DNA of 64,000 nt from Patescibacteria group bacterium (GTDB lineage: Bacteria; Patescibacteriota; Minisyncoccia; JAHISW01; Tagabacteraceae). The DNA is taken from assembly GCA_018819015.1 (NCBI GenBank), contig JAHJQY010000016.1, positions 18,064 through 82,063 of the forward strand, read 5' to 3'. Numbering within the stretch: the first letter of the stretch is position 1; every line of letters begins with the position of its first letter. The notes under the pieces were generated by a model. That model saw only the letters and a list, made by a program, of their open reading frames with translations. It did no database searches and had not been told where the DNA came from. Of the stretch, positions 1 through 64,000 are shown piece after piece. A program made the translations under genes and the position numbers.

Positions 1-45
1 AAACAAAAAAAATCGGAACAACTCCGAAAAGAATGGACTGATTCT

Positions 46-1374
46 CTACTGCCGTAATCTCAATCTATCCGCCAAAAAATTCTCCAAAACATGAAAATTG
101 TGATATTTTTGACCAGTTTTAAAATTGGTTTCAAGTTTTTTACCTAAATTTTCATCCAAAAACCACCGAGTTGCCTTTTCAACCGCTTTCTTTAAATTTT
201 TATCCGGCACTTCATAAAAACCCGTCTCTTCATTTTTTCTCGCCCCTGACCCCAAAGAAATAAATTTATAACCCTCAGGCTCTATATCTTTTTTAAAAAC
301 AGGGTACTCAAAAACAACAATCGGCCTTTTTGCAAATACCGCCTCAATAAACTGATTGCCCCACCCCTCCCAGATACTGGGAAAAGTTACGAGATCGGCA
401 TAAACATAGGCGTCCCACAACGAATATGTTTTAGCGCCGCCATGAAAAGCCCGTTCAGCCTTAACATAGTTAGAAATAAACTTAACGCGAATGCGCTGGT
501 CAAACGCCTTTGTTTTAAGCTTAAATAAGTAATCTTGTTTTTCATCTTCCGCATAACCGGCCGCAACTAAAACAACTTCCGCATTTTTATCCAGCCTTTT
601 GCCATTATACAATTTCCTGCCGCGCAATTTAGCCATATTTTCCTGCATTTTTTTAGTAAAATCCATGGCCATTTCAATGCCTTTTCTCGGTATCACGCGC
701 GTTGCCTGAAGAATAATTAAATCATTGGGGCTTATGTCAAATTGATTTAAAAAATCGCGGCTAAAAGAATCTTTTTTCCATTGTGCTTGATTAAAATCAA
801 ATATGTCGGGAATTATAACGGAATCTATATTATTTCTTTTTTTAAGTTCCTGCTGGGCCAAAGAATTTATGACAACATGTTCAATATAAGAACTCTGGGG
901 CGGCATATATTTCTCCATATAATTTTTTAAATATTCACCGCGAGGCGCACGGAACTCCTTGCGCTCCCAAAAAAAATCATGATGTGTGGCAATAGTCGGC
1001 AATTTATTTTTCTCAATCCACTTTGCAAAAGATTTGGCGGCCGCAATATGGCCGCCAAACGAAAAAATATTATGAATTAAAACAAAATCAAACTTTTCTT
1101 TTTTTTGAATAACCTCCAGTTTTTCTTCAATAATATTAGAAACTTTTTTTATCTTTCTCTTTAACTCTTCTGCCTCCAAATATTTTTTCTCAAAATAACG
1201 AAACCCGTTTTCTTTAATAATCGGAATAATGCCGTCATCCCACTCCAGCTCTTCTATAATATAATCCGCTCCACGGCTGCGCTTGCCGGCAATTAATTTA
1301 ACTTCAATACCATGTTTCTCCAAAATCTGTTTGCGTTTTTCAATCTCAAGAGAAACGCCGTCGGTTCCGCCCAC
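46..1374 (-). CDS. Glycosyltransferase, GT-B fold (family 4/group 1-like)
   Basis: 442-aa ORF. It carries the C-terminal 'FPSIWEGWGNQFIEA' E-x7-E motif typical of GT4 retaining glycosyltransferases. The N-terminus has 'GGxxxV'. The sugar specificity cannot be read from sequence. Confidence 0.6.
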   Translation of the reverse strand: MGGTDGVSLEIEKRKQILEKHGIEVKLIAGKRSRGADYIIEELEWDDGIIPIIKENGFRYFEKKYLEAEELKRKIKKVSNIIEEKLEVIQKKEKFDFVLIHNIFSFGGHIAAAKSFAKWIEKNKLPTIATHHDFFWERKEFRAPRGEYLKNYMEKYMPPQSSYIEHVVINSLAQQELKKRNNIDSVIIPDIFDFNQAQWKKDSFSRDFLNQFDISPNDLIILQATRVIPRKGIEMAMDFTKKMQENMAKLRGRKLYNGKRLDKNAEVVLVAAGYAEDEKQDYLFKLKTKAFDQRIRVKFISNYVKAERAFHGGAKTYSLWDAYVYADLVTFPSIWEGWGNQFIEAVFAKRPIVVFEYPVFKKDIEPEGYKFISLGSGARKNEETGFYEVPDKNLKKAVEKATRWFLDENLGKKLETNFKTGQKYHNFHVLENFLADRLRLRQ

Positions 1375-1473
1375 CCGATAATGGCAAATGGCAATTTTTT
1401 TTGGTTTTATCTTAATCCTTTTTATGATACTGTGATTCTTTGATAATAATTGTTATTTTTATATTATACAAAG

Positions 1474-2541
1474 ATGAGAATATTAGCCATAGAAACTTCC
1501 TGCGACGAAACGGCAATAAGCGTTTTGAGCGCGGATAAAAAGGAATTTAAGATTTTATCCAACGTTATTTCCTCGCAGGTGAAAATACATGCCGAATGGG
1601 GCGGAGTGGTGCCCAGTTTGGCTAAGCGTGAACATCTTAAAAATTTGCCCGTTGTTTTAAAAAAAGCGCTGGCGCGGGCAAAAATTAAAAAACCAGAAAA
1701 AAAAATCAATCTTATCGCCGTTACCCAGGGTCCCGGGCTAGAACCAGCCTTATGGACAGGCATTAATTTTGCTGAAGAATTGGCGAAAAAATGGAGTAAA
1801 CCTTTAATACCCATAAACCACATGGAAGGGCATTTCTTTTCTGTTTTTCTTAAAAACAGAAAAGAGGGCGAACAGGAAATTCCAAAATTAGAATTTCCTG
1901 TTTTAGCCTTGCTAGTCAGCGGCGGACACACGGAATTAATTCTCGTAAAAGATTGGCTGAAATACAAAATTCTCGGACAAACCCGCGACGACGCCGCCGG
2001 TGAGGCCTTTGATAAAGTGGCGAAAATGATGAATTTGGGATACCCCGGAGGGCCTATTATCTCGAGACTCGCCAATGTTCGAAGTTCAACTTCGAACATT
2101 GAATTACCTAGGCCGATGATAAATTCAAAAGATTATGATTTTTCTTTTTCCGGCTTGAAAACCGCAGTTTTATATACTCTTAAAAAATTCCCAGTTGCCA
2201 ACTACAAATTACTAGCGCCCGGCATTTGCCGTGAATTTCAGCAGGCGGTAATTGATGTTTTGATTTCCAAAACAATACGGGCGGCCAAAGAATATAAAGC
2301 CAAAACTATTATAGTCGCAGGAGGTGTTGCCGCCAACAAAGAACTTCGCAAACAATTTGGACGAAAAATTAAAAAAGAACTGCCAATTACTAATTACTTG
2401 TTACCAATTACTAAGTTTTCAGGCGACAATGCGGCCATGATTGCTTTAGCCGCTTATTTTCGTTTCAAGGCAAATAAAAAATCCCATCAGTCACGGCTGA
2501 TGGGATTAAAAGCTCTTGGCAATTTAAAAATTAGTTATTAA
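1474..2541 (+). CDS. tsaD: tRNA N6-adenosine threonylcarbamoyltransferase TsaD (Kae1/Gcp family)
   Basis: Starts 'MRILAIETSCDETAISV' and contains 'GVAANKELR' and 'SGDNAAMIA', all hallmark TsaD motifs. The start was moved to the ATG at 1474. Carries the in-frame 27-nt palindrome at 2074-2100 (NVRSSTSNI). Confidence 0.9.
   Translation: MRILAIETSCDETAISVLSADKKEFKILSNVISSQVKIHAEWGGVVPSLAKREHLKNLPVVLKKALARAKIKKPEKKINLIAVTQGPGLEPALWTGINFAEELAKKWSKPLIPINHMEGHFFSVFLKNRKEGEQEIPKLEFPVLALLVSGGHTELILVKDWLKYKILGQTRDDAAGEAFDKVAKMMNLGYPGGPIISRLANVRSSTSNIELPRPMINSKDYDFSFSGLKTAVLYTLKKFPVANYKLLAPGICREFQQAVIDVLISKTIRAAKEYKAKTIIVAGGVAANKELRKQFGRKIKKELPITNYLLPITKFSGDNAAMIALAAYFRFKANKKSHQSRLMGLKALGNLKISY
2074..2100. 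repeat. 27-nt perfect palindrome, in-frame in tsaD (type copy of family 1)
   Basis: aatgttcgaagtt-c-aacttcgaacatt. Identical copies at 2889-2915 (valS) and 10293-10319 (SpoU). Variants at 45631-45657, 58419-58447, 62557-62585 and 59862-59910. Confidence 0.9.
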
Positions 2542-2726
2542 TCACAGCAATCTCCTGGAAACCAACCGGCAGGACAACCCTCACTAGAAAAACCCTGAAG
2601 CTCTTTGTGAACCTCGAATTCTTTTTGGTGAAGATGGGCTTTCGCCCTCAACAAAATTGCGTTTCTGTTTTTTGAAGGGACCTCCTCCAAAACCTCCACA
2701 ATCCTTCTTACTACGTCTTCATGCAT
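2538..2726 (-). CDS. Hypothetical small protein (62 aa), antisense between tsaD and valS
   Basis: Open frame filling the tsaD-valS gap on the opposite strand. No recognisable motif, so it may be spurious. Confidence 0.2.
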   Translation of the reverse strand: MHEDVVRRIVEVLEEVPSKNRNAILLRAKAHLHQKEFEVHKELQGFSSEGCPAGWFPGDCCD

Positions 2727-2792
2727 TGCCTAATCTCCTTTTTATGCGATAATTTATGTATCCACAGAGAAGTTAAGCATATAAAAGTTTTT

Positions 2793-4808
2793 ATGTCAAG
2801 TTTCAACCAGCCATACGACCCAAAAGAGACTGAAGAAAAAATTTACAAGATTTGGGAAAAATCGGGCTTTTTTAACCCCGACAATCTCAATGTTCGAAGT
2901 TCAACTTCGAACATTGGTAAAAATTTTTCTATTGTTCTGCCGCCGCCAAATATCACCGGCTCGCTCCATATGGGCCATGCCCTCAACGCTACGATTCAAG
3001 ATATTTTAATACGCAAAAAAAGAATGGAAGGATTCAAAACCCTTTGGCTTCCGGGCACTGACCACGCCGGCATTGCCACGCAAAATGTCGTGGAAAAAAA
3101 TTTACTGAAAACAGAAAACAAAAGACGGCACGACTTAAGCCGAGAAAAATTCCTGGAAAAAATCTGGGAATGGAAAGAAAAATATGGCAATGAAATTTTA
3201 AACCAACTAAAAAAACTGGGGGCTTCCTGCGACTGGTCGCGAACCCGTTTCACCATGGATGAAGATTATCAAGAAAAAGTCCGTCAGGCCTTTCTGCATT
3301 ATTACAAAAAGGGCTGGATTTACCGCGCGGAAAAAGTAGTCAACTGGTGTGTCAAATGCCAAACTAGTTTATCTGACCTGGAACTGGAATACGAAGAAGA
3401 AAAAGGGAAACTATATTATATAAAATACCTGCCTGCCGGCAAGGCAGGTGGCCCAATAACCGTCGCAACAACAAGACCAGAAACAATGCTTGGAGACACA
3501 GCTGTTGCCGTCAACCCAAAAGACAAAAGGTATAAAAATTTAATAGACAAAAAAGTACTTTTACCAATTGTTGAAGAAGAAATTCCTGTTATCGCCGACG
3601 CAGCCGTAGAAAAAGAATTTGGCACCGGCGCAGTAAAGGTAACCCCGGCTCACAGCATAGTTGATTCTGAAATGGGAGAAAGACATGAATTGCCATCCAA
3701 AAAAATAATTAACGAATTTGGTAAAATGACTTTTGGAAAATACGCCGGGCTTTCCATCAAAGACGCGCGTGAACAAATTATTAAAGATTTGGGAAATAAA
3801 ATAGAGAAAATAGAAGACTATTCTCACAACCTCGCCACCTGTTATAGGTGCGGGAGTGTTATTGAAAATCTGCCCAGCCTGCAATGGTTTTTGAAAATGG
3901 ATCAACTGGCCAAAACAGCAATCAAAGCCGTCAAATCGGGCAAAGTGGTTTTTCATCCCAAGCGCTGGGAAAAAATTTATCTGGACTGGCTTTCCAACAT
4001 AAAAGACTGGTGCATTTCACGCCAAATCTGGTGGGGACACAAAATTCCCATTGAAAATTCAGAGGATGTTTTGGATACTTGGTTTTCGTCGGCTCTTTGG
4101 CCTTTTGCCACGATGAACAAAAAAGATATCAAAGAATTTTACCCGACCAATGTTTTGTCCACGGCTCGCGACATCATAAATCTCTGGGTGGCGCGCATGG
4201 TTTTTTCAGGAATTGAATTTGAAAAAAAAGCACCTTTCAAAAACGTATTAATTCATCCGACTATTTTAAACAAAGAAGGAAGAAAAATGTCCAAGTCGCT
4301 TGGAACAGGAGTGGATCCGATGAATTATATTGAAAAATACGGCGCGGATGCTACACGCTTCGGTCTAATCTGGCAGATGATGGGCAACCAGGATATACAC
4401 TGGGCCGAAGAACATGTTTTGGCCGGCAAGAAATTCTGCAATAAAATTTGGAATGCCAGTCGGTTTGTGCTAGCACAAAACGAAAATTACAAATTACAAA
4501 TTACAAATTCTAATGAACCAATATTAAAACAGTTAAATAAAATAATTAAATCAACCGACAAAAACATCGAACAATATCAATTTGGGCCGGCGCTTCATGA
4601 TTTATACAATTTTTTCTGGCGCGAATTTTGCGACAAATATATTGAGGAGTATAAAAAAAGCCAAGACAAAAACCCGGAAACGCTTTTATTGGTTTTAACG
4701 ACCTGCCTAGAACTTCTTCATCCTTTTATGCCGTTCATTACCGAAGAAATCTGGTCTAAATTACCCAACAGAAAAAATTTATTAATAATAGAAAAGTATC
4801 CAAAATAA
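2793..4808 (+). CDS. valS: Valyl-tRNA synthetase (short form lacking C-terminal coiled coil)
   Basis: Has HIGH-region 'PPPNITGSLHMGHAL', 'KMSKSLGTG' and the 'WCISRQIWWGHKIP' editing/CP1 signature. The start was moved to 'MSSFNQPY'. Contains the 27-nt palindrome at 2889-2915. Confidence 0.9.
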   Translation: MSSFNQPYDPKETEEKIYKIWEKSGFFNPDNLNVRSSTSNIGKNFSIVLPPPNITGSLHMGHALNATIQDILIRKKRMEGFKTLWLPGTDHAGIATQNVVEKNLLKTENKRRHDLSREKFLEKIWEWKEKYGNEILNQLKKLGASCDWSRTRFTMDEDYQEKVRQAFLHYYKKGWIYRAEKVVNWCVKCQTSLSDLELEYEEEKGKLYYIKYLPAGKAGGPITVATTRPETMLGDTAVAVNPKDKRYKNLIDKKVLLPIVEEEIPVIADAAVEKEFGTGAVKVTPAHSIVDSEMGERHELPSKKIINEFGKMTFGKYAGLSIKDAREQIIKDLGNKIEKIEDYSHNLATCYRCGSVIENLPSLQWFLKMDQLAKTAIKAVKSGKVVFHPKRWEKIYLDWLSNIKDWCISRQIWWGHKIPIENSEDVLDTWFSSALWPFATMNKKDIKEFYPTNVLSTARDIINLWVARMVFSGIEFEKKAPFKNVLIHPTILNKEGRKMSKSLGTGVDPMNYIEKYGADATRFGLIWQMMGNQDIHWAEEHVLAGKKFCNKIWNASRFVLAQNENYKLQITNSNEPILKQLNKIIKSTDKNIEQYQFGPALHDLYNFFWREFCDKYIEEYKKSQDKNPETLLLVLTTCLELLHPFMPFITEEIWSKLPNRKNLLIIEKYPK

Positions 4809-4813
4809 ATTAA

Positions 4814-5518
4814 ATGACCTCGACTAATTTATTTTTCGCTTTGTCGGGCGGCATTCTGCCGGCATTATTATGGTTGTGGTTCTGGCTGAAAGAGGATCGC
4901 CTTCGTCCCGAGCCGCGGCGGCTGATAATCCTCACCTTCTTGGCCGGCATGGCCGTCGTTGCTTTCGCATTGCTGTCTGAACAAGCGGTATTTTTTGTTT
5001 TCAAAAAAGCAAATTTGACAACGGCGCTTGATGGATTCTTGCTGCTCTTTGTTTGGGCGGCGATTGAAGAAACGGCAAAATATCTGGCGGCGCAAAAAAC
5101 GGCCCTCAACAAAAAAGAATTTGACGAACCGGTTGACGCGCTGATATACCTTATAACCGCGGCTCTGGGTTTTGCCGCCCTGGAAAATGTGATTTTTTTG
5201 ATCAGCGTAATCAACGATTACGGGCTTATGGCGGGGCTTATAACCGGCAATCTGCGGTTTGCCGGAGCCACTTTGCTGCATATTCTCAGTTCATCGGCCA
5301 TTGGCGGCGCCATTGCCTTTTCTTTTTTCCGCCCAAAAAAATATTTGCGGAATATTTTTTTGGGCATAATCACGGCGATTTTGTTGCATACTGTCTTTAA
5401 TTATTTTATAATTAAAAGTAGCGGGGAAAATATTTTTCAGGTATTTTTACCGCTTTGGATATTAATAATTATACTGCTTCTGGTTTTTGAACGAATCAAA
5501 AAAATAAAAAATAAATAA
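4814..5518 (+). CDS. PrsW-family intramembrane metalloprotease
   Basis: Polytopic membrane protein with 'EETAKY' (EExxK), 'FAALEN' and two His motifs ('HILSS', 'HTVFN'), as in the PrsW/YpdC family. Confidence 0.6.
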   Translation: MTSTNLFFALSGGILPALLWLWFWLKEDRLRPEPRRLIILTFLAGMAVVAFALLSEQAVFFVFKKANLTTALDGFLLLFVWAAIEETAKYLAAQKTALNKKEFDEPVDALIYLITAALGFAALENVIFLISVINDYGLMAGLITGNLRFAGATLLHILSSSAIGGAIAFSFFRPKKYLRNIFLGIITAILLHTVFNYFIIKSSGENIFQVFLPLWILIIILLLVFERIKKIKNK

Positions 5519-5543
5519 AATATTAAAATTTAACAAAAAAAAT

Positions 5544-6041
5544 ATGCCCAAAAATTCAAGTTCATTTTTTGAAAGATTAACCGGGAATCTCTCAATTCAC
5601 GATAATGTGGAAGAAGAAATGGAAAAACTAATTAGCCGCCACGAAGACAAGCCAGCGGCCAAAAAAGATAAACAGGCCGACAAACAAACCAACAGCTGGA
5701 TGGATGAAGGGGAAGGACAGTTAACGGTTGATATGTACCACAAGCCTTCTGAAATTATAGTTCAAGCGATGCTGGCGGGGGTTAAACCGGAAGATTTGGA
5801 TGTTTCAATAACTCAAGATATGATAACCATAAAAGGCCAGCGTCAAAAAATAAAAGAGGTTTCCGAAGAGAACTATTACTACAAAGAACTTTATTGGGGC
5901 GGCTTTTCGCGGTCAATTCTTTTGCCGCAGGAAATTGATGTGGAAAATTCCGAAGCGACACTAAAAAACGGTTTGCTGACAATCAAACTGCCAAAAACCA
6001 ACAAAGAAAAATCTCAAAAAATAAAAATCAAAAGCGAGTAG
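5544..6041 (+). CDS. Hsp20/alpha-crystallin family small heat-shock protein
   Basis: Alpha-crystallin domain: '...ELYWGGFSRSILLPQEIDVENSEATLKNGLLTIKLPK'. Confidence 0.8.
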   Translation: MPKNSSSFFERLTGNLSIHDNVEEEMEKLISRHEDKPAAKKDKQADKQTNSWMDEGEGQLTVDMYHKPSEIIVQAMLAGVKPEDLDVSITQDMITIKGQRQKIKEVSEENYYYKELYWGGFSRSILLPQEIDVENSEATLKNGLLTIKLPKTNKEKSQKIKIKSE

Positions 6042-6051
6042 CAAAATTTTA

Positions 6052-6123
6052 TGCCGAAGGCGAGAATCGAACTCGCGACCCCTTCTTTTTCAGAGAAGTG
6101 CTCTACCACTGAGCTACTTCGGC
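6052..6123 (-). tRNA. tRNA-Phe (GAA)
   Basis: Reverse complement reads GCCGAAGTAGCTCAGTGGTAGAGCACTTCTCTGAAAAAGAAGGGGTCGCGAGTTCGATTCTCGCCTTCGGCA. Cloverleaf with a 7-bp acceptor, anticodon loop CTGAAAA (GAA) and T-loop TTCGATT. Confidence 0.85.
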
Positions 6124-6127
6124 TTCA

Positions 6128-6436
6128 TTAATTCCCAAAAACGTTTTGTATTTTCCCCAAAATATCCGGCGGGAGATTTTTCACTGCCTGGCCGGCCTGA
6201 CCCAAACTAGAAGCATCTTCTCTAATCTGACCCATAGATTGATAAAAAGTTTCAATAAACGGCTGGATGTAATAATAAGAGCCCAAAGACAAACCTATTA
6301 TTAAAGCCCATTTCAAAAATGTTAAAAATTTGCTAAACCTCTGCGTTCGCTGTATTTTCTTTAAAATATTAAACGATTCCTCGGAAAACGCAAGGTTTTT
6401 CTTTAATAATCTTTTTATTTCTTCTGTGTCATCCAT
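6128..6436 (-). CDS. Hypothetical small membrane protein (102 aa, one TM)
   Basis: ORF between tRNA-Val and tRNA-Phe, co-oriented with them, with one hydrophobic helix. Confidence 0.4.
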   Translation of the reverse strand: MDDTEEIKRLLKKNLAFSEESFNILKKIQRTQRFSKFLTFLKWALIIGLSLGSYYYIQPFIETFYQSMGQIREDASSLGQAGQAVKNLPPDILGKIQNVFGN

Positions 6437-6472
6437 TATTTTATTATAACAAATTTAATAAAAGTTTGTGAT

Positions 6473-6549
6473 TGGTGGACGATGAGGGGCTCGAACCCCC
6501 GACCTCCTCGGTGTAAACGAGGCGCTCTAGCCAACTGAGCTAATCGTCC
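6473..6549 (-). tRNA. tRNA-Val (TAC), CCA encoded
   Basis: Reverse complement reads GGACGATTAGCTCAGTTGGCTAGAGCGCCTCGTTTACACCGAGGAGGTCGGGGGTTCGAGCCCCTCATCGTCCACCA. Anticodon loop TTTACAC. Confidence 0.85.
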
Positions 6550-6555
6550 AAAATA

Positions 6556-6627
6556 TCTCCCCGGAGGGAATCGAACCCCCATTTAGGGCTTAGAAGGCCC
6601 CCGTTCTGTCCGTTGAACTACGGGGAG
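6556..6627 (-). tRNA. tRNA-Arg (TCT)
   Basis: Reverse complement reads CTCCCCGTAGTTCAACGGACAGAACGGGGGCCTTCTAAGCCCTAAATGGGGGTTCGATTCCCTCCGGGGAGA. Anticodon loop CTTCTAA. Confidence 0.8.
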
Positions 6628-6902
6628 GGATCGCTAATTTTAACTCCCTCTTTTAATATCCTGTCAAACGCCTGTTTCTTTTCGTCAATCCTGGAACTTG
6701 CCGCCCTAAACAAATCTTCATTTATAGCCGCTCGCTCCGTATCCTCAACGATCGCCGCTGAATCTAAATCTTTTTTCAGCGCCAAAAAGAACCAGACGTT
6801 TGAAACCAATATTACAATAAACAACAGCAAAAAAGCAACCAGGCCGACGCCCCACCAAAAATAAGGATCAAATTTTATTTTTTCAAATTTAATCATTTTC
6901 AA
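6618..6902 (-). CDS. Small membrane protein (94 aa) at the end of the pilMNO operon, a possible pilus-assembly accessory protein
   Basis: N-terminal TM helix plus a short hydrophilic tail. Its start overlaps the pilO stop. Its 3' end overlaps the tRNA-Arg 5' end by 10 nt. Confidence 0.4.
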   Translation of the reverse strand: MKMIKFEKIKFDPYFWWGVGLVAFLLLFIVILVSNVWFFLALKKDLDSAAIVEDTERAAINEDLFRAASSRIDEKKQAFDRILKEGVKISDPSP

Positions 6903-7413
6903 AACTTAAAAGCCTTAATTCCAAATCGGCCTCCCAATATTTTTCCAATTTCGGATTCTGTATATAAACTCTCTGGAAACTTAATTGATATTTGTCATTT
7001 TCCAAAAGCGAAACGAAGAAATAAATATTGGAAAAAGCGCCTTTCAAAGAAATATCGAAAACTGGTTTTTCTTCAACGCCCCCGGCGATATCGGCCCGGC
7101 GCGTTTTCAATTCAACCCCCGCCTTCTTTGCCAAATACTCAATTCTTTCAATAAAATCAACAATTGATGATTCGTTCAAAAAAGCCAATTTAATATCATT
7201 TTGTTTATCCGCCCTTAATGCCAGTTCTTTTTTAATATCTTTAATATTTTTAATCCTTTGTTCGTAAAAATAAATGCTGTTTTTTGTCTCCAAAAAAGAG
7301 TTCTTCTTAAAATTTATTTGCCTTGCCAGCAAATAGGCCAAAAAACAAAAAGCCAAATTCAAAACAACGGCCAGTATTACAGATATTAAAAATTTTTTAT
7401 TATTAATCGTCAT
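6889..7413 (-). CDS. pilO: Type IV pilus assembly protein PilO-like
   Basis: 174 aa with an N-terminal TM and a coiled-coil, sitting in the pilM-pilN-pilO position. Confidence 0.6.
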   Translation of the reverse strand: MTINNKKFLISVILAVVLNLAFCFLAYLLARQINFKKNSFLETKNSIYFYEQRIKNIKDIKKELALRADKQNDIKLAFLNESSIVDFIERIEYLAKKAGVELKTRRADIAGGVEEKPVFDISLKGAFSNIYFFVSLLENDKYQLSFQRVYIQNPKLEKYWEADLELRLLSFEND

Positions 7414-7955
7414 AATTCCAGCATTAAAGAAAAATTCACGTCTTTTTCCGTCAAAAGGCTTGATATGGGCAATTTTATATCTTTAAAATATTTTTCTGAT
7501 TTTAAATCTTCAACAAAATCCATCAATCCTTTCCTTGTGTCGGCGCGACCCTCAAGAGAGAGTTTTAGCGAAGTTTTTTTGCCCTCCAGGGCATCAAAAA
7601 GAAAAGAATTTATTTTAACTTGGCCAGGAGGCAAAACTTTCAAAACTTCCAAAATGCCGCCCGAAACCAAATAAATTTTCTTTTCATTTTCTTGAAACAC
7701 GGCCATTAAGTCATTCAAATTCTGAATTTCTGTTTCTGTTTTTGCCAAACTTTTTGTTTCGGCAAATTTTTTGACAAACAATAACTGTTCATTAATATTT
7801 CCTGAGTAATAATCCGCAAGAGAAGATAAGGCGAGCAACAAAACAATCTCCACCAGCGCCAAAAAGAAAAAACCCAGGCCCAAAACAACTATTAAGCGCC
7901 TTAAAAATTCACGATTGCGCTCTTTTTTATTTTTTAATGGCAGTAAATTTATCAT
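7410..7955 (-). CDS. pilN: Type IV pilus assembly protein PilN-like
   Basis: 181 aa with a short cytoplasmic N-terminus followed by a TM. Its reading frame overlaps both pilM and pilO. Confidence 0.6.
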   Translation of the reverse strand: MINLLPLKNKKERNREFLRRLIVVLGLGFFFLALVEIVLLLALSSLADYYSGNINEQLLFVKKFAETKSLAKTETEIQNLNDLMAVFQENEKKIYLVSGGILEVLKVLPPGQVKINSFLFDALEGKKTSLKLSLEGRADTRKGLMDFVEDLKSEKYFKDIKLPISSLLTEKDVNFSLMLEL

Positions 7956-9040
7956 ACTTCTCTCAAAAAATTTCTTAAAGCCAGGCCTATGGCTGTGGCA
8001 TACATAAAAGATTCCCGATGCTCCATCTCCGGCACATAATTTTCAAAAGAAAAGATATTTACCCAAGGATTGGCCGCCTCTACCGGCCTGCTTGATCCAT
8101 AGGACAAATAATCTGTAAGTCCCGGCATATTGGCATCGCCGCCGCAAAGAATAATTTTTTTTATTTCTTTATTTTTAAACCCTTGTTCTTCCGCGTATGT
8201 CTGCCAATAATTTGAAACTTCGGCAATCTCATCTTTTATTACCGAAACCACGGGCAAGATAACCTCAAAGTCGCCCCCTTCTTCTGTCTTCCGAAGGATT
8301 TTCTTTTTTTTTAATTCTTCAGCTTCAAAAATACTCAAATTCAATTTTTTTGCCAAAGCATTGTCAATATTCTCTCCGGCGACACTTACGGTGGAACCAA
8401 ATTTAACAACACTTTCCTCTCCAACCAAAAAACTGGTTCGCGTTTTTCCAAAATCTATTACCATAACCGCATCTTTGCAATCCGGCTCAACCACAGCCCT
8501 AAAAAGAGACTGCGTTTCCAGCTCAAAAACAACCGGAATAAAACCAGCTTTTTCAAAAATTTCAACGTAATCCTCAATAATTTCTCTGGGAAAAGCGCTA
8601 AGAGCAATTTCAAGACTGTCTTTTTTTGACGGATTTTTAACAATTTCAAAATCATAAACAATATCTGCCGGAGAAAAAGGAACAATTTCTTCCAATTGAA
8701 GTTCTAGACTTTTTCTAATCTGCGACCGCGACATCAAAGGAAGACGAACGATCTTCAAAAATGCTTTTTCTTCAGGCAAAGAAGCTATAACAAATTTATT
8801 GTTCGTCTCTTTTTCTATCAAACGAAGAGTCTCTATTAAAATTTCTTTTTGTTTCACTTCTCCTTTTTCCACCGCCCTCTTCTCAACTTTCTTGTCGCCG
8901 AATTTTTTTAATCTCAAAAAGCCGCCAACTTTTTCCATTTCTACATATTTTATGCTTCTATCGGAAATATCAATGCCAACAGCCGGCATTTTCAAATAGC
9001 GCGGCACCGGGAAAAATCTAAATAAAAAATTTCCACCCAT
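7952..9040 (-). CDS. pilM: Type IV pilus assembly protein PilM (actin-like ATPase fold)
   Basis: 'VGIDISDRSIKYVEM' at the N-terminus and 'ILCGGDANMPGLTDYLS' near the C-terminus, as in PilM/FtsA-like proteins. Confidence 0.75.
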   Translation of the reverse strand: MGGNFLFRFFPVPRYLKMPAVGIDISDRSIKYVEMEKVGGFLRLKKFGDKKVEKRAVEKGEVKQKEILIETLRLIEKETNNKFVIASLPEEKAFLKIVRLPLMSRSQIRKSLELQLEEIVPFSPADIVYDFEIVKNPSKKDSLEIALSAFPREIIEDYVEIFEKAGFIPVVFELETQSLFRAVVEPDCKDAVMVIDFGKTRTSFLVGEESVVKFGSTVSVAGENIDNALAKKLNLSIFEAEELKKKKILRKTEEGGDFEVILPVVSVIKDEIAEVSNYWQTYAEEQGFKNKEIKKIILCGGDANMPGLTDYLSYGSSRPVEAANPWVNIFSFENYVPEMEHRESFMYATAIGLALRNFLREV

Positions 9041-9103
9041 ACTTTTATTATAAACAATAACGGGCTTGAATAAAAGAAATTTTATCTTTATAGTAAAAAC
9101 ATT

Positions 9104-9505
9104 ATGTTAAGTTTATTTCCGGAACTTTTTGCCTATCAAAATTTGGCGCCGTTTATTATACGGCTGATTTTGGCCTTGATTTTCTTGGGAAACGGCTATT
9201 CCAAATTATTCAAAACATTTAATAAAACGATGGAGTTTTTCAATTCTGTAAAAATCAAGCCGGCGAAATTTTGGACGATTTTTGTCGGAATAACAGAGCT
9301 TCTTTCCGGGATCTTGTTGGCCATGGGTTTCTTAACTCAAGCGGCAGCCGTAGCGATAATTCTAATAATACTCGCGGCTATTATCAAAGTAAAAATAAAA
9401 CAAGGATTTTTGGGCGGTTACGATTTTGATTTATTGATTCTGGCCTGCGCGCTGGCTCTTCTTGTTTTAGGCCCCGGCGCTTTTTCAATAGATCTTCCTT
9501 TATAA
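9104..9505 (+). CDS. DoxX-family membrane protein
   Basis: 133 aa with four TM helices and 'RLILALIFLGNGYSKL', which is DoxX-like. Confidence 0.6.
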   Translation: MLSLFPELFAYQNLAPFIIRLILALIFLGNGYSKLFKTFNKTMEFFNSVKIKPAKFWTIFVGITELLSGILLAMGFLTQAAAVAIILIILAAIIKVKIKQGFLGGYDFDLLILACALALLVLGPGAFSIDLPL

Positions 9506-9510
9506 ACCGT

Positions 9511-10005
9511 ATGAGTGTTAATGCCACCTTCTACAACAGCACAATAAAAAGAAGAATAAACTTTGACCAGCTTATCAAAGAAATTATCCGCTATGTTAAT
9601 GAAAAACCAAATGCCGATTATAGAATTACAATAGGAACAGATTCTCCCGGAGTCATCAATCCTTTTTTTGTGACGGCCGTTACGGTTCTGAGGGTGGGCA
9701 ACGGCGGACGTTATTTTTGGACCAAATCGGAAAGAATTTTTTGCCACGGTCTCCAAGAAAGAATTTACAAAGAAGCCATGCGCTCAATCACATTGACGCA
9801 GGAACTAAAAAGCAAGCTGAAAGACGAATTGGGCGAAGAATCTTTTTGGGATAATAAAATCACGGTGCATATTGATATTGGCCGAAATGGCTCCACCAAA
9901 GATCTGGTAGATGGCGTGGTGGGCATGGTCAGGGGCTTCGGCTTGGAAGCAGTCATCAAGCCGGACGCTTTCTGCGCCTGTTCGGTCGCAGATAAACATA
10001 CATAA
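9511..10005 (+). CDS. Hypothetical protein (possibly a DUF458/YkuK-like RNase H-fold)
   Basis: 164-aa soluble ORF ending immediately before tRNA-Lys. The family assignment is from memory only. Confidence 0.3.
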   Translation: MSVNATFYNSTIKRRINFDQLIKEIIRYVNEKPNADYRITIGTDSPGVINPFFVTAVTVLRVGNGGRYFWTKSERIFCHGLQERIYKEAMRSITLTQELKSKLKDELGEESFWDNKITVHIDIGRNGSTKDLVDGVVGMVRGFGLEAVIKPDAFCACSVADKHT

Positions 10006-10078
10006 GCCCCGTTAGCTCAGTTGGTAGAGCAGCTCCCTCTTAAGGAGACGGTCGGGGGTTCGAATCCCTCACGGGGTA
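10006..10078 (+). tRNA. tRNA-Lys (CTT)
   Basis: GCCCCGTTAGCTCAGTTGGTAGAGCAGCTCCCTCTTAAGGAGACGGTCGGGGGTTCGAATCCCTCACGGGGTA. Anticodon loop CTCTTAA. Confidence 0.85.
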
Positions 10079-10085
10079 CATTAAA

Positions 10086-10535
10086 ATGTCTCAAAACAAA
10101 GAAATATATCTCATCCTCCACAACGTCCGCAGTCTGTATAATGTCGGCTCTATTTTTAGAACGGCTGATTGCGCCGGTGTGAAAAAAATTTTCCTGACCG
10201 GCTACACGCCGGAACCGGCTCCAAAAACCGCGCTCGGCGCGGAGAAAACCGTCCTTTGGGAAAAACACAAAAACATCTCCACCCTAATTTCCAATGTTCG
10301 AAGTTCAACTTCGAACATTAAAATAGTTGTGGTAGAACAAGACAAAAAAGCGATAAATTATAAAAATTTTAAACCAAAATATCCGCTAGTTTTAATTTTA
10401 GGCAATGAGGTGCGCGGGCTTTCCAAGCAAATCATCAAAAAATGCGACGCCATTATTGAAATCCCAATGAAGGGAAAAAAAGAATCTTTAAATGTGGCCG
10501 TGGCGGCCGGTATTATATTATTTTCTCTAAATTAA
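10086..10535 (+). CDS. SpoU/TrmH-family (SPOUT) RNA 2'-O-methyltransferase
   Basis: 'NVGSIFRTADCAGV' (motif 1) and 'LVLILGNEVRGL', 'IEIPMKG...SLNVAVAAGIILF' (SPOUT knot motifs). Contains the 27-nt palindrome at 10293-10319. Confidence 0.8.
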   Translation: MSQNKEIYLILHNVRSLYNVGSIFRTADCAGVKKIFLTGYTPEPAPKTALGAEKTVLWEKHKNISTLISNVRSSTSNIKIVVVEQDKKAINYKNFKPKYPLVLILGNEVRGLSKQIIKKCDAIIEIPMKGKKESLNVAVAAGIILFSLN

Positions 10536-10541
10536 ACTGAA

Positions 10542-11420
10542 TCAGTAGGCAACACTGCCAACTATATTACCTTCTTTATCCTGCACAATTATATTTTCCC
10601 ATTTGTCTCTCCACAATTCCGCGCTTCTGTTCAAATAAATTCTCCATTCTGGTTTATAAAAATCTGCGTCATTTTTATGCGCCTCAACACAAGAATTATA
10701 GCTTAAGATTTTATTTATACTTGTTACACATTGGTCATCCAAACCAAAAGGAATCGTGAAATTGGCCCGGCAACGCGCGAGAGTGTCTATATAAGACCGG
10801 CATTGGGGCTTAAGAGAAGCTGGCCATTGTTCGTCTTTAGGATAAGGGCATTCCTGCGGAAGATACGGTTCAAACTCGCGATTCTGACTAAAATAACCGG
10901 TGCATTTATTCAAACGGAAACTTTGCCCCAATGGGCTCTTGTCTGTAATAATGATAGCTTTATCTCCGGGGGACAAAATAATGTCACTTTCCGCATTGAC
11001 CTGATTACTAATAAATAAATTGGCCGCTTGCGGCAATTTCAAATCAAGACCCTGCTGGCCTTTTATAATCCAACCGGTTATATCCAGCCCTTGCTGATTG
11101 GATTTTGAAGCGCCTATTTCTATATATTCTTTTTGAGGATCAGTGTTTCTCGCGTTGCGCGTATACAAAGAAATTTTACCCTTGTCGCTTGCGTTGCTGC
11201 TGACTTTTTCGGCTGTGCCCGAATTTTCAAAAAAATCAGTTTTATCACTTTCAGAAATCTCAAAACTGCCGGACTTAGTCTGTTCAACATCAAGAAAAGG
11301 GCTTCGTGGCGCGCCCTGCTGAGGGCCGCCTTGTACAAACCAAATAACGCCTAAAATTATCAAAACAAGAAGTATTAACCCTATGTCTCTCCCTGGTTTT
11401 CTTATAATTTCATCCGCCAT
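10542..11420 (-). CDS. Hypothetical secreted or membrane-anchored protein
   Basis: 292 aa with an N-terminal TM/signal anchor. The remainder is a Cys-containing extracellular domain with no recognised motif. Confidence 0.4.
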   Translation of the reverse strand: MADEIIRKPGRDIGLILLVLIILGVIWFVQGGPQQGAPRSPFLDVEQTKSGSFEISESDKTDFFENSGTAEKVSSNASDKGKISLYTRNARNTDPQKEYIEIGASKSNQQGLDITGWIIKGQQGLDLKLPQAANLFISNQVNAESDIILSPGDKAIIITDKSPLGQSFRLNKCTGYFSQNREFEPYLPQECPYPKDEQWPASLKPQCRSYIDTLARCRANFTIPFGLDDQCVTSINKILSYNSCVEAHKNDADFYKPEWRIYLNRSAELWRDKWENIIVQDKEGNIVGSVAY

Positions 11421-11435
11421 ATTTTTATGATAACA

Positions 11436-12749
11436 TTACACACTTGATTTTAATAAAGCGAGTTCTTCCCGAACAACTTCCCGGTCATCCCATTCAATTT
11501 TAGTTCCCTTGGGGCCCATAATCCAAGGATCTGTCCCTTTGCCTGTGATGAGAACTGTATCGCCGGTTTTCGCTATTTTAAGCGCCTCGGCAATGGCTTC
11601 CCGTCTGTTAATAATCATCTTGTATTTAAAAGGTGATTTTTTTATTCCTTCGGCAATATCCTCCACAATTTTTTTTGGGCTTTCATCATAAGGATCCTCG
11701 TTGGTCAAAATGACTTCGTCGCAGCAAGCGGCCGCGATTTTGCCCATTTCGGCCCTTTTCCATTTGTCGCGGCCGCCGCCGGCCGCGCCCAAAACGCATA
11801 TCTTGCGCGAAGTCTGAAAAACTTCGTAAAGTTTTTCCAGCGAATCCGGCGTATGCGCGTAATCCACGACCACCTTGAAATCCTGTCCTTCTTCCACAAA
11901 TTCCACTCTCCCCGGAATACCCTTAAAGTTTTCCAGGGCGATTTTTATATCTCCCCAACCGACAGCTTGCGAACGCACAAAAGCCGCGGCCGCCAAAATA
12001 TTATAAAGGTTGAATTCGCCCAAAAGACCGGAATTAAATTCCTTGGCATCAACAACAAACTTAATGCCGAACTTGTTTAGAATATAGCTACTAGGGTATA
12101 GGGCATAGGGTATATTTATTTTTTCCGTCGGCGAATTTAATCCGTAAACCCATTTTTCATCCGCCTTAAAATCCAAAAATTGGACGGCATTTTTATCGTC
12201 TCCATTCACAATTATTACCTTCTTTTTTTTATATGATTTCTCAAGAACCTCAAAAAGTTTCAATTTCGCTTCCTTGTACTTTTCAAAGGAACCATGCGCT
12301 TCAATGTGCTCCAAAGACAAATTGGTAAAAATCACCGCGTCAAGGCCGATAAATTTATGACGAAACTGCGAAACGCCCTGCGACGTCATTTCCAAAAGAG
12401 CATATTGGCATTTTTCTTTTGCCGCCCGCCTTAAAAATCTTTGAAGAAAAAACCTGCCCGGAGTTGTCATCTTCTTCTCGTTGCGTTCCGATTCTTTGCC
12501 TATCTTAAAACGCAAAGTTGAAACCAGCGCGGTTTTATAACCGGCCTGTTCCAAAATAGCGCTCATAATTTCCAAAACACTGGTTTTCCCTTTGGTGCCG
12601 GTAACACCGACCACAAAAATTTTCCTGGAAGGAAATCTGTAAATCAAAGCCGCTAAAAAAGCCAGCAGCCAATGATAGGTTGGTTGAAAAAATTCAAATA
12701 ATTTTTTAGGAATAAGACTTTTGATAAAAATTAATATTTTGTTTATCAT
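11436..12749 (-). CDS. Mur-ligase family protein (MurE-like) with an N-terminal TM helix
   Basis: 'VVGVTGTKGKTS' (P-loop), 'MTTP', 'KYKEAKLKLFE' and 'VVDYAHTPDSLEKL' are Mur ligase central and C-terminal domain motifs. The usual N-terminal domain is replaced by a hydrophobic segment. Confidence 0.55.
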   Translation of the reverse strand: MINKILIFIKSLIPKKLFEFFQPTYHWLLAFLAALIYRFPSRKIFVVGVTGTKGKTSVLEIMSAILEQAGYKTALVSTLRFKIGKESERNEKKMTTPGRFFLQRFLRRAAKEKCQYALLEMTSQGVSQFRHKFIGLDAVIFTNLSLEHIEAHGSFEKYKEAKLKLFEVLEKSYKKKKVIIVNGDDKNAVQFLDFKADEKWVYGLNSPTEKINIPYALYPSSYILNKFGIKFVVDAKEFNSGLLGEFNLYNILAAAAFVRSQAVGWGDIKIALENFKGIPGRVEFVEEGQDFKVVVDYAHTPDSLEKLYEVFQTSRKICVLGAAGGGRDKWKRAEMGKIAAACCDEVILTNEDPYDESPKKIVEDIAEGIKKSPFKYKMIINRREAIAEALKIAKTGDTVLITGKGTDPWIMGPKGTKIEWDDREVVREELALLKSSV

Positions 12750-12756
12750 AAAAAGA

Positions 12757-13335
12757 TTAATGTTTATTCATGTTCCTCAGCGCGTGTTTAACGATTTTCT
12801 CTGTTCCTTTGGCATCTTCCGGCAAATTACGAAGCGCGTCGCGACTTTCTTTCAATGAATAACCCAAAGACCGCAAAGCTTCAAGCGCGTCCTCTTCTTC
12901 CTTAAACCCTTGGCCTGTTTTATCCACTCCGGCCGCGCCAAGTTTATCCCTCAATTCCACCACGATTTTTTCCGACAACCGCCGGCCTACGCCGGAAACT
13001 TTAGTCAGATACGAAGTTTCCCCGGCCGCGATGGCTTTTTTAAGCGCGTCCAATGGCGCCACAGAAATAATCGCCAAGGCGCTTTTGGGACCGATGCCGG
13101 AAATACCGATAAGCATTTCAAAAAAATGAAGTTCCGCATAATTTAAAAATCCATAAAGATCCATTAAATTTTCCCGAACGTGCTGATGTGTCCACAGCAA
13201 AACCGGCCCCTTCTTTTTGGCCGCCTCTTTCATGGTTTCAAAAGCAACAAAAACGCGGTAGCCAACCCCGTTCACGTCCAGCACCACAAAACGCTCTGTT
13301 TTGAACTTAATTTCCCCCTCCAATTGGATTATCAT
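12757..13335 (-). CDS. ruvA: Holliday junction DNA helicase RuvA
   Basis: 'MIIQLEGEI...VLDVNGVGYRVFV' and the HhH motif 'LIGISGIGPKSALAII'. Confidence 0.9.
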   Translation of the reverse strand: MIIQLEGEIKFKTERFVVLDVNGVGYRVFVAFETMKEAAKKKGPVLLWTHQHVRENLMDLYGFLNYAELHFFEMLIGISGIGPKSALAIISVAPLDALKKAIAAGETSYLTKVSGVGRRLSEKIVVELRDKLGAAGVDKTGQGFKEEEDALEALRSLGYSLKESRDALRNLPEDAKGTEKIVKHALRNMNKH

Positions 13336-13390
13336 GCCTATATCTTACCATGAACTTGCGTTTTTTAAGATAATTGATAAAGTAGAGAAT

Positions 13391-13651
13391 ATGCCAATTA
13401 CACGTTCAGCAAAAAAGGCCCTCAGGCAATCGGAAAAGAAAAGGATTTTTAATATCAGAAGAAAAAAAGAAATGAGAGGCCGGCTAAAAGAGATTAAAAA
13501 ACTTCTTGAAGAAAATAAAAAAGAAGCCGCTTTAAAGTTGGTTCCAACCGCTTACAAAGCGCTGGACAAAGCGGCCAAAAGGGGAGTCATCAAGAAAAAC
13601 ACCGCCAGCCGAAAAAAATCCCGCCTGATGCGGGCCATCCTCAAGATTTAA
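13391..13651 (+). CDS. rpsT: 30S ribosomal protein S20
   Basis: 'MPITRSAKKALRQSEKKRIFNIRRK...' of 86 aa. The start was trimmed from the longer ORF. Confidence 0.85.
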   Translation: MPITRSAKKALRQSEKKRIFNIRRKKEMRGRLKEIKKLLEENKKEAALKLVPTAYKALDKAAKRGVIKKNTASRKKSRLMRAILKI

Positions 13652-13667
13652 ATATTATATAGTTTTA

Positions 13668-14387
13668 TTAAATCCTCAATAAAAATCTTTCCAAGCCGAT
13701 AGCCAGACCGCCAACGCCCTGGCGATCTTTGTGATAAAGGCCAACCAAATCACCCATAAAATTTTCCAATTCTTTTTCTTCAAACAAATCCGCCCCCCTC
13801 TTGGCCTTGCCATAAACAAACCGGTGCAAATCTTTTCCTCCTCCCTTTTTGACCAAAATTAAATTCTTAATCTGCCACAAAACTTTCCAAAAAAATTCCT
13901 CCGCCGGAACGCCTTCAAAAACTTCTTTCTGAAACAAGAGCCATGCCTCATTTCTTTTTCTTAGGGCCACCAAATCGGCTAGGCGGAAAAGTTTGTTAAC
14001 GGCCTGTTTTTCTTCATCTTTTTTCCCGCCCGGAACGGAAAATTCCCAGACATTTTTCGTATATTTTTTAATTTCATCCAGATAATCTTTCTTAACTTCT
14101 TCTTCAAAAAAAATAAAAATATTTTCCGAATCGCTTATCCTGCTCAAATTATTCAAAATATAATCCCGGCCGGCCGTATTGCCCAACAGCCTCTTGGCCG
14201 CCACCAAGTTTTTTCCGGAAAAAAGATTGCTCGTCTTTAAAGCATCCTCAAAAAGAGAAACTTCAAAAGATTCCTCGTCAAATTTAAAAAAAGATAAATT
14301 TTTCTCCTTTTCTAAAAATTGCGCCGCGATAGCGTTAAATTTTTCGTGGCCTCTTCCAACATCATTCCCGAAAACAAAATAGAGCAT
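13668..14387 (-). CDS. DNA polymerase III delta subunit (HolA)-like, short
   Basis: 'MLYFVFGNDVGRGHEKF...' matches a HolA-like N-terminus. At 239 aa it is shorter than canonical HolA. Confidence 0.4.
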   Translation of the reverse strand: MLYFVFGNDVGRGHEKFNAIAAQFLEKEKNLSFFKFDEESFEVSLFEDALKTSNLFSGKNLVAAKRLLGNTAGRDYILNNLSRISDSENIFIFFEEEVKKDYLDEIKKYTKNVWEFSVPGGKKDEEKQAVNKLFRLADLVALRKRNEAWLLFQKEVFEGVPAEEFFWKVLWQIKNLILVKKGGGKDLHRFVYGKAKRGADLFEEKELENFMGDLVGLYHKDRQGVGGLAIGLERFLLRI

Positions 14388-14396
14388 AAGTTGCTT

Positions 14397-15185
14397 TTAT
14401 AAATATTTTTGGCCCAACACATCTTTCACTTTTTGAACAATTTCGGCCGGAGAAAAATTCGCCTTAATTAAATAATCCGCGGCTCCGGCCGCCAAAGCGC
14501 TGTCCACCTCATCTTTTTCGCACAAATTGCTTAAAATAATAACCGGTACATCCTTAATAACAGGTTCCTTCTTAATCTGGGCCAAAAACTCGTAGCCGTC
14601 CATGCCGGGCAAAATCAAATCCAATAATATTATTTGGGGCATCTTTTTCTTAATTATCTCAAGGGCTTCTTTGGCGTCTATGGCCGCCTGAACATCAAAA
14701 CCTTCCTTGCTTAATTTTCGAGAAATTACTTCTCTTAGAAATTCGTCATCCTCAACAATTAAAACAGAAACAGTTCTCCGCAATTTCTCATCTTGAGATT
14801 TGTCAGGAAGACTGAAACCAATAACTTTCTCAACTTTATCCAAAACATCTTGAGGGGTAAAATCAGCTTTTACAAGATAATCTTTCACCCCCAATTTTAA
14901 TACCCGGTCAATCTCAACCGGCTGGCCGGAATTTGAAATAATAATAATAGGCACCGTGTTTTTCTTCCTGTGCAAACTCTCCAACACCTCAAGGCCGTCT
15001 TTTTTGGGAAGCAAAATATCCAAAAGAACCAAGTCCGGCTTTTCTTCCTCAATCAGTCTTTCTCCTTCCTCTCCGTCTTCCGCAGAAACAACATCAAATC
15101 CCACCATTTGCAATTTAGATTTCATGGCCATAAGAAGCGGTTTTTCATCTTCTATGATAAGTATTTTCTTTTTGCTGTTAACCAT
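14397..15185 (-). CDS. Response regulator with two tandem receiver (REC) domains
   Basis: Two copies of a phospho-acceptor Asp context: 'LVLLDILLPKKDG' and 'IILLDLILPGMDG'. No output domain. Confidence 0.8.
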   Translation of the reverse strand: MVNSKKKILIIEDEKPLLMAMKSKLQMVGFDVVSAEDGEEGERLIEEEKPDLVLLDILLPKKDGLEVLESLHRKKNTVPIIIISNSGQPVEIDRVLKLGVKDYLVKADFTPQDVLDKVEKVIGFSLPDKSQDEKLRRTVSVLIVEDDEFLREVISRKLSKEGFDVQAAIDAKEALEIIKKKMPQIILLDLILPGMDGYEFLAQIKKEPVIKDVPVIILSNLCEKDEVDSALAAGAADYLIKANFSPAEIVQKVKDVLGQKYL

Positions 15186-15205
15186 ACTATGTTATTAATT
15201 TTATA

Positions 15206-16864
15206 TTAATTCTTTGGCAGAGTAAAATAAAACTTGCTTCCCCTGCCGGCATCAGACTCAAACCAAATTTTGCCGCCATGCCCCTTTATAATATTTTTAG
15301 TCAGATAAAGTCCGAGTCCTGAACCTTCGGTCTGCATTTTAACCACGTTGTCGGCCCTAAAAAACTTGCTGAAAACTCTGCCCTGCTGCTTCTTTGGAAT
15401 CCCGACGCCCGTGTCGGCAACAGAAACCTCAACAAACCTGCCTTTCTTTTTTACGGAAACAATAACCCGCCCGCCCGAGGACGTATAACGAATTGCGTTG
15501 TCAATCAGATTAGAAAGGGCCATTCTTAGCCGGCGAATATCAATTTTTAACAATAATGGCTCTTTTTTCTCTTCAAAAATCAACTTCACTTTTCTCCTTG
15601 CCGCCTCTACCCTAAAAGAATCAACGGTCTCTTCAACAAAACCAATAACGTCGTTTTCCAAAAAATCAAAACCAAATTTTCCTTCTTCCACGCGGCTGAT
15701 ATCCAACAAGTCGTTTACCAAGCGAGCCATTCTTTCGTTTGCCAAATAACCTTTTTCCAGAAAATTCTTTTGTTCTAAAGAAAGAGGGCCGAAATCGCCA
15801 TCCAGGGTCATTTTTAAAATCCACTTTACCGAAGAAAGAGGAGTTCTCAATTGATGGGCCGCTATAGTAATAAACTCGGCTTTTAGGCGATCAATCATTT
15901 TGCTCCTTGTTACATCATGAATAACGAACATAGTGCCTTCTTTATCGTCTTCATCAATACGCACGGTTTTAGCCGAGATATTAAAAAAGTATTCCTCTTC
16001 TTTTGCGGTGTCAAAAAGAGAAAGATCTTTTGCTAAAAATTTTTCCTTGCCCGTACTTTTAATTTCTTTAAACAAATCGGCAAAACATTTATGCACTCCT
16101 ATTTCAGCGATTTTTTTGCCGACAACATTTTTTTGTTTTATCTTGAGATTTTTTTCTGCCTGCGGATTAACCATCATCACCCTGCCTGCGCTATCCAACA
16201 TAATCAGGCCGTCCACCAAACTGTCCAAAATAAGGGCGATTTTTTCTTTTTCTTCTATTATTTCTTTTGTTGCCTTCTTAATTTTTTGTTCCAATTGCTT
16301 GCGGCTTAGCAAGGCCATTTGCCCTTTTTCCAAAAACTCAATCGGCAGCTCGTCGTCCATGGACAAAACAATTTTATGTTTTGATTTTTCTCTTTTAATT
16401 ATCCTGTAATAAACCTTCTTTTTTGTTATCCTCTCGTAAACACCCGCCAAAATTCCTCTTTCCAAGCTTAAATCATATGTTTCTGAAAATTTGCCGGATG
16501 GCATGTTTGATATTTCAACCTTTGCCGTATTTTTATTCAAATCCATTTCATTAACCCTTATGCGGCCCCATCCCGATTCCATAAAAATAGCGTTGCAAAC
16601 AATCTTAATTTTGGTCTTTTTGCTAAATTTTACTTTTTCCTTCTTAAGAATTGATTCCAGCGAACAAACGAAACCGCGACCCAAACCTTCACCAATCTTA
16701 TAAATCAATAACTCCGCCCCTTCTTTGCCCAGAAGGCGCACAAAGACAGAGTGCAAGGTTTTAACAATATCAACAGGCACCAACAAGCTTTGTCTGCCTG
16801 CGGCATACAAAACACCCTTGAGGTCGTCCAACTCTATATACTTTACAGATTTTAATCCCATCAA
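15206..16864 (-). CDS. Sensor histidine kinase (N-terminal sensor + PAS + HisKA + HATPase_c)
   Basis: H-box 'AAHQLRTPLSSVKW', N-box 'LSNLIDNAIRYT', and G-boxes 'DTGVGIP' and 'GSGLGL'. Confidence 0.85.
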   Translation of the reverse strand: MMGLKSVKYIELDDLKGVLYAAGRQSLLVPVDIVKTLHSVFVRLLGKEGAELLIYKIGEGLGRGFVCSLESILKKEKVKFSKKTKIKIVCNAIFMESGWGRIRVNEMDLNKNTAKVEISNMPSGKFSETYDLSLERGILAGVYERITKKKVYYRIIKREKSKHKIVLSMDDELPIEFLEKGQMALLSRKQLEQKIKKATKEIIEEKEKIALILDSLVDGLIMLDSAGRVMMVNPQAEKNLKIKQKNVVGKKIAEIGVHKCFADLFKEIKSTGKEKFLAKDLSLFDTAKEEEYFFNISAKTVRIDEDDKEGTMFVIHDVTRSKMIDRLKAEFITIAAHQLRTPLSSVKWILKMTLDGDFGPLSLEQKNFLEKGYLANERMARLVNDLLDISRVEEGKFGFDFLENDVIGFVEETVDSFRVEAARRKVKLIFEEKKEPLLLKIDIRRLRMALSNLIDNAIRYTSSGGRVIVSVKKKGRFVEVSVADTGVGIPKKQQGRVFSKFFRADNVVKMQTEGSGLGLYLTKNIIKGHGGKIWFESDAGRGSKFYFTLPKN

Positions 16865-16882
16865 TATTTGGCTTTATGGGCG

Positions 16883-17920
16883 CTAAGACGACTTTCTTCT
16901 GACAAAAATCAAATAAACCAGGAGAGTGGTGGAAAATATTATAGTGAAACCGCTAACAAAACTTCCTATGGATAATTGGGGCATGTGGCTAATTATATGA
17001 GCAACATTGCATCCTCCCGCGGCAGTGACCGCGCCAACGCCCATCAGCAGCCCGCCGACAAAAAGAGCCGGAATTCTTTTCGCTTTCGGCCATACAATCC
17101 TAAATTCTCCCGCAATTACCGCCGAAACAAAAACGCCCAAAAGAATTCCCGTGATTTCAGCTACCGGCCAATCAAAAGGCAAACTGCCCGTGAACAAAGC
17201 TTTAAAATAAGAAGCATATCCCTTAATAAAACCCCCCAAACCGGCAGGAGATTTTCCTGTCAAAAAAGCTATCATTTCAAGCGCGCCCAAAGAAACACCG
17301 ACAACAGCGGGCGCCCAAAGAGTTTTAAAAATTTTAGAAAAAATGGAAGTTCCCTGTGCGGACGCCTGCTGGTCTTCAACAGCGTGAACTTCTTTTTTGC
17401 TCTTTAGTCTAATTAACAAATAAACGGAAAGGGCAGACAAAACCATTACAACAACCCAATGATTAACCCCCAACAAAGCGTCAAGCGTCGGGCTTTTGCC
17501 ATTCAGCATGACTTTTGTGGATTCCTGTAAAAATACCCTGTAAGAAGTAAGCGGACCCCAAATTACCGACCATCCGCCAATGGCCATGCCCAAAAGCGTC
17601 AGCCAGTACCCAATTTTTCCGCTAGCGGCCCTCAAGGGAGTACCGACTATGCAGCTACCGGACAAAACCATGCCCACAGAAAAAAGAACGGCGCCGATTA
17701 TGCTGGCCGCCCAAAAAAACGGTTTTGGATTAAGCGCTATAACCCCCAAACTGGACAAAACATGGAAGCCAAGCATGGTCGCCAAAAAAGCCCAAATGGC
17801 CGCCTTGATTACCCTATAATCCCTGGATATCACCATATTGGCAAAACCATTATACATACAAAAGAAACCCCTGCGAATAATAAAGCCCAAAAGCAGGCCG
17901 ACTATTAATCCTTCAATCAT
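16883..17920 (-). CDS. YeeE/YedE-family membrane protein (thiosulfate transporter TsuA-like)
   Basis: Polytopic protein with conserved Cys-containing motifs 'FFCMYNGF' and 'GGCNVAH'. Adjacent to a TusA-like gene. Confidence 0.65.
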   Translation of the reverse strand: MIEGLIVGLLLGFIIRRGFFCMYNGFANMVISRDYRVIKAAIWAFLATMLGFHVLSSLGVIALNPKPFFWAASIIGAVLFSVGMVLSGSCIVGTPLRAASGKIGYWLTLLGMAIGGWSVIWGPLTSYRVFLQESTKVMLNGKSPTLDALLGVNHWVVVMVLSALSVYLLIRLKSKKEVHAVEDQQASAQGTSIFSKIFKTLWAPAVVGVSLGALEMIAFLTGKSPAGLGGFIKGYASYFKALFTGSLPFDWPVAEITGILLGVFVSAVIAGEFRIVWPKAKRIPALFVGGLLMGVGAVTAAGGCNVAHIISHMPQLSIGSFVSGFTIIFSTTLLVYLIFVRRKSS

Positions 17921-17989
17921 AATAATAAATAATTAAAAAAATAATAATGCTAAAATTAATAATAAAAACGACCCAATAAACTAACTTTT

Positions 17990-18232
17990 TTAATTTTGAA
18001 CTATCACGCGCCAGCGCGACAGGCTATATTTTACCACTTTAACCTTATGCCCCCTCCTCTCAAATTCTTCGGGAAAATTATCTATTGCCGGCGGGTGGTC
18101 TACGGTAATTTCCAAAATTTTTAAACCGGCTTTCAAATCCGCCCCAATCTCCTCTATTTTTTTTATCGCCGAAATCAAAGTATAAGGGCAGATCTCTCCC
18201 TCCAGATCCAATTTTACAACTTCAACAGCCAT
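17990..18232 (-). CDS. TusA-like sulfurtransferase
   Basis: 80 aa with 'LDLEGEICPYTL', the CPxP active-site motif. Confidence 0.75.
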   Translation of the reverse strand: MAVEVVKLDLEGEICPYTLISAIKKIEEIGADLKAGLKILEITVDHPPAIDNFPEEFERRGHKVKVVKYSLSRWRVIVQN

Positions 18233-18241
18233 ATTATTATT

Positions 18242-20587
18242 TTAATACCAAAAACGATAAATCTCAACCAGTTCTCCCCAGTTGTCTCCGGCCAGCACAT
18301 CAACCGCCACCGGCACGCCCGGAAGATTTTCTTCTTCCATAATTTTTTTAATCACCGGCGCTATTTCTCCAACCAGACTATTTTCCGCTTCAAAAATCAA
18401 TTCATCGTGAACTTGCAAAAGCAGATGTATTTTCCCGGAAAAATCTTTTTTTGATAAAACGCCGTCCAACTTAACCATGGCCCGCTTGATAATATCGGCT
18501 GCCGTGCCCTGAATCGGCGCGTTAACCGCCATTCTTTCCGCTTCTTTCCGAATATATTCAATGGGGGAATTAATTTCCGGCAGATAACGGCGGCGGCCAA
18601 ACATGGTCTCGGTAAAGCCGTTCTTTCTGGCGTTATGTTTTATCTTTTCCAGATAATCGGCCATGCCGGCGAAATCATGAAAATATTCTTCGTAAAAAAT
18701 TCTGGCTTCTTCTTGCGAACAATTAAGATTTTTCTTCAGACTGTTAATGCCCATGCCGTAAATAATGCCGAAGTTGATTATTTTGGCGCGCCGCCTCATT
18801 TCAGAAGTCACTTCTTCAAAAGGAGTGTTAAAAACTTCGGAAGCGACTTTTGCGTGAATGTCTTTGTTGTTAACAAAGGCATCTTTTAATTTTTCATCGC
18901 CGCTCAAGGCGGCGGCTATCCGCAATTCTATCTGCGAATAGTCAAAAGAAATCAAACTCCATTTTTTTGGAGCCACAAAAGCCCGGCGGACGGCGCGGCC
19001 GAATTCAGTTCTGGTGGGGATATTCTGCAAATTCGGCTCGGAAGACGAAAGCCGGCCGGTGGTTGTGCCGGTCTGGTTAAAAGAAGTATGAAGGCGGCTA
19101 TCTTTGTCAACCAATTTAGGCAAATTATCAATATAAGTTGATGTTAATTTTGCCAGTTCCCGGTAGGAAAATATTTCATCTACAATCGGGTGCCTGTCCT
19201 GTATTTTTTCCAGCTCGGAAAAACGGGTGGAAATCGCCCCCTGGCCGGTGCGGCGCATTCCCTTGGAAGAAACGCCCAGCTTGTTAAACAGCGCGTCTCC
19301 TAGTTGTTTGGGAGAATTGATATTAAATTCAAATCCGGCCAGTTTCCAAATTTTCTTTTCCAAAAATTCAAGGCGGCGATGATATTCTTTGGAAATTTTT
19401 TTCAAATGGTCCGTATCCAGCAAAATCCCTCTTTGCTCCATTTTGGAAAAAATATGAATCAGGGGCAATTCCGTTTCAAAAAAAAGTTTGGCAAAATTTG
19501 TTTTCTTAATTTCTTCATTCAATAATTTACTTGCTTCTTTCAGAGAAGGAACTTTTGTTTCGTTTATAATATCTTCAACAGATGGATTAACCCGGCGGGA
19601 ATCCAGCATCCAAAAGGCCAGTTTGGTTTCTTTTTCCAGCGCCGCGCCGTTTTCTTCAAAAGAAGCTGTTTCGTTTTCCGTTTCTCCCAACGGAAGTTTT
19701 TTCAAAAAACTTTTAAAACCGAATTCTTGAAAAAATTCTTTCACTTTGCCGGCCTCAAAACCAACGCCCCATTCGGAATCTTCAAGAGAAAATTCCATTG
19801 GCGCGTCCTTTCTTGTCTGAGCCAGCGCCTTGCTAAAAAACGCTTCCTCCTCGTTTTCTTCAAGCAGTTTTATTATTCTCGGCTTGATACCGGCTCTTTC
19901 AAACAAATCGGGAGATTTTTTGATCTTCTTATATAAATCTTCCAGCGAGCCAAAATTTTGTATCAAAATTTTGGCGGTCTTCTCGCCGATGCCGACCACG
20001 CCGATTATGTTATCCGACGGGTCGCCCATCAGACCCTTAAAGTCAGGGAGAAGCTCTGGCCGAAAACCATATCTTTCTTTAACCGCTTTTTCGTCGTAAA
20101 TAACAGAATCGAACATACCCTTCCGCATGGTAAAAACTTCCACGCCCGGCCGAACCAATTGCAACGCGTCCAAATCTCCAGTCACTATAATAATTTTTAA
20201 TCCTGATTTTTTTAACTGATGAACAATTGAAGCAAGGACATCATCTGCTTCAAAACCGGCTTTTTCATAAATCGGAACGCCGAATAATTTCAGAATTTTT
20301 TTTGATTTCTCAATTTGAGAACTTAGCTCGTCGTCCATTTTCGGCCGCTTGGCTTTATACTGGTCGTAAACTTGATGCCTGAAAGTGGGCTCCGGCAAAT
20401 CAAAACAAGCCGCGATATAATCGGGCTTCAAATCTTTTATGATTTTTAAAAAAGTGGAAATAAAACCGAACAGCGCGCCGGTGGGCTCGCCCCGAGGGGA
20501 AGTCAGGCCGGGCAGGGCATGAAAAGCGCGGTGCAAAACCGCGTGAGAATCAAGCAAAACCAAAGTTTTTTTTCCTTCCCGCGCCAT
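18242..20587 (-). CDS. polA: DNA polymerase I (5'-3' exonuclease + polymerase domains)
   Basis: 'LVLLDSHAVLHRAFHALP' is the 5' nuclease N-terminus. Pol A motifs are 'DYSQIELRIAA' and 'LQVHDELIFE'. Confidence 0.9.
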   Translation of the reverse strand: MAREGKKTLVLLDSHAVLHRAFHALPGLTSPRGEPTGALFGFISTFLKIIKDLKPDYIAACFDLPEPTFRHQVYDQYKAKRPKMDDELSSQIEKSKKILKLFGVPIYEKAGFEADDVLASIVHQLKKSGLKIIIVTGDLDALQLVRPGVEVFTMRKGMFDSVIYDEKAVKERYGFRPELLPDFKGLMGDPSDNIIGVVGIGEKTAKILIQNFGSLEDLYKKIKKSPDLFERAGIKPRIIKLLEENEEEAFFSKALAQTRKDAPMEFSLEDSEWGVGFEAGKVKEFFQEFGFKSFLKKLPLGETENETASFEENGAALEKETKLAFWMLDSRRVNPSVEDIINETKVPSLKEASKLLNEEIKKTNFAKLFFETELPLIHIFSKMEQRGILLDTDHLKKISKEYHRRLEFLEKKIWKLAGFEFNINSPKQLGDALFNKLGVSSKGMRRTGQGAISTRFSELEKIQDRHPIVDEIFSYRELAKLTSTYIDNLPKLVDKDSRLHTSFNQTGTTTGRLSSSEPNLQNIPTRTEFGRAVRRAFVAPKKWSLISFDYSQIELRIAAALSGDEKLKDAFVNNKDIHAKVASEVFNTPFEEVTSEMRRRAKIINFGIIYGMGINSLKKNLNCSQEEARIFYEEYFHDFAGMADYLEKIKHNARKNGFTETMFGRRRYLPEINSPIEYIRKEAERMAVNAPIQGTAADIIKRAMVKLDGVLSKKDFSGKIHLLLQVHDELIFEAENSLVGEIAPVIKKIMEEENLPGVPVAVDVLAGDNWGELVEIYRFWY

Positions 20588-20708
20588 ATATATACCTTAG
20601 TATACATTACTCATATATTATCCAAAACTCTGCGACCGCTTAAAATTGGATAGTGATTAAAATATTGGAAATAAAAAACTTGTGTATAGCCACCGCCGAC
20701 CGGCGTTA

Positions 20709-20750
20709 ACTATATAACCATGTCCGGTCGGACATGGTTATATAGTGTTA
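20709..20750. repeat. Long hairpin element downstream of tsaE (aactatataaccatgtcc-ggtc-ggacatggttatatagtg)
   Basis: 18-bp near-perfect inverted repeat. A related 'actatatag...gttatatagtgtt' element occurs at 49636-49680. Confidence 0.6.
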
Positions 20751-20764
20751 ATTTATTATTGATA

Positions 20765-21214
20765 TTATCGACTTACGAAATCGATAATTCGTCTTTTTTC
20801 GTCCAAATGCTCAAATTTTATCCAGATAGTATTCTTGGGCAGGATTTTTTTAACTTTCTCCGCCCATTCCACCAAAATTATATTTTCCGGATTATTAACC
20901 AACTCCTCCCACCCCAGATATAAAATTTCCTTGGGATTGTCAATTCTATAAGCGTCAATATGTACTAAATTTTTGAATTTCTTGAGTATTACAAAAGTAG
21001 GACTGGTAATTTTATCCTTTATTCCCAACGCCTTGGCAAATCCCTGAACAAAAACCGTCTTGCCCGCGCCCAAATCGCCGCTCAAAGCAATAACACAAGC
21101 CTCGCACGACTTCCGAAGTCGTGTGGATATGATTTTTTTAGCCAGAGATTCGGCCAACTTACCGGTCTGACCGCAGGTGCGACTAATTTTTCTCATAAAC
21201 TCATTACACCGCAA
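20765..21214 (-). CDS. tsaE: tRNA threonylcarbamoyladenosine biosynthesis ATPase TsaE
   Basis: 'LSGDLGAGKTVFVQGFAKALGI...SPTFVILKKF'. Confidence 0.8.
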   Translation of the reverse strand: MRCNEFMRKISRTCGQTGKLAESLAKKIISTRLRKSCEACVIALSGDLGAGKTVFVQGFAKALGIKDKITSPTFVILKKFKNLVHIDAYRIDNPKEILYLGWEELVNNPENIILVEWAEKVKKILPKNTIWIKFEHLDEKRRIIDFVSR

Positions 21215-21269
21215 AATCGAACAGACTGCAATATTGATAAGATTTTTTCAAAATGCTAAAAGAAGAATA

Positions 21270-22337
21270 ATGATTGAGAGAATCAAGCCACTTATTGAAA
21301 ACTCCGGAAGCTTCGGCCTGCTGACCGACCAAAATCCGGAAGACCATGAATTCCTGGCCAAAGAAGCTCTGAAAAAAACAATAAGCCAGAAGTTTTTGCC
21401 TGTTTTAGACCTGCCCCGGCCGCATACGGAACTTCTGGAAAAATGGTCTGCTATAATAAAACCGGTTCAGGAAATTGAATTTCCCAAAAAAACTCTTTTA
21501 AAATTGCCAAAAAGCAAATATGGCATCAAAGAAGTGGCCTACAAAGAAGATGGGGAAAATTTGGCGCTGGTGATAACCTCGGACAACGGCTTAATTTCCA
21601 GCAATGACATCTCTTTTGAAACACTTCTTCCTGAAACAGAAACAGTTTTTTGTTTTTTTGAAAACCAAGCCAAGCTGGAAAAATTTCAAGGCATGCTGCA
21701 ACTGCCCGATAATGAAAAAATAGTATTTCTTTCTCCAAACCGCAGAACGCAAACGGAAAAAGTTTTTGAAATTATAAAAATCTTTAATCCCGACATCCTG
21801 GAAGACGCGGGGATTTCCAGCCTTCTTTACGCGGCCCTTGTTTCAGAAACGAATAATTTTTCAGAAAAAAACACAAAAGAAGTTTTGTCCCTGGGGAGTC
21901 TTCTTTTGGAAAATACAATTCAACATGAAATAATTTCGGAAATTCTGGAAAAAGAAAAAAGCGACATTTCTCCGCAGCTTTTTGGACGCGCTTTGGCGCG
22001 CACTTTTATTGACCCCCTACTCAATATCTCCTGGAGTTTTCTGAACAGCCGAGATTTGCAAAAAACCAACAGCTCATCAATTTCTTTAAAAAGCTTATAT
22101 AAAATAACTCAAAAAATAAGTAAGATTATAACCAGCCAGAATCTGCATATCTTAATTTGGCAGTCCATAGACGGCATACAGGCCTTGGTGGCCGCCGGCA
22201 AAGGCAGGAATGAATCATTCCTTCTGCCTTTTGCCGAGAAAATGAACGCCGCGCCCCAAAGCCGCTTTTTTACGGTGGGGCCTTTCAAAAATTTCTCCGA
22301 GGCGGAAATCTATCTGCGAGACGCTTTAAAAACCTAG
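21270..22337 (+). CDS. Hypothetical protein (possibly a degenerate DHH/NrnA-like phosphoesterase)
   Basis: 355 aa from the internal Met. The catalytic motif is not clear, so the call is weak. Confidence 0.3.
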   Translation: MIERIKPLIENSGSFGLLTDQNPEDHEFLAKEALKKTISQKFLPVLDLPRPHTELLEKWSAIIKPVQEIEFPKKTLLKLPKSKYGIKEVAYKEDGENLALVITSDNGLISSNDISFETLLPETETVFCFFENQAKLEKFQGMLQLPDNEKIVFLSPNRRTQTEKVFEIIKIFNPDILEDAGISSLLYAALVSETNNFSEKNTKEVLSLGSLLLENTIQHEIISEILEKEKSDISPQLFGRALARTFIDPLLNISWSFLNSRDLQKTNSSSISLKSLYKITQKISKIITSQNLHILIWQSIDGIQALVAAGKGRNESFLLPFAEKMNAAPQSRFFTVGPFKNFSEAEIYLRDALKT

Positions 22338-22361
22338 AATAGATGTGATAAAATTAAAACA

Positions 22362-24026
22362 GTGCCTAAATTCCAAGAAGAACAACAAAAAAAGAAGCTT
22401 GAACAAATCAGAGAACGGGAAGAGGAAGATGTAACAAAAATATTGTCTGAAAAATACAAAATTCCTTATCTTGACCTCTCAGAAATGACCATAGATTTGG
22501 ATTACTTGAAAATAATTCCCGAGCAGCAGGCGCGTGAAGCGAAAATGGCCGTTTTTCAGGGGGTGGGGAAGAAAATACAGGTAGCGACGCAAAACCCAAA
22601 ACTTGAGCTCGCGCAAAATATTCTAAAAAATCTGGAGGAAAAATACCAAATCCAAACTTTTTTGGTTTCTCTGTCAAATCTTGAAAAAGCATGGAAAAAA
22701 TACAAGGAAGTTCCGGAATTCGTAGAGCTGAGAAAAGGAATAATTGACGTATCGCCGGAAAGAATAGAAGAATTTTCTTCCCAAACAACTTCTCTGGAAA
22801 AACTTAAAGAAATTTTTAACCAAAGCGTCACCAGCAAAAAAAATCGCAGTATTTCAGAACTGATAGAAATAATGCTGGGTGGAGCGCTGGCAATGGATGC
22901 TTCCGATATCCACATTGAACCGCAAGAAAACAAGGTAAAAGTGCGTTTCCGTTTTGATGGAGTGCTACACGATATTTTAGAGTTCAATCCCCAGCCATAC
23001 CAACTGCTGATTTCCAGAATAAAACTGGTCTCTGAAATGAAATTAAACATAAAAGACCAAGCGCAAGACGGGCGATTTTCAATAAAAGTCAAAGGGTTAG
23101 AAATAGAAGTGCGTTCATCAATTATTCCCAGCCCTTACGGAGAATCAATTGTCATGAGAATCCTGAACCCCAAATCAATCAATGTTCCATTGGAAGCGCT
23201 GGGAATACATCCGGACCTCCTTGAAATAATCAAGAAAGAAATCAAAAAACCTAACGGCATGATATTAACCACCGGCCCTACCGGCTCAGGGAAAACCACG
23301 AGTCTTTACACCTTCCTGAAAGAAGTAAACAGCCCTTCCGTAAAAATCATTACAATTGAAAATCCTATTGAATATCACCTGACGGGAATAACCCAGACAC
23401 AGACAAGGGGGAAAAATTACACTTTTGCCTCTGGCTTGCGCTCAATACTGCGCCAAGACCCTGATATTATCATGGTCGGCGAAATAAGGGACCTGGAAAC
23501 GGCTGAAACCGCGCTGAACGCGGCTTTAACCGGCCACCTGGTCCTATCCACTCTCCATACCAATGACGCCGCCGGCATCATCCCTAGACTAATAGAACTT
23601 GGCGCCAACCCAGCTACAATTGCTCCAGCCATTAATCTGGCCCTGGCCCAACGCTTGGTGAGAAAATTGTGCCAAAACTGCAGAAAAGAATATTTACCAG
23701 ACGAAAAAGAAATGGAAACCATAGAAAAAATCGTTAATTCTTTCCCCCAGGGCAAAAAGAAACCAAATATAAAAAATATTAAATTATTTAAAGCGGTTGG
23801 CTGCGACCAGTGCCGAAAAACTGGTTATAAGGGACGAACCGGCATTTTTGAAGGAATAATAGTTGATGACGAAACAGAAAAATTAATATTAAAAAAACCG
23901 TCACGAACGGAATTAATAGATCGAGCGAAAAAACAAGGATTTTTAAATATGCAGCAAGATGCAATTTTGAAAATAATAAATGGAGACACTTCTTTAGAAG
24001 AAGTAAATAGGGTTATAGAACTTTAA
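22362..24026 (+). CDS. Type II/IV secretion-system ATPase (GspE/PilB family) with C-terminal tetracysteine motif
   Basis: N-terminal T2SSE_N-like domain, Walker A 'TGPTGSGKTT', 'MVGEIRD', 'TLHTND' His-box, and CxxC...CxxC ('CQNCRK','CDQCRK'). Confidence 0.85.
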   Translation: MPKFQEEQQKKKLEQIREREEEDVTKILSEKYKIPYLDLSEMTIDLDYLKIIPEQQAREAKMAVFQGVGKKIQVATQNPKLELAQNILKNLEEKYQIQTFLVSLSNLEKAWKKYKEVPEFVELRKGIIDVSPERIEEFSSQTTSLEKLKEIFNQSVTSKKNRSISELIEIMLGGALAMDASDIHIEPQENKVKVRFRFDGVLHDILEFNPQPYQLLISRIKLVSEMKLNIKDQAQDGRFSIKVKGLEIEVRSSIIPSPYGESIVMRILNPKSINVPLEALGIHPDLLEIIKKEIKKPNGMILTTGPTGSGKTTSLYTFLKEVNSPSVKIITIENPIEYHLTGITQTQTRGKNYTFASGLRSILRQDPDIIMVGEIRDLETAETALNAALTGHLVLSTLHTNDAAGIIPRLIELGANPATIAPAINLALAQRLVRKLCQNCRKEYLPDEKEMETIEKIVNSFPQGKKKPNIKNIKLFKAVGCDQCRKTGYKGRTGIFEGIIVDDETEKLILKKPSRTELIDRAKKQGFLNMQQDAILKIINGDTSLEEVNRVIEL

Positions 24027-24272
24027 ATTGAGCCCTAAAATCTCCAAGCAATAACTTTTAGTGTGGGCACCAAAAGTTTTGGGATTCTCCCGGGATAACC
24101 CTCGCCTATTTGAATAAACAAACAAACCAGGATGTCCTTAAACAAAATCCCTGGAAAGGTAAATAAATAACTTCATTGCTTGGAGATTTTAAAGATCAAT
24201 CCCGCCCAAGCGAGATAAATATTTTGTTTATTAGGTTATTGTATCAATAAAATTAAGCTTTGTCAAGTACCT

Positions 24273-25298
24273 ATGACGACATCAAAAAAAGAGCAATTGC
24301 CAGAAGACCGATACGAAGACCGGTCTTTGGATGTTGCCCTGCGGCCAAAAGCTTGGGATGAATATATTGGTCAAAAAAACATCAAAAAAAATCTGAAAAT
24401 TCTCATAGACGCAGCCGGAGAAAGAAAAGAACCAATAGAACATCTTCTTTTTTACGGGCCGGCCGGCTTGGGCAAAACCACCCTAGCTCATGTTGTTGCA
24501 AAAGAAACAAATGCTTCAATGAAAATCAGTTCGGGTCCGGCCATAGAAAAAGTGGGGGATCTAGCCTCGGTGCTGACCAACCTCGCGCCCGGAGAAATAC
24601 TCTTCATAGACGAAGCCCATCGGCTGAACAAATCCATAGAAGAAATACTTTACCCGGCAATGGAATCAAGGTCGTTAAATATTATAATAGGCAAAGGGGC
24701 GTCGGCCAGAACTATTCAATTGGAATTGCCGCCGTTCACTCTTATCGCCGCGACAACAAAAATAGCCGCCTTGTCAGCGCCGCTGCGGTCTCGTTTTTCC
24801 GGAGGAACTTTCAAATTAGAGCCCTATGAAACAAAAGAGATTGAAAAAATCATCGAGCGCTCGGCAATTATTCTGGGAGTCAAAATAGACGACGAAGCCG
24901 CCCAGAAAATAGCCGAAAGAAGCAGATTCACTCCCAGAGTGGCAAATCGGCTCTTAAAACGCTGCCGCGACTTCGCGCAAATAAACAAACATAAAGTCAT
25001 CAGCCAAGACATAGTAGAACAGACTCTCCAATTGCTAGAAATAGACGAAAAAGGGCTTGAAAACACGGATAGAAATATTATACTGACAATCATAAAAAAA
25101 TTTAGCGGCGGGCCGGTCGGGCTGCAGACATTGTCAGCCGCCACCTCCGAAGACTCGGCAACAATAGAAGACGTTTACGAGCCCTACCTGATTAAATTGG
25201 GATTTATAGAAAGAACTCCTCGCGGACGAAAAGCCACGCCTCATGCCTATGAACATTTAAACATAACCAACCCCGGCCAACAAAACACACTATTATGA
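24273..25298 (+). CDS. ruvB: Holliday junction DNA helicase RuvB
   Basis: 'LLFYGPAGLGKTTLA' plus sensor and arginine-finger motifs. Confidence 0.9.
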   Translation: MTTSKKEQLPEDRYEDRSLDVALRPKAWDEYIGQKNIKKNLKILIDAAGERKEPIEHLLFYGPAGLGKTTLAHVVAKETNASMKISSGPAIEKVGDLASVLTNLAPGEILFIDEAHRLNKSIEEILYPAMESRSLNIIIGKGASARTIQLELPPFTLIAATTKIAALSAPLRSRFSGGTFKLEPYETKEIEKIIERSAIILGVKIDDEAAQKIAERSRFTPRVANRLLKRCRDFAQINKHKVISQDIVEQTLQLLEIDEKGLENTDRNIILTIIKKFSGGPVGLQTLSAATSEDSATIEDVYEPYLIKLGFIERTPRGRKATPHAYEHLNITNPGQQNTLL

Positions 25299-25834
25299 GC
25301 GGGCATTCAAAATGGTCAAAAGTAAAACATCAGAAAGCGCTGACTGACGCGAAAAAAAGCCAGGCGTTTTCAAAAATATCGCGCTTGGTCAGCATTGCCG
25401 CCAAAAAAGGCGGCGACCCAGAAATGAACCCGGGACTCAAATACGCCATCGGCCAGGCAAAATCTGCCAACATGCCATCAGATAAAATAGAACGCGCTAT
25501 AAAAAAAGGGGCTGGCGAGATGGAGGGAGAAAGACTGGAAGAAGTCGTCTATGAAGCTTTTGGCCCGGAAGGCAGCGCCTTGCTGATAACGGGCATCACC
25601 GACAACAAAAACCGGACCACCGGACAAATAAAACATTTGTTATCCGACTTGGGCGCGAAAATGGGAGAACCAGGAACAGCGGCCTGGGCTTTTGAAAGAC
25701 TGCCCGACAAAACGTGGAAGGCTAAAAATTTAATAAATACTTCTACGGAAGGCAAAGAAAAAATCAAAAAACTAATTGAAGAACTGGAACAACACGAAGA
25801 CCTGCAATCTATTTATACCAACGTTAACTTATGA
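25295..25834 (+). CDS. yebC: YebC/PmpR-family transcriptional regulator (short)
   Basis: 'MSGHSKWSKVKHQKA...' Sits between ruvB and ruvC, the conserved position. At 179 aa it is shorter than the usual ~240 aa. Confidence 0.75.
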   Translation: MSGHSKWSKVKHQKALTDAKKSQAFSKISRLVSIAAKKGGDPEMNPGLKYAIGQAKSANMPSDKIERAIKKGAGEMEGERLEEVVYEAFGPEGSALLITGITDNKNRTTGQIKHLLSDLGAKMGEPGTAAWAFERLPDKTWKAKNLINTSTEGKEKIKKLIEELEQHEDLQSIYTNVNL

Positions 25835-26304
25835 TAATTCTGGGAATTGACCCCGGCTATGGCCGGCTGGGCTACGCGGTGCTAGAAAAAAACGACAAAG
25901 AAAACTTGATTGATTGCGGTTGTTTGGAAACAACCTCCAAAGAAGAACATTCAGACAGAATTCTTAAAATAGCCGACGGGGTTGAAAAAATCATTAAAAA
26001 ATACAAGCCGGAAATACTGGCTATTGAAAAAATTTACTTCACGACCAATCAAAAAACAGCGCTTAAGGTTTCAGAAATTAAAGGTATTATTACTTATTTG
26101 GCCCTGAAAAATAAAATGCGGCTTGCCGAATATACCCCCCTGGAAGTAAAGATAGCGGTTTGCGGTTATGGCCGAGCGCCTAAGGAGCAAATTAAAAAAA
26201 TGGTGGATTTGTTAATCAAAGTAAAAAATCCGCCCAAAAACGACGACACCTACGACGCCATCGCGCTGTGTTTAACTTGTTCGGCCACCCTGCCTTGCCG
26301 GTAG
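25831..26304 (+). CDS. ruvC: Holliday junction resolvase RuvC
   Basis: 'IILGIDPGYGRLGYAVLE' and 'YDAIALCLTC'. Confidence 0.85.
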   Translation: MIILGIDPGYGRLGYAVLEKNDKENLIDCGCLETTSKEEHSDRILKIADGVEKIIKKYKPEILAIEKIYFTTNQKTALKVSEIKGIITYLALKNKMRLAEYTPLEVKIAVCGYGRAPKEQIKKMVDLLIKVKNPPKNDDTYDAIALCLTCSATLPCR

Positions 26305-26442
26305 GCAGACCTCTTTACAAAAAAAAGTTTTTCTGATAAACATTATTAAGTCCCGCTTAGGCGAGGCAAACCCCGCCTTATGGCGGGGTAAATAAGGTCG
26401 GAAACCCTTAGATTATATTTAGAATTAAAGTATTTTATTAAT

Positions 26443-26562
26443 ATGGACGAAAAAGAAAAAGAATTAGAGTTAGACGCCGAGAAAACTGACGAAGACGAGG
26501 AAGTAGACGCGGTGGCTGACGACGCGGAAGAAACCGAAGAAGTAGAAGAAGAAACCGAGTAA
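26443..26562 (+). CDS. Possible 39-aa highly acidic small protein
   Basis: ATG...TAA ORF encoding MDEKEKELELDAEKTDEDEEVDAVADDAEETEEVEEETE. A strong terminator follows immediately. It is not in the ORF track because it is under 60 aa. Confidence 0.25.
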   Translation: MDEKEKELELDAEKTDEDEEVDAVADDAEETEEVEEETE

Positions 26563-26570
26563 TTAAAAAC

Positions 26571-26600
26571 AAATCCCGCCAATTGGCGGGATTTGTTTTT
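26571..26600. terminator. Bidirectional rho-independent terminator
   Basis: aaatcccgcc-aatt-ggcgggattt, a 10-bp stem flanked by T-runs on both strands. It overlaps the tyrS stop. Confidence 0.7.
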
Positions 26601-27795
26601 ACCCAAAAACCAACTTAACAAAAACTTTCTTCCCAACCCGGACAACACCGGGATTTATTATTTTGAAATGAATATCACTTATTGCCTCACCATTAAAATC
26701 AATCGCTCCGTCTTTTATAAGTCTGCGAAATTCCATGTTGGAAGAAATTATATTATTAAACAAAAGCGCGTCTTTTAATTCACTGTCTTTTTTAACAATA
26801 ATTTCTTTGGCATCTTCCGGCAACTCTCTTTTTTGAAAAGTTTTTATAAAATTATCTTGGGCTTGTTTAGTTTTTTTCTCTCCAAAAAACAATTTGATAA
26901 TTTCGTGAGCCGCAATTTTTTTAGCCTCCATTTTATCTCCCATTTTTTTAATTTTTTCCACCTCCGGTAAAGGTAGACGAGTATTGTTAACCAGAAAAAT
27001 TTCCGTCATCTCGTCGGGCTGAGACATAATGGCGCCAAACATTTCTCTTGGCGCTAAATCAAGAAAAACTCCGGTGCCACGGCTTTTGGACATCATCTCA
27101 CCAGTCTTGGGGTTTTCCATTAAATTAACCACCAAAACAAACTTATTTTTATTTTTAAATTTTTTTAACAATGTCCGGCCAACCAAAGCGTTAAAAATTT
27201 GATCCGTGCCGCACATTTCCACATCAACATCCAATTCAACACTGTCATAACCCTGCATCAATGGATATAAAAACTCGTGAAGATAAATGGGCTTATTTTC
27301 CGTCATTCTTTTTTGGAACATATCCCGGCCCAACAGCTGCTGGATAGTCAGATTTGAAGCTAAATCCACCACTTTCTCAAAACGAAGTTTGGAAAGCCAT
27401 TTATTATTATATAAAACTTTGGGTGGATTATTTTTATCCTTAAAATCCATCAGGGGACTAATTTGTTCTAGCCACCCCTTAACATTTTCCTTAATTTCAT
27501 CCGAAGAAAGCTGTTTTCTGCCTTCGCTTTGGTCTGTCGGGTCGCCAATTCTGGCGGTAAAATCACCTACCAAAACTATAACTTCGTGACCCAGTTGACG
27601 GAATTCCTCCAAAAGCAAATAATTTTTGGCATGGCTCAAATGAAGAGAAGGAGAAGTCGGATCAGCCCCGATATAAAATCTCAAACATTGACCGCTCAAA
27701 AGTTTATCTTTAAATTCTTTCAAAGAAGGGATAGCGTCTACAATCACGCCCCTGTTTAGAATTTCGTCAATTTTTTTCTCATCTTTTTTTATCAT
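26599..27795 (-). CDS. tyrS: Tyrosyl-tRNA synthetase
   Basis: Class I motifs 'PTSPSLHLSHA' and 'KMSKS', plus a C-terminal S4-like domain. Confidence 0.8.
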   Translation of the reverse strand: MIKKDEKKIDEILNRGVIVDAIPSLKEFKDKLLSGQCLRFYIGADPTSPSLHLSHAKNYLLLEEFRQLGHEVIVLVGDFTARIGDPTDQSEGRKQLSSDEIKENVKGWLEQISPLMDFKDKNNPPKVLYNNKWLSKLRFEKVVDLASNLTIQQLLGRDMFQKRMTENKPIYLHEFLYPLMQGYDSVELDVDVEMCGTDQIFNALVGRTLLKKFKNKNKFVLVVNLMENPKTGEMMSKSRGTGVFLDLAPREMFGAIMSQPDEMTEIFLVNNTRLPLPEVEKIKKMGDKMEAKKIAAHEIIKLFFGEKKTKQAQDNFIKTFQKRELPEDAKEIIVKKDSELKDALLFNNIISSNMEFRRLIKDGAIDFNGEAISDIHFKIINPGVVRVGKKVFVKLVFG

Positions 27796-27862
27796 AGTTA
27801 TAATTTACCAAAAATATTGAATAAATACAATTTTTGTGTTAATTTGCAAGAATAATATCTTT

Positions 27863-30040
27863 ATGAGAAAATTTCTTTTGGGCTTAATTACTTTTTTTCT
27901 TTTATGCGCCGTAATTGGCGGGATCTTATTGTTTGTCTGGATAAAATCCATACCCATACCGGACTTCCAATCTTTCAATGAAAGAAAGGTTGTTCAGTCC
28001 ACAAAAATTTACGACAGAACAGGAAAAATAATCCTGTACGATATACATGAAAACATAAAAAGAACGGTAATTCCATACGAAGACATACCCATTTATATAA
28101 AAAATGCGACGGTTGCCATTGAAGATTCCAATTTTTATCAACACAGAGGAATAAGTATCACCGGAATAATAAGGGCGTTTATGACAAATATAAAAAGCGG
28201 AAAAATAAAAGGACAAGGCGGATCAACCATCACGCAACAATTGATAAAAAACACTTTCCTAACTCCGGAAAAAACTTTCACAAGAAAAATCAAAGAAGTT
28301 ATATTGTCATTTAAACTAGAAAGGGCGGTTTCAAAAGAAGAAATTTTAACCCTCTATTTAAACGAAGTGCCTTACGGAGGAAGCAATTATGGGATAGAAG
28401 CGGCTTCTCAGTCTTTTTTTAATAAATCAGCCAAAGATTTAAATCTGGCTGAATCTGCCTATCTGGCCGCCCTACCCCAAGCCCCAAGTTATTATTCCCC
28501 CTACGGCATACATACGGACGAACTGGAACAAAGAAAAAACCTTGTTTTAAAAAGAATGCTGGATTTAAGTTTTATAGAAGAAGGAACCTATGAAGAAAAC
28601 AAAAATAAAAAAATAACATTTACCAATCCGGATGAAAAAAACATTAAAGCGCCTCATTTTGTAATGTTTATAAAAAATTATCTGGAAGAAAATTACGGAG
28701 AAGATATGGCGGAAAACGGCGGTTTGAAAGTTATAACTACTATTGATTTAGATTTGCAAAAAGAGGCGGAGAAATTAGTTTTTGATTATTCAAAAGAAAA
28801 TGAAGAAAAATTCAACGCAAAAAATGCCGGTTTGGTTGCCGTGGACCCAAAAACAGGCCAAATACTTGTTATGGTTGGATCAAAAAATTATTTTGACGAA
28901 AATTATGAAGGAAAATTTAATGTGACGCTGGCAAAAAGACAGCCCGGTTCCGCTTTTAAGCCCTTTGTTTACGCCACGGCTTTTAAAAGAGGGTATACTC
29001 CGCAAACAGTAGTTTTTGATTTAAAAACAGAATTTAACAGCTCTTGTAATCCTGATGGGTCGCCAAAAGAAGGAACAAAAGAGGAAGAATGTTATCATCC
29101 GGTAAACTATGACGGTATTTTTAGGGGCCCGATCACACTAAAAGATGCCTTGGCCCAATCTATAAATATTCCCGCAATAAAAACACTGTACCTGGCCGGA
29201 TTAAAAAACTCTTTGGAAACAGCCCAAAGTTTGGGTATAACAACACTAACAGATCCTTTGCGGTACGGCCTTACCCTTGTTTTGGGCGGCGGAGAAGTAA
29301 CATTATTGGAAATGACCGGCGCTTATTCTGTTTTCGCGAACAATGGTATTAAAAATAAAACAACCGGTATTTTAAAAATAGAAGATAGTCGAGGAAATAT
29401 AATTGAAGAATTTATTCCTGAACCAAAATCGGTTTTAGACCAAAAAGTAGTAATAATGATAAACAATATATTGTCTGATAATAATGCCAGAACGCCTGCC
29501 TTTGGAGAATCTTCATGGCTTTATTTTCCCAAAAGGGAAGTTGCCGTCAAAACAGGAACAACAAATGATTATAGGGATGCCTGGGTAATCGGCTATACCC
29601 CAAATTTCGCGCTTGGAGTATGGGTTGGAAACAACAACAACACATCTATGGAAAAAAAAGTAGCCGGTTTTATCGCCGCCCCACTGTGGAATTCTTTTTT
29701 TAAAAAAGTTTTTGAAAAACTTCCCAAAGAAGATTTTTTAAAACCAGAAAACATTAATACAGAATTATTAAGCGGTGTAAAGCCAATACTTAAAGGGTAT
29801 TGGAAAGGAAATAGAATATATTTAATAGACAAAACAACACAAAATCCCGCGACAGAAAATACGCCGTCGGAATCAATAGAAGAAAAAATACTTACTCAAA
29901 TTCACTGCATTCTTTATTGGGTTGATAAAAATAATCCAGCAGGAGAAATACCAATAAATCCAGAAAAAGATTCTCAATTTATTTCATGGGAAACACCAGT
30001 GAGAGAATGGGTAAAAAATCAAAACATAAAAGAAGATTAG
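27863..30040 (+). CDS. mrcA: Class A penicillin-binding protein (transglycosylase + transpeptidase)
   Basis: GT51 motifs 'IEDSNFYQHRGI' and 'GGSTITQQL'. Transpeptidase 'SAFKPFVYATAF' (SxxK) and 'KTGTTND'. Confidence 0.85.
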   Translation: MRKFLLGLITFFLLCAVIGGILLFVWIKSIPIPDFQSFNERKVVQSTKIYDRTGKIILYDIHENIKRTVIPYEDIPIYIKNATVAIEDSNFYQHRGISITGIIRAFMTNIKSGKIKGQGGSTITQQLIKNTFLTPEKTFTRKIKEVILSFKLERAVSKEEILTLYLNEVPYGGSNYGIEAASQSFFNKSAKDLNLAESAYLAALPQAPSYYSPYGIHTDELEQRKNLVLKRMLDLSFIEEGTYEENKNKKITFTNPDEKNIKAPHFVMFIKNYLEENYGEDMAENGGLKVITTIDLDLQKEAEKLVFDYSKENEEKFNAKNAGLVAVDPKTGQILVMVGSKNYFDENYEGKFNVTLAKRQPGSAFKPFVYATAFKRGYTPQTVVFDLKTEFNSSCNPDGSPKEGTKEEECYHPVNYDGIFRGPITLKDALAQSINIPAIKTLYLAGLKNSLETAQSLGITTLTDPLRYGLTLVLGGGEVTLLEMTGAYSVFANNGIKNKTTGILKIEDSRGNIIEEFIPEPKSVLDQKVVIMINNILSDNNARTPAFGESSWLYFPKREVAVKTGTTNDYRDAWVIGYTPNFALGVWVGNNNNTSMEKKVAGFIAAPLWNSFFKKVFEKLPKEDFLKPENINTELLSGVKPILKGYWKGNRIYLIDKTTQNPATENTPSESIEEKILTQIHCILYWVDKNNPAGEIPINPEKDSQFISWETPVREWVKNQNIKED

Positions 30041-30043
30041 GAG

Positions 30044-31147
30044 TTATATATTCTTCATCGGCATAATCAAACAAAAAAAAGATTTATCATCTAAGCTTGT
30101 TATTAAAAGTGGTTTTCCTTCTCCGTTAAATTTTAAAATAATTTTTTCAGAATTTACAGAAGATAAACAGTCAATTAAATAACGGTGATTAAAAACCATC
30201 ATTAGATCATCTCCCTCTGTTTCTGTTTTAATATTCACAGTGTGTTCTCCTAAATCAGGGTTGTTAGTTTGAACTTCTAGAAAATTTTCATCTTTGTAAA
30301 TTTTTAACTTTACTTCGTTTAATTTTCCGCGGAATATTGCCGAACTTTTTAAACAATTATTAAATTCTTTTTTGTTAACTATTGCTGTGTTGGTAAAATC
30401 AACGGGAATAATTTGTTTATAATCAATAAAATTTCCATCAGTTAAACGAGTTGTAAATTCAATATTATCGTTTTCTAAAATTAAATTGTTGTCGTCTGTT
30501 TTTATTACAATGTCTCCTTCTTGATTTTCAAAAATTCTTAATATTTCAACCGCGCTCCGATAAGGTATTAAAATATTGGGAAAATTTGAAAAATTATAAG
30601 GAATTGTTTTTTCAGATAAACGAAAAGAGTCTGTGGCAACAAAAGTTAAAGGTGTTTTTACTGAAGAAAACAATAAAATACTATTTATTTCCGGCTTAAT
30701 TTCTGACAATGAAGCTGAACAATAAACCGACTTTAAACCTGATATAAAATCATTAACAGAAACAATAAAAGAATTTTTTTCTTTTATTGTTGGCAATAAA
30801 GGAAAATCCTCCACAAGATAACCTTTTATGGTTGTTGAACTGTTTTTTGTTGTAATAATTAAATTATCTTTAATACTGTCTAGTTTTATTTCATTATGGT
30901 CTGGCAAAGAAGAAATAAGGCTGCAAAAAAGCTTAGAAGGTAGGGCGACTTTTCCCTCTTTTTCTATTTTTGCGGGTATTGAAATTTTTAAAGCTATTTC
31001 AAGATTAGTATTAAAAAAAACTAAAGAATTTTTATTGGCAGAAATTAAGACTGCGTTTAAAATCGGCAAGGTTGGATTACGATTAGGTATTTTTTCGCTT
31101 AACAACCCCGCTTTTTGTAAATAATGTTTTAAACAAGTTGCCTTCAT
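30044..31147 (-). CDS. dnaN: DNA polymerase III beta sliding clamp
   Basis: 367 aa, immediately downstream of dnaA, with a typical N-terminus 'MKATCLKHYLQKA'. Confidence 0.85.
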   Translation of the reverse strand: MKATCLKHYLQKAGLLSEKIPNRNPTLPILNAVLISANKNSLVFFNTNLEIALKISIPAKIEKEGKVALPSKLFCSLISSLPDHNEIKLDSIKDNLIITTKNSSTTIKGYLVEDFPLLPTIKEKNSFIVSVNDFISGLKSVYCSASLSEIKPEINSILLFSSVKTPLTFVATDSFRLSEKTIPYNFSNFPNILIPYRSAVEILRIFENQEGDIVIKTDDNNLILENDNIEFTTRLTDGNFIDYKQIIPVDFTNTAIVNKKEFNNCLKSSAIFRGKLNEVKLKIYKDENFLEVQTNNPDLGEHTVNIKTETEGDDLMMVFNHRYLIDCLSSVNSEKIILKFNGEGKPLLITSLDDKSFFCLIMPMKNI

Positions 31148-31345
31148 AATTAATTTAATATTTATTTAAATAATTTATTATTATTATTAAACATGTGGAT
31201 ATTGTTGATAACTTGAATTTGATTTGTAAAATTAAAGAATAAAAACATTTTTTAATTTAATAATTTGTTGATAAATATTTTATTAATCGTTGATATGTTA
31301 TTAATATAATAAATCCAATAATAACTTATAAACCAATTATCAACA
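31148..31345. promoter_or_regulatory. Candidate oriC: AT-rich dnaA-dnaN intergenic region with DnaA boxes
   Basis: Four to five TTATCCACA-like boxes, each 8/9 match: tgtggatat (31193-31201), tgttgataa (31203-31211), tgttgataa (31266-31274) and ttatcaaca (31337-31345). Confidence 0.6.
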
Positions 31346-32722
31346 TTATTTATACAAACAATCCCTTATTTTTTGTATCTCATCTTTTATTTGATAGTTG
31401 TTTTTTATATCTTTTGAGATTTTTTCATAAGCATGAATTGCTGTTGTGTGGTCTCTGCCTCCAAGTTTTTTTCCAATATATGGATAAGAAGCGTTAAAAT
31501 CTTCTCTTAATAAATACATTATAATTTGCCTTGGTAAAACATATTCTTTTCTTCTTGATTTTTCAAAAATAAATCTTTCTTCTATTTCATAAAAATCGCC
31601 TATAGTTTTAATTATTTTATTAAATGTTATTTTTTTCTTTGAATAAATAATGTTTTTATTGAATATTTCTTTTAATTCCTGGGTGGATAAATTTTTACCA
31701 AGAAGTTTTGATTGAGCCAATAGAAGATTTAAGGCACCCTCAAGCTCCCGCACATTGTTTTTTATTGTTGAAGCAATATAATTTATTGTTTCTTCCGACA
31801 AGTCAATATCTTTTGTTTGTAGTTTTGATTTTAAAATAGCTATTCTTGCTTCATATTCCGGTTCTGATATATCAGCCATCATTCCTCCTTCAAATCTAGA
31901 CCTTAATCTTTCTTCTAGATCAAGTATTGATTTTGGCGATCTGTCTGAGGAAAAAATAATTTGCTTATTTTTTTCATATAAAGAATTAAAAATATGAAAA
32001 AGTTCTTCTTGTGTTTTTGTTTTACCTGATAAAAATTGGATATCATCTATTATTAATAAATCATATTTTTTATAACCTTCTTTGAATTCATGTATTGTGT
32101 TGTTTTGTATTGAAGATATGAGCATGTTGGCGAATTTTTCCAAAGTCGTGTATTTTATTTGAGATTTTTCATTATCTTCTTTTATTTTATTGCCGATAGC
32201 TTGTAATAAATGAGTTTTACCCAAACCAACCCCTCCATATATAAATAATGGGTTATATGTTGTTCCTGGATTTTTTATCACAGCCACGGCGGCGGCATGA
32301 GCCAGTTCATTAAATGAACCAACTATAAAATCATTAAAAGTATAGCGGGGATTTAACGACTCTTTTGTTTCGTGGAATTCTTTAAATTCCATTTGTTGGC
32401 TTTCTTCTGTTTTTTGCGGCATTAATTTAATTGTCGAGATTTTTTCACAGATAGGCTTTATTTTATTACTAACAATATATTCTGTATCTTTGATTGACGG
32501 GTCTATTTTTCGTAAAGCGCTTATTATAAATTTATTATATTTGTTTTTTACCCATTCTTTACTGAAACTGTTCGGCACACCTATAAAAACAATGCCGTTT
32601 TCAGTTTTTTCTATATTGGTGTTTTTTAACCAGGTAACAAAATTAGCTTTTGATATAAGCATTTCCAATTCATTGAGTGTTTTTTCCCAGATTTGTCCTT
32701 TTTCTGTTTGTTGGGTATCCAT
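31346..32722 (-). CDS. dnaA: Chromosomal replication initiator DnaA
   Basis: 'GGVGLGKTHLLQAIGN', 'DDIQFL', and a C-terminal HTH 'LGGRDHTTAIHAYEKI'. Confidence 0.95.
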   Translation of the reverse strand: MDTQQTEKGQIWEKTLNELEMLISKANFVTWLKNTNIEKTENGIVFIGVPNSFSKEWVKNKYNKFIISALRKIDPSIKDTEYIVSNKIKPICEKISTIKLMPQKTEESQQMEFKEFHETKESLNPRYTFNDFIVGSFNELAHAAAVAVIKNPGTTYNPLFIYGGVGLGKTHLLQAIGNKIKEDNEKSQIKYTTLEKFANMLISSIQNNTIHEFKEGYKKYDLLIIDDIQFLSGKTKTQEELFHIFNSLYEKNKQIIFSSDRSPKSILDLEERLRSRFEGGMMADISEPEYEARIAILKSKLQTKDIDLSEETINYIASTIKNNVRELEGALNLLLAQSKLLGKNLSTQELKEIFNKNIIYSKKKITFNKIIKTIGDFYEIEERFIFEKSRRKEYVLPRQIIMYLLREDFNASYPYIGKKLGGRDHTTAIHAYEKISKDIKNNYQIKDEIQKIRDCLYK

Positions 32723-32841
32723 GTTTTGATTATAGCTTAATAAGAGAACAGACGTAAAATCGTCTAAATTGGTTATATGTTAACAATCTGTGTATTATTT
32801 GTGAATATTGCTTTTTGGTGATTATAATTTATAATAAAAAC

Positions 32842-32976
32842 ATGTCTGTTACCTATCAACCAAAAAAAAGAAAAAGGAAAAAAACTCACGGTTTTTTAAA
32901 AAGATCAAAAACTCCGGGCGGAAGAAATATTTTGAAAAACAGAAGGAGAAAAAATAGAAAGAAATTAACAGTCTAG
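32842..32976 (+). CDS. rpmH: 50S ribosomal protein L34
   Basis: [44 protein letters not shown], 44 aa, in the conserved position upstream of rnpA. Too short for the ORF track. Confidence 0.9.
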
Positions 32977-32985
32977 TTTAATGGC

Positions 32986-33324
32986 ATGTTGCCTTTTTTG
33001 AATAGGTTAAAAAAAGAAGACTTCAAATTATTAAAAAATTTTAAAAAAAAATTTTTTGTTTCCGATAATATTAATTTGAAGCTGTATTATTCCGGTTTCA
33101 ATCCAAGTCGTTTTTCTGTTGTTGTTCCGACAAGTTTTTCAAAGAAGGCGACAAAAAGAAATAAAATAAAAAGACAAACAAAAGCGGCTCTTTTGAATTA
33201 TTTAAAAAAAATTGAACCCGGCTTTGCTTCTGTTTTTTATTTTAAAAAAGAAACAAAAAATCTTTCTTTTGAAGAAATAAAAAAAGAGATATTGTTTCTT
33301 TTAAAAAAATCTAAAATTTTATGA
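32986..33324 (+). CDS. rnpA: RNase P protein component
   Basis: 112 aa and basic, with 'KRNKIKRQ'. Sits in the rpmH-rnpA-yidC context. Confidence 0.8.
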   Translation: MLPFLNRLKKEDFKLLKNFKKKFFVSDNINLKLYYSGFNPSRFSVVVPTSFSKKATKRNKIKRQTKAALLNYLKKIEPGFASVFYFKKETKNLSFEEIKKEILFLLKKSKIL

Positions 33325-34055
33325 TTGGGAATATTTATCAAATTGTTTTTTTTCAGCCGTTGTATAACGGTCTTATTTTTTTAACGAAAATTCTGCCGTT
33401 TAATGATTTAGGGCTGGCAATTGTTTTTTTGACGGTGATAGTCAGATTTATTTTATTTCCTTTGAGCCATAAATCAATAGTTACGCAAAAAAAAATAAAA
33501 ATTTTAGAACCGGAGATTAATAAAATTAAAAATAAGCATAAAGAAAAACAAGAAGAACAGACGAAACAAATAATGGCTTTGTATAAAAATCACGGCATAA
33601 ATCCCTTCTCTGGTTTCTTTTTAATTCTTATACAATTACCCGTTTTTATCGCTTTATATACGATTCTTAGAAATTTTTCTGCTATAAATTCCGATTTACT
33701 CTATTCTTTTTTGGGCGTTGTTGAAAAAGTGAACACATCTTTTTTGGGGTTAATAGATATTTCAAAGCCCAGTTATTTAATTTCTATTCTGGCGGGTCTT
33801 TCCCAGTTTTTTCAAATAAAATTATCTTTACCTCCCGGCAAAAAAATACCCCAAAAAGAACGTTCTTTTAAGGATGAGTTGCAAAGAAGCATGGGAATTC
33901 AGATGAGATACGTTATGCCCGTATTTATTTTTTTTATTGCCCAGCGTTTTTCCTCCGGACTGGCGCTTTATTGGACAACTTCAAACATTTTTGCTATATT
34001 TCATGAAATTATCGTAGCCAGAAAAGCAAAGAAATTAGAACAAAATGGAAGATAA
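33321..34055 (+). CDS. yidC: Membrane protein insertase YidC (short, Oxa1-like)
   Basis: 'QIMALYKNHGINPFSG' and 'LPVFIALY', with 5 TM helices. Confidence 0.85.
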   Translation: MIGNIYQIVFFQPLYNGLIFLTKILPFNDLGLAIVFLTVIVRFILFPLSHKSIVTQKKIKILEPEINKIKNKHKEKQEEQTKQIMALYKNHGINPFSGFFLILIQLPVFIALYTILRNFSAINSDLLYSFLGVVEKVNTSFLGLIDISKPSYLISILAGLSQFFQIKLSLPPGKKIPQKERSFKDELQRSMGIQMRYVMPVFIFFIAQRFSSGLALYWTTSNIFAIFHEIIVARKAKKLEQNGR

Positions 34056-34512
34056 AAAAATAGCAATAATTAAAAAATTAATGGAGGAATTGTTGGAAAA
34101 ACTGACGGTTTGCGCGGAGGTTGAAGTGCTGGAGACGACCGATGGACCAAAATTTATTGTAAAAACTCCAGAAGGTAGCTTGCTTATCGGGGAGAATGGC
34201 AAGAATTTAATTTCTTTTAATCATATTGTTAAAAAAATGGCCGGAAAAATTATCGGAAAAAACGAAGAAGAAAATTTTTCTTTTTCGTTGGACATCAATG
34301 ATTATCAGGCGAAGAAAATAGAAGATTTAAAAAATTTGGCCAGGGTGAATGCTCAGCGCGTCAGGTATTTTAAAAAGGAAATTGTTTTAAGGCCGATGAG
34401 TTCTTTTGAGAGAAGAATTGTCCACATGACTTTGTCGGATTGTCCGGATATTATAACCGATAGCATTGGCGACGAACCGGAAAGAAAAGTTACTATAAAA
34501 CCCTATCTCTAA
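34045..34512 (+). CDS. Jag/KhpB RNA-binding protein (KH + R3H)
   Basis: 'FSLDINDYQAKKIEDLKNLA' and an R3H motif 'ERRIVHMTL'. Confidence 0.8.
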   Translation: MEDKKIAIIKKLMEELLEKLTVCAEVEVLETTDGPKFIVKTPEGSLLIGENGKNLISFNHIVKKMAGKIIGKNEEENFSFSLDINDYQAKKIEDLKNLARVNAQRVRYFKKEIVLRPMSSFERRIVHMTLSDCPDIITDSIGDEPERKVTIKPYL

Positions 34513-35714
34513 TTTAATTGCAAGCTCCACAAGGCGCCGTCTTTTTTGTTTTGGAATAAAAGATAATTTTCACTATCGTCCGTGAAAAGATTTATGGCGT
34601 CAAAACCATCTTTGTCCATTATTATTTTTGTGGAGCCGTTGGCTAAATCTATAGCCCAAAGAGAATCTTCAAAAGAAATCAGTCCTTTATACCAGTCATT
34701 GGGATAATTGCCGCCGGGTATGGATTTTGGCGCGGCGCAGTATATCAGATTTTCTTTTGTTGGGCTGAAAAAACATTTTTCCGGAAGCACTTTATAAGAA
34801 AAATCGGAAAAAGTTTTTTCTTTGGCGTCGTATATTTTGGCGGAAAAGCCATTTTTTTCACTTTGGCTGTAAATTACTTTATTACCAACAGAAGAATAAA
34901 GCGCCGTCAGTCCTTTGATACCGCCGATTATTTTTGAAAAATCTCCCGTTTGGGGATTTAAACTATAAAAATATCCTTCAATTGAGGCAGACGGTTTGGT
35001 TTGAATGGTTATAATGTCTTTTTGTGGCCATTTGATTAAAAAGTTTTCAAAAGGTGAGGAAAATATTTCTTTTTGGTTTTTGTTTTCCAGAGAAGCCGTT
35101 ACGCCCGTCACCCCGTTATTTTTAAGCAGGTAAAATATTTTTTCTTGACTAGGCGACATAACTATGGCCGATAAGTTTAGGGGGAGGAAGCTCCCTTCTA
35201 GTTGGTTTGTCGTGGTAGTGGTGGATGTTGTTGGGGATGAGACTAAAAAAGTTCTTAAACTGTCAGTTTCCGGGTCAATATATTTTAAAGCGGCTTTTGA
35301 TAAATCATTGGACCAGACTGTTTCAAACACTTTTGGGATAGTGGTAATGCTGATTTGTTTTTTTTCTCCGCCACGCGGGCTTATTTCGTAAAGATGTCCG
35401 GTTGATTGCTCAAAATAATTTATCTTGCCGGTATTTTTATTGAAAACGGCGCCGGAAACGGGTATTTGTGTCAGCTGCGTTAATTTCCCCGCCGGCTGCG
35501 CTGATTCTGTTTCAGAGCTTTTGGGCCGGATACTTGCTATGGGTTGTTCAAACAGGCTTAAATCACCTCTTTCTTTGCTGGAGGGAAAAAGATAAGAGAA
35601 AAATCCTTGTTCTCCCGGCTGGGCGCTTTGCGAAGGCCAGAGAAAATATATAGCCAAACCAATAATGACTATCCCTATAATTATTCCTGTTATGATTAAT
35701 ATTTTTTTGTTCAT
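34509..35714 (-). CDS. Secreted hypothetical protein, beta-propeller-like, at the distal end of the T4SS-like operon
   Basis: N-terminal TM or signal peptide, then repeated beta-strand-rich segments. Confidence 0.4.
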   Translation of the reverse strand: MNKKILIITGIIIGIVIIGLAIYFLWPSQSAQPGEQGFFSYLFPSSKERGDLSLFEQPIASIRPKSSETESAQPAGKLTQLTQIPVSGAVFNKNTGKINYFEQSTGHLYEISPRGGEKKQISITTIPKVFETVWSNDLSKAALKYIDPETDSLRTFLVSSPTTSTTTTTNQLEGSFLPLNLSAIVMSPSQEKIFYLLKNNGVTGVTASLENKNQKEIFSSPFENFLIKWPQKDIITIQTKPSASIEGYFYSLNPQTGDFSKIIGGIKGLTALYSSVGNKVIYSQSEKNGFSAKIYDAKEKTFSDFSYKVLPEKCFFSPTKENLIYCAAPKSIPGGNYPNDWYKGLISFEDSLWAIDLANGSTKIIMDKDGFDAINLFTDDSENYLLFQNKKDGALWSLQLN

Positions 35715-35730
35715 GAAATAAAACCGATGT

Positions 35731-36147
35731 TTAAAGCGGTGTAATGCCTAAGTTTAAATTGACTAAGTCTGGATTGATGGTGGAAAGAATCAGCCACGCG
35801 CCAATAATTACCAATAATCCTAAGATGGCTTGCCAGATTCTGTTCTTTGCTTTTTCTACGGTGCTGGTATTGCCGCCGGCCATAATATATTCAAATCCGC
35901 CGACGGTTATGACAACGACAGCCAATATTCCCCCCAGTACAATGGCAAATTTTAAGACATCGTTGGCGTAAGAGGAAAAAGGTTTGACAGTTGGTGGGTT
36001 TGATGTTTGGTTGTGGGCTGTGAATGTTTCGTTTGGGACTAGTATTTCAGCCAGACTTTTGTTTGTGGCAGCAAAACTAACAATGAACAATATTCCGATT
36101 GCCGCGAAAACAAAAATTATCTTATTAAATTTTATATTTTTCTTCAT
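35731..36147 (-). CDS. TrbC/VirB2-like pilin
   Basis: 138 aa: a signal/TM segment, a ~40-aa hydrophilic stretch, then two hydrophobic helices ('FAIVLGGILAVVVITVGG' and 'AILGLLVIIGAWLIL') separated by a short loop. This is the VirB2/TrbC architecture. It is operonic with the VirB4-like ATPase. Confidence 0.5.
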   Translation of the reverse strand: MKKNIKFNKIIFVFAAIGILFIVSFAATNKSLAEILVPNETFTAHNQTSNPPTVKPFSSYANDVLKFAIVLGGILAVVVITVGGFEYIMAGGNTSTVEKAKNRIWQAILGLLVIIGAWLILSTINPDLVNLNLGITPL

Positions 36148-37121
36148 TAAAAATTGATATTTAAACTTTCCTCGGCAAATTGGAAAAAATTAGCCAAATT
36201 TTTAATTTGCAGATTTATGGCGCCGGTTCCAGTTATGCCGGTTGGCGTTTCAAAATTCATAACTTTCGGATTGTTTTCTTCCGGCGCTATGTTTTGGCCA
36301 TTCATTTTCCAATTGTAATCAAGTTTTTCCGGGTTGGAGAAAAAGAATGGCTCGGCTATAATGTTAATTGTTTTAACTAGCATTTGGAATTCGCCCTTAA
36401 TGGCTTTGTTGAACAAGGTTCCCAAGCTGGGGTTGTCTTCGTAGAAAATTATTTCCGGCTTTGCTTGGTTGGCCGGCAGTATTATGGTTTTTTCAAAAAC
36501 AGCGCTTTTGTCCGCGTTAGAAACCTTAACAGTTACGGCGTAATTATTATAATTTTCTATTTTGAACGAAAAAGAATTCTTTTTATAGCCCGAAGAATTC
36601 AATATTCCTTCATAATTTAAAGACCATTCATAAAATAAATTTGACGGCAGGATTCTTTTTCCGCCGGAAAACAGGTGGGGGATGGCGACTGCTTTTACCC
36701 GCGAGTCTATAACGGGGAGCGGCAGGCCATTATACCAATAAGGAGCGCAAGTCATGGCTTCGCACAAAAGATCTACATCGTTTCCTTGCAGTATTAAAGT
36801 TTTTGTTAATTGAATATCATTTTCGGTCGTAACAGAAACGGAAATTGTTTTGCTTTTTCCGGCATCGGGCGCCACGGTTTCTATAGAGGTTTTACCGATG
36901 CCTTTTTCGGTGGTTTTGTCTCCGATGCGCCAGATGATATTGCTTCGGCTGGCGTCAAAGCCGGAGCTGTATATTTGCGCTTTGATAGGCGAACCCGGCG
37001 TTGGATTTTGAGGAACAATACTTATGGAAACATTTTCCCCGAATGCCCGGGCATTTTGGAAAAAGGCCAATAAAACAAGAATTACGCAACCAAATAAAAA
37101 TTTTAAAATTTCTTTTCTCAT
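36147..37121 (-). CDS. Secreted hypothetical protein (T4SS-like operon)
   Basis: 324 aa with an N-terminal signal peptide. Confidence 0.4.
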   Translation of the reverse strand: MRKEILKFLFGCVILVLLAFFQNARAFGENVSISIVPQNPTPGSPIKAQIYSSGFDASRSNIIWRIGDKTTEKGIGKTSIETVAPDAGKSKTISVSVTTENDIQLTKTLILQGNDVDLLCEAMTCAPYWYNGLPLPVIDSRVKAVAIPHLFSGGKRILPSNLFYEWSLNYEGILNSSGYKKNSFSFKIENYNNYAVTVKVSNADKSAVFEKTIILPANQAKPEIIFYEDNPSLGTLFNKAIKGEFQMLVKTINIIAEPFFFSNPEKLDYNWKMNGQNIAPEENNPKVMNFETPTGITGTGAINLQIKNLANFFQFAEESLNINF

Positions 37122-37129
37122 TTTTTAAA

Positions 37130-37498
37130 TTATAACATTTCTTTGGTAAAGATTCTTACCAGTGTGGCGCCAAAACAGACAGGCAGAACTCCCACAAAGA
37201 AATCAATTATACTTCCAATTCCTATCGTTAATACTGTTTTTTCTATATTTTTTCCACCAAAATTAAGATAAAGCACTCCGCCCCAAATAAAGTTAAATAA
37301 AGGCGCGCTAAATGGAATCATGGCCAGTAGGTCAAATAACAGCGCTCCTGATAAAATCAGCCAATGTTCAGATAATTTTTTTCCGACAGACATTGCTGCC
37401 ACGGTTTTTTCAATGGGATTTTCTTCGCCTTCTTCTTTTTTTCTGTCTTCTTGTAATTGCATCAGCCGTTCGTTTTCAATTGTTGTCGCTTGGTCCAT
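37130..37498 (-). CDS. Small membrane protein (T4SS-like operon)
   Basis: 122 aa with about three TM helices. Its start overlaps the end of the VirB4 ATPase ORF. Confidence 0.4.
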   Translation of the reverse strand: MDQATTIENERLMQLQEDRKKEEGEENPIEKTVAAMSVGKKLSEHWLILSGALLFDLLAMIPFSAPLFNFIWGGVLYLNFGGKNIEKTVLTIGIGSIIDFFVGVLPVCFGATLVRIFTKEML

Positions 37499-39359
37499 CG
37501 GAATCTAATTTTTGTTTAGCCCTTTTAATGGCTATTAGTTGGGCCGGGTCAGAGGTGATAATTTGGTCTTCGGTATAAGAGGCGATTATTTTTATGGCCA
37601 CATGTTTTAAGCCGGCAAAAAACATTCCTTCTCCCACATCGGATTCCAGCAGCAAGAATTTTTCCTCGTCTGTCAGTTTGAATATATTTTGCAGAACATC
37701 AATGGCGGCTGGGGATTGTTTTAGGAGTATTTGTATCGCTGAGTTTGTTATGATGGGGCTTCCGTAGGGCGATGACAAAAAATCTCCGACATCCTGGGTA
37801 ATTGTAGCCAGCCCTAGATAATATTTTCTGCACCTTTTGGCTATGTGCGTTAAGAACGACGCGCCGTCGGGCGATTTCATCATCCACCATGCTTCATCAA
37901 TTACCAGCAGCCGTTTTTTGAGCTCCCGTCTTACGGCATTCCAAACAAATTGGATGATAAGGTACATGGCCACCGGCCTTAATTCGTCCTCCATATCGCG
38001 CACGGAAAAGGTTATGAGTTTTTGGTCTATGGCCACATTTGTCGGCTGGTTTATGAATCCGGCCCAAGTGCCTTGAGTGTATTTTTTAAGTTTTGTAGCC
38101 ATAGTCTCGCCTCCTTCCAGGCTGGCTAAAACCAATTCCAGGTCGGAAAGCACCGGCGGCACTTTGTTTGAGAAATCGGAATCCGGCGTAATATCTCTGG
38201 CGGCGTAGGTTTCCGTTATGGCTCTGTCCAGCACCGAGTCTTCTTCCGGTGTCAGTCCGCCAAGCATTATTCTGAAAAGGCCTACCAGACTTATAATATG
38301 CGATCTTAAAATATCCGATGGCGCTTCGTCTTCTCTTGGCAGAGGCAAGTCAAAAGGGTTGATGTGGTGTTCCGAACTCAATGAGATATTAAAATAATCT
38401 CCGCCGACCGCTTGGGTCAAATATTTATATTCCATTTCCGGGTCAATAATAATAACACTGGTTCCGAACATCAGCGATCTCAGTATTTCAAGTTTTGTGG
38501 CGTAAGATTTTCCGGCGCCGGCCTTGGCAAATGTTACGGAGTTGTAATTTTCAAGAGAAAAGCGGTCAAACAAAACCAAGCTGTTGTTGTGCCTGTTGAT
38601 GCCGTAAAGAATGCCCTTGTTGGAGGTCAGGTCAAAAGAAACAAAAGGGAATAAACTTGAAAGGGGAGAAGAATTCATTTTGCAGTGCACTTCCAATTTG
38701 TCTGTTCCCAAAGGAAAAGATGTTTCAATGCCCTCTGTTTGCTGAAAGAGCGCCGGTTTGGCATAAATCAGTTTTGCTTCAAGCGCCGATCGAATTTCTT
38801 TTTCCAGTGAATTTAATTCTTCAAAATTGTCCGCATAAACCGTGATATATAAACCCAGATTGAAAAGCCGCTCCTGCGCTTGCTGTAATTTATCTCGCAA
38901 GTCTTCCAAGTCTTGATAAGCGGTATCCAGCATCGGGTCTCTGATGAGCCCTTTTTCTTCCCGTATGTGAATTTGCGATTGGACTTCGGCGACTTTTTTC
39001 TGCAGTTGTTTCAAAACACTGGAAGTGTCAACCGGATGGATGAAGATTGAAATATCAAAAACTTTATCCATGTTTATAATCGGGGAAAACCAATTGGCCG
39101 ACAAAAAGCGCGGATAGGAAAAAATGAAAATAGTTTTCGCTATTTTGTTGCCGATTCTTATATAATTGGGAGCAACCTGAAGCGCCGAAGGAGCTATGAT
39201 GTCTTTAAGTTCCAAAACCCCGGAGCTGTAAATTTCTCCCGGATGAACCGGCAGAATTTTTTCTTCTTCTTTGTTTTTGTTAAATAGTTGCATATTCTTG
39301 TTTTGGTATTGATGTTCTTTCTTCTTCCTCCGGGTTGTAGAGGCCGTAGAAAAGTTCAA
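37476..39359 (-). CDS. VirB4/TraC/TrbE-family type IV secretion ATPase, ATPase portion
   Basis: Walker A 'AKAGAGKSYA' and Walker B 'LLVIDEAWWMM'. The segment 'DIIAPSALQV...IGNKIAKTIFIFSYP' resembles the VirB4 family of Gram-positive conjugation systems. The likely start is 'MQLFNKNK' at 39293. Confidence 0.7.
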   Translation of the reverse strand: MNFSTASTTRRKKKEHQYQNKNMQLFNKNKEEEKILPVHPGEIYSSGVLELKDIIAPSALQVAPNYIRIGNKIAKTIFIFSYPRFLSANWFSPIINMDKVFDISIFIHPVDTSSVLKQLQKKVAEVQSQIHIREEKGLIRDPMLDTAYQDLEDLRDKLQQAQERLFNLGLYITVYADNFEELNSLEKEIRSALEAKLIYAKPALFQQTEGIETSFPLGTDKLEVHCKMNSSPLSSLFPFVSFDLTSNKGILYGINRHNNSLVLFDRFSLENYNSVTFAKAGAGKSYATKLEILRSLMFGTSVIIIDPEMEYKYLTQAVGGDYFNISLSSEHHINPFDLPLPREDEAPSDILRSHIISLVGLFRIMLGGLTPEEDSVLDRAITETYAARDITPDSDFSNKVPPVLSDLELVLASLEGGETMATKLKKYTQGTWAGFINQPTNVAIDQKLITFSVRDMEDELRPVAMYLIIQFVWNAVRRELKKRLLVIDEAWWMMKSPDGASFLTHIAKRCRKYYLGLATITQDVGDFLSSPYGSPIITNSAIQILLKQSPAAIDVLQNIFKLTDEEKFLLLESDVGEGMFFAGLKHVAIKIIASYTEDQIITSDPAQLIAIKRAKQKLDSDGPSDNN

Positions 39360-39945
39360 TTAATTCTTCTGTATTAAGAGGCACGGTTCTTATTCCCGCG
39401 CGCGCCAGTCCCTGCGTTACCGTGTCAGCGCGCTGCAATAGCTGGTTTTTTTCTTTTTCAAAATCATTTTGGCTTATGGCCGGCGTTTTTTTGCCGCTGC
39501 TTAATATTTTATCCAAAAAAGCGGAGAAAGGATTATTTTTTTTCTCAAAGATGGTTGAGGAGTAAGGGATCACAATATAAAATGTTTTGTTTACTATTTT
39601 AGTTGAGGCTACGAAGTCTCTGATAAAATCTATATATTCTTTGGTTTGGATTTTCAGCAGTTCGTCGGTTTGCTCCCGTTCTTTTTTTCTCAGCGCCTCA
39701 AGGTATGTTTCTATGTTTAGTCCTCTTGATTGGATGTAAAATTGCACATGAAAATCCAGAGAGTTTAAAAAGTTTTGGTATTGCGATATGGTTGCCTCCT
39801 GTTCGTCTGCCGATTTCAGGGCGAAGTTTAAGGAAGACGCCATTAAAATCATACGCATTGAGCCGTCTTTAAGTATAATCACGCCGTCTCTGATTTCTTT
39901 TATGGAAACAAATTCTTGTGATGGTGCGCTTTTTATATTTGCCAT
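39280..39945 (-). CDS. VirB4 N-terminal domain encoded as a separate ORF (split or frameshifted VirB4)
   Basis: 'VSIKEIRDGVIILKDGSMRMILMASSLNFALKSADEQE' matches the N-terminal region of VirB4/TraE-type ATPases. The reading frame differs by +1 from the downstream ATPase ORF, with a 14-nt overlap. Confidence 0.5.
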   Translation of the reverse strand: MANIKSAPSQEFVSIKEIRDGVIILKDGSMRMILMASSLNFALKSADEQEATISQYQNFLNSLDFHVQFYIQSRGLNIETYLEALRKKEREQTDELLKIQTKEYIDFIRDFVASTKIVNKTFYIVIPYSSTIFEKKNNPFSAFLDKILSSGKKTPAISQNDFEKEKNQLLQRADTVTQGLARAGIRTVPLNTEELIELFYGLYNPEEEERTSIPKQEYATI

Positions 39946-39953
39946 ATTTATAT

Positions 39954-40367
39954 TTAATTTTTTTCTATTTCCTGTTTAATGTCTAAGCTCCATGCCAGGT
40001 CTCTAAGCTTGTTTTTGGTCAGGGCGGGTAATGGTGTTGGCGGGGTTTCTTTTTCTGACAAAATGCGCTGTATTTTTTGCGGTTCGGGTTCTCTTTTTTT
40101 CCAGGTATAAATTTTATTTTTCATCAAATAATTAAATCCATTTTCTGCGACATTGATGAGTGGTTTGTTGTGAATTTTGTAAAAAGCCAGCGCCACCGCC
40201 AGCGCCCCTACCAGCATTCCTAGTATAATAAAAAGAAAGAAGGGGAGGGAGATGTAAAGCAGGAAGATGGCGGCGCCTCCGCCAGCCAAATAAAGAAACT
40301 GGCTTAAGGTCAGCGGCCCGAAAATTTTGTCTTCAACTTCAATAAATTGTGGTACTTGAAATTTCAT
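39954..40367 (-). CDS. PrgI/VirB3-like 2-TM protein
   Basis: 'QVPQFIEVEDKIFGPLTLSQFLYLAGGG' followed by two TM helices, resembling the PrgI family. Lies immediately upstream of VirB4. Confidence 0.45.
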   Translation of the reverse strand: MKFQVPQFIEVEDKIFGPLTLSQFLYLAGGGAAIFLLYISLPFFLFIILGMLVGALAVALAFYKIHNKPLINVAENGFNYLMKNKIYTWKKREPEPQKIQRILSEKETPPTPLPALTKNKLRDLAWSLDIKQEIEKN

Positions 40368-40372
40368 ATTGG

Positions 40373-40903
40373 CTAACTTAGCGGTTCTCGATAAGGATCA
40401 ATGTCTTTAGTATAGCTTGTAATTTCCGGTTTGGCGCGGAAAGTTTTGCTTCTTTGCTCAAAAATGTCTTTTTTATTTTTTTCCGCGATTGGTTCGTTGT
40501 TGGAAAAAGTTTTCAGGGGATTTATGACTGGCGGCATTTGCTGTTCCGGTTGCTCTTTTTCTTTTTCTTCTTTCTCGGTTTCTCCACTATGAATTTTTCT
40601 CAATGATTCCCTAATTTTGGAAAATATTTTTTCGTTTATTTCATGGGCCACTTTTCTGGCCAATTCTTTTTGGAGGTCCATTCGGTTGGCCAAATTGGAG
40701 ATGAATTCGGCTGGATGAGTGATGCCCAACATTAGCAGTCCGGTCTCGTCCGCCATGATGCCCAATTTTTCCGTGGTCAGATTATTTTCTTTGGCGATAC
40801 TTTGCAGAATTTCAGCCGTGTTCACGCCGAAATACGCTTCTTTCACATCCGGCGGAAGTTTTTGATAAAGTTCGTTTAATTTTTCTGATGTTAAATTTGC
40901 CAT
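40373..40903 (-). CDS. Hypothetical cytoplasmic protein (T4SS-like operon)
   Basis: 176 aa, hydrophilic, with a charged C-terminus. Confidence 0.4.
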   Translation of the reverse strand: MANLTSEKLNELYQKLPPDVKEAYFGVNTAEILQSIAKENNLTTEKLGIMADETGLLMLGITHPAEFISNLANRMDLQKELARKVAHEINEKIFSKIRESLRKIHSGETEKEEKEKEQPEQQMPPVINPLKTFSNNEPIAEKNKKDIFEQRSKTFRAKPEITSYTKDIDPYREPLS

Positions 40904-40909
40904 GAATTT

Positions 40910-42721
40910 TTATTTTCGTTTTGTTATTTTTTCCCATTCTTTTTCGGCATGTTCTCTTGTTCCTTCTTCTCCTCCCCGAGTTTTTTTTATATTTTGAGCG
41001 GCCGGGCCAATCGTCCAAGCCATAGCCGCTTTGTTGTTGGCCGCCTTAAGGTTTTCAGTCAGTTGATTAAAATCGTCAAATATTTTATCGGCATTTTTTC
41101 CGCCTTTTTCCGCAATCTCATTAAGCTCTTTCGGGCTTATCTTTTGATAGAGACTGGTTTTTTCTTCCGGAGTCAGTTTTTCCATTCTGTTTATGTAATC
41201 TTTTACTTCATATCCTCTATATTCTTTGCCGGTTTTCTCTTTTTCTTCTACTGAAAGAGTGTTCACTAAATTGTCATAAGTTGATCGGAAGGCAGGATTT
41301 TTCTCCAGCAGTTCAACTCGTTCTCTGGCAGACATTTTCTTAAACATTTCTTTTTGCGCTTGTTTGTCGGCTAGCGCTCCCTTGCCCAAACTGGTCAAAT
41401 AGGTGGCTCTTTCCGCCGCCGGTAGATTCATTCCTCTTTGAACATAGGTTTCTATTTGTTCTTTTCTGCCGCCAACTCCGGCCAATTGTTTCGCCTTGTC
41501 CATTGTCCATCCGCCCAAGAGAGGGCTAGCCGCGACAAACCTTTCCATTTTTGGGGAGCCGGCAATACCTTCTCCGGCTCTGGCAATAGTTCGTCTGGCG
41601 GCGAATCGTGGAATGGCCCCGGCATAACCCAGCATTTTATTTTTGGCTCCCGTGGCAAAAGATATGGCGCTGGTCGCTCCCGCCCCGCCCATTTTTTTCG
41701 CCACCGTTAAACAGCCGAGCATGAGTATTATAAGCGTAACAAATTGGATGGCCAGCGCGGCGGTATTAGAGTCCGGCTGTAATATGGCGGTGGCGTAGCT
41801 GGCATCGGTTGTTCCTAAAAGAGTTTGATAAGACCCTTCACTGATAATTTTGGCCACCAGATAAAAAAGGAAAAGAAAAGCCGGCGCGAAAAGCGCTTGG
41901 CTGAAAAGAGTGTCCCACCATTGGCTGGCGTAAGATTTTGTTTTTGGCAGAACCATAGCGATAAAAGCCAAAGGAGCTAGCAGTATTAAAAATTGCAGAG
42001 CTATGGACCGGACGAGAAATAGCAACCCGCCGGCAAAAAGCACAAAAGAAGTTATTAGTATCATGGCGCAGCCGAAAACGGAAATTATAATTATCTGCTG
42101 GTAGGTGGCCGTTGGCTGGCCCGCAACAACAAAACTGTCACCTTTTGGCTCAAAAATGGTTTGTATTTTTAACCCTTCTGCGAAAATTTCTGAAATGTTA
42201 CTTTTTCCGTTGACAGTCATACTTTGGTAAAATTCATTGGCAAGGATGTTTGTTGCGTTAATTACCGTTGTTGTTATTAGCATACTGAAATTTACCAAGA
42301 GCGCTACAATGACAACTGTTCTTAAAAGTTCTTTCATTCCATAACCGCTGATTTGCAGAATGGTGGCAATGCCGATATAGATTAGGATGAATATGAAAAA
42401 TAGGTTGGCCAAATCTCTGGTTATTGTCCAGCCGGTAGCCACTAGACCGCCGGTCTGGGTTAATTTGGCGTTGTTTATGGAGTATGTTATAGATGCGTCA
42501 AAAAGACCAGCCGCCACATACAAAACTTTAGAGCAGACTTCCATCATTACGTTTCCCAGATTACTTAGAAGTGATTTTACCATTCCGCCCGGGTTGGACA
42601 TAACATCGGCCGGGTTTTCCGCGCTATAATTATCTTCTCCATAACTCGTTTTTATTCCAATTGGCCCCAGGACTATCACCAGCGCTATAATTATTATTAA
42701 AATTTTTCTTTTATTGGACAT
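40910..42721 (-). CDS. VirB6/TrbL-like polytopic membrane protein with charged C-terminal tail
   Basis: 603 aa: a signal peptide, at least six TM helices, and a ~200-aa K/E-rich C-terminal tail. This matches the VirB6 architecture. Confidence 0.45.
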   Translation of the reverse strand: MSNKRKILIIIIALVIVLGPIGIKTSYGEDNYSAENPADVMSNPGGMVKSLLSNLGNVMMEVCSKVLYVAAGLFDASITYSINNAKLTQTGGLVATGWTITRDLANLFFIFILIYIGIATILQISGYGMKELLRTVVIVALLVNFSMLITTTVINATNILANEFYQSMTVNGKSNISEIFAEGLKIQTIFEPKGDSFVVAGQPTATYQQIIIISVFGCAMILITSFVLFAGGLLFLVRSIALQFLILLAPLAFIAMVLPKTKSYASQWWDTLFSQALFAPAFLFLFYLVAKIISEGSYQTLLGTTDASYATAILQPDSNTAALAIQFVTLIILMLGCLTVAKKMGGAGATSAISFATGAKNKMLGYAGAIPRFAARRTIARAGEGIAGSPKMERFVAASPLLGGWTMDKAKQLAGVGGRKEQIETYVQRGMNLPAAERATYLTSLGKGALADKQAQKEMFKKMSARERVELLEKNPAFRSTYDNLVNTLSVEEKEKTGKEYRGYEVKDYINRMEKLTPEEKTSLYQKISPKELNEIAEKGGKNADKIFDDFNQLTENLKAANNKAAMAWTIGPAAQNIKKTRGGEEGTREHAEKEWEKITKRK

Positions 42722-44639
42722 TGACCGTAATGGGTATTGAATTATAAAGTCCTTCGTCGTCCGTCACCCGCAAGTTGATTATTTTTGTTCCGCTGGTTGA
42801 ATATTGCACTTGTATTATTCCCGGTTTGGCATTTGGCGCGGCGCTGATTCCTTCAAAACCATTGCCTATCGGCGTTTCCGTTGTGTCTCTGCTTTGGCTT
42901 TCGTCAAAAGTTCCGTCTCGGTTCCAGTCGGCTATATACCAATCGTAAAGGCCGTCGTTGTCAAAATCCCATTCGTACATGGCGATTTTGGGTGTTTTGT
43001 CGTTGTCTTTGGAAAGAGAAGGGTCAAGAGTAAAAAATTGGTCTTGCATGGCCGAACTTGGGGCGGTTATTTTTGCCTCCGGCGTTATTAGGTCTAAAAT
43101 TTCAGGAAAGTCATAATTGGGAAAAGGAGGTATGACTCCGATTTCGTGGACAATTCCTTCCGGAGTTCCTTCCGTGCTTACTCCAAACCACTTGATTGGC
43201 AAAAATAAACTAGCCTCAATTTTTTTCATAAAGCGTTCAGAAGATGTGTTCGGAGCGGAGCCGTCGGTTGTGTAATAGATAGTCGCCGGAATATTTGAAA
43301 GTAGACTGATACTGCTGGGTCCGACAGCCACGGCGGCCGTGGACGGAGTTTTTTCAGTAGATAGAAAAGGCGGGAAAAGATTTATGGTATGCCATTTTTC
43401 TTTGTTTCCGCTCTGGTCTATGCCGAACCATTTTAAGGTGGCAGACGAAATTATCTCTATTGGTCCGGTGTATGGGATAGAGGATAGTCCGGGCTCTGTT
43501 CCATCAAGCGTGTAGTAAATAATAGCATCTTCATTGGCTGTGATTTTGATATGCCAGCCATCGGATGGAGAGGCGGTTGTGACCGGAGCTGAATCATCCA
43601 TAAGGCCGGAAGCGGATACTGCCGAAGTCGCCCCTGCGGAACTTGTATCAGACGCGGTTATGGCCATGACACCTTCTTGGACCAGTCGGTTTATCAGCGC
43701 GTCTGTAATGGCGACAACATAAGATTCCCATTCTTCGTTGCTTATCAGCCAATCAAGGTTTGTTTGGACTGATTTTGATGTGGCATCGGCAATTATTTTG
43801 CCAGGTGTTCTTGTTTGCCATTTTTCGCAAGTGCATTCAGGTGGTACCTCGTTCTCTTTGTATGAACCTGTTTGAAGAGATGTATTGTTAGTTCCTTCAA
43901 TACGGCAAGTCATTTGTTTGCAAACTTTATCATTTAAAAATCCAACACCGGATTCCGCTTCACTTTTAGCCGCCTCTTTGGCTTTTACTGCCGCGGCAAT
44001 TTGTTGATTTGAAGTTTTGATAAAAAGTCCGTACGGGTTGTTTTGTTCTTCGCTGGTTGCAATCCAGGCTTTCCAGCCGCCATTTTGGAAATTTCCCATA
44101 AAGTCGTCAAAATTCGCTCCTACTTCAGAAAGGGTGCACATTGCCGTGTTGGTGAATGTTTGGGGATTTCTTAGGCCTAGATTTATTCTTATTGCCCAGC
44201 CGGGCTGACAAAGCGCGGACATAACCTGGTCTCCGACTAATTGTTGAACTGCTTGACCGCCTGCTATTTCAGCCGTATCTCTTAAAAAACCTTTCCAGTC
44301 GGTGACAAATTTTGGCTTGCCCCCGCCCTGTATCCATTCTACGATTTGATTGACCATAGTATCTAAAAGCACTTTTCTGAATTTGGCCATAACTGCTTTC
44401 ATAAGACTGTTTTGTTTTATAAAGGCCCATTCAAATGCCTCGACGACATATTGTTGTCCGGCTATTGCGGCTTGTTTTACTTGGGTCGCTGCGTCTGATA
44501 ACCATTGGCCGATATCAACACTTAGGTCTGTCCTGATTGTTGGCCAGGCAGCGCGGCTTTTTTGAGGATAAAATAAACCTCCGACGCAGGACGCGCAGAT
44601 TGTAAAAATTAAAAATATAAACAAAATTTTATTCCGCAT
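42711..44639 (-). CDS. Secreted surface protein with chitobiase-C-like (CHB_HEX_C) repeats and a PKD domain
   Basis: Signal peptide. 'IIYYTLDGTEPGLSSIPYTGPIEI' and 'TIYYTTDGSAPNTSS' motifs. C-terminal 'YEWDFDNDGLYDW...ITVNVQ' (PKD WxFxDG motif). Confidence 0.5.
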   Translation of the reverse strand: MRNKILFIFLIFTICASCVGGLFYPQKSRAAWPTIRTDLSVDIGQWLSDAATQVKQAAIAGQQYVVEAFEWAFIKQNSLMKAVMAKFRKVLLDTMVNQIVEWIQGGGKPKFVTDWKGFLRDTAEIAGGQAVQQLVGDQVMSALCQPGWAIRINLGLRNPQTFTNTAMCTLSEVGANFDDFMGNFQNGGWKAWIATSEEQNNPYGLFIKTSNQQIAAAVKAKEAAKSEAESGVGFLNDKVCKQMTCRIEGTNNTSLQTGSYKENEVPPECTCEKWQTRTPGKIIADATSKSVQTNLDWLISNEEWESYVVAITDALINRLVQEGVMAITASDTSSAGATSAVSASGLMDDSAPVTTASPSDGWHIKITANEDAIIYYTLDGTEPGLSSIPYTGPIEIISSATLKWFGIDQSGNKEKWHTINLFPPFLSTEKTPSTAAVAVGPSSISLLSNIPATIYYTTDGSAPNTSSERFMKKIEASLFLPIKWFGVSTEGTPEGIVHEIGVIPPFPNYDFPEILDLITPEAKITAPSSAMQDQFFTLDPSLSKDNDKTPKIAMYEWDFDNDGLYDWYIADWNRDGTFDESQSRDTTETPIGNGFEGISAAPNAKPGIIQVQYSTSGTKIINLRVTDDEGLYNSIPITVNVQ

Positions 44640-45600
44640 ATGTCTGGGCTATTTTTAAAAAATTTTGTATTAATCCTGCCATTTCTTCTCTTATTTTTTG
44701 GTTTTCCTGAAGAGCCAAGACCGTTTTTAAGGGATCGCTGTTTACTTCTTTGACGCTTTCATAAACTTTTTTGGTCGCCATAAGCAATTCTGTTTCTCTT
44801 TTGTGGATTTGCAGAAAATCAGATGGTACGGCAATTTTTTTCATATTGGCAATGGCGATTTCAAAATAGTTTATAAATTCATCAACTTTTTTAAAATTTT
44901 CTGTTTCAATTGCCTCTGACAGAATTTCTTCTTCGCTCTTACCTTGGTAAGGGCTTTTCGGCATGGCTTTTTCTATTTCGCTGACGTATTTCTGCACGGC
45001 CGTGAAAGAATTATCACTACCGGTTTTTATTTCAGACAAAGCGATTTGCGGATTGAGGCCGGCAATAAAATTTAAAAGCGCTTGCCCGGTATTTTTATCA
45101 ACCATGCTTAATGGGTTTGAAAGGTCAACTTGTTCCAGTTGTGTCGGGTCTTGGATTTGTGAACTGATGATTTGGGCGAAGCTTTGTGTTAAGTTGACCG
45201 GTTGCTGTGATTTTTGATTGTCGGCTAAAAAATTATTTTCGTCTTTTTTACCGGTTTTCGGATTGGAGGTTGGGTCTGTTGGGCTGTATCCCAGTATTGT
45301 TTCTTCTTTGTCCGAGTATCCGTCTTTGTCGGTGTCTTTGTTGTTGGGGTCGGTTTTCCAGAGCGCTTCTTCCCAGTTTCTTAATCCGTCGTCGTCGTTG
45401 TCCAAGGTCGCGCTTTCAATCACATCAGGGGAGATGACTTGGTTGGCGATTTTTTCATAAATTGTTTTCGGTTCTTTGTTTTTAGCAAGCCAAAACCAGC
45501 CGGCTACAACAAAAAATGCCAGCAAAAGCAGGATTGCCAGAACAATCAAATATATTCTGTTTTTCACATTTAAATTATAACACTTTTTTCGCTTTTCCAC
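44629..45600 (-). CDS. Membrane-anchored protein with thrombospondin-type-3-like Ca-binding repeats
   Basis: N-terminal TM, then 'DNDDDGLRNWEE...DPNNKDTDKDGYSDKEE'. First gene of the T4SS-like operon. Confidence 0.45.
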   Translation of the reverse strand: MEKRKKCYNLNVKNRIYLIVLAILLLLAFFVVAGWFWLAKNKEPKTIYEKIANQVISPDVIESATLDNDDDGLRNWEEALWKTDPNNKDTDKDGYSDKEETILGYSPTDPTSNPKTGKKDENNFLADNQKSQQPVNLTQSFAQIISSQIQDPTQLEQVDLSNPLSMVDKNTGQALLNFIAGLNPQIALSEIKTGSDNSFTAVQKYVSEIEKAMPKSPYQGKSEEEILSEAIETENFKKVDEFINYFEIAIANMKKIAVPSDFLQIHKRETELLMATKKVYESVKEVNSDPLKTVLALQENQKIREEMAGLIQNFLKIAQTYAE

Positions 45601-45670
45601 CGCCCTTTTTCCGCCCCCATGTGGATAATCAATGTTCGAAGTTCAACTTCAATCATTGGCGTGCGGGGGA

Positions 45671-45698
45671 TTGACAAGTTACTATTTTTGTGTATAAT
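45671..45698 (+). promoter_or_regulatory. Sigma-70-like promoter (TTGACA-16-TATAAT)
   Basis: ttgaca at 45671-45676 and tataat at 45693-45698, preceded by TG-rich sequence. It lies upstream of the lipoprotein gene. Confidence 0.5.
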
Positions 45699-45790
45699 TA
45701 TAGTTAGAAAATAACTAGAGTTTTTTTGACAATATTAATAATTTTGATGGCCCTAATCCCACCTACGGTGGGACGGGCGAGGAGGTTTGA

Positions 45791-46391
45791 GATGATAAAA
45801 AAAATTTCGGAAAGTTTAATTAAAGATTTTATTTGGTTTTGTTTTCTTTTTTTGGCCCTGCTTTTTGCGCTTGTAATGAGTGGCTGCGCCACCGGGCCGC
45901 TGAACCAGAAGGAGATGTCGCCGGTTTTAAGTTCGCTGGACGGCAACCCGCGAGAGGGCCTGATTATTTTGGAAGGCGAGCCGGCCGCAAGCATTGAGTT
46001 TCGCGACCAAGCCGGCTGCTTGGTGGCTCCTCAATGGAACGAGGCCGGAGCCAGTCCGCTCGCGCCGACCTATAATGGCCAACGCCGGCCGCGGTTGTAT
46101 GCCTATTCCGCGCTGGAATTTGGCTCGTACACAGTTAAGATCCGGCCGTTTTACTACACTGCTAATCTTTTTTTAAAAAGGCAGTTGGTGGAGTTGCCGG
46201 TTCAAACTTCGTCGGTTTATATTGACCGGCGGACTGACGATTATGACGGCCAGTACACCGGCCGGCACTGGGGTTGGATTTTGCGGATAAACACCGGCAA
46301 TATTCCCCGGGGACATTTTTCCGGGCCAAAAATTAATATTTCGGGTACCGGATTGCCGGGGTTGGTATTGAATAGACTTTTCGGGAGGTAA
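45791..46391 (+). CDS. Lipoprotein with a GC-rich, codon-usage-atypical mature domain
   Basis: AGGAGG 8 nt upstream of the start. The signal peptide 'LFALVMSGC' ends in a lipobox. The mature region uses ccg/ctg/ggc/cgc codons, unlike the rest of the window. Confidence 0.5.
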
Positions 46392-46482
46392 TTTAAGAGG
46401 CGTTGAGTTTTGAAAAATAAACTTGACGCCTTTTATCATTTTGGGGGAATTTGGTATAATTTGGTATAATAAAGATAATAAT

Positions 46483-47460
46483 ATGAAAGAATTTTTTACA
46501 AAAATTTTTGAAACTTTTAATTTTAAGAAGTACTGTGAAGAATACAGGGTCGGCTTATGGGAATGCCCGCCGTTTCTTTTTCTTATAATGGGTTTGTTTA
46601 TAATTTTTTCCATCCTGGCGACTTATTTTGTCAGTAGAGTTTATGTTGACCCGATGATAGTGGCACTGATTGTTATTGGCGTGACATCGGTTCTTTTTAT
46701 TCTTAGTTACGTGATTATTGGTTCTTTTGAGCGAGTGGCGTCAGTATCAAAAGAAAAATCGGAATTTATCAGTATCATGTCGCATCAATTAAGAACTCCG
46801 TTGTCGTCAATCAAGTGGCAGCTGGATTTGTTGCTGCGTAAAGGAATTGGCCTTAGTGGTGAAGCCGGCCAAAAAGCCCTTTCGGCTATTGATGAACAGA
46901 ACGAAAGAATGATCCGGTCTATCAATGACATGCTCGAAGTCAGCCGCTTGGAGGATACGGTTTTTATTTTTGATACGTCAGTTTTTTCACTAGTCGGTTT
47001 GGTTAAAGAGATTATTAAGAAGAGCGAAAATCAAGCTAAATTGATGGGCTTGGAGATAATTTTTACTCCGCCGGCTGAAGATATAGAAATTAAGGCTGAC
47101 AAGATGCGGCTCGGCGTCGTTATTTTTCATTTTTTGGAGAATTCTATTAAGTATAGCCGTAGCGGAGGGAAAATAAGTATTTTTCTTGAAAATTTGCCGG
47201 ACAAAATTCGCTTTTCGGTCAGTGATGAGGGGATAGGTATTTCTAAACAGGATTTGGATAAAATTTTTAAAAAGTTTTATCGCGGAAGCGAGTCTAGAAA
47301 GTACAAAAGTGATGGATTGGGCGTCGGCCTTTATGTGGCAAAGTCTATTATTGACTCTTTGGGCGGGCAAATAGATTTTTCCAGCATAGAAGGCAAGGGG
47401 TCTACTTTCTGGTTTACCCTGCCTGCCGGACAGGCAGGTTTGCCATTAAACAATAAATAA
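46483..47460 (+). CDS. Sensor histidine kinase (2 TM + HisKA + HATPase_c)
   Basis: 'MSHQLRTPLSSIKWQ', 'ENSIKYS', 'DEGIGIS' and 'GLGVGLY'. It is preceded by a tandem 'ttggtataat ttggtataat' extended -10 at 46451-46470. Confidence 0.8.
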   Translation: MKEFFTKIFETFNFKKYCEEYRVGLWECPPFLFLIMGLFIIFSILATYFVSRVYVDPMIVALIVIGVTSVLFILSYVIIGSFERVASVSKEKSEFISIMSHQLRTPLSSIKWQLDLLLRKGIGLSGEAGQKALSAIDEQNERMIRSINDMLEVSRLEDTVFIFDTSVFSLVGLVKEIIKKSENQAKLMGLEIIFTPPAEDIEIKADKMRLGVVIFHFLENSIKYSRSGGKISIFLENLPDKIRFSVSDEGIGISKQDLDKIFKKFYRGSESRKYKSDGLGVGLYVAKSIIDSLGGQIDFSSIEGKGSTFWFTLPAGQAGLPLNNK

Positions 47461-47470
47461 AATAAACAAT

Positions 47471-47848
47471 ATGAAGAAACGCATACTTTTTATTGAAGAC
47501 GAAGAACATTTGCAAAAACTGGCCGTTTCGGCGCTGCAAGAGGCCGGTTATGAAGTTTTGAGCGCTTACGATGGGGAAGCGGGCATTAAAATTTTGGAAG
47601 AAAGAAAGCTTGATTTGATTTTGCTGGACTTGATTCTGCCAAAAAAAGATGGTTTTGATGTGCTGGCCTATATGCGTTCAAAAGAAGAAATGAAAAATAT
47701 TCCGGTTATTGTTTTGACTAACTTGGAAGAAAAATTTGATATAGGGCGCGCCATGAAATACGGCATCCGGGCTTATTTGGTCAAGGCGAATTACAGTTTA
47801 GACGAAGTAATAAGCAAAATAAAAGAAATTCTTGGAAATGAAAGTTGA
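47471..47848 (+). CDS. Single-domain response regulator (CheY-like)
   Basis: 'ILFIEDEEHL', 'LILLDLILPKKDG' and 'KYGIRAYLVK'. Confidence 0.85.
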   Translation: MKKRILFIEDEEHLQKLAVSALQEAGYEVLSAYDGEAGIKILEERKLDLILLDLILPKKDGFDVLAYMRSKEEMKNIPVIVLTNLEEKFDIGRAMKYGIRAYLVKANYSLDEVISKIKEILGNES

Positions 47849-49592
47849 ACCGCGACAATTAAAAGTTTTTTTGCTGGACGCCGGGCTTGTTTCTGAATCT
47901 GATTTGGAAAAAATCGGCCAGGAAGCGGAAAAAGAAAAAAAAGACCTTGGAGAACTTTTAGTAAAAAAAGGAAAAATTACCAGCAATGATTTGCGCCGCT
48001 TGCAAGCGTATATTTTGGGCATTCCTTTTGTTGATTTGGAAAAGGAAAAAATTGATTTCAAAATTTTGTCTTTTATTCCGGAGCCGATAGCCAGGTCGTA
48101 CAACATAATCGCTTTTAATAAAAAAGACAGCGAGCTTGAAGTGGCCATGCTTGACCCGCAGGATTTGAAAGCAATAGATTTTATCAAGAAAAAATCCGAT
48201 TTGAAAATTTTGCCAAGACTGACCACGGATAAATCCATAAAAAACGCGCTTCAGCAGTACCACAAAAGTTTGAAGGCGGAGTTTGGCGACATTATTAAAA
48301 AAGAAAGCGGCGAATTTATAAAACCTATTATTGAAGAAGTTGCCGGTAGCGGAAGCAAGGTGGATTTGGAAAAAATGGCCGGTGAATTGCCCGTGATAAA
48401 AATTGTTGACACCTTATTGAAACACGCGATTATTCAAAGGGCCAGTGATATACACATTGAGCCGATGGAAAAAGAAGTTTTGGTCAGGTATAGGATTGAC
48501 GGTATTCTGCATGATGCCATGGATTTGCCGAAAGAAGTTGCCGATGCTGTTACTGCCAGGATAAAAGTCCTTTCCAGTTTGAAGCTGGACGAAAAAAGAC
48601 TGCCGCAGGACGGGCGCTTTAAAATAGAAACACCGGAAGAAAAAATTTCTTTTCGCGTTTCCATATTGCCTGTTTACGGAGGAGAAAAAACTGTTTTAAG
48701 AATTTTACATGAGAATGCCAAAGGTTTTTCTTTGGAAACTTTGGGTTTTCACGGCGAGCAGCTGGAAGCGGTGCATAAAGCCATAATCCGGCCGCATGGC
48801 ATGATTTTGGCGACCGGCCCGACCGGCTGCGGGAAAACCACCACTCTTTATACCGTTTTGGATATTTTGAATACTCCGGGCGTAAATATTTCCACCATTG
48901 AAGATCCGATTGAATACCAGATTCCGCGGATAAACCAGACACAGGTTAAGCCGGAAATCGGATTTTCTTTTTCCAGCGGTTTGAGGTCTTTGGTTCGTCA
49001 GGACCCGGATATTATTATGGTCGGCGAAATCAGGGATTCCGAGACGGCCTCTTTGGCGGTTAATGCCGCCCTAACCGGCCATTTGGTGCTGTCAACTTTG
49101 CATACTAATTCCGCCTCCGGCGCTTTTCCTCGCTTGCTGGATATGGGCATAGAGCCGTTTCTTTTGGTTTCAACCTTGAACCTTGTTATTGCTCAGCGTT
49201 TGGTCAGGCGCTTGTGCGAAGGAAAAGAGCCGTATAAATTAACTAAGCAAAATTTGGAAGATTTGGGGGAGGAGGTGGATTTGAAAAGAGTTTTGGAAAT
49301 TTTGAAAAAAACAAAAACGATAAAGCCAGATCAAGATTGGGACAGCATAGTTTTTTACAAACCAAAGTCGACGCCGGATTCTCCTGATGGTTACAAGGGC
49401 AGGATTGGCATTCACGAGGCTTTAGTTGTCACCGAGACTATCAAGGAACTCATGATGAAAAATTCTACCGCCGATGAAGTGGAAGCACGGGCGAAAAAGG
49501 AAGGCATGCAGACGATGTTTGAAGACGGAATTTTGAAAGCGGCGCAAGGACTGATCTCGCTGGAAGAAGTTTTCAGAGTGACGCGGGAGTAA
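47832..49592 (+). CDS. pilB: Type IV pilus assembly ATPase PilB/GspE-like (no C-terminal CxxC pairs)
   Basis: T2SSE_N domain, Walker A 'TGPTGCGKTT', 'MVGEIRD' and 'TLHTNS'. The C-terminal zinc-binding cysteines seen in the 22362 paralog are absent. Confidence 0.85.
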   Translation: MEMKVEPRQLKVFLLDAGLVSESDLEKIGQEAEKEKKDLGELLVKKGKITSNDLRRLQAYILGIPFVDLEKEKIDFKILSFIPEPIARSYNIIAFNKKDSELEVAMLDPQDLKAIDFIKKKSDLKILPRLTTDKSIKNALQQYHKSLKAEFGDIIKKESGEFIKPIIEEVAGSGSKVDLEKMAGELPVIKIVDTLLKHAIIQRASDIHIEPMEKEVLVRYRIDGILHDAMDLPKEVADAVTARIKVLSSLKLDEKRLPQDGRFKIETPEEKISFRVSILPVYGGEKTVLRILHENAKGFSLETLGFHGEQLEAVHKAIIRPHGMILATGPTGCGKTTTLYTVLDILNTPGVNISTIEDPIEYQIPRINQTQVKPEIGFSFSSGLRSLVRQDPDIIMVGEIRDSETASLAVNAALTGHLVLSTLHTNSASGAFPRLLDMGIEPFLLVSTLNLVIAQRLVRRLCEGKEPYKLTKQNLEDLGEEVDLKRVLEILKKTKTIKPDQDWDSIVFYKPKSTPDSPDGYKGRIGIHEALVVTETIKELMMKNSTADEVEARAKKEGMQTMFEDGILKAAQGLISLEEVFRVTRE

Positions 49593-49606
49593 TTTCTTTT
49601 TTAGTA

Positions 49607-49634
49607 TCTGTGGGAGGTCGGACCTCCCACAGAT
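49607..49634 (+). terminator. Perfect 13-bp stem hairpin downstream of pilB
   Basis: tctgtgggaggtc-g-gacctcccacaga. Confidence 0.6.
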
Positions 49635-49836
49635 TATTTACTATATAGTTTAAAGCGGTCGTCACTAGTTATATAGTGTTTTTTTCACAAGGTACAAAAA
49701 AGGCCGACCGGACCATTTTGTACCTTTTTTGAATAACCCTTTTTTGAATAACCCTTTGTAATTTGACAGGGTAGTATAAATATGCTATCTTGTTTTTAGA
49801 ATTTGGCATTGAAAATCGAAAAAAGGAGAGAAATAA

Positions 49837-50030
49837 TGTTATCAAATACAAATAATGTTTTTGGCAGGATGGTGTTAATTGTTATTTTCCCAGCCTGTTT
49901 CTATTTAAGTATAAAGTTTCTGGGTTTTCTATTTGAGGTGGGCTGGAATTCTGTTCTTCTAAAAAAACTTTTTGTTGTTGCAATTTCTTCTATGGTTTAT
50001 GGGGTTATTGCGAGTAAAATGATTAAATAA
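49837..50030 (+). CDS. Small hydrophobic protein (64-75 aa) between pilB and pilC
   Basis: Two predicted TM helices. It is followed by its own terminator. Confidence 0.3.
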
Positions 50031-50053
50031 GATAAATATTTTTATTCTAAAAA

Positions 50054-50077
50054 CTCGGAGAACGAGAATTCTCCGAG
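50054..50077 (+). terminator. Rho-independent terminator
   Basis: ctcggagaa-cgagaa-ttctccgag followed by ttttttc. Confidence 0.65.
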
Positions 50078-50123
50078 TTTTTTCATTTTTAGCAAATTGT
50101 TTTTGTGATATTATTTAAATAAG

Positions 50124-51335
50124 ATGCCGAGTTTTAAATTTAAGGCGAAAAATTTGGAAGGAAAGGAAATTAATGGCACGCGCGAAGCGGAGGACAAATT
50201 CGCTTTGGCGCGCGCTTTGAGGCAGGAAAATTACATCCTCATTGATTTTCAGGAAGAGGGCAAAAAAAGAAAATGGAATATTTTTTCTTTTAGTTTTGAT
50301 GGAGTGCCTTTTGCCGAGAAAATGATTTTTACTCATAATCTGGCAGTCATGGTGGGCGCCGGCATTTCTTTAACCAGGGCGCTGGGTATTTTGATAGAAC
50401 AGTCAAAGAATGTAAAATTCAAAAAAATTATTTTAAAAATTTCCAATGATATTACGAAAGGGCGGAGTTTAAGCGACAGTTTGTCCGATCATAAAAAAAT
50501 TTTTTCCGCTCTGTATGTTTCCATGGTCAAGGCGGGCGAAAAGAGCGGTAAGCTTCACGAGTCTCTGAATTTGCTGGCCGACCAGATGGAAAAGGAGATG
50601 CGCATAAAAAGAAAAATAAGAGGCGCCATGGTTTACCCGCTCATTGTGTTAATTACCATGGTTGGCATCGCTATTTTAATGCTGATTTATGTTGTTCCCA
50701 GCCTGGTTTCCACCTTTGGGGAATTGGGCATTCAATTGCCTTTGAGTACAAGAATCATAATCTGGCTTAGCCGGTCTTTGATTTCCAGTTCTCTTTTGAT
50801 TCTTTCTGTTTTTGTTGTTTTGGTAATTTCTTTTATTTATCTTTTGCGCTTGGCAGCCGTCAGAAAATTTTTAGACGGCGCTTGGCTGCGTCTTCCTATA
50901 ATTTCTCCATTGATACAGAAAATTAATTCGGCCAGAACGGCGCGGACATTATCTTCTCTTATTGATTCCGGTGTTGAGATTTTGGAGGCGATGACCATAA
51001 CCTCGGAGGTTGTTCAAAACGTGCATTATAAAAATGTTTTGATGGAATCTAAAAAAGATATACAAAAAGGCGAGGCAATTTCCGTTTCAATTAGAAAGTC
51101 AAAGGGAGTTTTTCCTTTGCTTTTCGGGGAAATGGTGGCCGTTGGAGAAGAAACAGGAAAGCTTTCAGAAATGCTTTTGCAGCTGGCAGTTTTTTATGAG
51201 GAAGAAGTGAACGAGGCGACAAAAGATATGGCAACCGTGATAGAACCGGTATTAATGGTTGTTATCGGCGCCGCCGTGGGTTTTTTCGCGATTTCAATGG
51301 TGAAGCCGATGTATTCAATGCTTGACGCTATTTAA
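50124..51335 (+). CDS. pilC: Type IV pilus platform protein PilC/GspF
   Basis: 'MPSFKFKAKNLEGKEINGT' and two T2SSF domains. Confidence 0.85.
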   Translation: MPSFKFKAKNLEGKEINGTREAEDKFALARALRQENYILIDFQEEGKKRKWNIFSFSFDGVPFAEKMIFTHNLAVMVGAGISLTRALGILIEQSKNVKFKKIILKISNDITKGRSLSDSLSDHKKIFSALYVSMVKAGEKSGKLHESLNLLADQMEKEMRIKRKIRGAMVYPLIVLITMVGIAILMLIYVVPSLVSTFGELGIQLPLSTRIIIWLSRSLISSSLLILSVFVVLVISFIYLLRLAAVRKFLDGAWLRLPIISPLIQKINSARTARTLSSLIDSGVEILEAMTITSEVVQNVHYKNVLMESKKDIQKGEAISVSIRKSKGVFPLLFGEMVAVGEETGKLSEMLLQLAVFYEEEVNEATKDMATVIEPVLMVVIGAAVGFFAISMVKPMYSMLDAI

Positions 51336-51352
51336 TTAATGCAAAGCGCAAA

Positions 51353-52669
51353 ATGCAAAACTTAAACAAGGGAATTTCTTTGGTGGAGGCATTGGTTGGC
51401 ATTGCTTTGATGCTGGTTGTTTTTGTCAGCTTTGTGGGTTTTTTGAATGCGGGGATAAAAATTGTCGGTGTTTCAAGCGCCAAGGTTGGGGCCGTGGCGC
51501 TGGCCAATGAGCAAATGGAAAAAATAAGAAATCTGCCTTACGCCGAGGTTGGCACAGTCGGCGGCATTCCCTCCGGCAATGTGCCGCAAAATATTTCTTC
51601 TGTTTTGAACGGCATAAATTATACGATTCGCACTTTGATACAATATGTTGACGACCCGGCTGACGGCGAAGGAGCCGAAGATGAGAATGGCATAACTGCG
51701 GATTATAAAAGAGTAAAAGTGGAAGTTGGCTGGGAGGGAAAAAATTTTACAAATCCGCTAGTTTTTGTTTCCGATGTCATGCCAAAAGGCATGGAAACAA
51801 ATGCCGGCGACGGAACTTTGAAGATAAATGTTTTTGATGCCGCTATTTCTCCTGTTGTTTCAGCCGATGTTCATATTGAAAATAGCGAACTTGTTCCGTC
51901 TGTTTCCGTTGATGTTTTTACCAATTCACAAGGTAAAGTAGTCTTTCCTGGCGCGCCAACAGCCGCTTCTTACAAGATTACTGTAACTAAAACTGGACAT
52001 AGTTCAGCTCAAACTTATGATGTTACACCTGAAAATCCCAATCCTCAGCCGGGACACTTGACTATTTTGGAAGGAGAAACTACTGAAGCCAGTTTTTCTA
52101 TAGATTTAGTTTCTACAAAAACTGTTAAAACTTTTGAAGCTACCACCACGCTTCCGTTAATTCCTTTTCACATGAGGGGAGAAAAGATTATTGGCAAAGA
52201 TATAGACAATGAACCTATTTATAAATATTCCCATGATTTATTGAGTGGCGGCGACGGGGCAAAAGAGATATTTAATCTTGAGTGGGATAATTATTTGTTG
52301 ACAATAGATGGGCCATCCACCGGTTATGATATTTCGGAAATATGTCCGTTTCAACCATTTAATATTCTGCCTGATACGAATAATACAACAGATATAATTT
52401 TGTTTCCGCATGTAACTAATACATTTTTGGTGTCAGTGAAAGACGGAAGCGGTAATTTTATTCCCGGCGCTTCAGCGCGGTTGTATAAAACCGGTTATGA
52501 TAAAACAGTGGACTCGTCGGCTACTTGCGGCCAATCGTTTTTTTCGCCGCTTTCAGCCTCGGCTAGTTATACACTTGAAGTGACAAAAACCGGTTATCAG
52601 AATTTTAGTTTGTCCAACATTAGTATTAGCGGACAATCAAATATGGAAATAAATCTTTCGCCGCTTTAA
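51353..52669 (+). CDS. Large prepilin-type protein (type IV pilin-like, 438 aa)
   Basis: Class III signal 'NKG|ISLVEALVGIALMLVV' with Glu at +5. Confidence 0.75.
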   Translation: MQNLNKGISLVEALVGIALMLVVFVSFVGFLNAGIKIVGVSSAKVGAVALANEQMEKIRNLPYAEVGTVGGIPSGNVPQNISSVLNGINYTIRTLIQYVDDPADGEGAEDENGITADYKRVKVEVGWEGKNFTNPLVFVSDVMPKGMETNAGDGTLKINVFDAAISPVVSADVHIENSELVPSVSVDVFTNSQGKVVFPGAPTAASYKITVTKTGHSSAQTYDVTPENPNPQPGHLTILEGETTEASFSIDLVSTKTVKTFEATTTLPLIPFHMRGEKIIGKDIDNEPIYKYSHDLLSGGDGAKEIFNLEWDNYLLTIDGPSTGYDISEICPFQPFNILPDTNNTTDIILFPHVTNTFLVSVKDGSGNFIPGASARLYKTGYDKTVDSSATCGQSFFSPLSASASYTLEVTKTGYQNFSLSNISISGQSNMEINLSPL

Positions 52670-52681
52670 TTTTATATTTTT

Positions 52682-53263
52682 ATGAACAAAGGCTTAACAA
52701 TAGTAGAAACATTGGTTTATATAGCGGTTTTCACTTTGGCCATGGGGGCTGTCTCCGGTTTCATCATCTATTTTTACAGAGGAAATTTTTATATTATTCA
52801 GCAGGCTTATGCCGTGAATAGCGCCAGGAGGGGGATTGAAACCATGACGCGCGAGATAAGGGAAATTACTTATTCCGATTCCGGCGCTTATCCGGTGGTG
52901 GCTGCCCAAGAACAAAGTTTTATTTTTTACAGCGATATTGATAAAGATGAGAATGTTGAAAAAGTGCGGTATTTTTTGGAAGGAACTGATTTTAAAAAGA
53001 GCGAGATTCAAGCCGTCGGCGACCCTCCCGTTTATCAAGACGGAGAAGAAATAATTTCGGTTATTTCAGACAATGTTCGCAATGGAGTTCAGTTGGTTTT
53101 TACTTATTATAACGCTTCAAGTACGGAAGTCGCTGATTTGAGTTGGATTACGGACATCAGATTGGTAAAAGTTAATTTGGTAGTGAATGTTGAACCAAAT
53201 AGGGCGCCGGGGGAATTTACTTTGACATCCAGCGCCCAGATTAGAAACCTTAAAGAGGAATGA
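52682..53263 (+). CDS. Prepilin-type minor pilin-like protein
   Basis: 'NKG|LTIVETLVYIAVFTL'. Confidence 0.75.
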   Translation: MNKGLTIVETLVYIAVFTLAMGAVSGFIIYFYRGNFYIIQQAYAVNSARRGIETMTREIREITYSDSGAYPVVAAQEQSFIFYSDIDKDENVEKVRYFLEGTDFKKSEIQAVGDPPVYQDGEEIISVISDNVRNGVQLVFTYYNASSTEVADLSWITDIRLVKVNLVVNVEPNRAPGEFTLTSSAQIRNLKEE

Positions 53264-54669
53264 GCAAATTTCATCATTTTAATAACAGGGGTAGTATTGT
53301 TCTTATGGTTCTGGTGTTCAGCGGCATTTTTATTATTTTGTTCAGCGGAACTTTCGGATTTATTTTTACGCAGCACAAATTTCAAGCGGAAAAAGCGGAA
53401 AGAGAGAAAGCTTTGGAAATTGCGGAGGCGGGCGCGAATTATTATAAATGGTTTTTATCCCATTATCCGGATGATTTAACCGACGGCACGGGGGAGCCGG
53501 GTCCTTATGAGCATGAATATTATGATCCAGAAGGCGGCGCTATTGGTAAATTCAGTTTGGAGATTAGCGGAGTGCAATCCTGCGGTTTTTATTCGGCTAT
53601 TGATATAACATCTACTGGCTGGACCCATAAAGAACCGTCTTTAAAAAGAGTGGTTAAGGTAAAATATGCCAGACCTTCTGTGGCGGAATACGCTTATATA
53701 CTTAATGATAATGTTTGGGCGGGCGCGGACAGAGAAATAAAAGGAAAATATCATTCCAATGGCGGAATAAGAATGGACGGTGAAAATGATTCCTTGGTGA
53801 CCAGCGCCAAAACGACATGGCAGTGCACTTCGTCTTTCGGTTGTTCTAGCCCTTACGAGGTAAAGCCGGGAGTGTTTGGCGACGGCGAAGGAGGAGAGCG
53901 AGGTTTGTGGGAATTTCCGGTTCAATCAATTGATTTTGCCGGCTTGTCTTTGGATCTAGTTCAGATGAAAAATTTGGCTCAAGCCGCCGGCGTTTATTTT
54001 GCTCCGCAAGGCAAAGGATATCGCGTAGTTTTCAAAAATAACGGCACTTTTGACGCGTATGCCGTTAATTCGGTTAACGCTGTTTATGGTTATAGCTTGG
54101 AAGAGGGTTACCATTGGGATTATCATGTGATTCAGAGCGAAACTTTTTTGCAGAATTCTGTTATTCCTGGAAGTTGTAGTTTAATTTTTGTGGAAGATGA
54201 TCTTTGGTTGGAGGGGGAAGTGAACGGAAAGGTTTCAATTATTGCCGCTGACCTTATTACTCCCAATGTGGATCCGGATATAATTTTGGACGGCAATATA
54301 ACGTATACTTCTTCCGATGGCTCTGATGGTTTGTTGGCGGTGGCGGAAAGAAATGTTTTGATACCGCTTTATTCGCCCGACCAGATGGAGCTGAAAGGAA
54401 TTTTCATAGCGCAAAAAGGGCACTTCGGAAGAAACCATTATTCTTGTTCGTCGTATAGTCCTTGGTGTAAAAGGAATAAGTTAGAGATGGTTGGTTCCGT
54501 GGTCAGTAATGGCCGAGTCGGCACCAAATGGACATCTGGCGGAACATTTGTTTCAGGATATGAAAACAGGGAAAATTCTTATGATAGGAAATTGATGACT
54601 TCTCCTCCGCCAATGACGCCTTTTTCTGACGACGAGTTCCGGTTTGTTAAATGGGAGGAAGTAAACTAA
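53260..54669 (+). CDS. Large pilin-like protein with PilX-type N-terminus (possible tip or adhesin subunit)
   Basis: 'NRG|SIVLMVLVFSGIFIIL' hydrophobic N-terminus without Glu5, followed by a 440-aa domain. Confidence 0.5.
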   Translation: MSKFHHFNNRGSIVLMVLVFSGIFIILFSGTFGFIFTQHKFQAEKAEREKALEIAEAGANYYKWFLSHYPDDLTDGTGEPGPYEHEYYDPEGGAIGKFSLEISGVQSCGFYSAIDITSTGWTHKEPSLKRVVKVKYARPSVAEYAYILNDNVWAGADREIKGKYHSNGGIRMDGENDSLVTSAKTTWQCTSSFGCSSPYEVKPGVFGDGEGGERGLWEFPVQSIDFAGLSLDLVQMKNLAQAAGVYFAPQGKGYRVVFKNNGTFDAYAVNSVNAVYGYSLEEGYHWDYHVIQSETFLQNSVIPGSCSLIFVEDDLWLEGEVNGKVSIIAADLITPNVDPDIILDGNITYTSSDGSDGLLAVAERNVLIPLYSPDQMELKGIFIAQKGHFGRNHYSCSSYSPWCKRNKLEMVGSVVSNGRVGTKWTSGGTFVSGYENRENSYDRKLMTSPPPMTPFSDDEFRFVKWEEVN

Positions 54670-55340
54670 TAAAACAACTCTTTTAAAATAAATTTTATTT
54701 TAATTTCCATCATTGCCAGGATTCCCATTGAATTCATTTTATTTTCAAATTGTCTTTTTTTGATGGCTTCAAAAATCGCCCTTGGTGTTTTTTCATTTGC
54801 ATTAATCAAGGCATAGCCCCTATTCGCGTCTTTTAATTGGTGCGTGTCAGAAGTGGCAATGAGTGGTTTGTTATATTTTGTTGACACCGCCATTGCTTTT
54901 TTGTTGAAGTCGAATATTTTATTGGAAAAGATGGTGAGCTCTATGGCGTCAAATAATGCAATGTTTTTGATTAGTTTTTTGCCCAGACTTTTTCTGCTCC
55001 AAACAAACGGGTGTGGAGCCAGAATAAAAATTTGCGGATTGTTTTTTTTGTAATTTTTTAGTTCCTGAAAAGTTTTAATTTTTTCTGCCTCTTCGTTGCA
55101 TCCCAAAATTACAACATGTTTTTTTTTAATCTTTGCTTCTATGCCGGGTATCAGCAAAATGCCTTTTTGTTTCGCGTATTCTATATATTCTTTTTTGAAG
55201 ACGACTTTTTCGTGGCAGGTTATAGCCAAAGCGCCATACCCTTTTTCTTTGGCCTTATCTACGGCTTCGTAAATAGTATGTGGAATTTTATCTTTCGGGT
55301 CGTCCGCGGTATGGAGATGAAAATTGGTTTTTATTATCAT
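54666..55340 (-). CDS. PHP-domain phosphoesterase
   Basis: 'NFHLHTADD' and 'ITCHE', the PHP metal-binding histidines. Confidence 0.6.
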   Translation of the reverse strand: MIIKTNFHLHTADDPKDKIPHTIYEAVDKAKEKGYGALAITCHEKVVFKKEYIEYAKQKGILLIPGIEAKIKKKHVVILGCNEEAEKIKTFQELKNYKKNNPQIFILAPHPFVWSRKSLGKKLIKNIALFDAIELTIFSNKIFDFNKKAMAVSTKYNKPLIATSDTHQLKDANRGYALINANEKTPRAIFEAIKKRQFENKMNSMGILAMMEIKIKFILKELFY

Positions 55341-55402
55341 ATTTATTTACTATATAAAATTATAGACAATAAAAAAATCCCTCGCGATTAATGCGGGGGA
55401 TT

Positions 55403-56209
55403 TTATTTTGTTAAATTAAAATATTCATCCAAGCTTTCGAAGTCGCCAAAGACCTTTTTTTGTTCAGGGTTTTGCGTTTCCAAAGCTTTCTTTTTGGAAA
55501 TGTATTGTTCTTTTTGTGCTTCTAGCATTTTGGCGGGCGAGGTTAAATTATTTTTTCTGCCGAAATGCGTTGGGCAAATACTAATGACTTCAGTGAAAGC
55601 GGATTTTTCATTGCCTATCAGTAAATTTTTCTTTATGCCCTTGATTAAATTTTTTGGAAAAACGATCGGATATCGGGAAACAAATTTTGCTTCGGCGCCC
55701 AGAGCGAGCTTGATAATATCAAAAGGTTTTTCAATACTGCCTTCCGGTGTCACCGGTGTTATGGTTTTTTGCGGCGTTGTCGCTCCGGGTTGTCCGCCGG
55801 TCATTCCGTAAACATAATTGTTTAGGCAGAAAATACTCATCGGCAGGTTTCTTCTTAAGGTATGGATTAGGTGGTTGCCGCCGATGGTTGCTAGGTCGCC
55901 ATCTCCGCTGATGACCACAATTTTACTGGCAGGTTTGGCTAGTTTGACTCCTGTGGCGAAAGCCAAGGCGCGGCCGTGCGTGGTGTGAAGCGTTTCGGCC
56001 AGAAAATAAGGATTGGGAATCCAGGCGGCGCAACCAATGCCGGAGATAAAAATAGTTTTATGAAAATCAAATTTTCCTTCTTTTTCCAATTCTTCAGCGG
56101 CTTTTAAAAAGCAGTTGGTGAAAATTCCATAACCGCAGCCGGCGCAGAATGTTGTTTTTTCAATTCTTAAATATTTTTTTCTCAGAGAATATATATTTGT
56201 CATTACCAT
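55403..56209 (-). CDS. porB: 2-oxoacid:ferredoxin oxidoreductase beta subunit (TPP-binding)
   Basis: 'FCAGCGYG', 'ISGIGCAAW' and 'GDGDLATIGGNHL'. Confidence 0.8.
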   Translation of the reverse strand: MVMTNIYSLRKKYLRIEKTTFCAGCGYGIFTNCFLKAAEELEKEGKFDFHKTIFISGIGCAAWIPNPYFLAETLHTTHGRALAFATGVKLAKPASKIVVISGDGDLATIGGNHLIHTLRRNLPMSIFCLNNYVYGMTGGQPGATTPQKTITPVTPEGSIEKPFDIIKLALGAEAKFVSRYPIVFPKNLIKGIKKNLLIGNEKSAFTEVISICPTHFGRKNNLTSPAKMLEAQKEQYISKKKALETQNPEQKKVFGDFESLDEYFNLTK

Positions 56210-57552
56210 ATACCTTTCATAATGTATTTATAAATTCTTTCGGGGTTTATTAGTTCGCCGTCTTGTTGGGGAAGGGAAACTACTTTTGCGCTGACTTTTT
56301 CCCGCACGACAAAAAATAATTGACCTTGGTTCATTTCCGGGACTATAAATTTTGCGCATCGCTTTTCATATTTTTTGATAATCTCGGTTGGAAACGGCCA
56401 CAAAATTTTTAATCTTAATAAACCAATTTTTTCCCCTTTTTTTCTAGCCTTTTTAATTGCTTCTTTGGCAATGCGGCCGACAAGCCCGTAGGCAACGATT
56501 ATTTGTTTCGCGTCTTCCAGAAAAAATTTTTCGACATCAATGGGCCGTTTTTTTATAATTTTATTTTCCAGGTGGTGGATTAATTTTTCATAAGATTCTG
56601 AATCGGCAGTATTACGCCAGCCCCGCTCGTCGTGCGCGGAACCGGTGATCATTAAATGTTCTCCGTCAGCAAAATTAGGCATACTCGGGGCGGAGTAATT
56701 TTTTGTCGGGCCAAATGGCGGTTCGTTGGGAATATAAATTCTGTTAAAAACTTTTTGCGGTTTGATAATCAACGTTTCCGTTAAATGCGCCAGAAACGCG
56801 TCGGTTAAAATAATTACCGGTGTTCTGTATTTTTCTGAAAGATTGAAGGCCTTGATTGTTAGGTCATAGCACTCTTGGACCGAGGCAGGGCAAAGCGCTA
56901 TGTGTTGCAACCCTCCGTGGTCGCCCCAGCGCGCCATTCGTATATCGCCAGTAGAGGGTTTGGTTGGCATGCCGGTACTTGGTCCGCCTCTTTGCACGTT
57001 AATTATTACGCAAGGCGTTTCAGTCATGTCAGCGAAACTGATGTTTTCTTGCATTAATGAGAAGCCGGGGCCGGAAGTGGCAGTCATTGATTTGACTCCT
57101 GCCCAGGAGGCGCCAATTATGGCGGCCATAGAAGCAATTTCATCTTCCATTTGAATAAAAGAACCGTTTAGTTTCGGCATTCTTATGGCCATTCTTTCAA
57201 GAATTTCAGAGGCCGGGGTAATCGGATAGCCGGCAAAAAATCTGCAGCCGGCGGCCAGGGCGCCTTCCGCGCAGGCGTCGTTTCCTGAAAGAAAATATTT
57301 TTGACCTGTTTTTAGGAGTGGCTTGGAATTTATCCAGCCGCCTCGTTTTTCGGATTTTATCTTGCTTTTTATTTTTTCTATTTCTTCATTTTTAAAACAA
57401 ATTGCTCCTTCTGGGCACAAAAGTTCGCATTGCCGGCACGAATTGCATTTTTCCTGAATAATTTTTAACCCATCATTTTTCACAATGGCTTTTTGTTGGC
57501 AAAATTCCATACAAATACCGCATTCTTTGCATAAAGAATTATCTATTTCCAT
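56203..57552 (-). CDS. porA: 2-oxoacid:ferredoxin oxidoreductase, fused delta (2x[4Fe-4S] ferredoxin) + alpha subunit
   Basis: N-terminal 'CKECGICMEFC' and 'CNSCRQCELLCP', then 'GNDACAEGALAAGCRFFAGYPITPASE'. Confidence 0.8.
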   Translation of the reverse strand: MEIDNSLCKECGICMEFCQQKAIVKNDGLKIIQEKCNSCRQCELLCPEGAICFKNEEIEKIKSKIKSEKRGGWINSKPLLKTGQKYFLSGNDACAEGALAAGCRFFAGYPITPASEILERMAIRMPKLNGSFIQMEDEIASMAAIIGASWAGVKSMTATSGPGFSLMQENISFADMTETPCVIINVQRGGPSTGMPTKPSTGDIRMARWGDHGGLQHIALCPASVQECYDLTIKAFNLSEKYRTPVIILTDAFLAHLTETLIIKPQKVFNRIYIPNEPPFGPTKNYSAPSMPNFADGEHLMITGSAHDERGWRNTADSESYEKLIHHLENKIIKKRPIDVEKFFLEDAKQIIVAYGLVGRIAKEAIKKARKKGEKIGLLRLKILWPFPTEIIKKYEKRCAKFIVPEMNQGQLFFVVREKVSAKVVSLPQQDGELINPERIYKYIMKGIW

Positions 57553-57598
57553 TTTTATTTTCCTTTCAAGGGTCTTTTCCCCATGCTATATTGAGAAT

Positions 57599-57817
57599 AT
57601 GTGTTTGGCAATACCGTCTAAAATTGTAGATATAAAAGAAGGTTGGGCGACTGTTCGGTCAGATAAACATAATCATAGGGCCAATTTGTCGCTGGTTAAA
57701 GATGTTAAAGTGGGAGATTATGTTTTGGTTCACGGCGATATGGTTTTGAATAAAGTTGAAAAAGAAGAAGCGGAAAAAATATTAAAAATGGTAAATAATA
57801 ATTATTATGAAAAATAA
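57599..57817 (+). CDS. hypC: [NiFe]-hydrogenase maturation factor HypC/HupF
   Basis: 'MCLAIPSKIVDI...' of 72 aa, with the canonical MC(L/I)(A/G)(I/V)P N-terminus. The ORF-track start at 57485 is an unlikely upstream extension. Confidence 0.85.
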   Translation: MCLAIPSKIVDIKEGWATVRSDKHNHRANLSLVKDVKVGDYVLVHGDMVLNKVEKEEAEKILKMVNNNYYEK

Positions 57818-58712
57818 AGGTGTGTACATGGCTTTGGCCACGGCTTTTGTCAGCGGTTTCGCAGTTTTTTTTAATAAATTTGCCGTCGATTTTTGGCAGA
57901 ATTCTTCGGTTTTTACAACCGGCAAAAATTTAGTGGCTGCGTTGTTTTTAACTTCTCTTATTTTATTGTTAAAAAAGAGAACCGAGTTGAAAAATTTAAC
58001 CAAAAAACAGTGGTTGCAGCTGGTTGTTATTGGTTTTGTCGGCGGTTCGGTTCCTTTTCTTTTGTTTTTTAAAGGATTGTCGCTTGCCTCGGCGGTTAAC
58101 GCCGCTTTTATTCATAAAACATTGTTTGTTTGGGTCGCGTTTTTGGCTGTTTTGTTTCTTAAAGAAAAAACTTCTGTTTTGCAGTGGTTGGCACTGGCTG
58201 TTCTTTTTGCGGGAGTTTATCTTTTTTCTTCGCCCGGCGATTTTAAAATTGGTTACGGAGAAATTTTAGTTTTTGGCGCCACTTTAATATGGGCTGTTGA
58301 AAATATAATTGCCAAAAAGGTTTTAGAAAATATTTCTGCGCTGGTTGTGGGGTGGGGCAGGATGTTTTTCGGGTCGTTTTTTCTTTTGGTTTATCTAGTT
58401 GCGACTGGCGATATTGTCCAACTATTGAAGTTCAACTTCAATAGTTGGGGCTGGTTGGTTTTAAGCGGCGCGATTCTTTTTGGCTATGTCGTCACCTGGT
58501 ATTCGGCTCTAAGGCGCGCGCCGGCCACAGTGGTTTCTTCAATTTTGGTTCTGGCGGCGCCGATTACCGCTTTGCTAAATTCTATTTTTATAACCCATCA
58601 ATTTAAAATTTCTTTGCTTTGGCCGACGGTCTTGATTTTGACCGGAGTTTTATTAGTCAGCGGATTATATGGATGGTTTAGAACTTTTTATCAAGTACGC
58701 CCTGCCTCCTAA
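57807..58712 (+). CDS. EamA/DMT-family transporter
   Basis: About 10 TM helices in two EamA repeats. Contains a 29-nt palindrome at 58419-58447. Confidence 0.7.
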   Translation: MKNKGVYMALATAFVSGFAVFFNKFAVDFWQNSSVFTTGKNLVAALFLTSLILLLKKRTELKNLTKKQWLQLVVIGFVGGSVPFLLFFKGLSLASAVNAAFIHKTLFVWVAFLAVLFLKEKTSVLQWLALAVLFAGVYLFSSPGDFKIGYGEILVFGATLIWAVENIIAKKVLENISALVVGWGRMFFGSFFLLVYLVATGDIVQLLKFNFNSWGWLVLSGAILFGYVVTWYSALRRAPATVVSSILVLAAPITALLNSIFITHQFKISLLWPTVLILTGVLLVSGLYGWFRTFYQVRPAS

Positions 58713-59334
58713 TGTTTTGGGCTATTGCGGCCCGAAGTTTTTAGCTTGCGACAAAAGTTCGCTTCTTCAATTTGAAGGAGCTGTTCCTTATCTTCGGCTC
58801 ATCGCGCAGGCGAATAACATAAAAGATGAATTTGACGCGCGGGTGGTGGAGGCTTATTGGTTGGGCAATGATTTGTTGAAAAAGGTTTCTGATAAAAATT
58901 TATACGGCAATATTGAAAACCGTTTTAAAAAAAGGATGTCCGGGAAAGATTGGTCGTGGTTAGTCGCCGAATCGATTCGCGAAGCTAAACCGCACCATGT
59001 TTTCCATGTTTTTGACATTTATCGCCGCGCCGGGCTGATGCGTTCCGGGGCAATAGAAAAAGTTTTGGAGACCATGGATAATTGCCGTATTTCTTGGGGG
59101 AGCATGACAGATGAAGGATTTGTGGAATATAGCCCATTAGTTTTTAAAAACAATAAGCTGGATTTTGGCGAAAAAACTGAAAAGAAATTAATATCTTTAG
59201 ATTCAACAATTAAGGTTGGGGACGAGGTTTCTTTTCATTGGAATTATATTTGCGATAAAATTAGTCCAAGGCAAAAACAAAATTTAACTTTTTGGACCAA
59301 GTATCATTTAGATATTACAAATAAAACTATTTAA
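58669..59334 (+). CDS. Hypothetical protein
   Basis: 221-aa soluble ORF between the transporter and the hydrogenase genes. No motif recognised. Confidence 0.4.
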   Translation: MDGLELFIKYALPPNVLGYCGPKFLACDKSSLLQFEGAVPYLRLIAQANNIKDEFDARVVEAYWLGNDLLKKVSDKNLYGNIENRFKKRMSGKDWSWLVAESIREAKPHHVFHVFDIYRRAGLMRSGAIEKVLETMDNCRISWGSMTDEGFVEYSPLVFKNNKLDFGEKTEKKLISLDSTIKVGDEVSFHWNYICDKISPRQKQNLTFWTKYHLDITNKTI

Positions 59335-59393
59335 TGTGCCGAGCAGGTGAGGTTGAGCTTCTTGCCTTGCTGTGTTAAGATGAAATCGCAATT

Positions 59394-59588
59394 ATGAAAG
59401 GCAAGCTTAAAACAAAAGCAGAGAGTAAAAAAACAGCTCAAGAAATTCAAGATGAATCTTTTAGAAAAATGTCGGCCGACCACAAGTTGGCGCTAGCTTT
59501 TAATTTATGGAAAATCGCAAAGGAATTATCAAAAGATAATTTTAAATATGCCATCAGACCCGCGACGTCTTTTGATAGACGTTACTAA
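59394..59588 (+). CDS. Hypothetical small protein (64 aa)
   Basis: ORF only. Confidence 0.25.
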   Translation: MKGKLKTKAESKKTAQEIQDESFRKMSADHKLALAFNLWKIAKELSKDNFKYAIRPATSFDRRY

Positions 59589-59609
59589 AATTTTAAAATC
59601 TCAAGAAAT

Positions 59610-60827
59610 TTAGTGTACAGAACAAGTAATACATGGATCATAGGCCCGGACGAGCATCTCAAGTAGGCGCTCTTTTTCTTTTTGGGTTTTTTCTTTGTTT
59701 TGCTCCAAAAGCGCGTTAGCGCTTTTTTCTATGGAGGTAAGGTTTTGCACGGTTGGAGTGATAATGTTGGCGTAGGTGATAATGCCTTTGTTGTTCCAGC
59801 GCAGTTCATGGTAAAGCCCGCCGCGCGGGGCTTCTATTGCGCCTATACCCTCGCTTGCGTAAACATCGAAGTCCGACTTCGATGTTCCATCGAAGTCGGA
59901 CTTCGATGCAAGTAATTGTTCTAAAATTTTTCCGGCTTGTTTGTGATAAAGCAAAATTTCAATGGCCTGCGCGATATTGTTATGGAAAGGATTTTGAAAA
60001 TCTAGGATTTCTTTTTCTTTGTGGTCGGAAAAATAAAGCCGGGCCAGCGCGCCAACCATTATTTCTCGGCCCTTATAGCCGCCAAATTTGGCAGTGGAAT
60101 AGTTTCTGATTTCCTCGGTAATAACTTCTTTATAATTTTTTATAGAAGGGTTTACCCTGAGCGGAGTCGAAGGGTCGTTTTTGTTTGATAAAATTTTTTC
60201 TTTCTTTTGGGTTACTAGCTCTAAATCAACTTTTAGTTCCGGAAATTTAATTTTTGAGCAGATATTCAAGGCGCGACCAGCCGACGCTCTTGTTTGTTTG
60301 ATTTTTTGGAGCAGTTTTTCCAATTGTTCTCTAGTCGGAATTTTATGAAAACCGCCGATGGTGGTGGTTGTCGGGTGGACGTTGCGGCCGGCCACGACAG
60401 CCGCGATGTCATCGGAGACTTCTTTTATATCCAGCGCGGCCTTAAAATCTTTTGGATTTTTTTGGGCCAGCTCGGTGCCGCGGTCTATTCCCAGATAGTC
60501 CGGCAAAGACAAAAAGAATAAATGAAGAGCGTGGCTTTGCATCATTTGGGCGCAGACCATCAATTCGCGAAGGAGTTCTGTTGTTTCGCTGATTTCAATT
60601 TTCAGGCCATCCTCGCAAGCGCGCAAAGAGGCCAGATTATGGGCGATAGGGCAGACGCCGCAGATGCGCGGGGTTATCCAGTGGCTTTCTTCAATGGTTC
60701 GGCCGACCAGCAATCCTTCAAAAAGCCGCTCGCCTTCGTGAATATGCAGTTTGACTTGGCTCTTGGAAAAATCAGTTTCCAAGCTACCGTGTCCCTCAAT
60801 TTTCGCGATATATTTATCGGTGATCAT
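59610..60827 (-). CDS. [NiFe]-hydrogenase large subunit, group 3 (sulfhydrogenase alpha-like)
   Basis: 'KIEGHG' at the N-terminus, L1 'RICGVCPIAH', and L2 'DPCITCSVH' as the very C-terminus with no extension. Contains tandem in-frame palindromes at 59862-59910 and a family-2 repeat at 60155-60174. Confidence 0.85.
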   Translation of the reverse strand: MITDKYIAKIEGHGSLETDFSKSQVKLHIHEGERLFEGLLVGRTIEESHWITPRICGVCPIAHNLASLRACEDGLKIEISETTELLRELMVCAQMMQSHALHLFFLSLPDYLGIDRGTELAQKNPKDFKAALDIKEVSDDIAAVVAGRNVHPTTTTIGGFHKIPTREQLEKLLQKIKQTRASAGRALNICSKIKFPELKVDLELVTQKKEKILSNKNDPSTPLRVNPSIKNYKEVITEEIRNYSTAKFGGYKGREIMVGALARLYFSDHKEKEILDFQNPFHNNIAQAIEILLYHKQAGKILEQLLASKSDFDGTSKSDFDVYASEGIGAIEAPRGGLYHELRWNNKGIITYANIITPTVQNLTSIEKSANALLEQNKEKTQKEKERLLEMLVRAYDPCITCSVH

Positions 60828-61588
60828 TTTTCATTTTTATTATAAAACATCGTGAAATATCTTTTTATTTCTTCTTCGTCGGCGAATTTTTTGAGGGCTT
60901 GTTTTAATCCTTCAACATTGGCTTCTTCGCGTGGGCCGAAACAGCCGTAGCAGGGCGAGCCGCCGGAAATACAGATGGCCTGGCATCCGCCTTGCGTTAT
61001 CGGGCCCAGGCAGATTTTTTTGTTTATAATGCGGCATTCATTGCCGGCTCGCTTGCAGTCAAAGCAGACCGAGTATGGCCGGTAACTCGGTTTTTTGCCG
61101 GCCAAAAGTTCTTCAAAAATTCTTTCCAGCTCGCCGGCATTAACCGGACAGCCATGAATAGCAAAATCCACCTTGACATAAGCGCTAAGCGGTAAAGCGT
61201 CAATTCCTTTCGGCTTGTACACTTGCCCTGAGCTTGTCGAAGGGTATATTTTTTTGTACCACCCGGCGCGTTTTTCTTGGTCCATAATTCCCGGTATCCC
61301 CGCCAGCGCGGCGCAGGCGCCGAGCGCGATGACATATTGGGAGTTTTCGCGAAGCCATTTCAAGGTGTCAATTTCATCTTGGGTGATGGGCGCTCCTTCA
61401 ATAAGCGCAATGTCAAAATATTTATCCTGAGCAGAGTCGAAGGATTTTCGTTCTTGCCCCAGCCGCCAGTCAACAATGTCAACTTGTTTTTCCAAATCCA
61501 AAAATCGTTCGCGAAGAGAAATTATTTCCACTTCGCACCCCTCGCAGTCGGTAAAATCATAGATGGCTACTTTAGGTTTTAATCCCAT
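60824..61588 (-). CDS. [NiFe]-hydrogenase small subunit, group 3 (delta-like)
   Basis: 'DFTDCEGCE', 'GACA' and 'HGCP' proximal-cluster cysteines, plus a C-terminal Cys-rich region for additional FeS clusters. Confidence 0.8.
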   Translation of the reverse strand: MGLKPKVAIYDFTDCEGCEVEIISLRERFLDLEKQVDIVDWRLGQERKSFDSAQDKYFDIALIEGAPITQDEIDTLKWLRENSQYVIALGACAALAGIPGIMDQEKRAGWYKKIYPSTSSGQVYKPKGIDALPLSAYVKVDFAIHGCPVNAGELERIFEELLAGKKPSYRPYSVCFDCKRAGNECRIINKKICLGPITQGGCQAICISGGSPCYGCFGPREEANVEGLKQALKKFADEEEIKRYFTMFYNKNEK

Positions 61589-62394
61589 GATTTATCTATT
61601 TCATCATAATTAAATACCGGGCCGTTTAGGCAGACATATTTGTCGCCGATTGTGCAATGCTGGCATCTGCCAACTCCACACTGCATTTTTCTTTCTAGAC
61701 TGACAAAAATCCGGCGGTCGGAAATTCCCAATGGTCTTAAAACTTTTTCCAGCGCGTCCATCATCGGGCCCGGTCCGCACATGGTGGCCACCGCGTTGGC
61801 CGGATCTATTTCTATTTTTTTGACAAGGTCGGTCACAAAACCAACGCATCCTTGCCATTCCGGATGGGGCGAGTCTATTGTCAAAATTATATTGATTTGT
61901 TTTTCCCAATCTTTAATTTCATCTTTCATTAAAATATCGTTCGGCGTGCGCGCTCCGTATAATAAATAAACTTTGCTGAATTTGCCGCGGTTTTTAATAA
62001 TGTATTTTACAAGAGAAGCGATAGGCGGAATGCCGCAACCGCCGGTGGCCATGACAATATCTTTTCCTTCAAAAAAATCCAAAGGAAAACCATTGCCATA
62101 AGGGCCGCGCAGAGTTATTTCGTCGCCGATTTTCAGATTGTGGAGCGCCGAGGTGACATTGCCGCCCGTGTCTCTGACTACTATGTCTATATGTTTTTTT
62201 TCATAAGGCGATGAAGCTGGCCCAAAAGGAGCTTCGCCGTAACCCCAAACGCCGGCCAGCACAAACTGGCCCGGCGTAAAATCCATTCTTTTTTTTAACC
62301 GGAAAAGTTTAACATTTTCGGAAAGTTTTTTTATATCAAGTATTTTTATTTGTTCAGGCAGATAAATATTTTCCATACATTTATAATACTGCAA
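61579..62394 (-). CDS. Hydrogenase gamma subunit (PyrK-like FAD/NAD(P)-binding with C-terminal [2Fe-2S])
   Basis: 'FRLKK...PGQFV' FAD-binding barrel, 'GGCGIPP' Rossmann motif, and 'CGVGRCQHCTIGDKYVCLNGPVFNYDE'. Confidence 0.75.
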   Translation of the reverse strand: MQYYKCMENIYLPEQIKILDIKKLSENVKLFRLKKRMDFTPGQFVLAGVWGYGEAPFGPASSPYEKKHIDIVVRDTGGNVTSALHNLKIGDEITLRGPYGNGFPLDFFEGKDIVMATGGCGIPPIASLVKYIIKNRGKFSKVYLLYGARTPNDILMKDEIKDWEKQINIILTIDSPHPEWQGCVGFVTDLVKKIEIDPANAVATMCGPGPMMDALEKVLRPLGISDRRIFVSLERKMQCGVGRCQHCTIGDKYVCLNGPVFNYDEIDKSWD

Positions 62395-63145
62395 AATACA
62401 GGCATTTCCAATTTCCCAGCGACAAGTCTTCCGCCCGCGTTTTTTCCGGAATTCCGCATTCTCTCAGTGTTTCTATTGATATATTAAGATTGTTTTTCAG
62501 CATCTTTCTTTTTTGGGAAAATCCTTTTTTAATCAGATTAAAAAATTTTTGTTCATCAATGATGGAAGTTGAACTTCCATCATTGAAAAAATTTTTGGAA
62601 ATGTTGTTTATTTTAATTACGGCCGAATCAACTTTCGGCGTTGGCGAGAAATTGCCGGCCGGCACTTTTTTTATAATTTTCGGCTGGCCGTAGGCATTTA
62701 CGCTTAACGATAGTATGCTGGCTTTTTTGTCGCGCATTACGATTCTCTCGGCTACTTCTTTTTGAATCATCAGAACCATCAGCGATGGCTGGTGTTCCGC
62801 GCCTAGAAATTGCCGCAGGAAATGCGAAGTGATGTAATAAGGAATGTTTGCCACAATTTTGAAATTTTTTATCCTGAGCTTGTCGAACGGATTGAATCTT
62901 AAAATATCGTCTTGGATAATTTCAAGATTTTTGGCGCCGGAAAATTTCTGTTTTAAAAATTCAACAAGCGATGGATCTTTTTCAACCGCGATAACTTGGC
63001 CGGCTTTGGCCAAAAGTTTTTCGGTCAGGATTCCTTTACCCGGACCGACCTCCAAGATGATGTCGTCCTTTTTTATTTCGGCGGCCTCAATAATTTCTTC
63101 GGCTATTTTTTTGTTTTGTAAAAAATTTTGTCCCAGTTTGGCCAT
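62381..63145 (-). CDS. rsmA: 16S rRNA (adenine1518/1519-N6)-dimethyltransferase
   Basis: 'MAKLGQNFLQN', 'EVGPGKGILT' and 'VANIPYYITS'. The start was trimmed to the canonical Met. Contains a palindrome at 62557-62585 and a family-2 repeat at 62871-62892. Confidence 0.85.
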   Translation of the reverse strand: MAKLGQNFLQNKKIAEEIIEAAEIKKDDIILEVGPGKGILTEKLLAKAGQVIAVEKDPSLVEFLKQKFSGAKNLEIIQDDILRFNPFDKLRIKNFKIVANIPYYITSHFLRQFLGAEHQPSLMVLMIQKEVAERIVMRDKKASILSLSVNAYGQPKIIKKVPAGNFSPTPKVDSAVIKINNISKNFFNDGSSTSIIDEQKFFNLIKKGFSQKRKMLKNNLNISIETLRECGIPEKTRAEDLSLGNWKCLYFAVL

Positions 63146-63146
63146 A

Positions 63147-64000
63147 TTAAAAATCCAGATAATTAGTAGCCGGTAAATTTTCAAAATTTTGTTCAAAAAG
63201 CTCTGGCGGGATTTCGTTTATGAATCTTGACGGCTGGTTTATCTGCCGTCCGCCCATCATGGTCCGGCTGTAAGCGAAAGATAAATGGATTTTTTTCTGA
63301 GCGCGCGTCAGGGCGACGTAAAACAGACGTCTCTCTTCCTCTTCTTCGTCTTTGCCGAACGAGAAAGGTTTGATATACGGGAATAATCCGTCTTCAAGGC
63401 CGGCTATAAAAACACAGGGGAATTCCAGTCCTTTGGCGGCGTGTACTGTCATCAGCCGCACTTTTCCTTCCGAGGTTTTGGTAGGTGAGGGCGCAACTTC
63501 GTCTTGGTCTGTCATTAGCGCCGCGTCTTCCATAAATTTTTCCATCCCCCGAGGAGGTTTTAGGCCGTCATGTTTCATGGACAAGACAACAAGTTCTTTC
63601 AGGTTATCCATTCTCATTATTCCTTCCTCGGTGCCGTTGTCAAGATAGTTTTGGTACCCGCTTTCTTTTATTATGAAAAACAGCGCTTTTGAGAGAGGTT
63701 GGCTGTTTATTGTTTTTTTGATTTTTTCAAGCAGTCCAAAAAATTCTTTTATTTTTTCCATCCTGAGCGGAGTTGAAGGATTGCCGGTGAGATGATTCAG
63801 CAGGCTTGCTTTTCCCAGACCCCTCGAGGGTTCATTTATGATTCTTTCAAGGCTTATTATATCGCCAGGGTTCATGGCTGCTTTGGCGTAAGCAATAATA
63901 TCTTTCACTTCTTTTCTTTCAAAAAATTTTGTTCCTACAACTTGGTAGGGCAGGCCGCGGGAGATAAAAGATTCTTCCAGCGCTCGCGACTGGAAATTTG
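63147..64000 (-). CDS. UvrD/PcrA/Rep-family helicase, C-terminal portion (continues beyond the window)
   Basis: 'MTVHAAKGLEFPCVFIAGLEDGLFP' and 'YVALTRAQKKIHLS' (helicase motifs V and VI). The frame remains open at the window end. Confidence 0.7.
   Translation of the reverse strand, partial: NFQSRALEESFISRGLPYQVVGTKFFERKEVKDIIAYAKAAMNPGDIISLERIINEPSRGLGKASLLNHLTGNPSTPLRMEKIKEFFGLLEKIKKTINSQPLSKALFFIIKESGYQNYLDNGTEEGIMRMDNLKELVVLSMKHDGLKPPRGMEKFMEDAALMTDQDEVAPSPTKTSEGKVRLMTVHAAKGLEFPCVFIAGLEDGLFPYIKPFSFGKDEEEEERRLFYVALTRAQKKIHLSFAYSRTMMGGRQINQPSRFINEIPPELFEQNFENLPATNYLDF

What the first reader, a model, noticed from the sequence alone, without database searches (positions are those of the whole stretch)
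37476..39945. VirB4 encoded as two overlapping ORFs (N-terminal domain + ATPase) in different frames
The 221-aa ORF at 39280-39945 carries the VirB4 N-terminal signature ('IKEIRDGVIILKDGSMRMIL...'). The 605-aa ATPase continues from 'MQLFNKNK' at 39293. Together they total ~826 aa, a normal VirB4 size. The two are in different frames and overlap by 14 nt near A-rich runs (gaagaagaagaaaaaatt). Three explanations are possible: a genuine two-piece VirB4, a programmed or accidental frameshift at the homopolymer, or a pseudogene.
Basis: seen in the sequence. Interest (0 to 1): 0.5.

Follow-up and report, generated by a model that had tools for sequence, protein, structure and literature searches.

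The report
Conserved two-gene VirB4 (TrsD-like + ATPase)
The two overlapping reading frames are two separate, intact genes that together make up the VirB4 motor of a type IV secretion system; this split is conserved across Patescibacteria and some Gram-positive plasmids and is already described, so it is neither a frameshift nor a pseudogene.

Summary
A 221-aa ORF (39945..39280, minus strand) and a 605-aa ORF (39293..37476) overlap by 14 nt, and the second lies in the +1 frame. Together they tile a full-length VirB4.

The evidence selects the first, a genuine two-piece VirB4.
- The top 120 homologues of each ORF are stand-alone proteins, 209-238 aa and 600-644 aa.
- In 69 orthologous loci the first gene always ends in a stop and the second starts at its own ATG.
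- The relative frame in those loci is 0, +1 or +2 (14, 32 and 23 loci). The spacing runs from a 4-nt overlap to a 470-nt gap, usually 1-8 nt. No frameshift site is conserved.
- Two independent assemblies reproduce the junction exactly.
- The ATPase motifs are intact.
- Overlaps of 11-23 nt are routine in this operon.

The same split, at the same breakpoint, occurs in S. aureus pSK41 (TrsD + TraE) and in a Pontibacillus plasmid. Enterococcus pCF10 PrgJ is the fused form. A 2025 survey (PMC12102498) reports TrsD, a remote homologue of the VirB4 N-terminus, as the T4SS component its searches retrieved most often in Patescibacteria, usually encoded near virB4 and, in many classes, near dnaA, as here.

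Verdict: real, ordinary, already known.

The parts
39280..39945 (-). ORF1, 221 aa: a TrsD-like / 'TraC-like' (PF26593) protein that corresponds to the detached N-terminal ~200 residues of VirB4.
   Evidence: NCBIfam hits to N-terminal positions of VirB4 profiles, plus TrsD/TraD NF041427 at E 2.5e-4. Pfam TraC_F_IV at E 1.1e-4, below the cut-off. PF26593 TraC-like is precomputed for the identical protein. The AF2 model has pLDDT 78.9, and its top 14 Foldseek PDB hits are all R388 TrwK/VirB4 chains. At least 7,827 homologues exist, and the top 120 are 209-238 aa.
37476..39293 (-). ORF2, 605 aa: a short-form VirB4 ATPase. It holds the second half of the VirB4 N-terminal region plus the C-terminal RecA-like ATPase domain.
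   Evidence: NF045971 conju_CD1110 scores 360 bits (cut-off 325) over profile positions 167-733 of 752. Pfam P-loop_TraG, AAA_10 and DUF87 match. Residues 224-580 match the T. pseudethanolicus VirB4 C-terminal domain 4AG5 at E 5.6e-47. The top 120 homologues are 600-644 aa.
39280..39293 (-). The 14-nt overlap (ATGCAACTATTTAA) between the ORF2 start codon and the ORF1 stop codon. It is a lineage-specific variant of a junction that usually has a 1-8 nt spacer.
   Evidence: The closest relatives have 7-nt and 12-nt spacers.
38505..38528 (-). Walker A motif AKAGAGKS of ORF2.
   Evidence: Translation. G259, G261, K262 and S263 are invariant in alignment A2.
37893..37910 (-). Walker B motif LLVIDE of ORF2.
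   Evidence: Translation. D466 and E467 are invariant in alignment A2.
39954..40367 (-). PrgI family (VirB3-like) membrane protein, 137 aa, ending 8 nt upstream of ORF1.
   Evidence: Pfam PF12666 PrgI at E 6.6e-8, 33.4 bits, above the cut-off of 27. The order PrgI/TrsC-like, then TrsD, then VirB4 is the same in pSK41 and Pontibacillus.
40910..42721 (-). VirB6/TrbL-like polytopic membrane protein, 603 aa.
   Evidence: Pfam PF04610 TrbL at E 1.5e-5, 25.4 bits, just under the cut-off of 25.9.
40373..40903 (-). 176-aa operon gene of unknown function, between the VirB6-like and PrgI genes.
   Evidence: No Pfam hit. A gene sits at the same position in the relatives L075 and L076.
37130..37498 (-). 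122-aa gene that overlaps the 3' end of ORF2 by 23 nt. Its product is unannotated, and its sequence suggests a small membrane protein.
   Evidence: A 121-122 aa gene sits at the same position in L075 and L076. No Pfam hit.
36147..37121 (-). 324-aa operon gene with a hydrophobic N-terminus, function unknown.
   Evidence: no Pfam hit.
35731..36147 (-). T4SS pilin (VirB2-like), 138 aa.
   Evidence: Pfam PF18895 T4SS_pilin at E 2.6e-10, 40.7 bits, above the cut-off of 26.6.

Best explanation
These are two separate, functional genes of a chromosomal, monoderm-type (MPF-FATA-like) type IV secretion system in a Patescibacteria (CPR) bacterium. An ancient gene fission left the first ~200 residues of VirB4 as a stand-alone TrsD-like protein (ORF1). 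The rest of the N-terminal region and the ATPase domain form a ~600-aa short VirB4 (ORF2).

Both genes are transcribed in one operon: VirB6-like, a 176-aa gene, PrgI/VirB3-like, TrsD-like, VirB4, small membrane proteins, pilin. ORF2 is translated from its own ATG at 39293. In this strain the usual short spacer has been lost, so that ATG lies 14 nt inside the end of ORF1.

The following steps are inferred, not shown.
- ORF2 initiation is probably coupled to ORF1 translation, which would help keep the two halves in matched amounts.
- The two polypeptides probably reassemble non-covalently into a VirB4-like hexameric motor.
- The TrsD-like piece probably provides the membrane-proximal contact to VirB3/PrgI that the VirB4 N-terminal domain makes in the R388 structure.
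For: 1. The two ORFs tile VirB4 without overlap. ORF1 matches positions 5-134 of 752 in NF045971 and 101-239 of 894 in NF045975. ORF2 matches positions 167-733 of 752 and 287-893 of 894. In the fused pCF10 PrgJ (796 aa), ORF2 residue 28 aligns to PrgJ residue 223, which leaves about 195 N-terminal PrgJ residues with no counterpart in ORF2.

2. The ORF1 fold resembles VirB4. The top 14 Foldseek PDB hits are all R388 TrwK/VirB4 chains (best E 4e-3, probability 0.69-1.0, TMq 0.32-0.46).

3. The split is conserved. At least 7,827 ORF1 homologues exist, and the top 120 are 209-238 aa. The top 120 ORF2 homologues are 600-644 aa.

4. In the 69 loci from GTDB species representatives that carry both genes, ORF1 ends in a stop and ORF2 has its own ATG. 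The relative frames 0, +1 and +2 occur in 14, 32 and 23 loci. The spacing is 1-15 nt in 47 loci, a 4-nt ATGA overlap in 2, and 19-470 nt in 20.

5. The breakpoint is the same outside CPR. ORF2 residue 1 aligns to residue 3 of pSK41 TraE (E 2e-41), and TraE follows trsD. In the Pontibacillus plasmid, a 274-aa protein (32% identity to ORF1, E 2e-30) overlaps a 621-aa VirB4 (34% identity to ORF2, E 1e-126) by 11 nt.

6. The junction is reproduced in two independent assemblies.

7. Walker A and Walker B are intact and invariant.

8. The operon has other overlaps of 11, 11, 23 and 1 nt, and only 1 of 56 genes in the window has a Shine-Dalgarno-like core. Neither the overlap nor the lack of an SD is therefore special to this junction.

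9. PMC12102498 reports 2,272 TrsD homologues in Patescibacteria, 1,664 of them near virB4. It describes TrsD as remotely homologous to the VirB4 N-terminal portion, and notes that the TrsD homologue is listed as essential in Ca. Southlakia epibionticum.
Against: - Direct similarity of ORF1 to the TrsD prototype is weak: BLASTP E 0.002 over 31 residues, hhalign E 0.022 with probability 2% although colinear over 166 columns, and NF041427 at 21 bits against a cut-off of 200.
- The ORF1 profile did not detect the PrgJ N-terminus in a profile-versus-single-sequence comparison.
- The Foldseek scores to TrwK are moderate (TMq about 0.4).
- Physical association of the two polypeptides, translational coupling and the contact with PrgI are all inferred. 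None was tested.
- The AF2 model of ORF2 was too poor (pLDDT 59) to use.
Confidence: 0.9

Rival explanations
1. Programmed +1 ribosomal frameshifting, or transcriptional slippage, in the overlap or the A-rich region produces a single fused ~826-aa VirB4, at least as a minor product.
For: ORF2 is in the +1 frame, and its frame is open for 80 nt upstream of the ORF1 stop. A-rich and GAA-rich runs flank the junction. +1 is also the commonest relative frame among the orthologous loci (32 of 69).
Against: - The relative frame is not conserved: 14, 32 and 23 loci for frames 0, +1 and +2. In the 14 in-frame loci a stop codon separates the genes.
- In 20 loci the genes are 19-470 nt apart.
- No slippery motif is shared at the junctions.
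- ORF2 orthologues always have their own ATG at the homologous position. Their N-termini align: MQLFNK, MELFNK, MDLSKLFK.
- The quoted A-rich run lies downstream of the ORF1 stop.
- The GGAGG-like sequence is about 45 nt upstream of the stop, not at the spacing seen in prfB (the prfB comparison rests on my own knowledge).
- The ORF1 frame is the conserved one up to its last ~15 residues: T192, E197, L198, N204 and P205 are invariant.
Confidence: 0.02
2. The split is a pseudogene or a sequencing or assembly error: a recently broken, once-fused VirB4 with a 1-nt indel at a homopolymer.
For: The two ORFs add up to a normal VirB4 length (826 aa) and are offset by one nucleotide.
Against: - Independent assemblies from two other sequencing runs give the identical junction.
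- The same split is found in every one of the 69 orthologous loci and in the top 120 homologues of each half, at 43-87% identity. That means long-term purifying selection on both halves.
- The catalytic motifs are intact.
- The split also exists in Bacillota plasmids.
Confidence: 0.01
3. ORF1 is an independent accessory protein: a diverged duplicate of the VirB4 N-terminus with its own role, rather than the missing piece of VirB4. On this view ORF2 is a self-sufficient short VirB4.
For: No function is assigned to TrsD (PMC12102498). In Gracilibacteria the TrsD homologues are not encoded next to virB4. In 20 of 69 loci the two genes are 19-470 nt apart.
Against: - The profile coordinates of ORF1 and ORF2 are complementary rather than redundant.
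- ORF2 and pSK41 TraE both start at the position that corresponds to about residue 195-220 of the fused PrgJ.
- The two genes are adjacent, in the order N-terminal piece then C-terminal piece, in all 69 loci.
- I found no case of a full-length VirB4 together with a TrsD-like gene, though I did not search for one systematically.
Confidence: 0.07

Closest known systems
TrsD + VirB4 pair of the Patescibacteria T4SS (Quinonero-Coronel et al., Microb Genom 2025, PMC12102498)
   Same: The gene pair and gene set match: TrsD-like, VirB4, PrgI/VirB3, VirB6 and a VirB2-like pilin. The location is chromosomal and next to dnaA and dnaN, as the paper reports for Paceibacteria. The identical proteins are recorded in NCBI as Patescibacteria group bacterium.
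   Different: Nothing substantive. This strain has a 14-nt overlap instead of the usual 1-8 nt spacer. In the passages I read, the paper calls TrsD a remote homologue of the VirB4 N-terminus with no assigned function. Its main text never uses the word 'split', and it does not describe complementary halves of VirB4.
TrsD/TraD + TrsE/TraE of staphylococcal plasmids pGO1 and pSK41 (the MPF-FATA prototype subclass)
   Same: A ~225-aa protein is encoded immediately upstream of a short VirB4 (672 aa) and downstream of a small protein in the VirB3 position. The breakpoint is the same: ORF2 residue 1 aligns to TraE residue 3.
   Different: The sequences are very diverged. ORF1 against TrsD gives E 0.002-0.02, and ORF1 falls far below the NCBIfam TrsD cut-off. 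pSK41 is a conjugative plasmid with a relaxase and a coupling protein. I did not search the window for a relaxase.
Split VirB4 of Bacillota megaplasmids (for example Pontibacillus sp. ALD_SL1, NZ_CP062975)
   Same: This is the closest non-CPR relative I found: 32% and 34% identity for the two halves. It has the same gene order (pilin-like ... a large 779-aa protein, a small 116-aa protein, the TrsD-like gene, VirB4), and the two halves overlap by 11 nt. ORF1 homologues were found in 361 plasmid records, mostly Bacillus.
   Different: It is plasmid-borne, and its N-terminal piece is longer (274 aa).
Fused monoderm VirB4: PrgJ of Enterococcus pCF10 (CD1110 family), and diderm TrwK/VirB4 of R388
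   Same: ATPase core and N-terminal region are homologous. ORF2 matches PrgJ residues 223-774 (hhalign probability 99.7%), and ORF2 residues 251-547 match TrwK residues 446-735. The ORF1 fold resembles TrwK.
   Different: These are single polypeptides of about 800 aa. Here the first ~200 residues are a separate gene product.

Membership tests
VirB4 / CD1110-family T4SS ATPase (ORF2) | The score against the curated family model is above the cut-off. | tested here: met
   NF045971 scores 360.2 bits against a cut-off of 325, E 2.3e-107, even without the N-terminal piece.
VirB4 / CD1110-family T4SS ATPase (ORF2) | The Walker A and Walker B NTPase motifs are intact, and the C-terminal domain is homologous to a solved VirB4 C-terminal domain. 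| tested here: met
   AKAGAGKS and LLVIDE are present and invariant in 32 homologues. 4AG5 matches at E 5.6e-47.
VirB4 / CD1110-family T4SS ATPase (ORF2) | It is encoded together with other mating-pair-formation genes (VirB3, VirB6, pilin). | tested here: met
   PrgI, a TrbL/VirB6-like protein and T4SS_pilin lie in the same operon.
VirB4 / CD1110-family T4SS ATPase (ORF2) | The single polypeptide includes the complete N-terminal region (~800 aa). | tested here: not met
   ORF2 begins at profile position 167 of 752, which corresponds to PrgJ residue ~195-223. The missing part is encoded by ORF1.
TrsD/TraD family (pGO1/pSK41 prototype) / Pfam PF26593 TraC-like (ORF1) | The score against the curated NCBIfam TrsD/TraD model is above the cut-off. 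| tested here: not met
   NF041427 scores 21 bits against a cut-off of 200, E 2.5e-4. ORF1 is a remote homologue, not a member of the narrow staphylococcal subfamily.
TrsD/TraD family (pGO1/pSK41 prototype) / Pfam PF26593 TraC-like (ORF1) | The Pfam PF26593 (TraC-like) domain is present. | tested here: inconclusive
   PF26593 is precomputed for the identical protein P0001 and for all 120 top homologues. The local Pfam scan returned only PF11130 TraC_F_IV, below its cut-off. The assignment therefore rests on the databases' precomputed hits.
TrsD/TraD family (pGO1/pSK41 prototype) / Pfam PF26593 TraC-like (ORF1) | A stand-alone protein of about 200-230 aa, homologous to the VirB4 N-terminus, is encoded directly upstream of a short (~600-670 aa) VirB4. 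| tested here: met
   Searches show the homology and fold. Searches show the position. One search shows the same breakpoint as pSK41 TraE.
Programmed ribosomal frameshift gene (prfB- or dnaX-like) | The frame relationship and the slippery or stimulatory site are conserved across orthologues, and the downstream ORF has no independent start. | tested here: not met
   Frames 0, +1 and +2 occur in 14, 32 and 23 loci. The spacing runs from a 4-nt overlap to a 470-nt gap. ORF2 has its own ATG in all 69 loci, and no motif is shared.
Pseudogene / assembly error | The disruption is absent from close orthologues or not reproducible between assemblies, and the sequence decays. | tested here: not met
   The split is present in all orthologues, the junction is identical in two independent assemblies, and the motifs are intact.

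The most novel reading that the evidence does not exclude
The TrsD-like protein and the short VirB4 may be the two halves of one ancient fission event. The breakpoint is shared by Patescibacteria, Bacillus-type megaplasmids and the staphylococcal pGO1/pSK41 systems. If so, the split would be a synapomorphy that links the patescibacterial T4SS to one particular MPF-FATA sublineage, and TrsD (currently 'no function assigned') would simply be the VirB3-binding, membrane-proximal module of VirB4. A less likely addition is that the overlap in this strain allows a trace of +1 frameshifted fusion product.
Probability: 0.5. Interest if true: 0.3.

Novelty: already known. Interest (0 to 1): 0.1.

Why it matters
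It matters mainly for annotation. A frame change between two halves of a familiar protein looks like a frameshift or a pseudogene, but here it is the normal conserved architecture of the patescibacterial T4SS motor. It should not be 'repaired' or flagged as disrupted.

The T4SS itself is biologically important. According to the papers I read, its genes, including the TrsD homologue, are essential for epibiotic growth in Ca. Southlakia epibionticum. This locus adds no new component.

The one modest addition is evidence that the two genes are complementary pieces of VirB4. They share a breakpoint with pSK41 TraD/TraE and with Bacillota plasmids, which suggests a testable function for TrsD.

Tried and rejected
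- PDB sequence search with ORF1 found nothing meaningful; the best hit was a HicB antitoxin at E 0.06.
- hhalign of the ORF1 profile against single sequences was weak or uninformative: pSK41 TrsD gave E 0.022 with probability 2%, and PrgJ gave no N-terminal match. The profile is shallow (Neff 2.2) and the targets are single sequences.
- The AF2 model of ORF2 from a shallow alignment (73-86% identity) was poor (pLDDT 59). I did not use it for fold search.
- An Rfam scan of the window and of eight loci with long spacers between the two genes found only four tRNAs, all in the window. No known RNA family lies at or between the genes.
- A Shine-Dalgarno sequence driving ORF2 was considered. There is none within -18..-4, but 55 of 56 genes in the window also lack one, so this says nothing specific about the junction.
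- prfB-like +1 frameshifting at AUU-UAA-C was considered and rejected, because there is no conserved context and the frames vary among orthologues.
- Not used: the third large protein search, the exhaustive representative search, and the metagenome and viral contig scans. The question was settled without them.
Full report
**1.

On the minus strand, a 221-aa ORF runs 39945..39280 and ends in TAA at 39282-39280. It contains 'IKEIRDGVIILKDGSMRMIL'. An ATG at 39293 opens a 605-aa ORF ('MQLFNKNKEEEKILP...') that ends at 37476.

The second ORF is in the +1 frame relative to the first, and the two overlap by 14 nt (ATGCAACTATTTAA). One detail needs correcting. It cannot be the place where reading passes from ORF1 into ORF2.

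**2. What the two ORFs are**

ORF2 is a VirB4-type ATPase:
- It exceeds the curated cut-off of NCBIfam NF045971, 'VirB4-like conjugal transfer ATPase, CD1110 family' (360 bits against 325). The match covers only profile positions 167-733 of 752.
- It matches Pfam P-loop_TraG, AAA_10 and DUF87.
- Residues 224-580 match the solved C-terminal domain of Thermoanaerobacter pseudethanolicus VirB4 (4AG5, E 5.6e-47), and residues 251-547 match R388 TrwK residues 446-735.
- Walker A (AKAGAGKS, 38528..38505) and Walker B (LLVIDE, 37910..37893) are present and invariant among homologues.

ORF1 matches the missing N-terminal positions of the same full-length profiles:
- NF045971 positions 5-134 of 752 (E 5.3e-8).
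- NF045975 positions 101-239 of 894 (E 6.8e-11).
- The stand-alone TrsD/TraD family NF041427, weakly (E 2.5e-4).

An AlphaFold2 model of ORF1 (pLDDT 78.9) has R388 TrwK/VirB4 chains as its top 14 Foldseek hits in the PDB, with best E 4e-3, probability up to 1.0 and TMq 0.32-0.46. The two ORFs therefore tile a VirB4 without redundancy. In the fused PrgJ of Enterococcus pCF10 (796 aa), ORF2 residue 28 aligns to PrgJ residue 223, which leaves about 195 N-terminal residues with no counterpart in ORF2.

**3. The split is conserved and not accidental**

ORF1 has at least 7,827 database homologues. The best 120 are all stand-alone proteins of 209-238 aa from Patescibacteria, and all carry the precomputed Pfam family PF26593, 'TraC-like'. 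The best 120 homologues of ORF2 are all 600-644 aa.

I fetched 71 orthologous loci from GTDB species-representative genomes and measured the junction in the 69 that hold both genes:
- The ORF1 orthologue always ends in a stop codon.
- The ORF2 orthologue always begins at its own ATG at the homologous position.
- The relative frame is 0, +1 or +2 in 14, 32 and 23 loci.
- The distance from stop to ATG is 1 nt in 14 loci and 4 nt in 10. It is 1-15 nt in 47 loci, a 4-nt ATGA overlap in 2, and 19-470 nt in 20.
- In the 14 in-frame loci a genuine stop codon separates the genes.

No slippery sequence is shared at the junctions. This pattern fits two independently initiated genes and does not fit conserved programmed frameshifting.

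The closest relatives (67-69% identity for ORF1, 84-87% for ORF2) have 7-nt and 12-nt spacers. The alignment of the protein ends suggests that the window's lineage lost the spacer, which placed the ATG inside the last codons of ORF1.

**4. The junction is not an artefact or a pseudogene**

Two independent assemblies from different sequencing runs (SRR10598174, SRR26275509) carry the identical junction, including the overlap. They differ from the window by a single synonymous change nearby.

Within the operon, neighbouring genes overlap by 11, 11, 14, 23 and 1 nt. Only 1 of 56 genes in the window has a Shine-Dalgarno-like core. A 14-nt out-of-frame overlap without an SD is therefore the local norm.

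**5. Context**

The pair sits in a T4SS operon on the minus strand:

| Coordinates | Product |
|---|---|
| 40910-42721 | VirB6/TrbL-like protein |
| 40373-40903 | 176-aa protein, function unknown |
| 39954-40367 | PrgI/VirB3-like protein |
| 39280-39945 | ORF1 (TrsD-like) |
| 37476-39293 | ORF2 (VirB4 ATPase) |
| 37130-37498 | 122-aa protein |
| 36147-37121 | 324-aa protein |
| 35731-36147 | T4SS pilin |

Upstream lie two large genes for probable surface proteins with CHB_HEX_C_1, Fn3_assoc, PKD and TSP3 repeats. Downstream lie jag/R3H, yidC, dnaA (31346-32722) and dnaN (30044-31147). The cluster is therefore chromosomal and next to the replication-origin genes.

**6. Comparison with what is known**

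The arrangement is described in the literature. Quinonero-Coronel et al. 2025 (PMC12102498) surveyed Patescibacteria. They report:
- 2,474 virB4 genes.
[quoted passage not shown] TrsD was the T4SS component their HMM search retrieved most often, and 1,664 of the homologues lie near virB4.
- PrgI/VirB3, VirB6 and VirB2-like pilins in the same clusters.
- Frequent proximity of the cluster to dnaA and dnaN in Paceibacteria.
- That the TrsD homologue of Ca. Southlakia epibionticum is listed as essential.

The prototype pair is TrsD/TraD + TrsE/TraE of staphylococcal pGO1/pSK41. In pSK41, trsD (227 aa) is followed after a 14-nt spacer by a 672-aa VirB4. ORF2 aligns to that VirB4 from residue 1 to residue 3, so the breakpoint is the same.

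A closer non-CPR relative is a Pontibacillus megaplasmid, where a 274-aa protein (32% identical to ORF1, E 2e-30) overlaps a 621-aa VirB4 (34% identical to ORF2, E 1e-126) by 11 nt. ORF1 homologues occur in 361 plasmid records, mostly Bacillus.

ORF1 is not a member of the narrow NCBIfam TrsD/TraD subfamily (21 bits against a cut-off of 200). It is best filed under the broader TraC-like/TrsD-like family.

**7. Mechanism**

Shown here:
- Two intact genes.
- Complementary coverage of VirB4.
- Conserved adjacency and order.
- An independent ATG for ORF2.
- Intact ATPase motifs.

Inferred:
- The two polypeptides associate to rebuild a VirB4-like hexameric motor.
- The TrsD-like piece supplies the membrane-proximal, VirB3-contacting part, by analogy with the VirB4 N-terminal domain in the R388 structure. 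This comparison rests on established knowledge, not on a test made here.
- The tight spacing or overlap couples ORF2 translation to ORF1 translation.

**8. What the evidence cannot exclude**

- A trace of +1 frameshifted fusion product in this particular strain cannot be ruled out, but nothing supports it.
- TrsD could be an accessory paralogue rather than the missing VirB4 piece. The complementary profile coordinates and the shared breakpoint make this less likely.

**9. Verdict**

The arrangement is ordinary for this phylum and already published, so interest is low.

Noticed in passing
window 30044-34512: dnaN (30044-31147, -), dnaA (31346-32722, -), yidC (33321-34055, +) and a jag/R3H gene (34045-34512, +) lie next to the T4SS operon, separated from it only by one unannotated 401-aa gene (34509-35714). 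The secretion system therefore sits at the presumed replication origin, as PMC12102498 reports for Paceibacteria.
   Followed up: partly
window, all 56 likely genes: Only 1 of 56 genes has a Shine-Dalgarno-like core (GGAG, GAGG or AGGA) within -18..-4 of its start. The leaders are A/T-rich. This genome appears to initiate translation largely without an SD.
   Followed up: partly
L027, L028, L051, L055, L057 (between the TrsD-like and VirB4 genes, about locus positions 4650-5000; about 1860-2020 in L027): In these loci the two genes are separated by 119-288 nt. The inserts end in a hairpin-like sequence followed by a shared 'CTAACGGG-ATG' (or 'CTAATAGG-ATG') just before the VirB4 start. An example is gagcaaagtcgcgaaacgatcgcgatctgcttctaacgggATG. 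No Rfam family matched. This could be a small intergenic element or a regulatory structure.
   Followed up: partly
window 42711-45600 (-): Two genes at the head of the T4SS operon each overlap the next gene by 11 nt. They encode probable surface proteins: 642 aa with CHB_HEX_C_1, Fn3_assoc and PKD domains, and 323 aa with a bacterial TSP3 repeat. A protein with the same Fn3_assoc and CHB_HEX_C_1 domains sits at the same position in relative L076. They may be adhesins associated with the T4SS.
   Followed up: no
window 47832-49592 (+) and 46423-47460 (+): A type II/IV secretion ATPase (T2SSE with an MshEN domain, PilB/GspE-like) and a histidine kinase lie a few kb from the T4SS operon. This suggests a type IV pilus locus nearby.
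   Followed up: no
window 37476-37498: The 122-aa gene downstream of VirB4 starts 23 nt inside the end of the VirB4 gene, a longer overlap than the one that was flagged. Genes of 121-122 aa sit at the same position in L075 and L076.
   Followed up: partly
L036 (JAMPXW010000001.1) and many 'uncultured Candidatus Saccharibacteria' TPA records among L001-L071: One orthologous locus comes from a MAG labelled Burkholderiales, and many TPA MAGs are labelled Saccharibacteria. Their TrsD-like and VirB4 genes nonetheless resemble the Paceibacteria-type locus. The record titles may be mislabelled, or the bins contaminated.
   Followed up: no

What the first reader, a model, noticed from the sequence alone, without database searches (positions are those of the whole stretch)
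46451..54669. Type IV pilus locus headed by its own two-component system, with two divergent PilB paralogs in the window
The locus reads sensor kinase, CheY-like regulator, PilB, a small terminator-bounded membrane ORF, PilC, and then three prepilin-type genes. Two of the prepilin genes encode very large proteins (438 and 469 aa). This PilB lacks the tetracysteine Zn motif. The separate GspE/PilB at 22362-24026 retains CxxC...CxxC. pilMNO sit elsewhere (6618-9040), next to tRNAs. No pilD or pilT is in the window. The sensor kinase is preceded by a duplicated extended -10 (ttggtataat x2) ending only 13 nt before the start codon, which suggests a near-leaderless transcript.
Basis: partly seen in the sequence, partly recalled or inferred. 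Interest (0 to 1): 0.5.

Follow-up and report, generated by a model that had tools for sequence, protein, structure and literature searches.

The report
CPR type IV pilus locus
This is a real type IV pilus gene cluster from an ultra-small Patescibacteria (CPR) bacterium; its core five genes recur across that group, and its largest "pilin" is predicted to fold like ComZ, the DNA-binding pilus tip protein of Thermus.

Summary
At 46451-54669 the + strand encodes a 2-TM histidine kinase, a REC-only response regulator, a PilB-type ATPase, an orphan 64-aa membrane ORF between terminators, PilC and three pilin-like genes.

- **Paralogues:** A second PilB paralogue (38% identity) keeps CxxC...CxxC. 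The locus PilB does not.
- **Absent genes:** No pilD or pilT lies in the window.
- **Conserved cassette:** PilB-PilC-438-193-469 recurs in about 50 distinct Patescibacteria loci. Its PilB has lost the zinc cysteines clade-wide but keeps all catalytic boxes.
- **Regulators:** HK-RR heads the cassette in only seven distinct loci. There the RR gene abuts or overlaps pilB.
- **Promoter:** The near-leaderless promoter is real, but leaderless starts are this genome's norm.
- **Neighbourhood:** ComEC/RecJ proximity failed a housekeeping-gene control.

Verdict: a new variant of a known kind, of moderate interest. A DNA-receptor role for the tip is inferred, not shown.

The parts
46451..46470 (+). Tandem duplicated extended -10 element (TTGGTATAAT x2), the promoter of the HK-RR-pilB unit
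   Evidence: Read directly. Both are exact matches. Orthologous loci carry a single TGnTATAAT ending 6-7 nt before the HK ATG. Function as a promoter is inferred.
46483..47460 (+). Sensor histidine kinase, 325 aa, with two TM helices, a roughly 6-residue outer loop, no HAMP and no sensor domain
   Evidence: HisKA 58.1 bits and HATPase_c 95.3 bits. The start codon and the conserved N-terminal motif come from the alignment with seven orthologues. TM segments come from a hydropathy scan.
47471..47848 (+). Single-domain (REC-only, CheY-like) response regulator, 125 aa
   Evidence: Response_reg 82.5 bits covering residues 5-116 of 125. The acidic pocket, the Thr and the Lys are conserved in the orthologue alignment. 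There is no output domain.
47838..49592 (+). Cassette PilB: a PilB/GspE-type extension ATPase with no zinc-binding tetracysteine
   Evidence: T2SSE 418 bits and MshEN 57 bits. TIGR02538 scores 552.8 bits, below its 675.65 cut-off. Solved PilB 410 bits against PilT 127 bits. C2 and C3 are absent. Walker A, Asp box, Walker B and His box are conserved, and the start at 47838 is set by the orthologues.
49606..49634 (+). Terminator-like hairpin after pilB, with 14-nt perfect arms
   Evidence: A second hairpin plus a T-run at about 49691-49730 was read.
49836..50030 (+). Orphan 64-aa ORF with two TM helices, its own GGAG Shine-Dalgarno site and flanking terminators
   Evidence: Sequence. It is one of only two genes in the window with an SD. 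The only hit among 5.8 billion protein clusters is itself. TM helices. Whether it is expressed or has a role is unknown.
50049..50082 (+). Terminator-like hairpin (14-nt perfect arms plus a T-run) after the small ORF
50106..50114 (+). Extended -10 (TGaTATTAT) ending 9 nt before the pilC ATG; inferred leaderless-type promoter of the pilC-pilin unit
   Evidence: Read and listed. Function is inferred.
50124..51335 (+). PilC/GspF platform protein, 403 aa
   Evidence: T2SSF 190.6 bits in two stretches. GspF 337.6 bits and PilC models 289-300 bits, all below their equivalog cut-offs.
51353..52669 (+). Modular minor pilin, 438 aa: class III N-terminus (NKG|ISLVE), a GspI-like pilin head, and three CnaB/transthyretin-like beta-sandwich domains
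52682..53263 (+). Small minor pilin, 193 aa, with a canonical class III N-terminus (NKG|LTIVE); in the GspJ/PilA2 position
   Evidence: N_methyl matches 26 of 26 family members. Only the N-terminal helix matches solved pilins at profile level. The fold of the globular part was not determined.
53260..54669 (+). ComZ/GspK-like cap pilin, 469 aa: hydrophobic N-terminal helix without Glu5, a pilin domain, and an inserted beta-solenoid
22362..24026 (+). Second PilB-type ATPase paralogue, 554 aa, which keeps CxxC...CxxC; no pilC or pilin gene next to it
   Evidence: T2SSE 391.5 bits. 38% identity to the cassette PilB. Cys437/440/481/484. Solved PilB 343 bits against PilT 119 bits. Its neighbours are TsaE, an unassigned 386-aa protein and RuvB.
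6618..9040 (-). pilM (7952-9040), pilN (7410-7955), a pilO-like gene (6889-7413) and a 94-aa single-TM gene (6618-6902), displaced about 40 kb from the cassette
   Evidence: PilM_2 135.6 bits and PilN 23.9 bits. The pilO-like gene gives a weak hit to the gene that follows pilN in L001 (E 3.6e-4). In L001, L031, L046 and L059, pilM and pilN directly follow the cassette; the pilO-like gene was also detected in those four and the small single-TM gene in L001, L031 and L046 only.

Best explanation
The locus is the motor-plus-tip module of a Patescibacteria type IV pilus. PilB (an extension ATPase that needs no zinc site) and PilC (the platform) assemble a filament. The filament's first-incorporated, distal end is a three-protein complex encoded immediately downstream.
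- A GspI-like pilin carries a stalk of three CnaB/transthyretin-like domains (438 aa).
- A small canonical minor pilin sits in the GspJ/PilA2 position (193 aa).
- A Glu5-less cap protein has a beta-solenoid inserted into a GspK-like pilin fold, as in Thermus ComZ (469 aa).

The cap displays the solenoid as the distal receptor. DNA is the leading candidate ligand, with a conserved surface polymer of host cells second.

In this lineage the module is co-transcribed from a leaderless-type promoter with a membrane-anchored, sensor-domain-less histidine kinase and a CheY-like regulator. Having no DNA-binding output, the regulator most likely acts after translation on the motor or platform.

An orphan small-ORF insertion with two terminators has split the ancestral pilB-pilC operon into separate units, and pilC gained its own leaderless-type promoter.

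Shown here: gene identities, cassette conservation, loss of the cysteines, predicted folds, N-terminal types, and gene overlaps. Inferred: the tip complex, the ligand, the RR's target, and promoter use.
For: - Cassette PilB-PilC-438-193-469 is present in nearly all of about 50 distinct loci from Paceibacterota-type MAGs.
- The cassette PilB is PilB-like, not PilT-like, and all four catalytic boxes are conserved.
- The 469-aa family is as conserved as PilC across loci, judged from bit scores per residue and 56% mean column identity. That argues for a conserved ligand or structural role.
- HK-RR-pilB linkage is seen in L001, L005, L006, L007, L009, L031 and L046. The RR stop overlaps the pilB ATG, and no terminator-like site was found between the RR gene and pilB.
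- Orthologous HK genes have TGnTATAAT ending 6-7 nt before the ATG.
- In most relatives pilB and pilC abut. In the window they are separated by terminators.
Against: - The fold of the 193-aa protein's globular part is undetermined, so the 'J' assignment is positional only.
- No complex prediction could be run.
- ComEC and RecJ lie 2-7 kb downstream in 24 and 29 of 36 loci, but tpiA, pgk, HIT and RNase H are conserved there just as often. This is general synteny, not specific linkage. The window itself has no ComEC or RecJ.
- HK-RR heads the cassette in only seven distinct loci.
- In Saccharibacteria, T4P are essential independently of comEC (PMC10633639), which favours an adhesion role.
- The major pilin, PilD and PilT are not in the window.
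Confidence: 0.6

Rival explanations
1. The pilus is a host-attachment organelle. The tip complex would be an adhesin that binds the surface of the host cell on which this presumably episymbiotic bacterium lives. DNA uptake would play no part.
For: - The three C-terminal modules of the 438-aa pilin match the stalk domains of Gram-positive adhesive pili and MSCRAMM B-repeats.
- In Saccharibacteria, large minor pilins that lack PilD sites (PilX1, PilX2) are proposed tip proteins. PilX2 and PilB2 mutants bind hosts poorly (PMC11623550).
- T4P are essential there even without comEC (PMC10633639).
- The ComEC/RecJ neighbourhood failed its control.
Against: - The best structural match of the cap is a DNA-binding competence pilin.
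- The cap and stalk pilins are far better conserved (56% and 50% mean column identity) than the host-binding pilins of Saccharibacteria. Those are reported to share only 10-25% coverage across phyla.
- No lectin, vWA or propeller module was found.
Confidence: 0.25
2. The two-component system is merely a neighbour and does not control the pilus. It regulates something else and happens to sit upstream of pilB in one sub-lineage.
For: HK-RR is absent upstream of the cassette in the large majority of loci. The RR has no output domain, so no target can be read from the sequence. A second two-component system lies elsewhere in the window.
Against: - The RR stop codon overlaps the pilB start, and the closest relatives show the same overlap or close abutment.
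- The HK-RR-pilB order persists in loci whose large pilin is only 44-69% identical (best tblastn segment) to the window's.
- A leaderless-type promoter precedes the HK in the window and in the seven orthologous loci, and no terminator-like site was found between the RR gene and pilB in the window.
Confidence: 0.15
3. The cassette is a type II secretion-like pseudopilus that exports proteins, rather than an extended pilus.
For: The platform protein scores highest against GspF (337.6 bits). The ATPase scores nearly as well against GspE (531 bits) as against PilB (553 bits). The minor pilins resemble the GspI and GspK tip proteins.
Against: - No secretin and no GspC, GspL or GspM was found in the window or in the cassette loci. 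pilM and pilN are present instead, together with a pilO-like gene, and they follow the cassette directly in L001, L031, L046 and L059.
- Patescibacteria are generally held to lack an outer membrane (general knowledge).
- Thermus minor pilins of a true pilus also resemble T2SS pseudopilins (PMC6561018).
Confidence: 0.07

Closest known systems
Thermus thermophilus competence-pilus locus pilA1-pilA2-pilA3-comZ (ComZ structure 6qvi; PMC6561018)
   Same: A large pilin-like protein with a GspK-like pilin domain and an ice-binding-type beta-solenoid insertion. It has no predicted PilD site and is encoded next to small minor pilins.
   Different: No detectable sequence similarity. The protein is shorter: 469 aa against the 518-residue solved ComZ chain. 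DNA binding is untested. The organism is not known to have an outer membrane or PilQ. The cassette also holds the motor and platform genes and a CnaB-stalk pilin that, from general knowledge, the Thermus locus lacks.
GspI-GspJ-GspK / XcpV-W-X tip complex of type II secretion (3ci0, 5vtm), and its T4aP counterpart PilV-PilW-PilX
   Different: The cap's insertion is a beta-solenoid rather than GspK's alpha-helical domain. The I-like protein carries three extra beta-sandwich domains. The J-like fold is not shown. No GspH/FimU-like fourth member lies in the cassette.
Saccharibacteria (TM7x) T4P-1 and T4P-2 systems (PMC11623550)
   Same: Patescibacteria with two PilB paralogues and dispersed T4P loci. 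Large minor pilins without PilD signals are proposed as tip proteins.
   Different: The TM7x loci are described with PilT, PilD, RecA/RecX and a beta-propeller PilX2. A text search of that paper found no mention of a two-component system or response regulator. Whether the TM7x PilB proteins keep the cysteines was not examined here. No TM7x sequence was compared here.
Modular minor pilins of Streptococcus sanguinis T4P (PilB with a vWA module; the PilA-PilC complex)
   Different: The added modules here are CnaB/transthyretin-like sandwiches and a beta-solenoid, not vWA or lectin modules.
Zn-less GspE: XpsE of Xanthomonas and Xylella (cited in PMC5061722)
   Same: A GspE/PilB-family extension-type ATPase that lacks the CxxCx(21-40)CxxC zinc site.
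   Different: XpsE is a T2SS ATPase in Proteobacteria. Here a whole clade of T4P PilB orthologues has lost C2 and C3 while keeping the loop, which is 9 residues longer. A Cys4-bearing paralogue coexists in the same genome.
PilS-PilR and Pil-Chp (PilG/PilH) regulation of T4P
   Same: A histidine kinase and response regulator genetically tied to pilus genes, with a CheY-like single-domain regulator as in PilG and PilH.
   Different: PilR is an NtrC-type DNA-binding activator and PilS has six TM helices (general knowledge). PilG and PilH are fed by the histidine kinase ChpA, a CheA-type kinase (general knowledge). Here a classical HisKA kinase with two TM helices pairs with a REC-only protein whose gene overlaps pilB.

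Membership tests
PilB/GspE-type extension ATPase (cassette PilB, 47838-49592) | T2SSE core with Walker A, Asp box, Walker B and His box | tested here: met
   T2SSE 418 bits. GPTGCGKT, IEDPIE, DPDIIMVGE and STLHTN are present and conserved in the orthologues.
PilB/GspE-type extension ATPase (cassette PilB, 47838-49592) | N-terminal T2SSE_N/MshEN domain, and a closer match to PilB than to PilT | tested here: met
   MshEN 57.2 bits. Solved PilB 410 bits against PilT 127 bits.
PilB/GspE-type extension ATPase (cassette PilB, 47838-49592) | C-terminal zinc-binding tetracysteine CxxCx(21-40)CxxC | tested here: not met
   Only C1 (Cys462) remains. C2 and C3 are absent in every cassette orthologue except L059. 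PMC5061722 describes the motif as conserved and essential.
PilB/GspE-type extension ATPase (cassette PilB, 47838-49592) | Reaches the NCBIfam equivalog cut-off for PilB (TIGR02538) | tested here: not met
   552.8 bits against a cut-off of 675.65. The second paralogue scores 481.7 bits.
Type IVa pilus machinery | PilC platform and PilM/PilN/PilO alignment proteins | tested here: met
   T2SSF in two stretches. PilM_2 135.6 bits and PilN 23.9 bits. The pilO-like gene is assigned by position and a weak hit.
Type IVa pilus machinery | Prepilin peptidase PilD, retraction ATPase PilT, and a major pilin | tested here: not met
   None found among the 61 ORFs of at least 110 aa that were scanned. No further G|xxxxE N-terminus was found. 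They may lie outside the 64 kb window.
Type IV (class III signal) prepilins | Short basic leader, Gly at -1, hydrophobic +1, Glu (or Asp) at +5, then a hydrophobic helix | tested here: met
   The 438-aa protein has NKG|ISLVE and the 193-aa protein has NKG|LTIVE. N_methyl matches 26 of 26 members of the 193-aa family. It is not met by the 469-aa protein (NRG|SIVLM).
ComZ-like tip pilin (469-aa protein) | A GspK-like pilin domain with a triangular, ice-binding-type beta-solenoid inserted before the last strand | tested here: met
ComZ-like tip pilin (469-aa protein) | N-terminal hydrophobic helix with no predicted PilD cleavage site | tested here: met
   No acidic +5 residue was seen in any family N-terminus that could be read. 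PilX_N matches 8 of 39 members.
ComZ-like tip pilin (469-aa protein) | Detectable sequence homology to ComZ | tested here: not met
   The family profile does not retrieve ComZ from PDB sequences even at E <= 10.
ComZ-like tip pilin (469-aa protein) | Binds DNA and the adjacent minor pilin (PilA2) | not testable with these tools
   This needs biochemistry or a multimer prediction. Only the adjacency to a small minor pilin is seen.
GspI-J-K-type tip heterotrimer | Three minor pilins with I-, J- and K-type folds that assemble through their N-terminal helices | tested here: inconclusive
   The I-like fold and K-like fold are supported by models. The J-like fold is not determined. Assembly was not tested.
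PilS-PilR two-component system | An NtrC-type RR with sigma-54 activator and DNA-binding domains, and a multi-TM PilS | tested here: not met
   The RR is 125 aa and REC-only. The HK has two TM helices.
c-di-GMP-binding MshEN domain | Tandem RLGxxLLxxGLLxxxxLxxxLxxQ motifs | tested here: not met
   NF053729 scores 29.8 bits against a cut-off of 38. By inspection the Arg and Gln positions are substituted in both half-motifs of the window's PilB.

The most novel reading that the evidence does not exclude
The five-gene cassette would be the dedicated DNA-capture pilus of Paceibacterota-type Patescibacteria. A ComZ-like beta-solenoid cap acts as a tip DNA receptor, held on a CnaB-stalk pilin and driven by a PilB clade that has dispensed with the otherwise essential zinc site. 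In one sub-lineage, extension would be gated after translation by an intramembrane-sensing kinase and a CheY-like protein acting directly on the motor. That would identify the long-sought entry point by which these nucleotide-auxotrophic ultra-small bacteria acquire DNA.
Probability: 0.25. Interest if true: 0.75.

Novelty: new variant of a known kind. Interest (0 to 1): 0.5.

Why it matters
- **Background:** Patescibacteria make up a large share of bacterial diversity. They depend on other cells and are thought to rely on type IV pili for attachment and for DNA or nucleotide acquisition. Their pilus components outside Saccharibacteria are essentially uncharacterised.
- **Concrete target:** This analysis defines a recurrent cassette of motor, platform and three tip-type pilins. 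The cap protein's family holds about 1,500 clusters at 50% identity. That gives a testable candidate for the pilus-tip receptor, namely the ComZ-like cap.
- **Zinc site:** The locus offers a natural experiment on the zinc site of PilB ATPases, because a Cys-less paralogue and a Cys4 paralogue sit in one genome.
- **Regulation:** It also shows a minimal kinase/CheY-like pair whose gene overlaps the motor gene. That is a simple system for studying post-translational control of pilus extension.

Tried and rejected
- Exact-sequence look-ups of the window's PilB and of P0001 found no contig on record. Context therefore came from relatives.
- The 37-sequence pilin alignment was too diverse for the locus scan. 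A 10-sequence alignment worked.
- The 341-aa ORF after the second ATPase was a pilT candidate. It is RuvB.
- I took ComEC/RecJ proximity as support for competence until a control was run. In that control tpiA, pgk, HIT, RNase H and nusA were conserved in the same neighbourhood at similar rates. I therefore rejected it as specific evidence.
- The small membrane ORFs found between pilB and pilC in eight other loci show no cross-lineage similarity. The window's ORF is an orphan. No family is claimed.
- Profile searches against PDB sequences did not link the 469-aa family to ComZ. They did not place the 193-aa globular domain either.
- The afdb50 fold library was unavailable.
- c-di-GMP binding by the PilB N-terminus is not claimed, because the match is sub-threshold.
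- An apparent split of VirB4 is two overlapping genes (a TrsD/TraC_N-like gene plus the ATPase), not a frameshift.
- The 11-nt inverted and direct repeats around the small ORF are too short to call an insertion scar.

Full report
**Source and setting.** The window comes from a Patescibacteria (CPR) genome. The 438- and 469-aa proteins are 100% identical to NCBI entries named "Patescibacteria group bacterium". Relatives come from Wildermuth-, Nealson-, Portnoy-, Kaiser-, Wolfe- and Campbellbacteria-type MAGs. The replication origin lies at about 30-34 kb. There dnaN, dnaA, rnpA, yidC and jag sit together, GC falls to 0.26-0.29, and the GC skew changes sign. The locus lies about 14 kb beyond the origin, on the strand with positive GC skew.

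**Observation check.**
- Pfam and NCBIfam confirm a HisKA/HATPase_c kinase, a REC-only regulator, a T2SSE+MshEN ATPase, a T2SSF platform protein and a second T2SSE ATPase at 22362-24026.
- The small ORF is bounded by two perfect hairpins with 14-nt arms.
- The cassette PilB has only Cys333 and Cys462. The paralogue has CxxC at 437 and at 481.
- pilM and pilN lie at 7410-9040(-). They are followed by a pilO-like gene and a 94-aa single-TM gene that reaches tRNA-Arg.
- No Peptidase_A24 or PilT was found among the 61 ORFs of at least 110 aa that I scanned. The 341-aa ORF next to the second ATPase is RuvB.
- TTGGTATAAT is duplicated in tandem at 46451-46470.

Four corrections apply. The ATG at 46483 lies 12 nt after the second -10 box. 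pilB starts at the ATG at 47838. The small ORF starts at 49836. Only two of the three pilin genes carry a G|xxxxE N-terminus.

**Two PilB paralogues.**
- The two ATPases are 38% identical.
- Each scores about three times higher against solved PilB than against PilT: 410 against 127 bits, and 343 against 119 bits.
- Each carries an N-terminal MshEN/T2SSE_N domain.

Both fall below the NCBIfam PilB equivalog cut-off, as expected for divergent CPR proteins.

**A conserved cassette.** The 438-aa pilin has 593 scored homologues. A locus scan of one genome per species returned 57 loci. In nearly all of them the order is PilB, PilC, 438-type, 193-type, 469-type.
- HK and RR lie directly upstream only in L001, L005, L006, L007, L009, L031 and L046.
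- pilM and pilN follow directly downstream in L001, L031, L046 and L059. In the window they are displaced about 40 kb.
- No orthologue of the second PilB lies within 10 kb of any cassette.

**The zinc site is lost across the clade.** All cassette PilB orthologues lack C2 and C3. C1 is usually kept and C4 is kept in about half. The loop between them is retained and is 9 residues longer than in the paralogue. Only the outlier L059 keeps CxxC...CxxC. Walker A, Asp box, Walker B and His box are conserved throughout, so these look like active enzymes. The literature describes the motif as conserved and essential in GspE/PilB ATPases, with XpsE of Xanthomonas and Xylella as the known exceptions (PMC5061722, PMC11656802).

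**The three pilin-like proteins.**
- *N-termini* fall into three family-wide types. The 438 family has [KR]G|[FM][ST]L[IV][E/D]. The 193 family has the canonical G|FTL[IV]E, and N_methyl matches 26 of 26 members. The 469 family has RG followed by a hydrophobic run with no acidic +5 residue, then a conserved IAEAGxxYYRWxLAH motif. PilX_N matches 8 of 39 members of the 469 family.

The ComZ paper describes exactly this architecture: a GspK-like pilin domain with an ice-binding-like solenoid inserted before the last strand. ComZ has no predicted PilD site, binds the adjacent minor pilin PilA2, and binds DNA. Its authors propose a tip location on steric grounds (PMC6561018).

The trio therefore reads I-like, small pilin, K/ComZ-like, in the gene order of gspI-J-K. 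The J-type fold of the 193-aa protein could not be established, because only its N-terminal helix matches solved pilins. The ComZ relationship is structural only. No paper in the library mentions ComZ together with CPR.

**What the tip binds.** This remains inferred.
- *For DNA:* the ComZ match. CPR also have ComEC-dependent competence (PMC10633639). The cap family is as well conserved as PilC across loci (bit scores; 56% mean column identity), which suits a universal ligand.
- *For host adhesion:* the stalk-type domains. In Saccharibacteria, T4P mediate host binding and are essential independently of comEC.
- *Neighbourhood:* ComEC and RecJ lie 2-7 kb downstream in 24 and 29 of 36 loci. My control showed that tpiA, pgk, HIT, RNase H and nusA are conserved nearby at the same rates. 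This is block synteny, not specific linkage. The window has neither ComEC nor RecJ.

**The two-component system.**
- The HK orthologues all start at the position of the window's ATG at 46483. They share the N-terminal motif FxxxxxCxxYxxxLWxCPxFLFLxMG.
- Two TM helices follow, separated by about six residues, and run straight into the H-box. There is no HAMP and no extracytoplasmic domain. This is the architecture of an intramembrane-sensing kinase.
- The RR is REC-only and keeps the acidic pocket, the Thr and the Lys.
- The RR stop (47848) overlaps the pilB ATG (47838).

With no output domain, the RR must act through protein contacts. The co-translated motor is the most economical target, but this is inference. 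[quoted passage not shown]

**Promoters and operon structure.**
- Orthologous HK genes carry a single TGnTATAAT ending 6-7 nt before the ATG (L005, L006, L031).
- Only 2 of the 62 gene starts examined in the window have a Shine-Dalgarno motif. Many operon-leading genes have a -10 box ending 6-11 nt before the start: pilM 6, dnaA 6, the gene at 36147-37121 7, PilB2 7, pilC 9.

Leaderless initiation is therefore the organism's default. The locus-specific feature is only the 10-bp tandem duplication and the slightly longer 12-nt spacing.

In most relatives pilB and pilC abut. In the window a 531-bp insert carries two terminator-like hairpins, an orphan 64-aa two-TM ORF and a third hairpin. The orphan ORF has one of the window's only two SD sites, and its only database hit is itself. 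pilC then has its own TGaTATTAT ending 9 nt before its ATG. The locus is thus probably three transcription units: HK-RR-pilB, the small ORF, and pilC with the three pilin genes. Eight other lineages also have small multi-TM ORFs in a pilB-pilC gap, but these share no sequence similarity. I leave this unexplained.

**Verdict.**
- The locus is an instance of a widespread Patescibacteria T4P cassette that, as far as the searchable literature shows, has not been described.
- It differs from canonical T4aP systems in three ways: a Cys-less PilB clade, a ComZ-like cap, and a CnaB-stalk GspI-like pilin.
- In this sub-lineage it is also headed by a minimal kinase/CheY-like pair.
- I rate it a new variant of a known kind, with interest 0.5.

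Noticed in passing
window 34509-45600 (- strand): A T4SS-like block sits directly beside the T4P locus and next to dnaN/dnaA. It contains a T4SS_pilin gene (35731-36147), a VirB4-type ATPase (37476-39359) preceded by an overlapping 221-aa TraC_N/TrsD-like gene (39280-39945), PrgI/VirB3 (39954-40367), TrbL/VirB6 (40910-42721), a 642-aa CHB_HEX_C/Fn3_assoc/PKD surface protein (42711-44639) and a TSP3-repeat protein (44629-45600). Origin-proximal T4SS clusters are a reported CPR pattern (bioRxiv 10.1101/2025.01.22.634366).
   Followed up: partly
window 30000-34500: Probable replication origin. dnaN, dnaA, rnpA, yidC and jag cluster here, GC drops to 0.26-0.29, and the GC skew changes from negative to positive.
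   Followed up: partly
whole window: Shine-Dalgarno motifs are almost absent: only 2 of 62 gene starts have one. Operon-leading genes typically have a -10 box ending 6-11 nt before the start codon. This suggests that leaderless mRNAs are the norm in this organism.
   Followed up: partly
window 14397-16864 (- strand): A second two-component system: a PAS-domain histidine kinase (15206-16864) and a response regulator made of two tandem REC domains with no output domain (14397-15185). A tandem-REC regulator was recently reported to control PilB/PilT activity in Xanthomonas (PMC13507683, title and abstract only).
   Followed up: no
window 22362-26304 and 12757-13335: The Cys4-bearing second PilB has no pilC or pilin neighbour. 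It sits directly upstream of ruvB-yebC-ruvC, and ruvA lies about 9 kb away on the other strand.
   Followed up: no
window 49723-50125: Short repeats surround the orphan small ORF. There is a 15-nt tandem repeat (49723-49752), a perfect 11-nt inverted repeat flanking the ORF (49792-49802 and 50044-50054), and an 11-nt direct repeat TTAAATAAGAT (50023-50033 and 50115-50125) whose second copy abuts the pilC ATG. This could be an insertion scar or chance.
   Followed up: partly
L020, L026, L028, L032, L037, L038, L056, L058 (pilB-pilC gaps): Eight other lineages carry a small ORF (74-161 aa, + strand, one to four predicted TM helices) in a 370-600 bp gap between pilB and pilC. Sequence similarity is seen only between close pairs. 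This may be a positional analogue of the window's small ORF.
   Followed up: partly
window 45671-46391: A lipoprotein-like ORF (lipobox LVMSGC, no Pfam match) lies behind a perfect 12/12 sigma-70 consensus promoter (TTGACA-16-TATAAT, 45671-45698). A long hairpin at 46394-46435 follows it, just before the HK promoter. No homologue was seen in the related loci.
   Followed up: no
L004-L060, homologues of the 438-aa pilin: In most members of the 438-aa pilin family the +5 residue of the mature N-terminus is Asp rather than the canonical Glu. The window's protein has Glu.
   Followed up: no
L059: This outlier locus is labelled Gammaproteobacteria but has CPR-like cassette synteny. Its PilB keeps the full CxxC...CxxC motif and its 438-type pilin is about 934 aa. 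It is a possible ancestral-state representative for the loss of the cysteines.
   Followed up: no
window 59610-62394 (- strand): NiFe-hydrogenase large and small subunit-like genes lie next to an FAD/NAD-binding iron-sulfur oxidoreductase. Upstream at 55403-57552 are ORFs whose translations look like a 4Fe-4S 2-oxoacid oxidoreductase, but these were not scanned.
   Followed up: no

What the first reader, a model, noticed from the sequence alone, without database searches (positions are those of the whole stretch)
59862..59910. Tandem pair of palindromes inside the NiFe-hydrogenase large subunit gene
'aacatcgaagtc-c-gacttcgatgtt' is followed directly by 'catcgaagtc-g-gacttcgatg'. Together they duplicate the peptide TSKSDFD/GTSKSDFD in the large subunit. 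A tandem element in a catalytic subunit suggests recent duplication of the palindromic element. It also shows that a surface segment of this group-3 large subunit tolerates insertions.
Basis: seen in the sequence. Interest (0 to 1): 0.6.

Follow-up and report, generated by a model that had tools for sequence, protein, structure and literature searches.

The report
Inherited double hairpin inside hydrogenase gene
Two adjacent perfect DNA palindromes in a hydrogenase gene of an ultra-small (Patescibacteria) bacterium are mirror-image copies forming one long hairpin, part of a family of short palindromes that occupy flexible surface loops of many essential genes in these bacteria and apparently persist at the DNA level while the protein only tolerates them.

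Summary
Window 59862-59886 and 59888-59908 are two perfect odd-centred palindromes in the group 3b [NiFe]-hydrogenase large-subunit gene. The second unit is the exact reverse complement of the first (centre C versus G). Together they form a 21+3+21 nt perfect inverted repeat encoding ASKSDFDG/TSKSDFDV.

It is not a recent slippage duplication. A relative with 78% protein identity (L108) carries the same pair. Every member of the clade has a palindrome centred on the same codons, and the arms differ between lineages while staying complementary.

It is a DNA-level feature:
- All 10 same-arm pairs found in 1.43 Mb are inverted.
- Their spacing is often not a multiple of three.
- The same core (TCGAAGTY-S-RACTTCGA) recurs in TsaD, ValRS, SpoU, KsgA and EamA genes of the window, and in other genes of other genomes.

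The pair lies in a low-confidence loop that varies in length among orthologues. It mostly replaces loop residues: +2 aa net against 15 codons of palindrome.

My best reading is a self-maintaining nested hairpin, made by fold-back copying and kept perfect by arm-to-arm template switching. That mechanism is inferred, not shown. A REPIN-like mobile element, or a selected RNA or DNA structure, remains possible. I found no description of this in Patescibacteria.

The parts
59888..59908 (-). Unit 1 in gene orientation. Perfect palindrome CATCGAAGTC-c-GACTTCGATG on the sense strand, encoding (A)SKSDFD(G), residues about 307-314.
   Evidence: (I9).
59862..59886 (-). Unit 2 in gene orientation. Perfect palindrome AACATCGAAGTC-g-GACTTCGATGTT on the sense strand, with 12-nt arms. 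It is the reverse-complement copy of unit 1 and encodes (G)TSKSDFDV, residues about 314-322.
   Evidence: (I8).
59864..59908 (.). The long perfect inverted repeat: 21-nt arms and a 3-nt spacer, 45 nt = 15 codons. It is the predicted minimum-energy fold of the single strand.
   Evidence: I1. RNA MFE -38.9 kcal/mol, z -8.35. DNA -27.3 kcal/mol, z -9.55.
59610..60827 (-). Host gene: group 3b [NiFe]-hydrogenase large (alpha) subunit, 405 aa, with intact RICGVC and DPCITC motifs.
58418..58448 (+). Family member in the EamA transporter gene: CCAACTATTGAAGTT-c-AACTTCAATAGTTGG (QLLKFNFNSW). It belongs to the same sub-family as the hydrogenase-loop palindromes of L109, L001 and L002, and of L096 4352-4380.
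62556..62586 (-). Family member in the KsgA/RsmA gene: TCAATGATGGAAGTT-g-AACTTCCATCATTGA (NDGSSTSII).
2073..2101 (+). Family member in the TsaD gene: CAATGTTCGAAGTT-c-AACTTCGAACATTG (NVRSSTSNI).
2888..2916 (+). An identical 29-mer in the ValRS gene, also encoding NVRSSTSNI.
10293..10319 (+). The same element (27 nt) in the SpoU-family methyltransferase gene, also encoding NVRSSTSNI.
45630..45658 (.). Imperfect copy of the same element (CAATGTTCGAAGTT-c-AACTTCAATCATTG), lying between ORFs.
49606..49634 (.). Related core with a compensated change (ATCTGTGGGAGGTC-g-GACCTCCCACAGAT), 14 nt after the stop codon of a PilB-like gene. Family membership is uncertain.

Best explanation
The feature is a nested inverted repeat, a 'hairpin of hairpins'. 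A short perfect palindrome and its reverse-complement copy sit 3 nt apart in a disordered surface loop of the hydrogenase large subunit. It is a DNA-level structure, and the protein merely tolerates it.

Proposed history and mechanism:
1. A half-site was copied in inverted orientation by fold-back (snap-back or template-switch) synthesis, giving a palindrome. In the clade's simplest form (L111), the left arm is the host codons for the end of the helix (LLKS) and the right arm is their complement (DFNN).
2. The whole palindrome was later copied again in inverted orientation, giving the pair. This explains why the centres are C and G.
3. A mutation in one arm is either reverted or copied to the other arm, by intrastrand template switching or gene conversion. 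The arms therefore drift between lineages but stay perfectly complementary.
4. Copies with the same core also appear in unrelated genes, probably by ectopic templated copying or conversion. Only copies that land in frame in permissive loops survive.

What is shown: the anatomy, the inheritance, the independence from reading frame, the dispersal, the covariation and the loop location. What is inferred: the copying and maintenance mechanism, and the absence of a cellular function.
For: Anatomy:
- The second unit is the exact reverse complement of the first, with 21-nt arms at 100% complementarity (I1).
- The minimum-energy fold is one long hairpin.

Inverted copying, not slippage:
- 10 of 10 adjacent same-arm pairs in 1.43 Mb have reverse-complemented centres, and none is direct.
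- In L109, unit 1 has an innermost C.A mismatch and unit 2 has the complementary T.G. So unit 2 copies unit 1 including its defect.

Inherited and maintained:
- L108, at 78% aa identity, has the same pair.
- Codon identity at identical residues is 12/13 inside the pair, against 147/282 outside it.
- Window, L108, L109, L110, L001, L002 and L111 all have a palindrome centred on the same codons. The arms differ between them but are perfect or nearly perfect in each.
- Across 21 distinct family members, 90.1% of cells are paired against 73% in shuffles. Ten of 14 pairs show changes on both sides. That is 53 compensated cells against 18.8 expected, reached by 0 of 500 shuffles. Slid controls give 29-46% pairing.

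DNA level, not peptide level:
- Centre spacing is not a multiple of 3 in 5 of 10 pairs.
- The L108 loop-1 pair is read in two different frames.

Replacement in permissive loops:
- The window loop is 58 aa against a mode of 56.
- 17 of 21 perfect palindromes found in 68 hydrogenase genes fall in two loops.
- The loop has low pLDDT and is coil.
- The TsaD and ValRS loops that carry palindromes are not longer than in relatives.

In-situ signature elsewhere:
- A TsaD palindrome has a left arm that encodes the conserved SVFL. It recurs at the same site with compensated sequence in L001, L004 and L012.

Precedent:
- Template switching corrects imperfect inverted repeats to perfect ones, and such repeats are conserved in Proteobacteria (PMC5941160).
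- Perfect 'coding palindromes', maintained by a proposed conversion mechanism, occur in Nematomorpha mitochondria (PMC6649704).

No RNA-specific signal:
- Mismatches on the sense strand of coding quasi-palindromes are G.T 15 against A.C 11.
Against: - Identical 27-29-nt palindromes in three unrelated genes of the window (2073, 2888, 10293), and in further contigs (L096, L099, L105), are hard to produce by local fold-back. The same holds for the identical 25-mer AACATCGAAGTCGGACTTCGATGTT in an unrelated intergenic context (L088). These copies need inter-locus copying, whose mechanism I did not identify.
- The near-identity of the pair between window and L108 at synonymous sites goes beyond what arm-to-arm conversion alone predicts. 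That process lets both arms drift together. The near-identity could instead mean selection on the sequence, or homogenisation against other family copies.
- The core GAAGTY-S-RACTTC is conserved across genomes whose hydrogenases are only 62-78% identical. This suggests recognition by some factor.
- No replication or repair gene content was examined, so I could not ask why this lineage would be prone to template switching.
- Palindrome density is lineage-specific, not general in Patescibacteria.
Confidence: 0.45

Rival explanations
1. It is a REPIN-like non-autonomous mobile element. A short hairpin (REP-like unit) and its inverted doublet are excised and inserted as single-stranded DNA by an enzyme encoded elsewhere in the genome. 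The enzyme could be a RAYT/IS200-type HUH transposase or an unknown one that recognises the conserved apex GAAGTY-S-RACTTC. Copies survive only in frame in permissive loops.
For: - Dispersed identical copies occur in unrelated genes and contigs.
- The same core pair occurs at a second site of the L108 hydrogenase gene, where the window has an 'empty' site. It also occurs in an oxidoreductase gene of L015.
- The apex is conserved while the lower stem varies.
- The doublets are always inverted, as in REPINs (PMC3116915, PMC3337134).
- There is no target-site duplication, as for IS200/IS605-type elements (own knowledge).
Against: - There is no GTAG or CGTC tag at the unit ends (the criterion is from PMC3733652).
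- The location is intragenic, not extragenic.
- The arms are perfect, whereas REPs are imperfect.
- Sites show replacement with little or no net length gain, rather than clean insertion.
- In L002 and L111 the left arm coincides with conserved host codons.
- tblastn with IS608 TnpA and a RAYT-like sequence found nothing in 1.43 Mb.
- There are no copies in viral contigs.
Confidence: 0.22
2. It is a selected nucleic-acid structure. One option is an mRNA hairpin: a 21-bp stem could be an RNase III substrate, a decay barrier, or a translational pause before the active-site strand. The other is a DNA cruciform that serves gene expression. Covariation would then reflect purifying selection on pairing.
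For: - The predicted hairpin is very stable.
- Its position is conserved across the clade, with compensated arm changes.
- Synonymous-site conservation is elevated between window and L108.
- The same hairpin type sits in a terminator-like intergenic position with A6/T6 flanks in L088, so such hairpins can be functional.
Against: - Most orthologues (37 of 68 at the modal length, including non-Patescibacteria) have no hairpin there.
- Hairpins come and go, with unrelated sequences in different lineages.
- The same elements occur in many unrelated housekeeping genes.
- There is no G.U excess on the sense strand.
- No U-tract follows the hairpin and no terminator was called there.
- There is no Rfam family; the only hit is RsaJ at 19 bits against a threshold of 100.
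- Near-universal perfection of the arms fits active correction better than selection, the argument made in PMC6649704.
Confidence: 0.13
3. The conserved core is a recognition sequence that spreads by molecular drive rather than insertion. It could be a DNA-uptake signal for the competence and type IV pilus machinery, or a site for a chromosome-organising protein of the parS or Noc-site kind. Such motifs accumulate by substitution in the least constrained parts of proteins.
For: - The pattern is replacement without length change, in permissive loops, with a preferred reading frame: NVRSSTSNI in 5 of 6 long ORFs.
- Intergenic copies look like terminators, as with paired uptake sequences in Neisseria (own knowledge).
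- The window encodes type IV pilus genes and the dnaA-dnaN origin region but has no canonical parS.
- Isolated CGAAGTC half-sites are mildly enriched: 13 against 3.4 expected, with 4 of them inside the pair.
Against: - The variable arms stay complementary. A fixed recognition sequence does not predict this.
- Density is low, about one core per 7-10 kb.
- Other lineages carry unrelated palindromes at the same loops.
- No binding or uptake protein was identified.
Confidence: 0.08
4. It is an ordinary slipped-strand tandem duplication of 24 nt, giving a duplicated peptide that may matter to the protein.
For: - The units are a 24-nt direct repeat, 95% identical over the 21-nt core (D2; 20 of 21 positions).
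- The peptide SKSDFD is duplicated.
Against: - The single difference within the core is exactly the central base, changed to its complement. Inverted copying predicts this.
- 10 of 10 comparable pairs are inverted.
- The pair is shared with L108, so it is old.
- The same DNA pair is read out of frame elsewhere.
- The loop is disordered and hypervariable.
Confidence: 0.03
5. It is an assembly or amplification artefact, such as a fold-back chimera.
For: Fold-back chimeras are known from amplified metagenomic DNA (own knowledge).
Against: - The reading frame stays open and the flanking motifs are intact.
- The same structure is present in independent assemblies from different projects and samples: L108, L109, L110, L001, L002, L003, L007 and others.
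- A protein record with the identical sequence exists in the JGI collection (P0001).
Confidence: 0.01

Closest known systems
[quoted passage not shown]
   Same: Perfect inverted repeats sit inside functional protein-coding genes. They are gained and lost between species. Their all-or-none perfection suggests active arm-to-arm correction. A parasitic or neutral character was proposed, with template switching as the candidate mechanism.
   Different: Those are organellar, up to 284 bp, unique to each site, and cover conserved protein regions. The elements here are 21-45 nt, bacterial and confined to variable loops. They are often nested as pairs and fall into dispersed families with a shared core.
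REP sequences and REPIN doublets mobilised by RAYT transposases (PMC3116915, PMC3337134, PMC3733652)
   Same: Units are 20-40-nt palindromes. The replicating form is an inverted doublet that folds into one long hairpin. There are many dispersed copies per genome, no target-site duplication, and long vertical persistence.
   Different: REPs are extragenic, imperfect, and carry a GTAG or CGTC tag. They co-occur with a RAYT gene. Here the units are intragenic, perfect and untagged, and no RAYT-like gene was seen (weak test).
Rickettsia palindromic elements (RPEs), as reviewed in PMC10969869
   Same: They are palindromic repeat families found in frame inside unrelated housekeeping genes of a reduced-genome bacterium, at positions compatible with the protein fold.
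   Different: RPEs are about 100-150 bp, add 30-50 residues, are imperfect, and decay with time. The elements here are 5-10 times shorter, perfect, and mostly replace loop residues rather than adding them.
Quasipalindrome-associated template-switch mutagenesis and conservation of perfect inverted repeats in Proteobacteria (PMC5941160, PMC7202029)
   Same: This mechanism converts imperfect inverted repeats to perfect ones and can create inverted copies of neighbouring sequence. It predicts the conservation of perfection seen here.
   Different: It is described for short local repeats. It has not been described as producing nested pairs, dispersed families, or systematic occupation of protein loops.
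DNA uptake sequences (USS/DUS) of Pasteurellaceae and Neisseriaceae (own knowledge)
   Same: These are short motifs that accumulate by replacement in poorly constrained parts of proteins. They show reading-frame preferences, and inverted pairs act as terminators between genes.
   Different: Uptake sequences have a fixed, asymmetric sequence and about ten-fold higher density. They do not show covarying complementary arms.
Double-hairpin elements of Allomyces mitochondrial DNA and translationally bypassed palindromic inserts of Magnusiomyces (own knowledge; the latter is cited in PMC6649704)
   Same: They are small mobile two-hairpin or palindromic elements found within genes.
   Different: They are organellar and longer. 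The Magnusiomyces inserts are skipped by the ribosome, whereas here the element is in frame without stop codons and is presumably translated.

Membership tests
REP / REPIN | Palindromic unit of about 20-40 nt | tested here: met
   The units are 21-31 nt.
REP / REPIN | Two units in inverted orientation forming one long hairpin | tested here: met
   (I1). Ten of 10 pairs are inverted. The MFE fold is one long hairpin.
REP / REPIN | Extragenic location | tested here: not met
   The pair and most family members lie inside long ORFs.
REP / REPIN | GTAG or CGTC tetranucleotide at one end (PMC3733652) | tested here: not met
   The flanks and ends of all window copies lack it. The ends read CAAT.., CAAC.., AACA...
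REP / REPIN | Cognate RAYT (Y1 HUH transposase) gene in the genome | tested here: inconclusive
The genomes are incomplete and the queries approximate.
Rickettsia palindromic elements | Element of about 100-150 bp encoding a conserved peptide of tens of residues | tested here: not met
   The elements are 21-45 nt and encode 7-15 residues.
Rickettsia palindromic elements | In-frame presence in unrelated housekeeping genes | tested here: met
   Hosts are the hydrogenase, TsaD, ValRS, SpoU methylase, KsgA and EamA genes.
MITE | Terminal inverted repeats flanked by a target-site duplication | tested here: not met
   No direct repeat flanks any of the copies aligned. The whole element is the inverted repeat.
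Coding palindromes (Nematomorpha type) | Perfect inverted repeat embedded in a functional coding sequence | tested here: met
   The ORF is intact with its catalytic motifs.
Coding palindromes (Nematomorpha type) | Both arms encode conserved regions of the protein; repeats are unique to each site | tested here: not met
   The arms lie in a hypervariable loop, and the sequence family is dispersed.
Intrinsic transcription terminator | G+C-rich hairpin followed by a U-tract | tested here: not met
   The scan called no terminator at 59862-59908, and the sense strand continues GUUUACGC. The related L088 copy does have A6/T6 flanks.
Known RNA families (Rfam 15) | Match at or above the family gathering score | tested here: not met
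   Only tRNAs were found in the window. The local scan gave RsaJ at 19.1 bits against a gathering score of 100.
Group 3b [NiFe]-hydrogenase large subunit (host gene) | NiFe-binding CxxC motifs at both termini and closest similarity to the sulfhydrogenase alpha subunit | tested here: met
   The motifs are RICGVC (C56, C59) and DPCITC (C399, C402), invariant in alignment A1. The best solved relatives are 9e1j_B and 9e15_B at E about 1e-62 and TM 0.85.
Group 3b [NiFe]-hydrogenase (operon) | Adjacent small (delta) and diaphorase (gamma, beta) subunits | tested here: inconclusive
   Delta (PF01058) and gamma (FAD/NAD/Fe-S domains) lie directly upstream. No beta-type subunit was identified next to them; the next gene is KsgA.

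The most novel reading that the evidence does not exclude
Patescibacteria carry a previously undescribed class of ultra-short (about 21-31 nt) perfect-palindrome replicators. They overwrite surface loops of essential genes, multiply by recursive inverted copying (half-site to palindrome to palindrome pair), move between genes, and keep themselves perfect by self-templated repair. They would be the smallest self-maintaining genetic elements described in bacteria, and a general source of loop diversity in proteins of these organisms.
Probability: 0.35. Interest if true: 0.8.

Novelty: new variant of a known kind. Interest (0 to 1): 0.62.

Why it matters
If this reading holds, three things follow.

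First, part of the sequence and length variation in surface loops of Patescibacteria proteins is driven by a DNA-level process, not by selection on the protein. That affects alignment, phylogeny and dN/dS analyses of these genomes, because clustered differences at such sites are not independent events.

Second, it gives a natural bacterial example in which perfect hairpins up to 21 bp (and longer in relatives) persist inside essential genes. That makes two questions testable: how reduced genomes handle hairpin-prone DNA, and whether template switching is elevated when repair genes are lost.

Third, the recursive inverted-copy architecture and the dispersed families link three separate literatures: REPINs, Rickettsia palindromic elements and mitochondrial coding palindromes. 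They may point to a common mechanism.

For the hydrogenase itself the consequence is modest. It identifies two loops (after ARL, about residues 264-275, and 307-324) that accept arbitrary sequence.

Tried and rejected
- Slippage duplication: rejected by the centre-flip rule and by inheritance.
- Protein-level repeat: rejected by the out-of-frame pairs.
- Known RNA family: none.
- Terminator: none called at the site.
- Canonical parS: absent from the window, so this neither supports nor excludes a parS-like role.
- Phage origin: no match in viral contigs.
- RNA wobble signature: G.T 15 against A.C 11, no signal. The sample is noisy because it includes chance quasi-palindromes.
- Codon position of palindrome centres: positions 1/2/3 = 6/18/13, not informative.
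- A general Patescibacteria-wide excess of intragenic perfect palindromes: 46 per Mb against 28 per Mb in non-Patescibacteria loci. This is unconvincing, and the phenomenon is lineage-specific.
- Locating the window's own contig by exact protein look-up failed.
- The Ga0180009 contigs carrying the main family do not overlap the window, so I cannot say they are the same genome.
- Many metagenome hits to the degenerate pattern were a different repeat, AACTTCGAAGTT-S-AACTTCGAAGTT in MDSW contigs. I set them aside.
- Half-site enrichment is mild and could reflect codon usage.
- Position of the loop relative to the small subunit could not be computed, because no coordinates are returned.
- Literature searches for palindromes in coding sequences of Patescibacteria or the Candidate Phyla Radiation found nothing.
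Full report
**1. The observation**

The sequence is as described. On the plus strand, 59862-59886 reads AACATCGAAGTC-C-GACTTCGATGTT and 59888-59908 reads CATCGAAGTC-G-GACTTCGATG. The 21-mer CATCGAAGTCSGACTTCGATG occurs exactly twice in the window, where shuffles give none.

The repeat finder adds the key point. The two units are exact reverse complements of each other: 21-nt arms, 100% complementary, 3 nt apart (I1). They are also a 24-nt direct repeat, 95% identical over the 21-nt core (D2), and the only difference within that core is the central base.

Both units lie in the 405-aa minus-strand ORF 59610..60827. They encode A307-V322, ASKSDFDG TSKSDFDV.

The ORF is a [NiFe]-hydrogenase large subunit (PF00374). 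Its best solved relatives are the alpha subunit of Pyrococcus furiosus sulfhydrogenase I and the Thermococcus kodakarensis cytosolic hydrogenase, at E about 1e-62 and TM 0.85. The delta and gamma subunits and HypC are adjacent. The 120 closest proteins in the database are almost all from Patescibacteria metagenome-assembled genomes. Group 3b hydrogenases are known in that group (PMC7304191, PMC10811913).

**2. It belongs to a family**

A relaxed search for the core GAAGTC-S-GACTTC (up to 2 mismatches) gives 9 sites in the window, against 0.62 expected. All are odd-centred palindromes, eight of the nine perfect (the intergenic copy is not). Their arms differ from copy to copy but stay complementary:
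- An identical 27-29-mer, (C)AATGTTCGAAGTT-C-AACTTCGAACATT(G), sits in the TsaD, ValRS and SpoU-methylase genes. It encodes NVRSSTSNI in all three.
- An imperfect copy of that element lies between genes.
- Variants sit in the EamA (58418-58448) and KsgA (62556-62586) genes.
- A GGAGGTC-G-GACCTCC version lies just after a PilB-like gene.

A metagenome scan found the main element in six more contigs of one sample. It also found the exact hydrogenase-type 25-mer, AACATCGAAGTCGGACTTCGATGTT, in another sample (L088). In L088 it lies between a pilin-like gene and a prepilin-peptidase-like gene, with A6/T6 flanks, like a terminator.

The window holds about 12 perfect palindromes with arms of 11 nt or more, where shuffles give none. 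Nearly all are inside long ORFs.

**3. The loop in orthologues**

In 68 hydrogenase genes, the distance from the NPFHNN motif to EAPRG is 56 aa in 37 cases, and those 37 have no palindrome there. The window has 58 aa.

A minority of Patescibacteria lineages carry long perfect palindromes in this same loop, with unrelated sequences. Several are nested pairs of exactly the window's architecture: L003, L007, L021, L012 and L013.

A second loop, after the ARL motif, is also hit (L012, L013, L014, L015, L032, L047, L108). Of 21 perfect palindromes found within these genes, 17 fall in the two loops.

The structure model places residues 308-324 in coil, between helix 280-307 and the strand that carries the conserved EAPRG arginine. 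The 10-residue pLDDT block 311-320 averages 58, against 87 and 90 for its neighbours. However, the palindromes largely replace loop residues rather than adding to them.

**4. The pair is old and is kept at the DNA level**

I fetched the DNA of the closest relatives. The findings for each are:
- L108 (78% aa identity) has the same pair, GCA TCG AAG TCC GAC TTC GAT ... TCG AAG TCG GAC TTC GA, one codon shorter, with the same C-then-G centres.
- L109 has a pair with centres CGA and TCG. Its unit 1 carries an innermost C.A mismatch and its unit 2 the complementary T.G. The second unit is therefore a reverse-complement copy of the first, defect included, and the long repeat is the one that stays paired.
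- L001 and L110 have partly decayed pairs.
- L002 has a single perfect palindrome with 14-nt arms.
- L111 has a single AT-rich perfect palindrome, ATTATTAAAATC-g-GATTTTAATAAT, in a loop of modal length. Its left arm is the helix-end codons LLKS and its right arm is their complement, DFNN.

Every member of the clade thus has a palindrome centred on the same codons, with different but internally complementary arms.

Between window and L108, codons of identical residues are identical in 12 of 13 cases inside the pair, against 147 of 282 elsewhere.

Across 21 distinct family members the covariation is strong:
- 90.1% of cells pair, against 73% in shuffles.
- 10 of 14 pairs have changes on both sides.
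- There are 53 compensated cells against 18.8 expected, reached by 0 of 500 shuffles.
- Slid controls pair at 29-46%.

One caveat: the members were picked by a core pattern, so the inner six pairs are partly constrained by the choice. The outer eight were not.

**5. Inverted copying, and independence from the reading frame**

In all 10, the centre of the second unit is the reverse complement of the first, and none is direct. Two triplets with mixed orientation exist (L038, L041).

Centre-to-centre spacing is a multiple of three in only 5 of the 10 pairs.

L108 has a second pair of the same core at the other loop of the same gene, spaced 20 nt apart, so the two units are read as EVGLR and SKSDFE. 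The window has an unoccupied site there, YFSDHKEKEILDF. The net gain in L108 is 6 aa for an element of about 35 nt.

L015 carries the same core pair in an oxidoreductase gene.

The peptide duplication in the window is therefore a by-product of a 24-nt spacing.

**6. Other in-situ cases**

TsaD has a palindrome whose left arm encodes the conserved SVFL after HMEGH and whose right arm encodes KNRKE. It recurs at the same place, with compensated sequence, in L001, L004 and L012.

The TsaD loop after RLA and the ValRS N-terminal loop, both of which carry NVRSSTSNI, are not longer than the corresponding loops of relatives.

**7. Mechanism**

The single strand folds into one long hairpin: RNA -38.9 kcal/mol (z -8.35) and DNA -27.3 kcal/mol (z -9.55).

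I favour a DNA-level, self-maintaining structure with three properties:
- It is created by fold-back (inverted) copying applied twice.
- It is kept perfect by template switching or conversion between the arms.
- It is filtered by selection, so that only in-frame copies in permissive loops remain.

Template switching is the documented route from imperfect to perfect inverted repeats in bacteria, and perfect repeats are conserved beyond expectation in Proteobacteria (PMC5941160, PMC7202029). The same argument was made for the perfect coding palindromes of Nematomorpha mitochondria (PMC6649704).

What this does not explain well is the dispersal of identical 25-29-mers to unrelated genes, or the conservation of the core across genomes. 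Those observations keep a REPIN-like, enzyme-mobilised element in play (PMC3116915). Such an element would share the inverted doublets and the lack of a target-site duplication. However, the GTAG/CGTC tag, the extragenic location and the imperfect stems of REPs are all absent (PMC3733652). A crude search for IS200/RAYT-like genes also found nothing.

A selected RNA structure is disfavoured for four reasons:
- Most orthologues have no hairpin there.
- The same elements sit in many unrelated genes.
- There is no G.U excess on the sense strand.
- There is no Rfam family or terminator call.

An uptake-signal or binding-site drive would explain replacement, loop preference and frame preference. It would not explain the covarying arms.

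**8. Novelty**

Searches of the held literature found Rickettsia palindromic elements, REPINs, template-switch work and the Nematomorpha coding palindromes. They found nothing on palindromes inside coding sequences of Patescibacteria.

I classify the finding as a new variant of a known kind: intragenic palindromic repeats, or coding palindromes. Four features set it apart:
- very short perfect units;
- recursive inverted pairing;
- replacement of loop residues;
- dispersed families.

The broader intuition, a palindromic element in a tolerant surface loop, is.

Noticed in passing
window 2073-2101, 2888-2916, 10293-10319: An identical 27-29-nt perfect palindrome, (C)AATGTTCGAAGTTCAACTTCGAACATT(G), sits in frame in the TsaD, ValRS and SpoU-methylase genes. 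It encodes NVRSSTSNI each time. Further copies occur in contigs L084, L086, L096, L099, L104 and L105 of one metagenome.
   Followed up: partly
window 1835-1865; L001 1464-1501; L012 13784-13811; L004 3366-3391: A second TsaD palindrome, TCTTTTCTGTTTTT-ctt-AAAAACAGAAAAGA, has a left arm encoding the conserved SVFL after HMEGH. The same site carries a palindrome with compensated sequence in three other genomes.
   Followed up: partly
window 19949-19975: A perfect palindrome, GCCAAAATTTTG-tat-CAAAATTTTGGC, encodes AKILIQNFG inside a 781-aa ORF. The ORF looks like DNA polymerase I (5'-nuclease helix-hairpin-helix motif) by eye; I did not test this.
   Followed up: no
window 5331-5365, 30761-30791, 62525-62545: Further perfect palindromes with 10-15-nt arms lie inside long ORFs. 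One (62525-62545) lies 10 nt from the KsgA family member.
   Followed up: no
window 61236-61260 and 61436-61460: The hydrogenase small-subunit gene carries two direct copies, 200 nt apart, of CCTTCGAC..GCTCAGG(G/A)(C/T)AA, read as PSTSSGQV and SFDSAQDK. The peptide FDSAQGKP also appears in the large-subunit loop of another genome (P0024/L079).
   Followed up: no
window 20709-20746 and 26564-26601: Two long perfect palindromes (18- and 19-nt arms) lie at gene ends, the second between convergent genes. They are probably terminators.
   Followed up: no
window about 30044-32722 and 32722-32986: dnaN- and dnaA-like ORFs are followed by rnpA/yidC-like ORFs, so the replication origin region probably lies in the window. 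No canonical parS (TGTTTCACGTGAAACA with 2 or fewer mismatches) is present anywhere in the window.
   Followed up: partly
L108 884-916: The hydrogenase gene of the closest relative has a second nested pair of the same core at the loop after ARL, read in two different frames. The window has no element there.
   Followed up: yes
L015 19447-19480 and L015 7527-7553 / 10775-10799: The same core pair lies in a 305-aa pyridine-nucleotide-disulfide-oxidoreductase-like ORF. Another palindrome, CACTTGGAAGCG-t-CGCTTCCAAGTG, is present in two different genes of that contig, one of them the hydrogenase.
   Followed up: partly
L007 1393-1456, 8495-8556, 9812-9885, 15523-15587; L038 3882-3928: Very long perfect palindromes (23-37-nt arms) lie between genes. 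They share motifs such as CAAGGAC-N-GTCCTTG with intragenic palindromes of L012, L001 and L038.
   Followed up: no
L011 10985-11041, L012 12930-12986, L015 16772-16825: An AT-rich direct-repeat stretch, AAAATTAAAAATTTAAAATTAAAAATT, encoding KIKNLKLKIKN occupies the ValRS loop in two genomes and a TsaD loop in a third. Non-palindromic repeats therefore also colonise the same loops.
   Followed up: no
window 59610-59612 (gene end): The large subunit ends at the histidine of DPCITCSVH. It has no C-terminal extension for a maturation endopeptidase.
   Followed up: no
L081, L085, L089-L094, L097-L103, L107 (MDSW and other contigs): A different repeat, AACTTCGAAGTT-S-AACTTCGAAGTT, is partly in tandem arrays in unrelated metagenome contigs. 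It matched the degenerate search pattern but looks unrelated.
   Followed up: no
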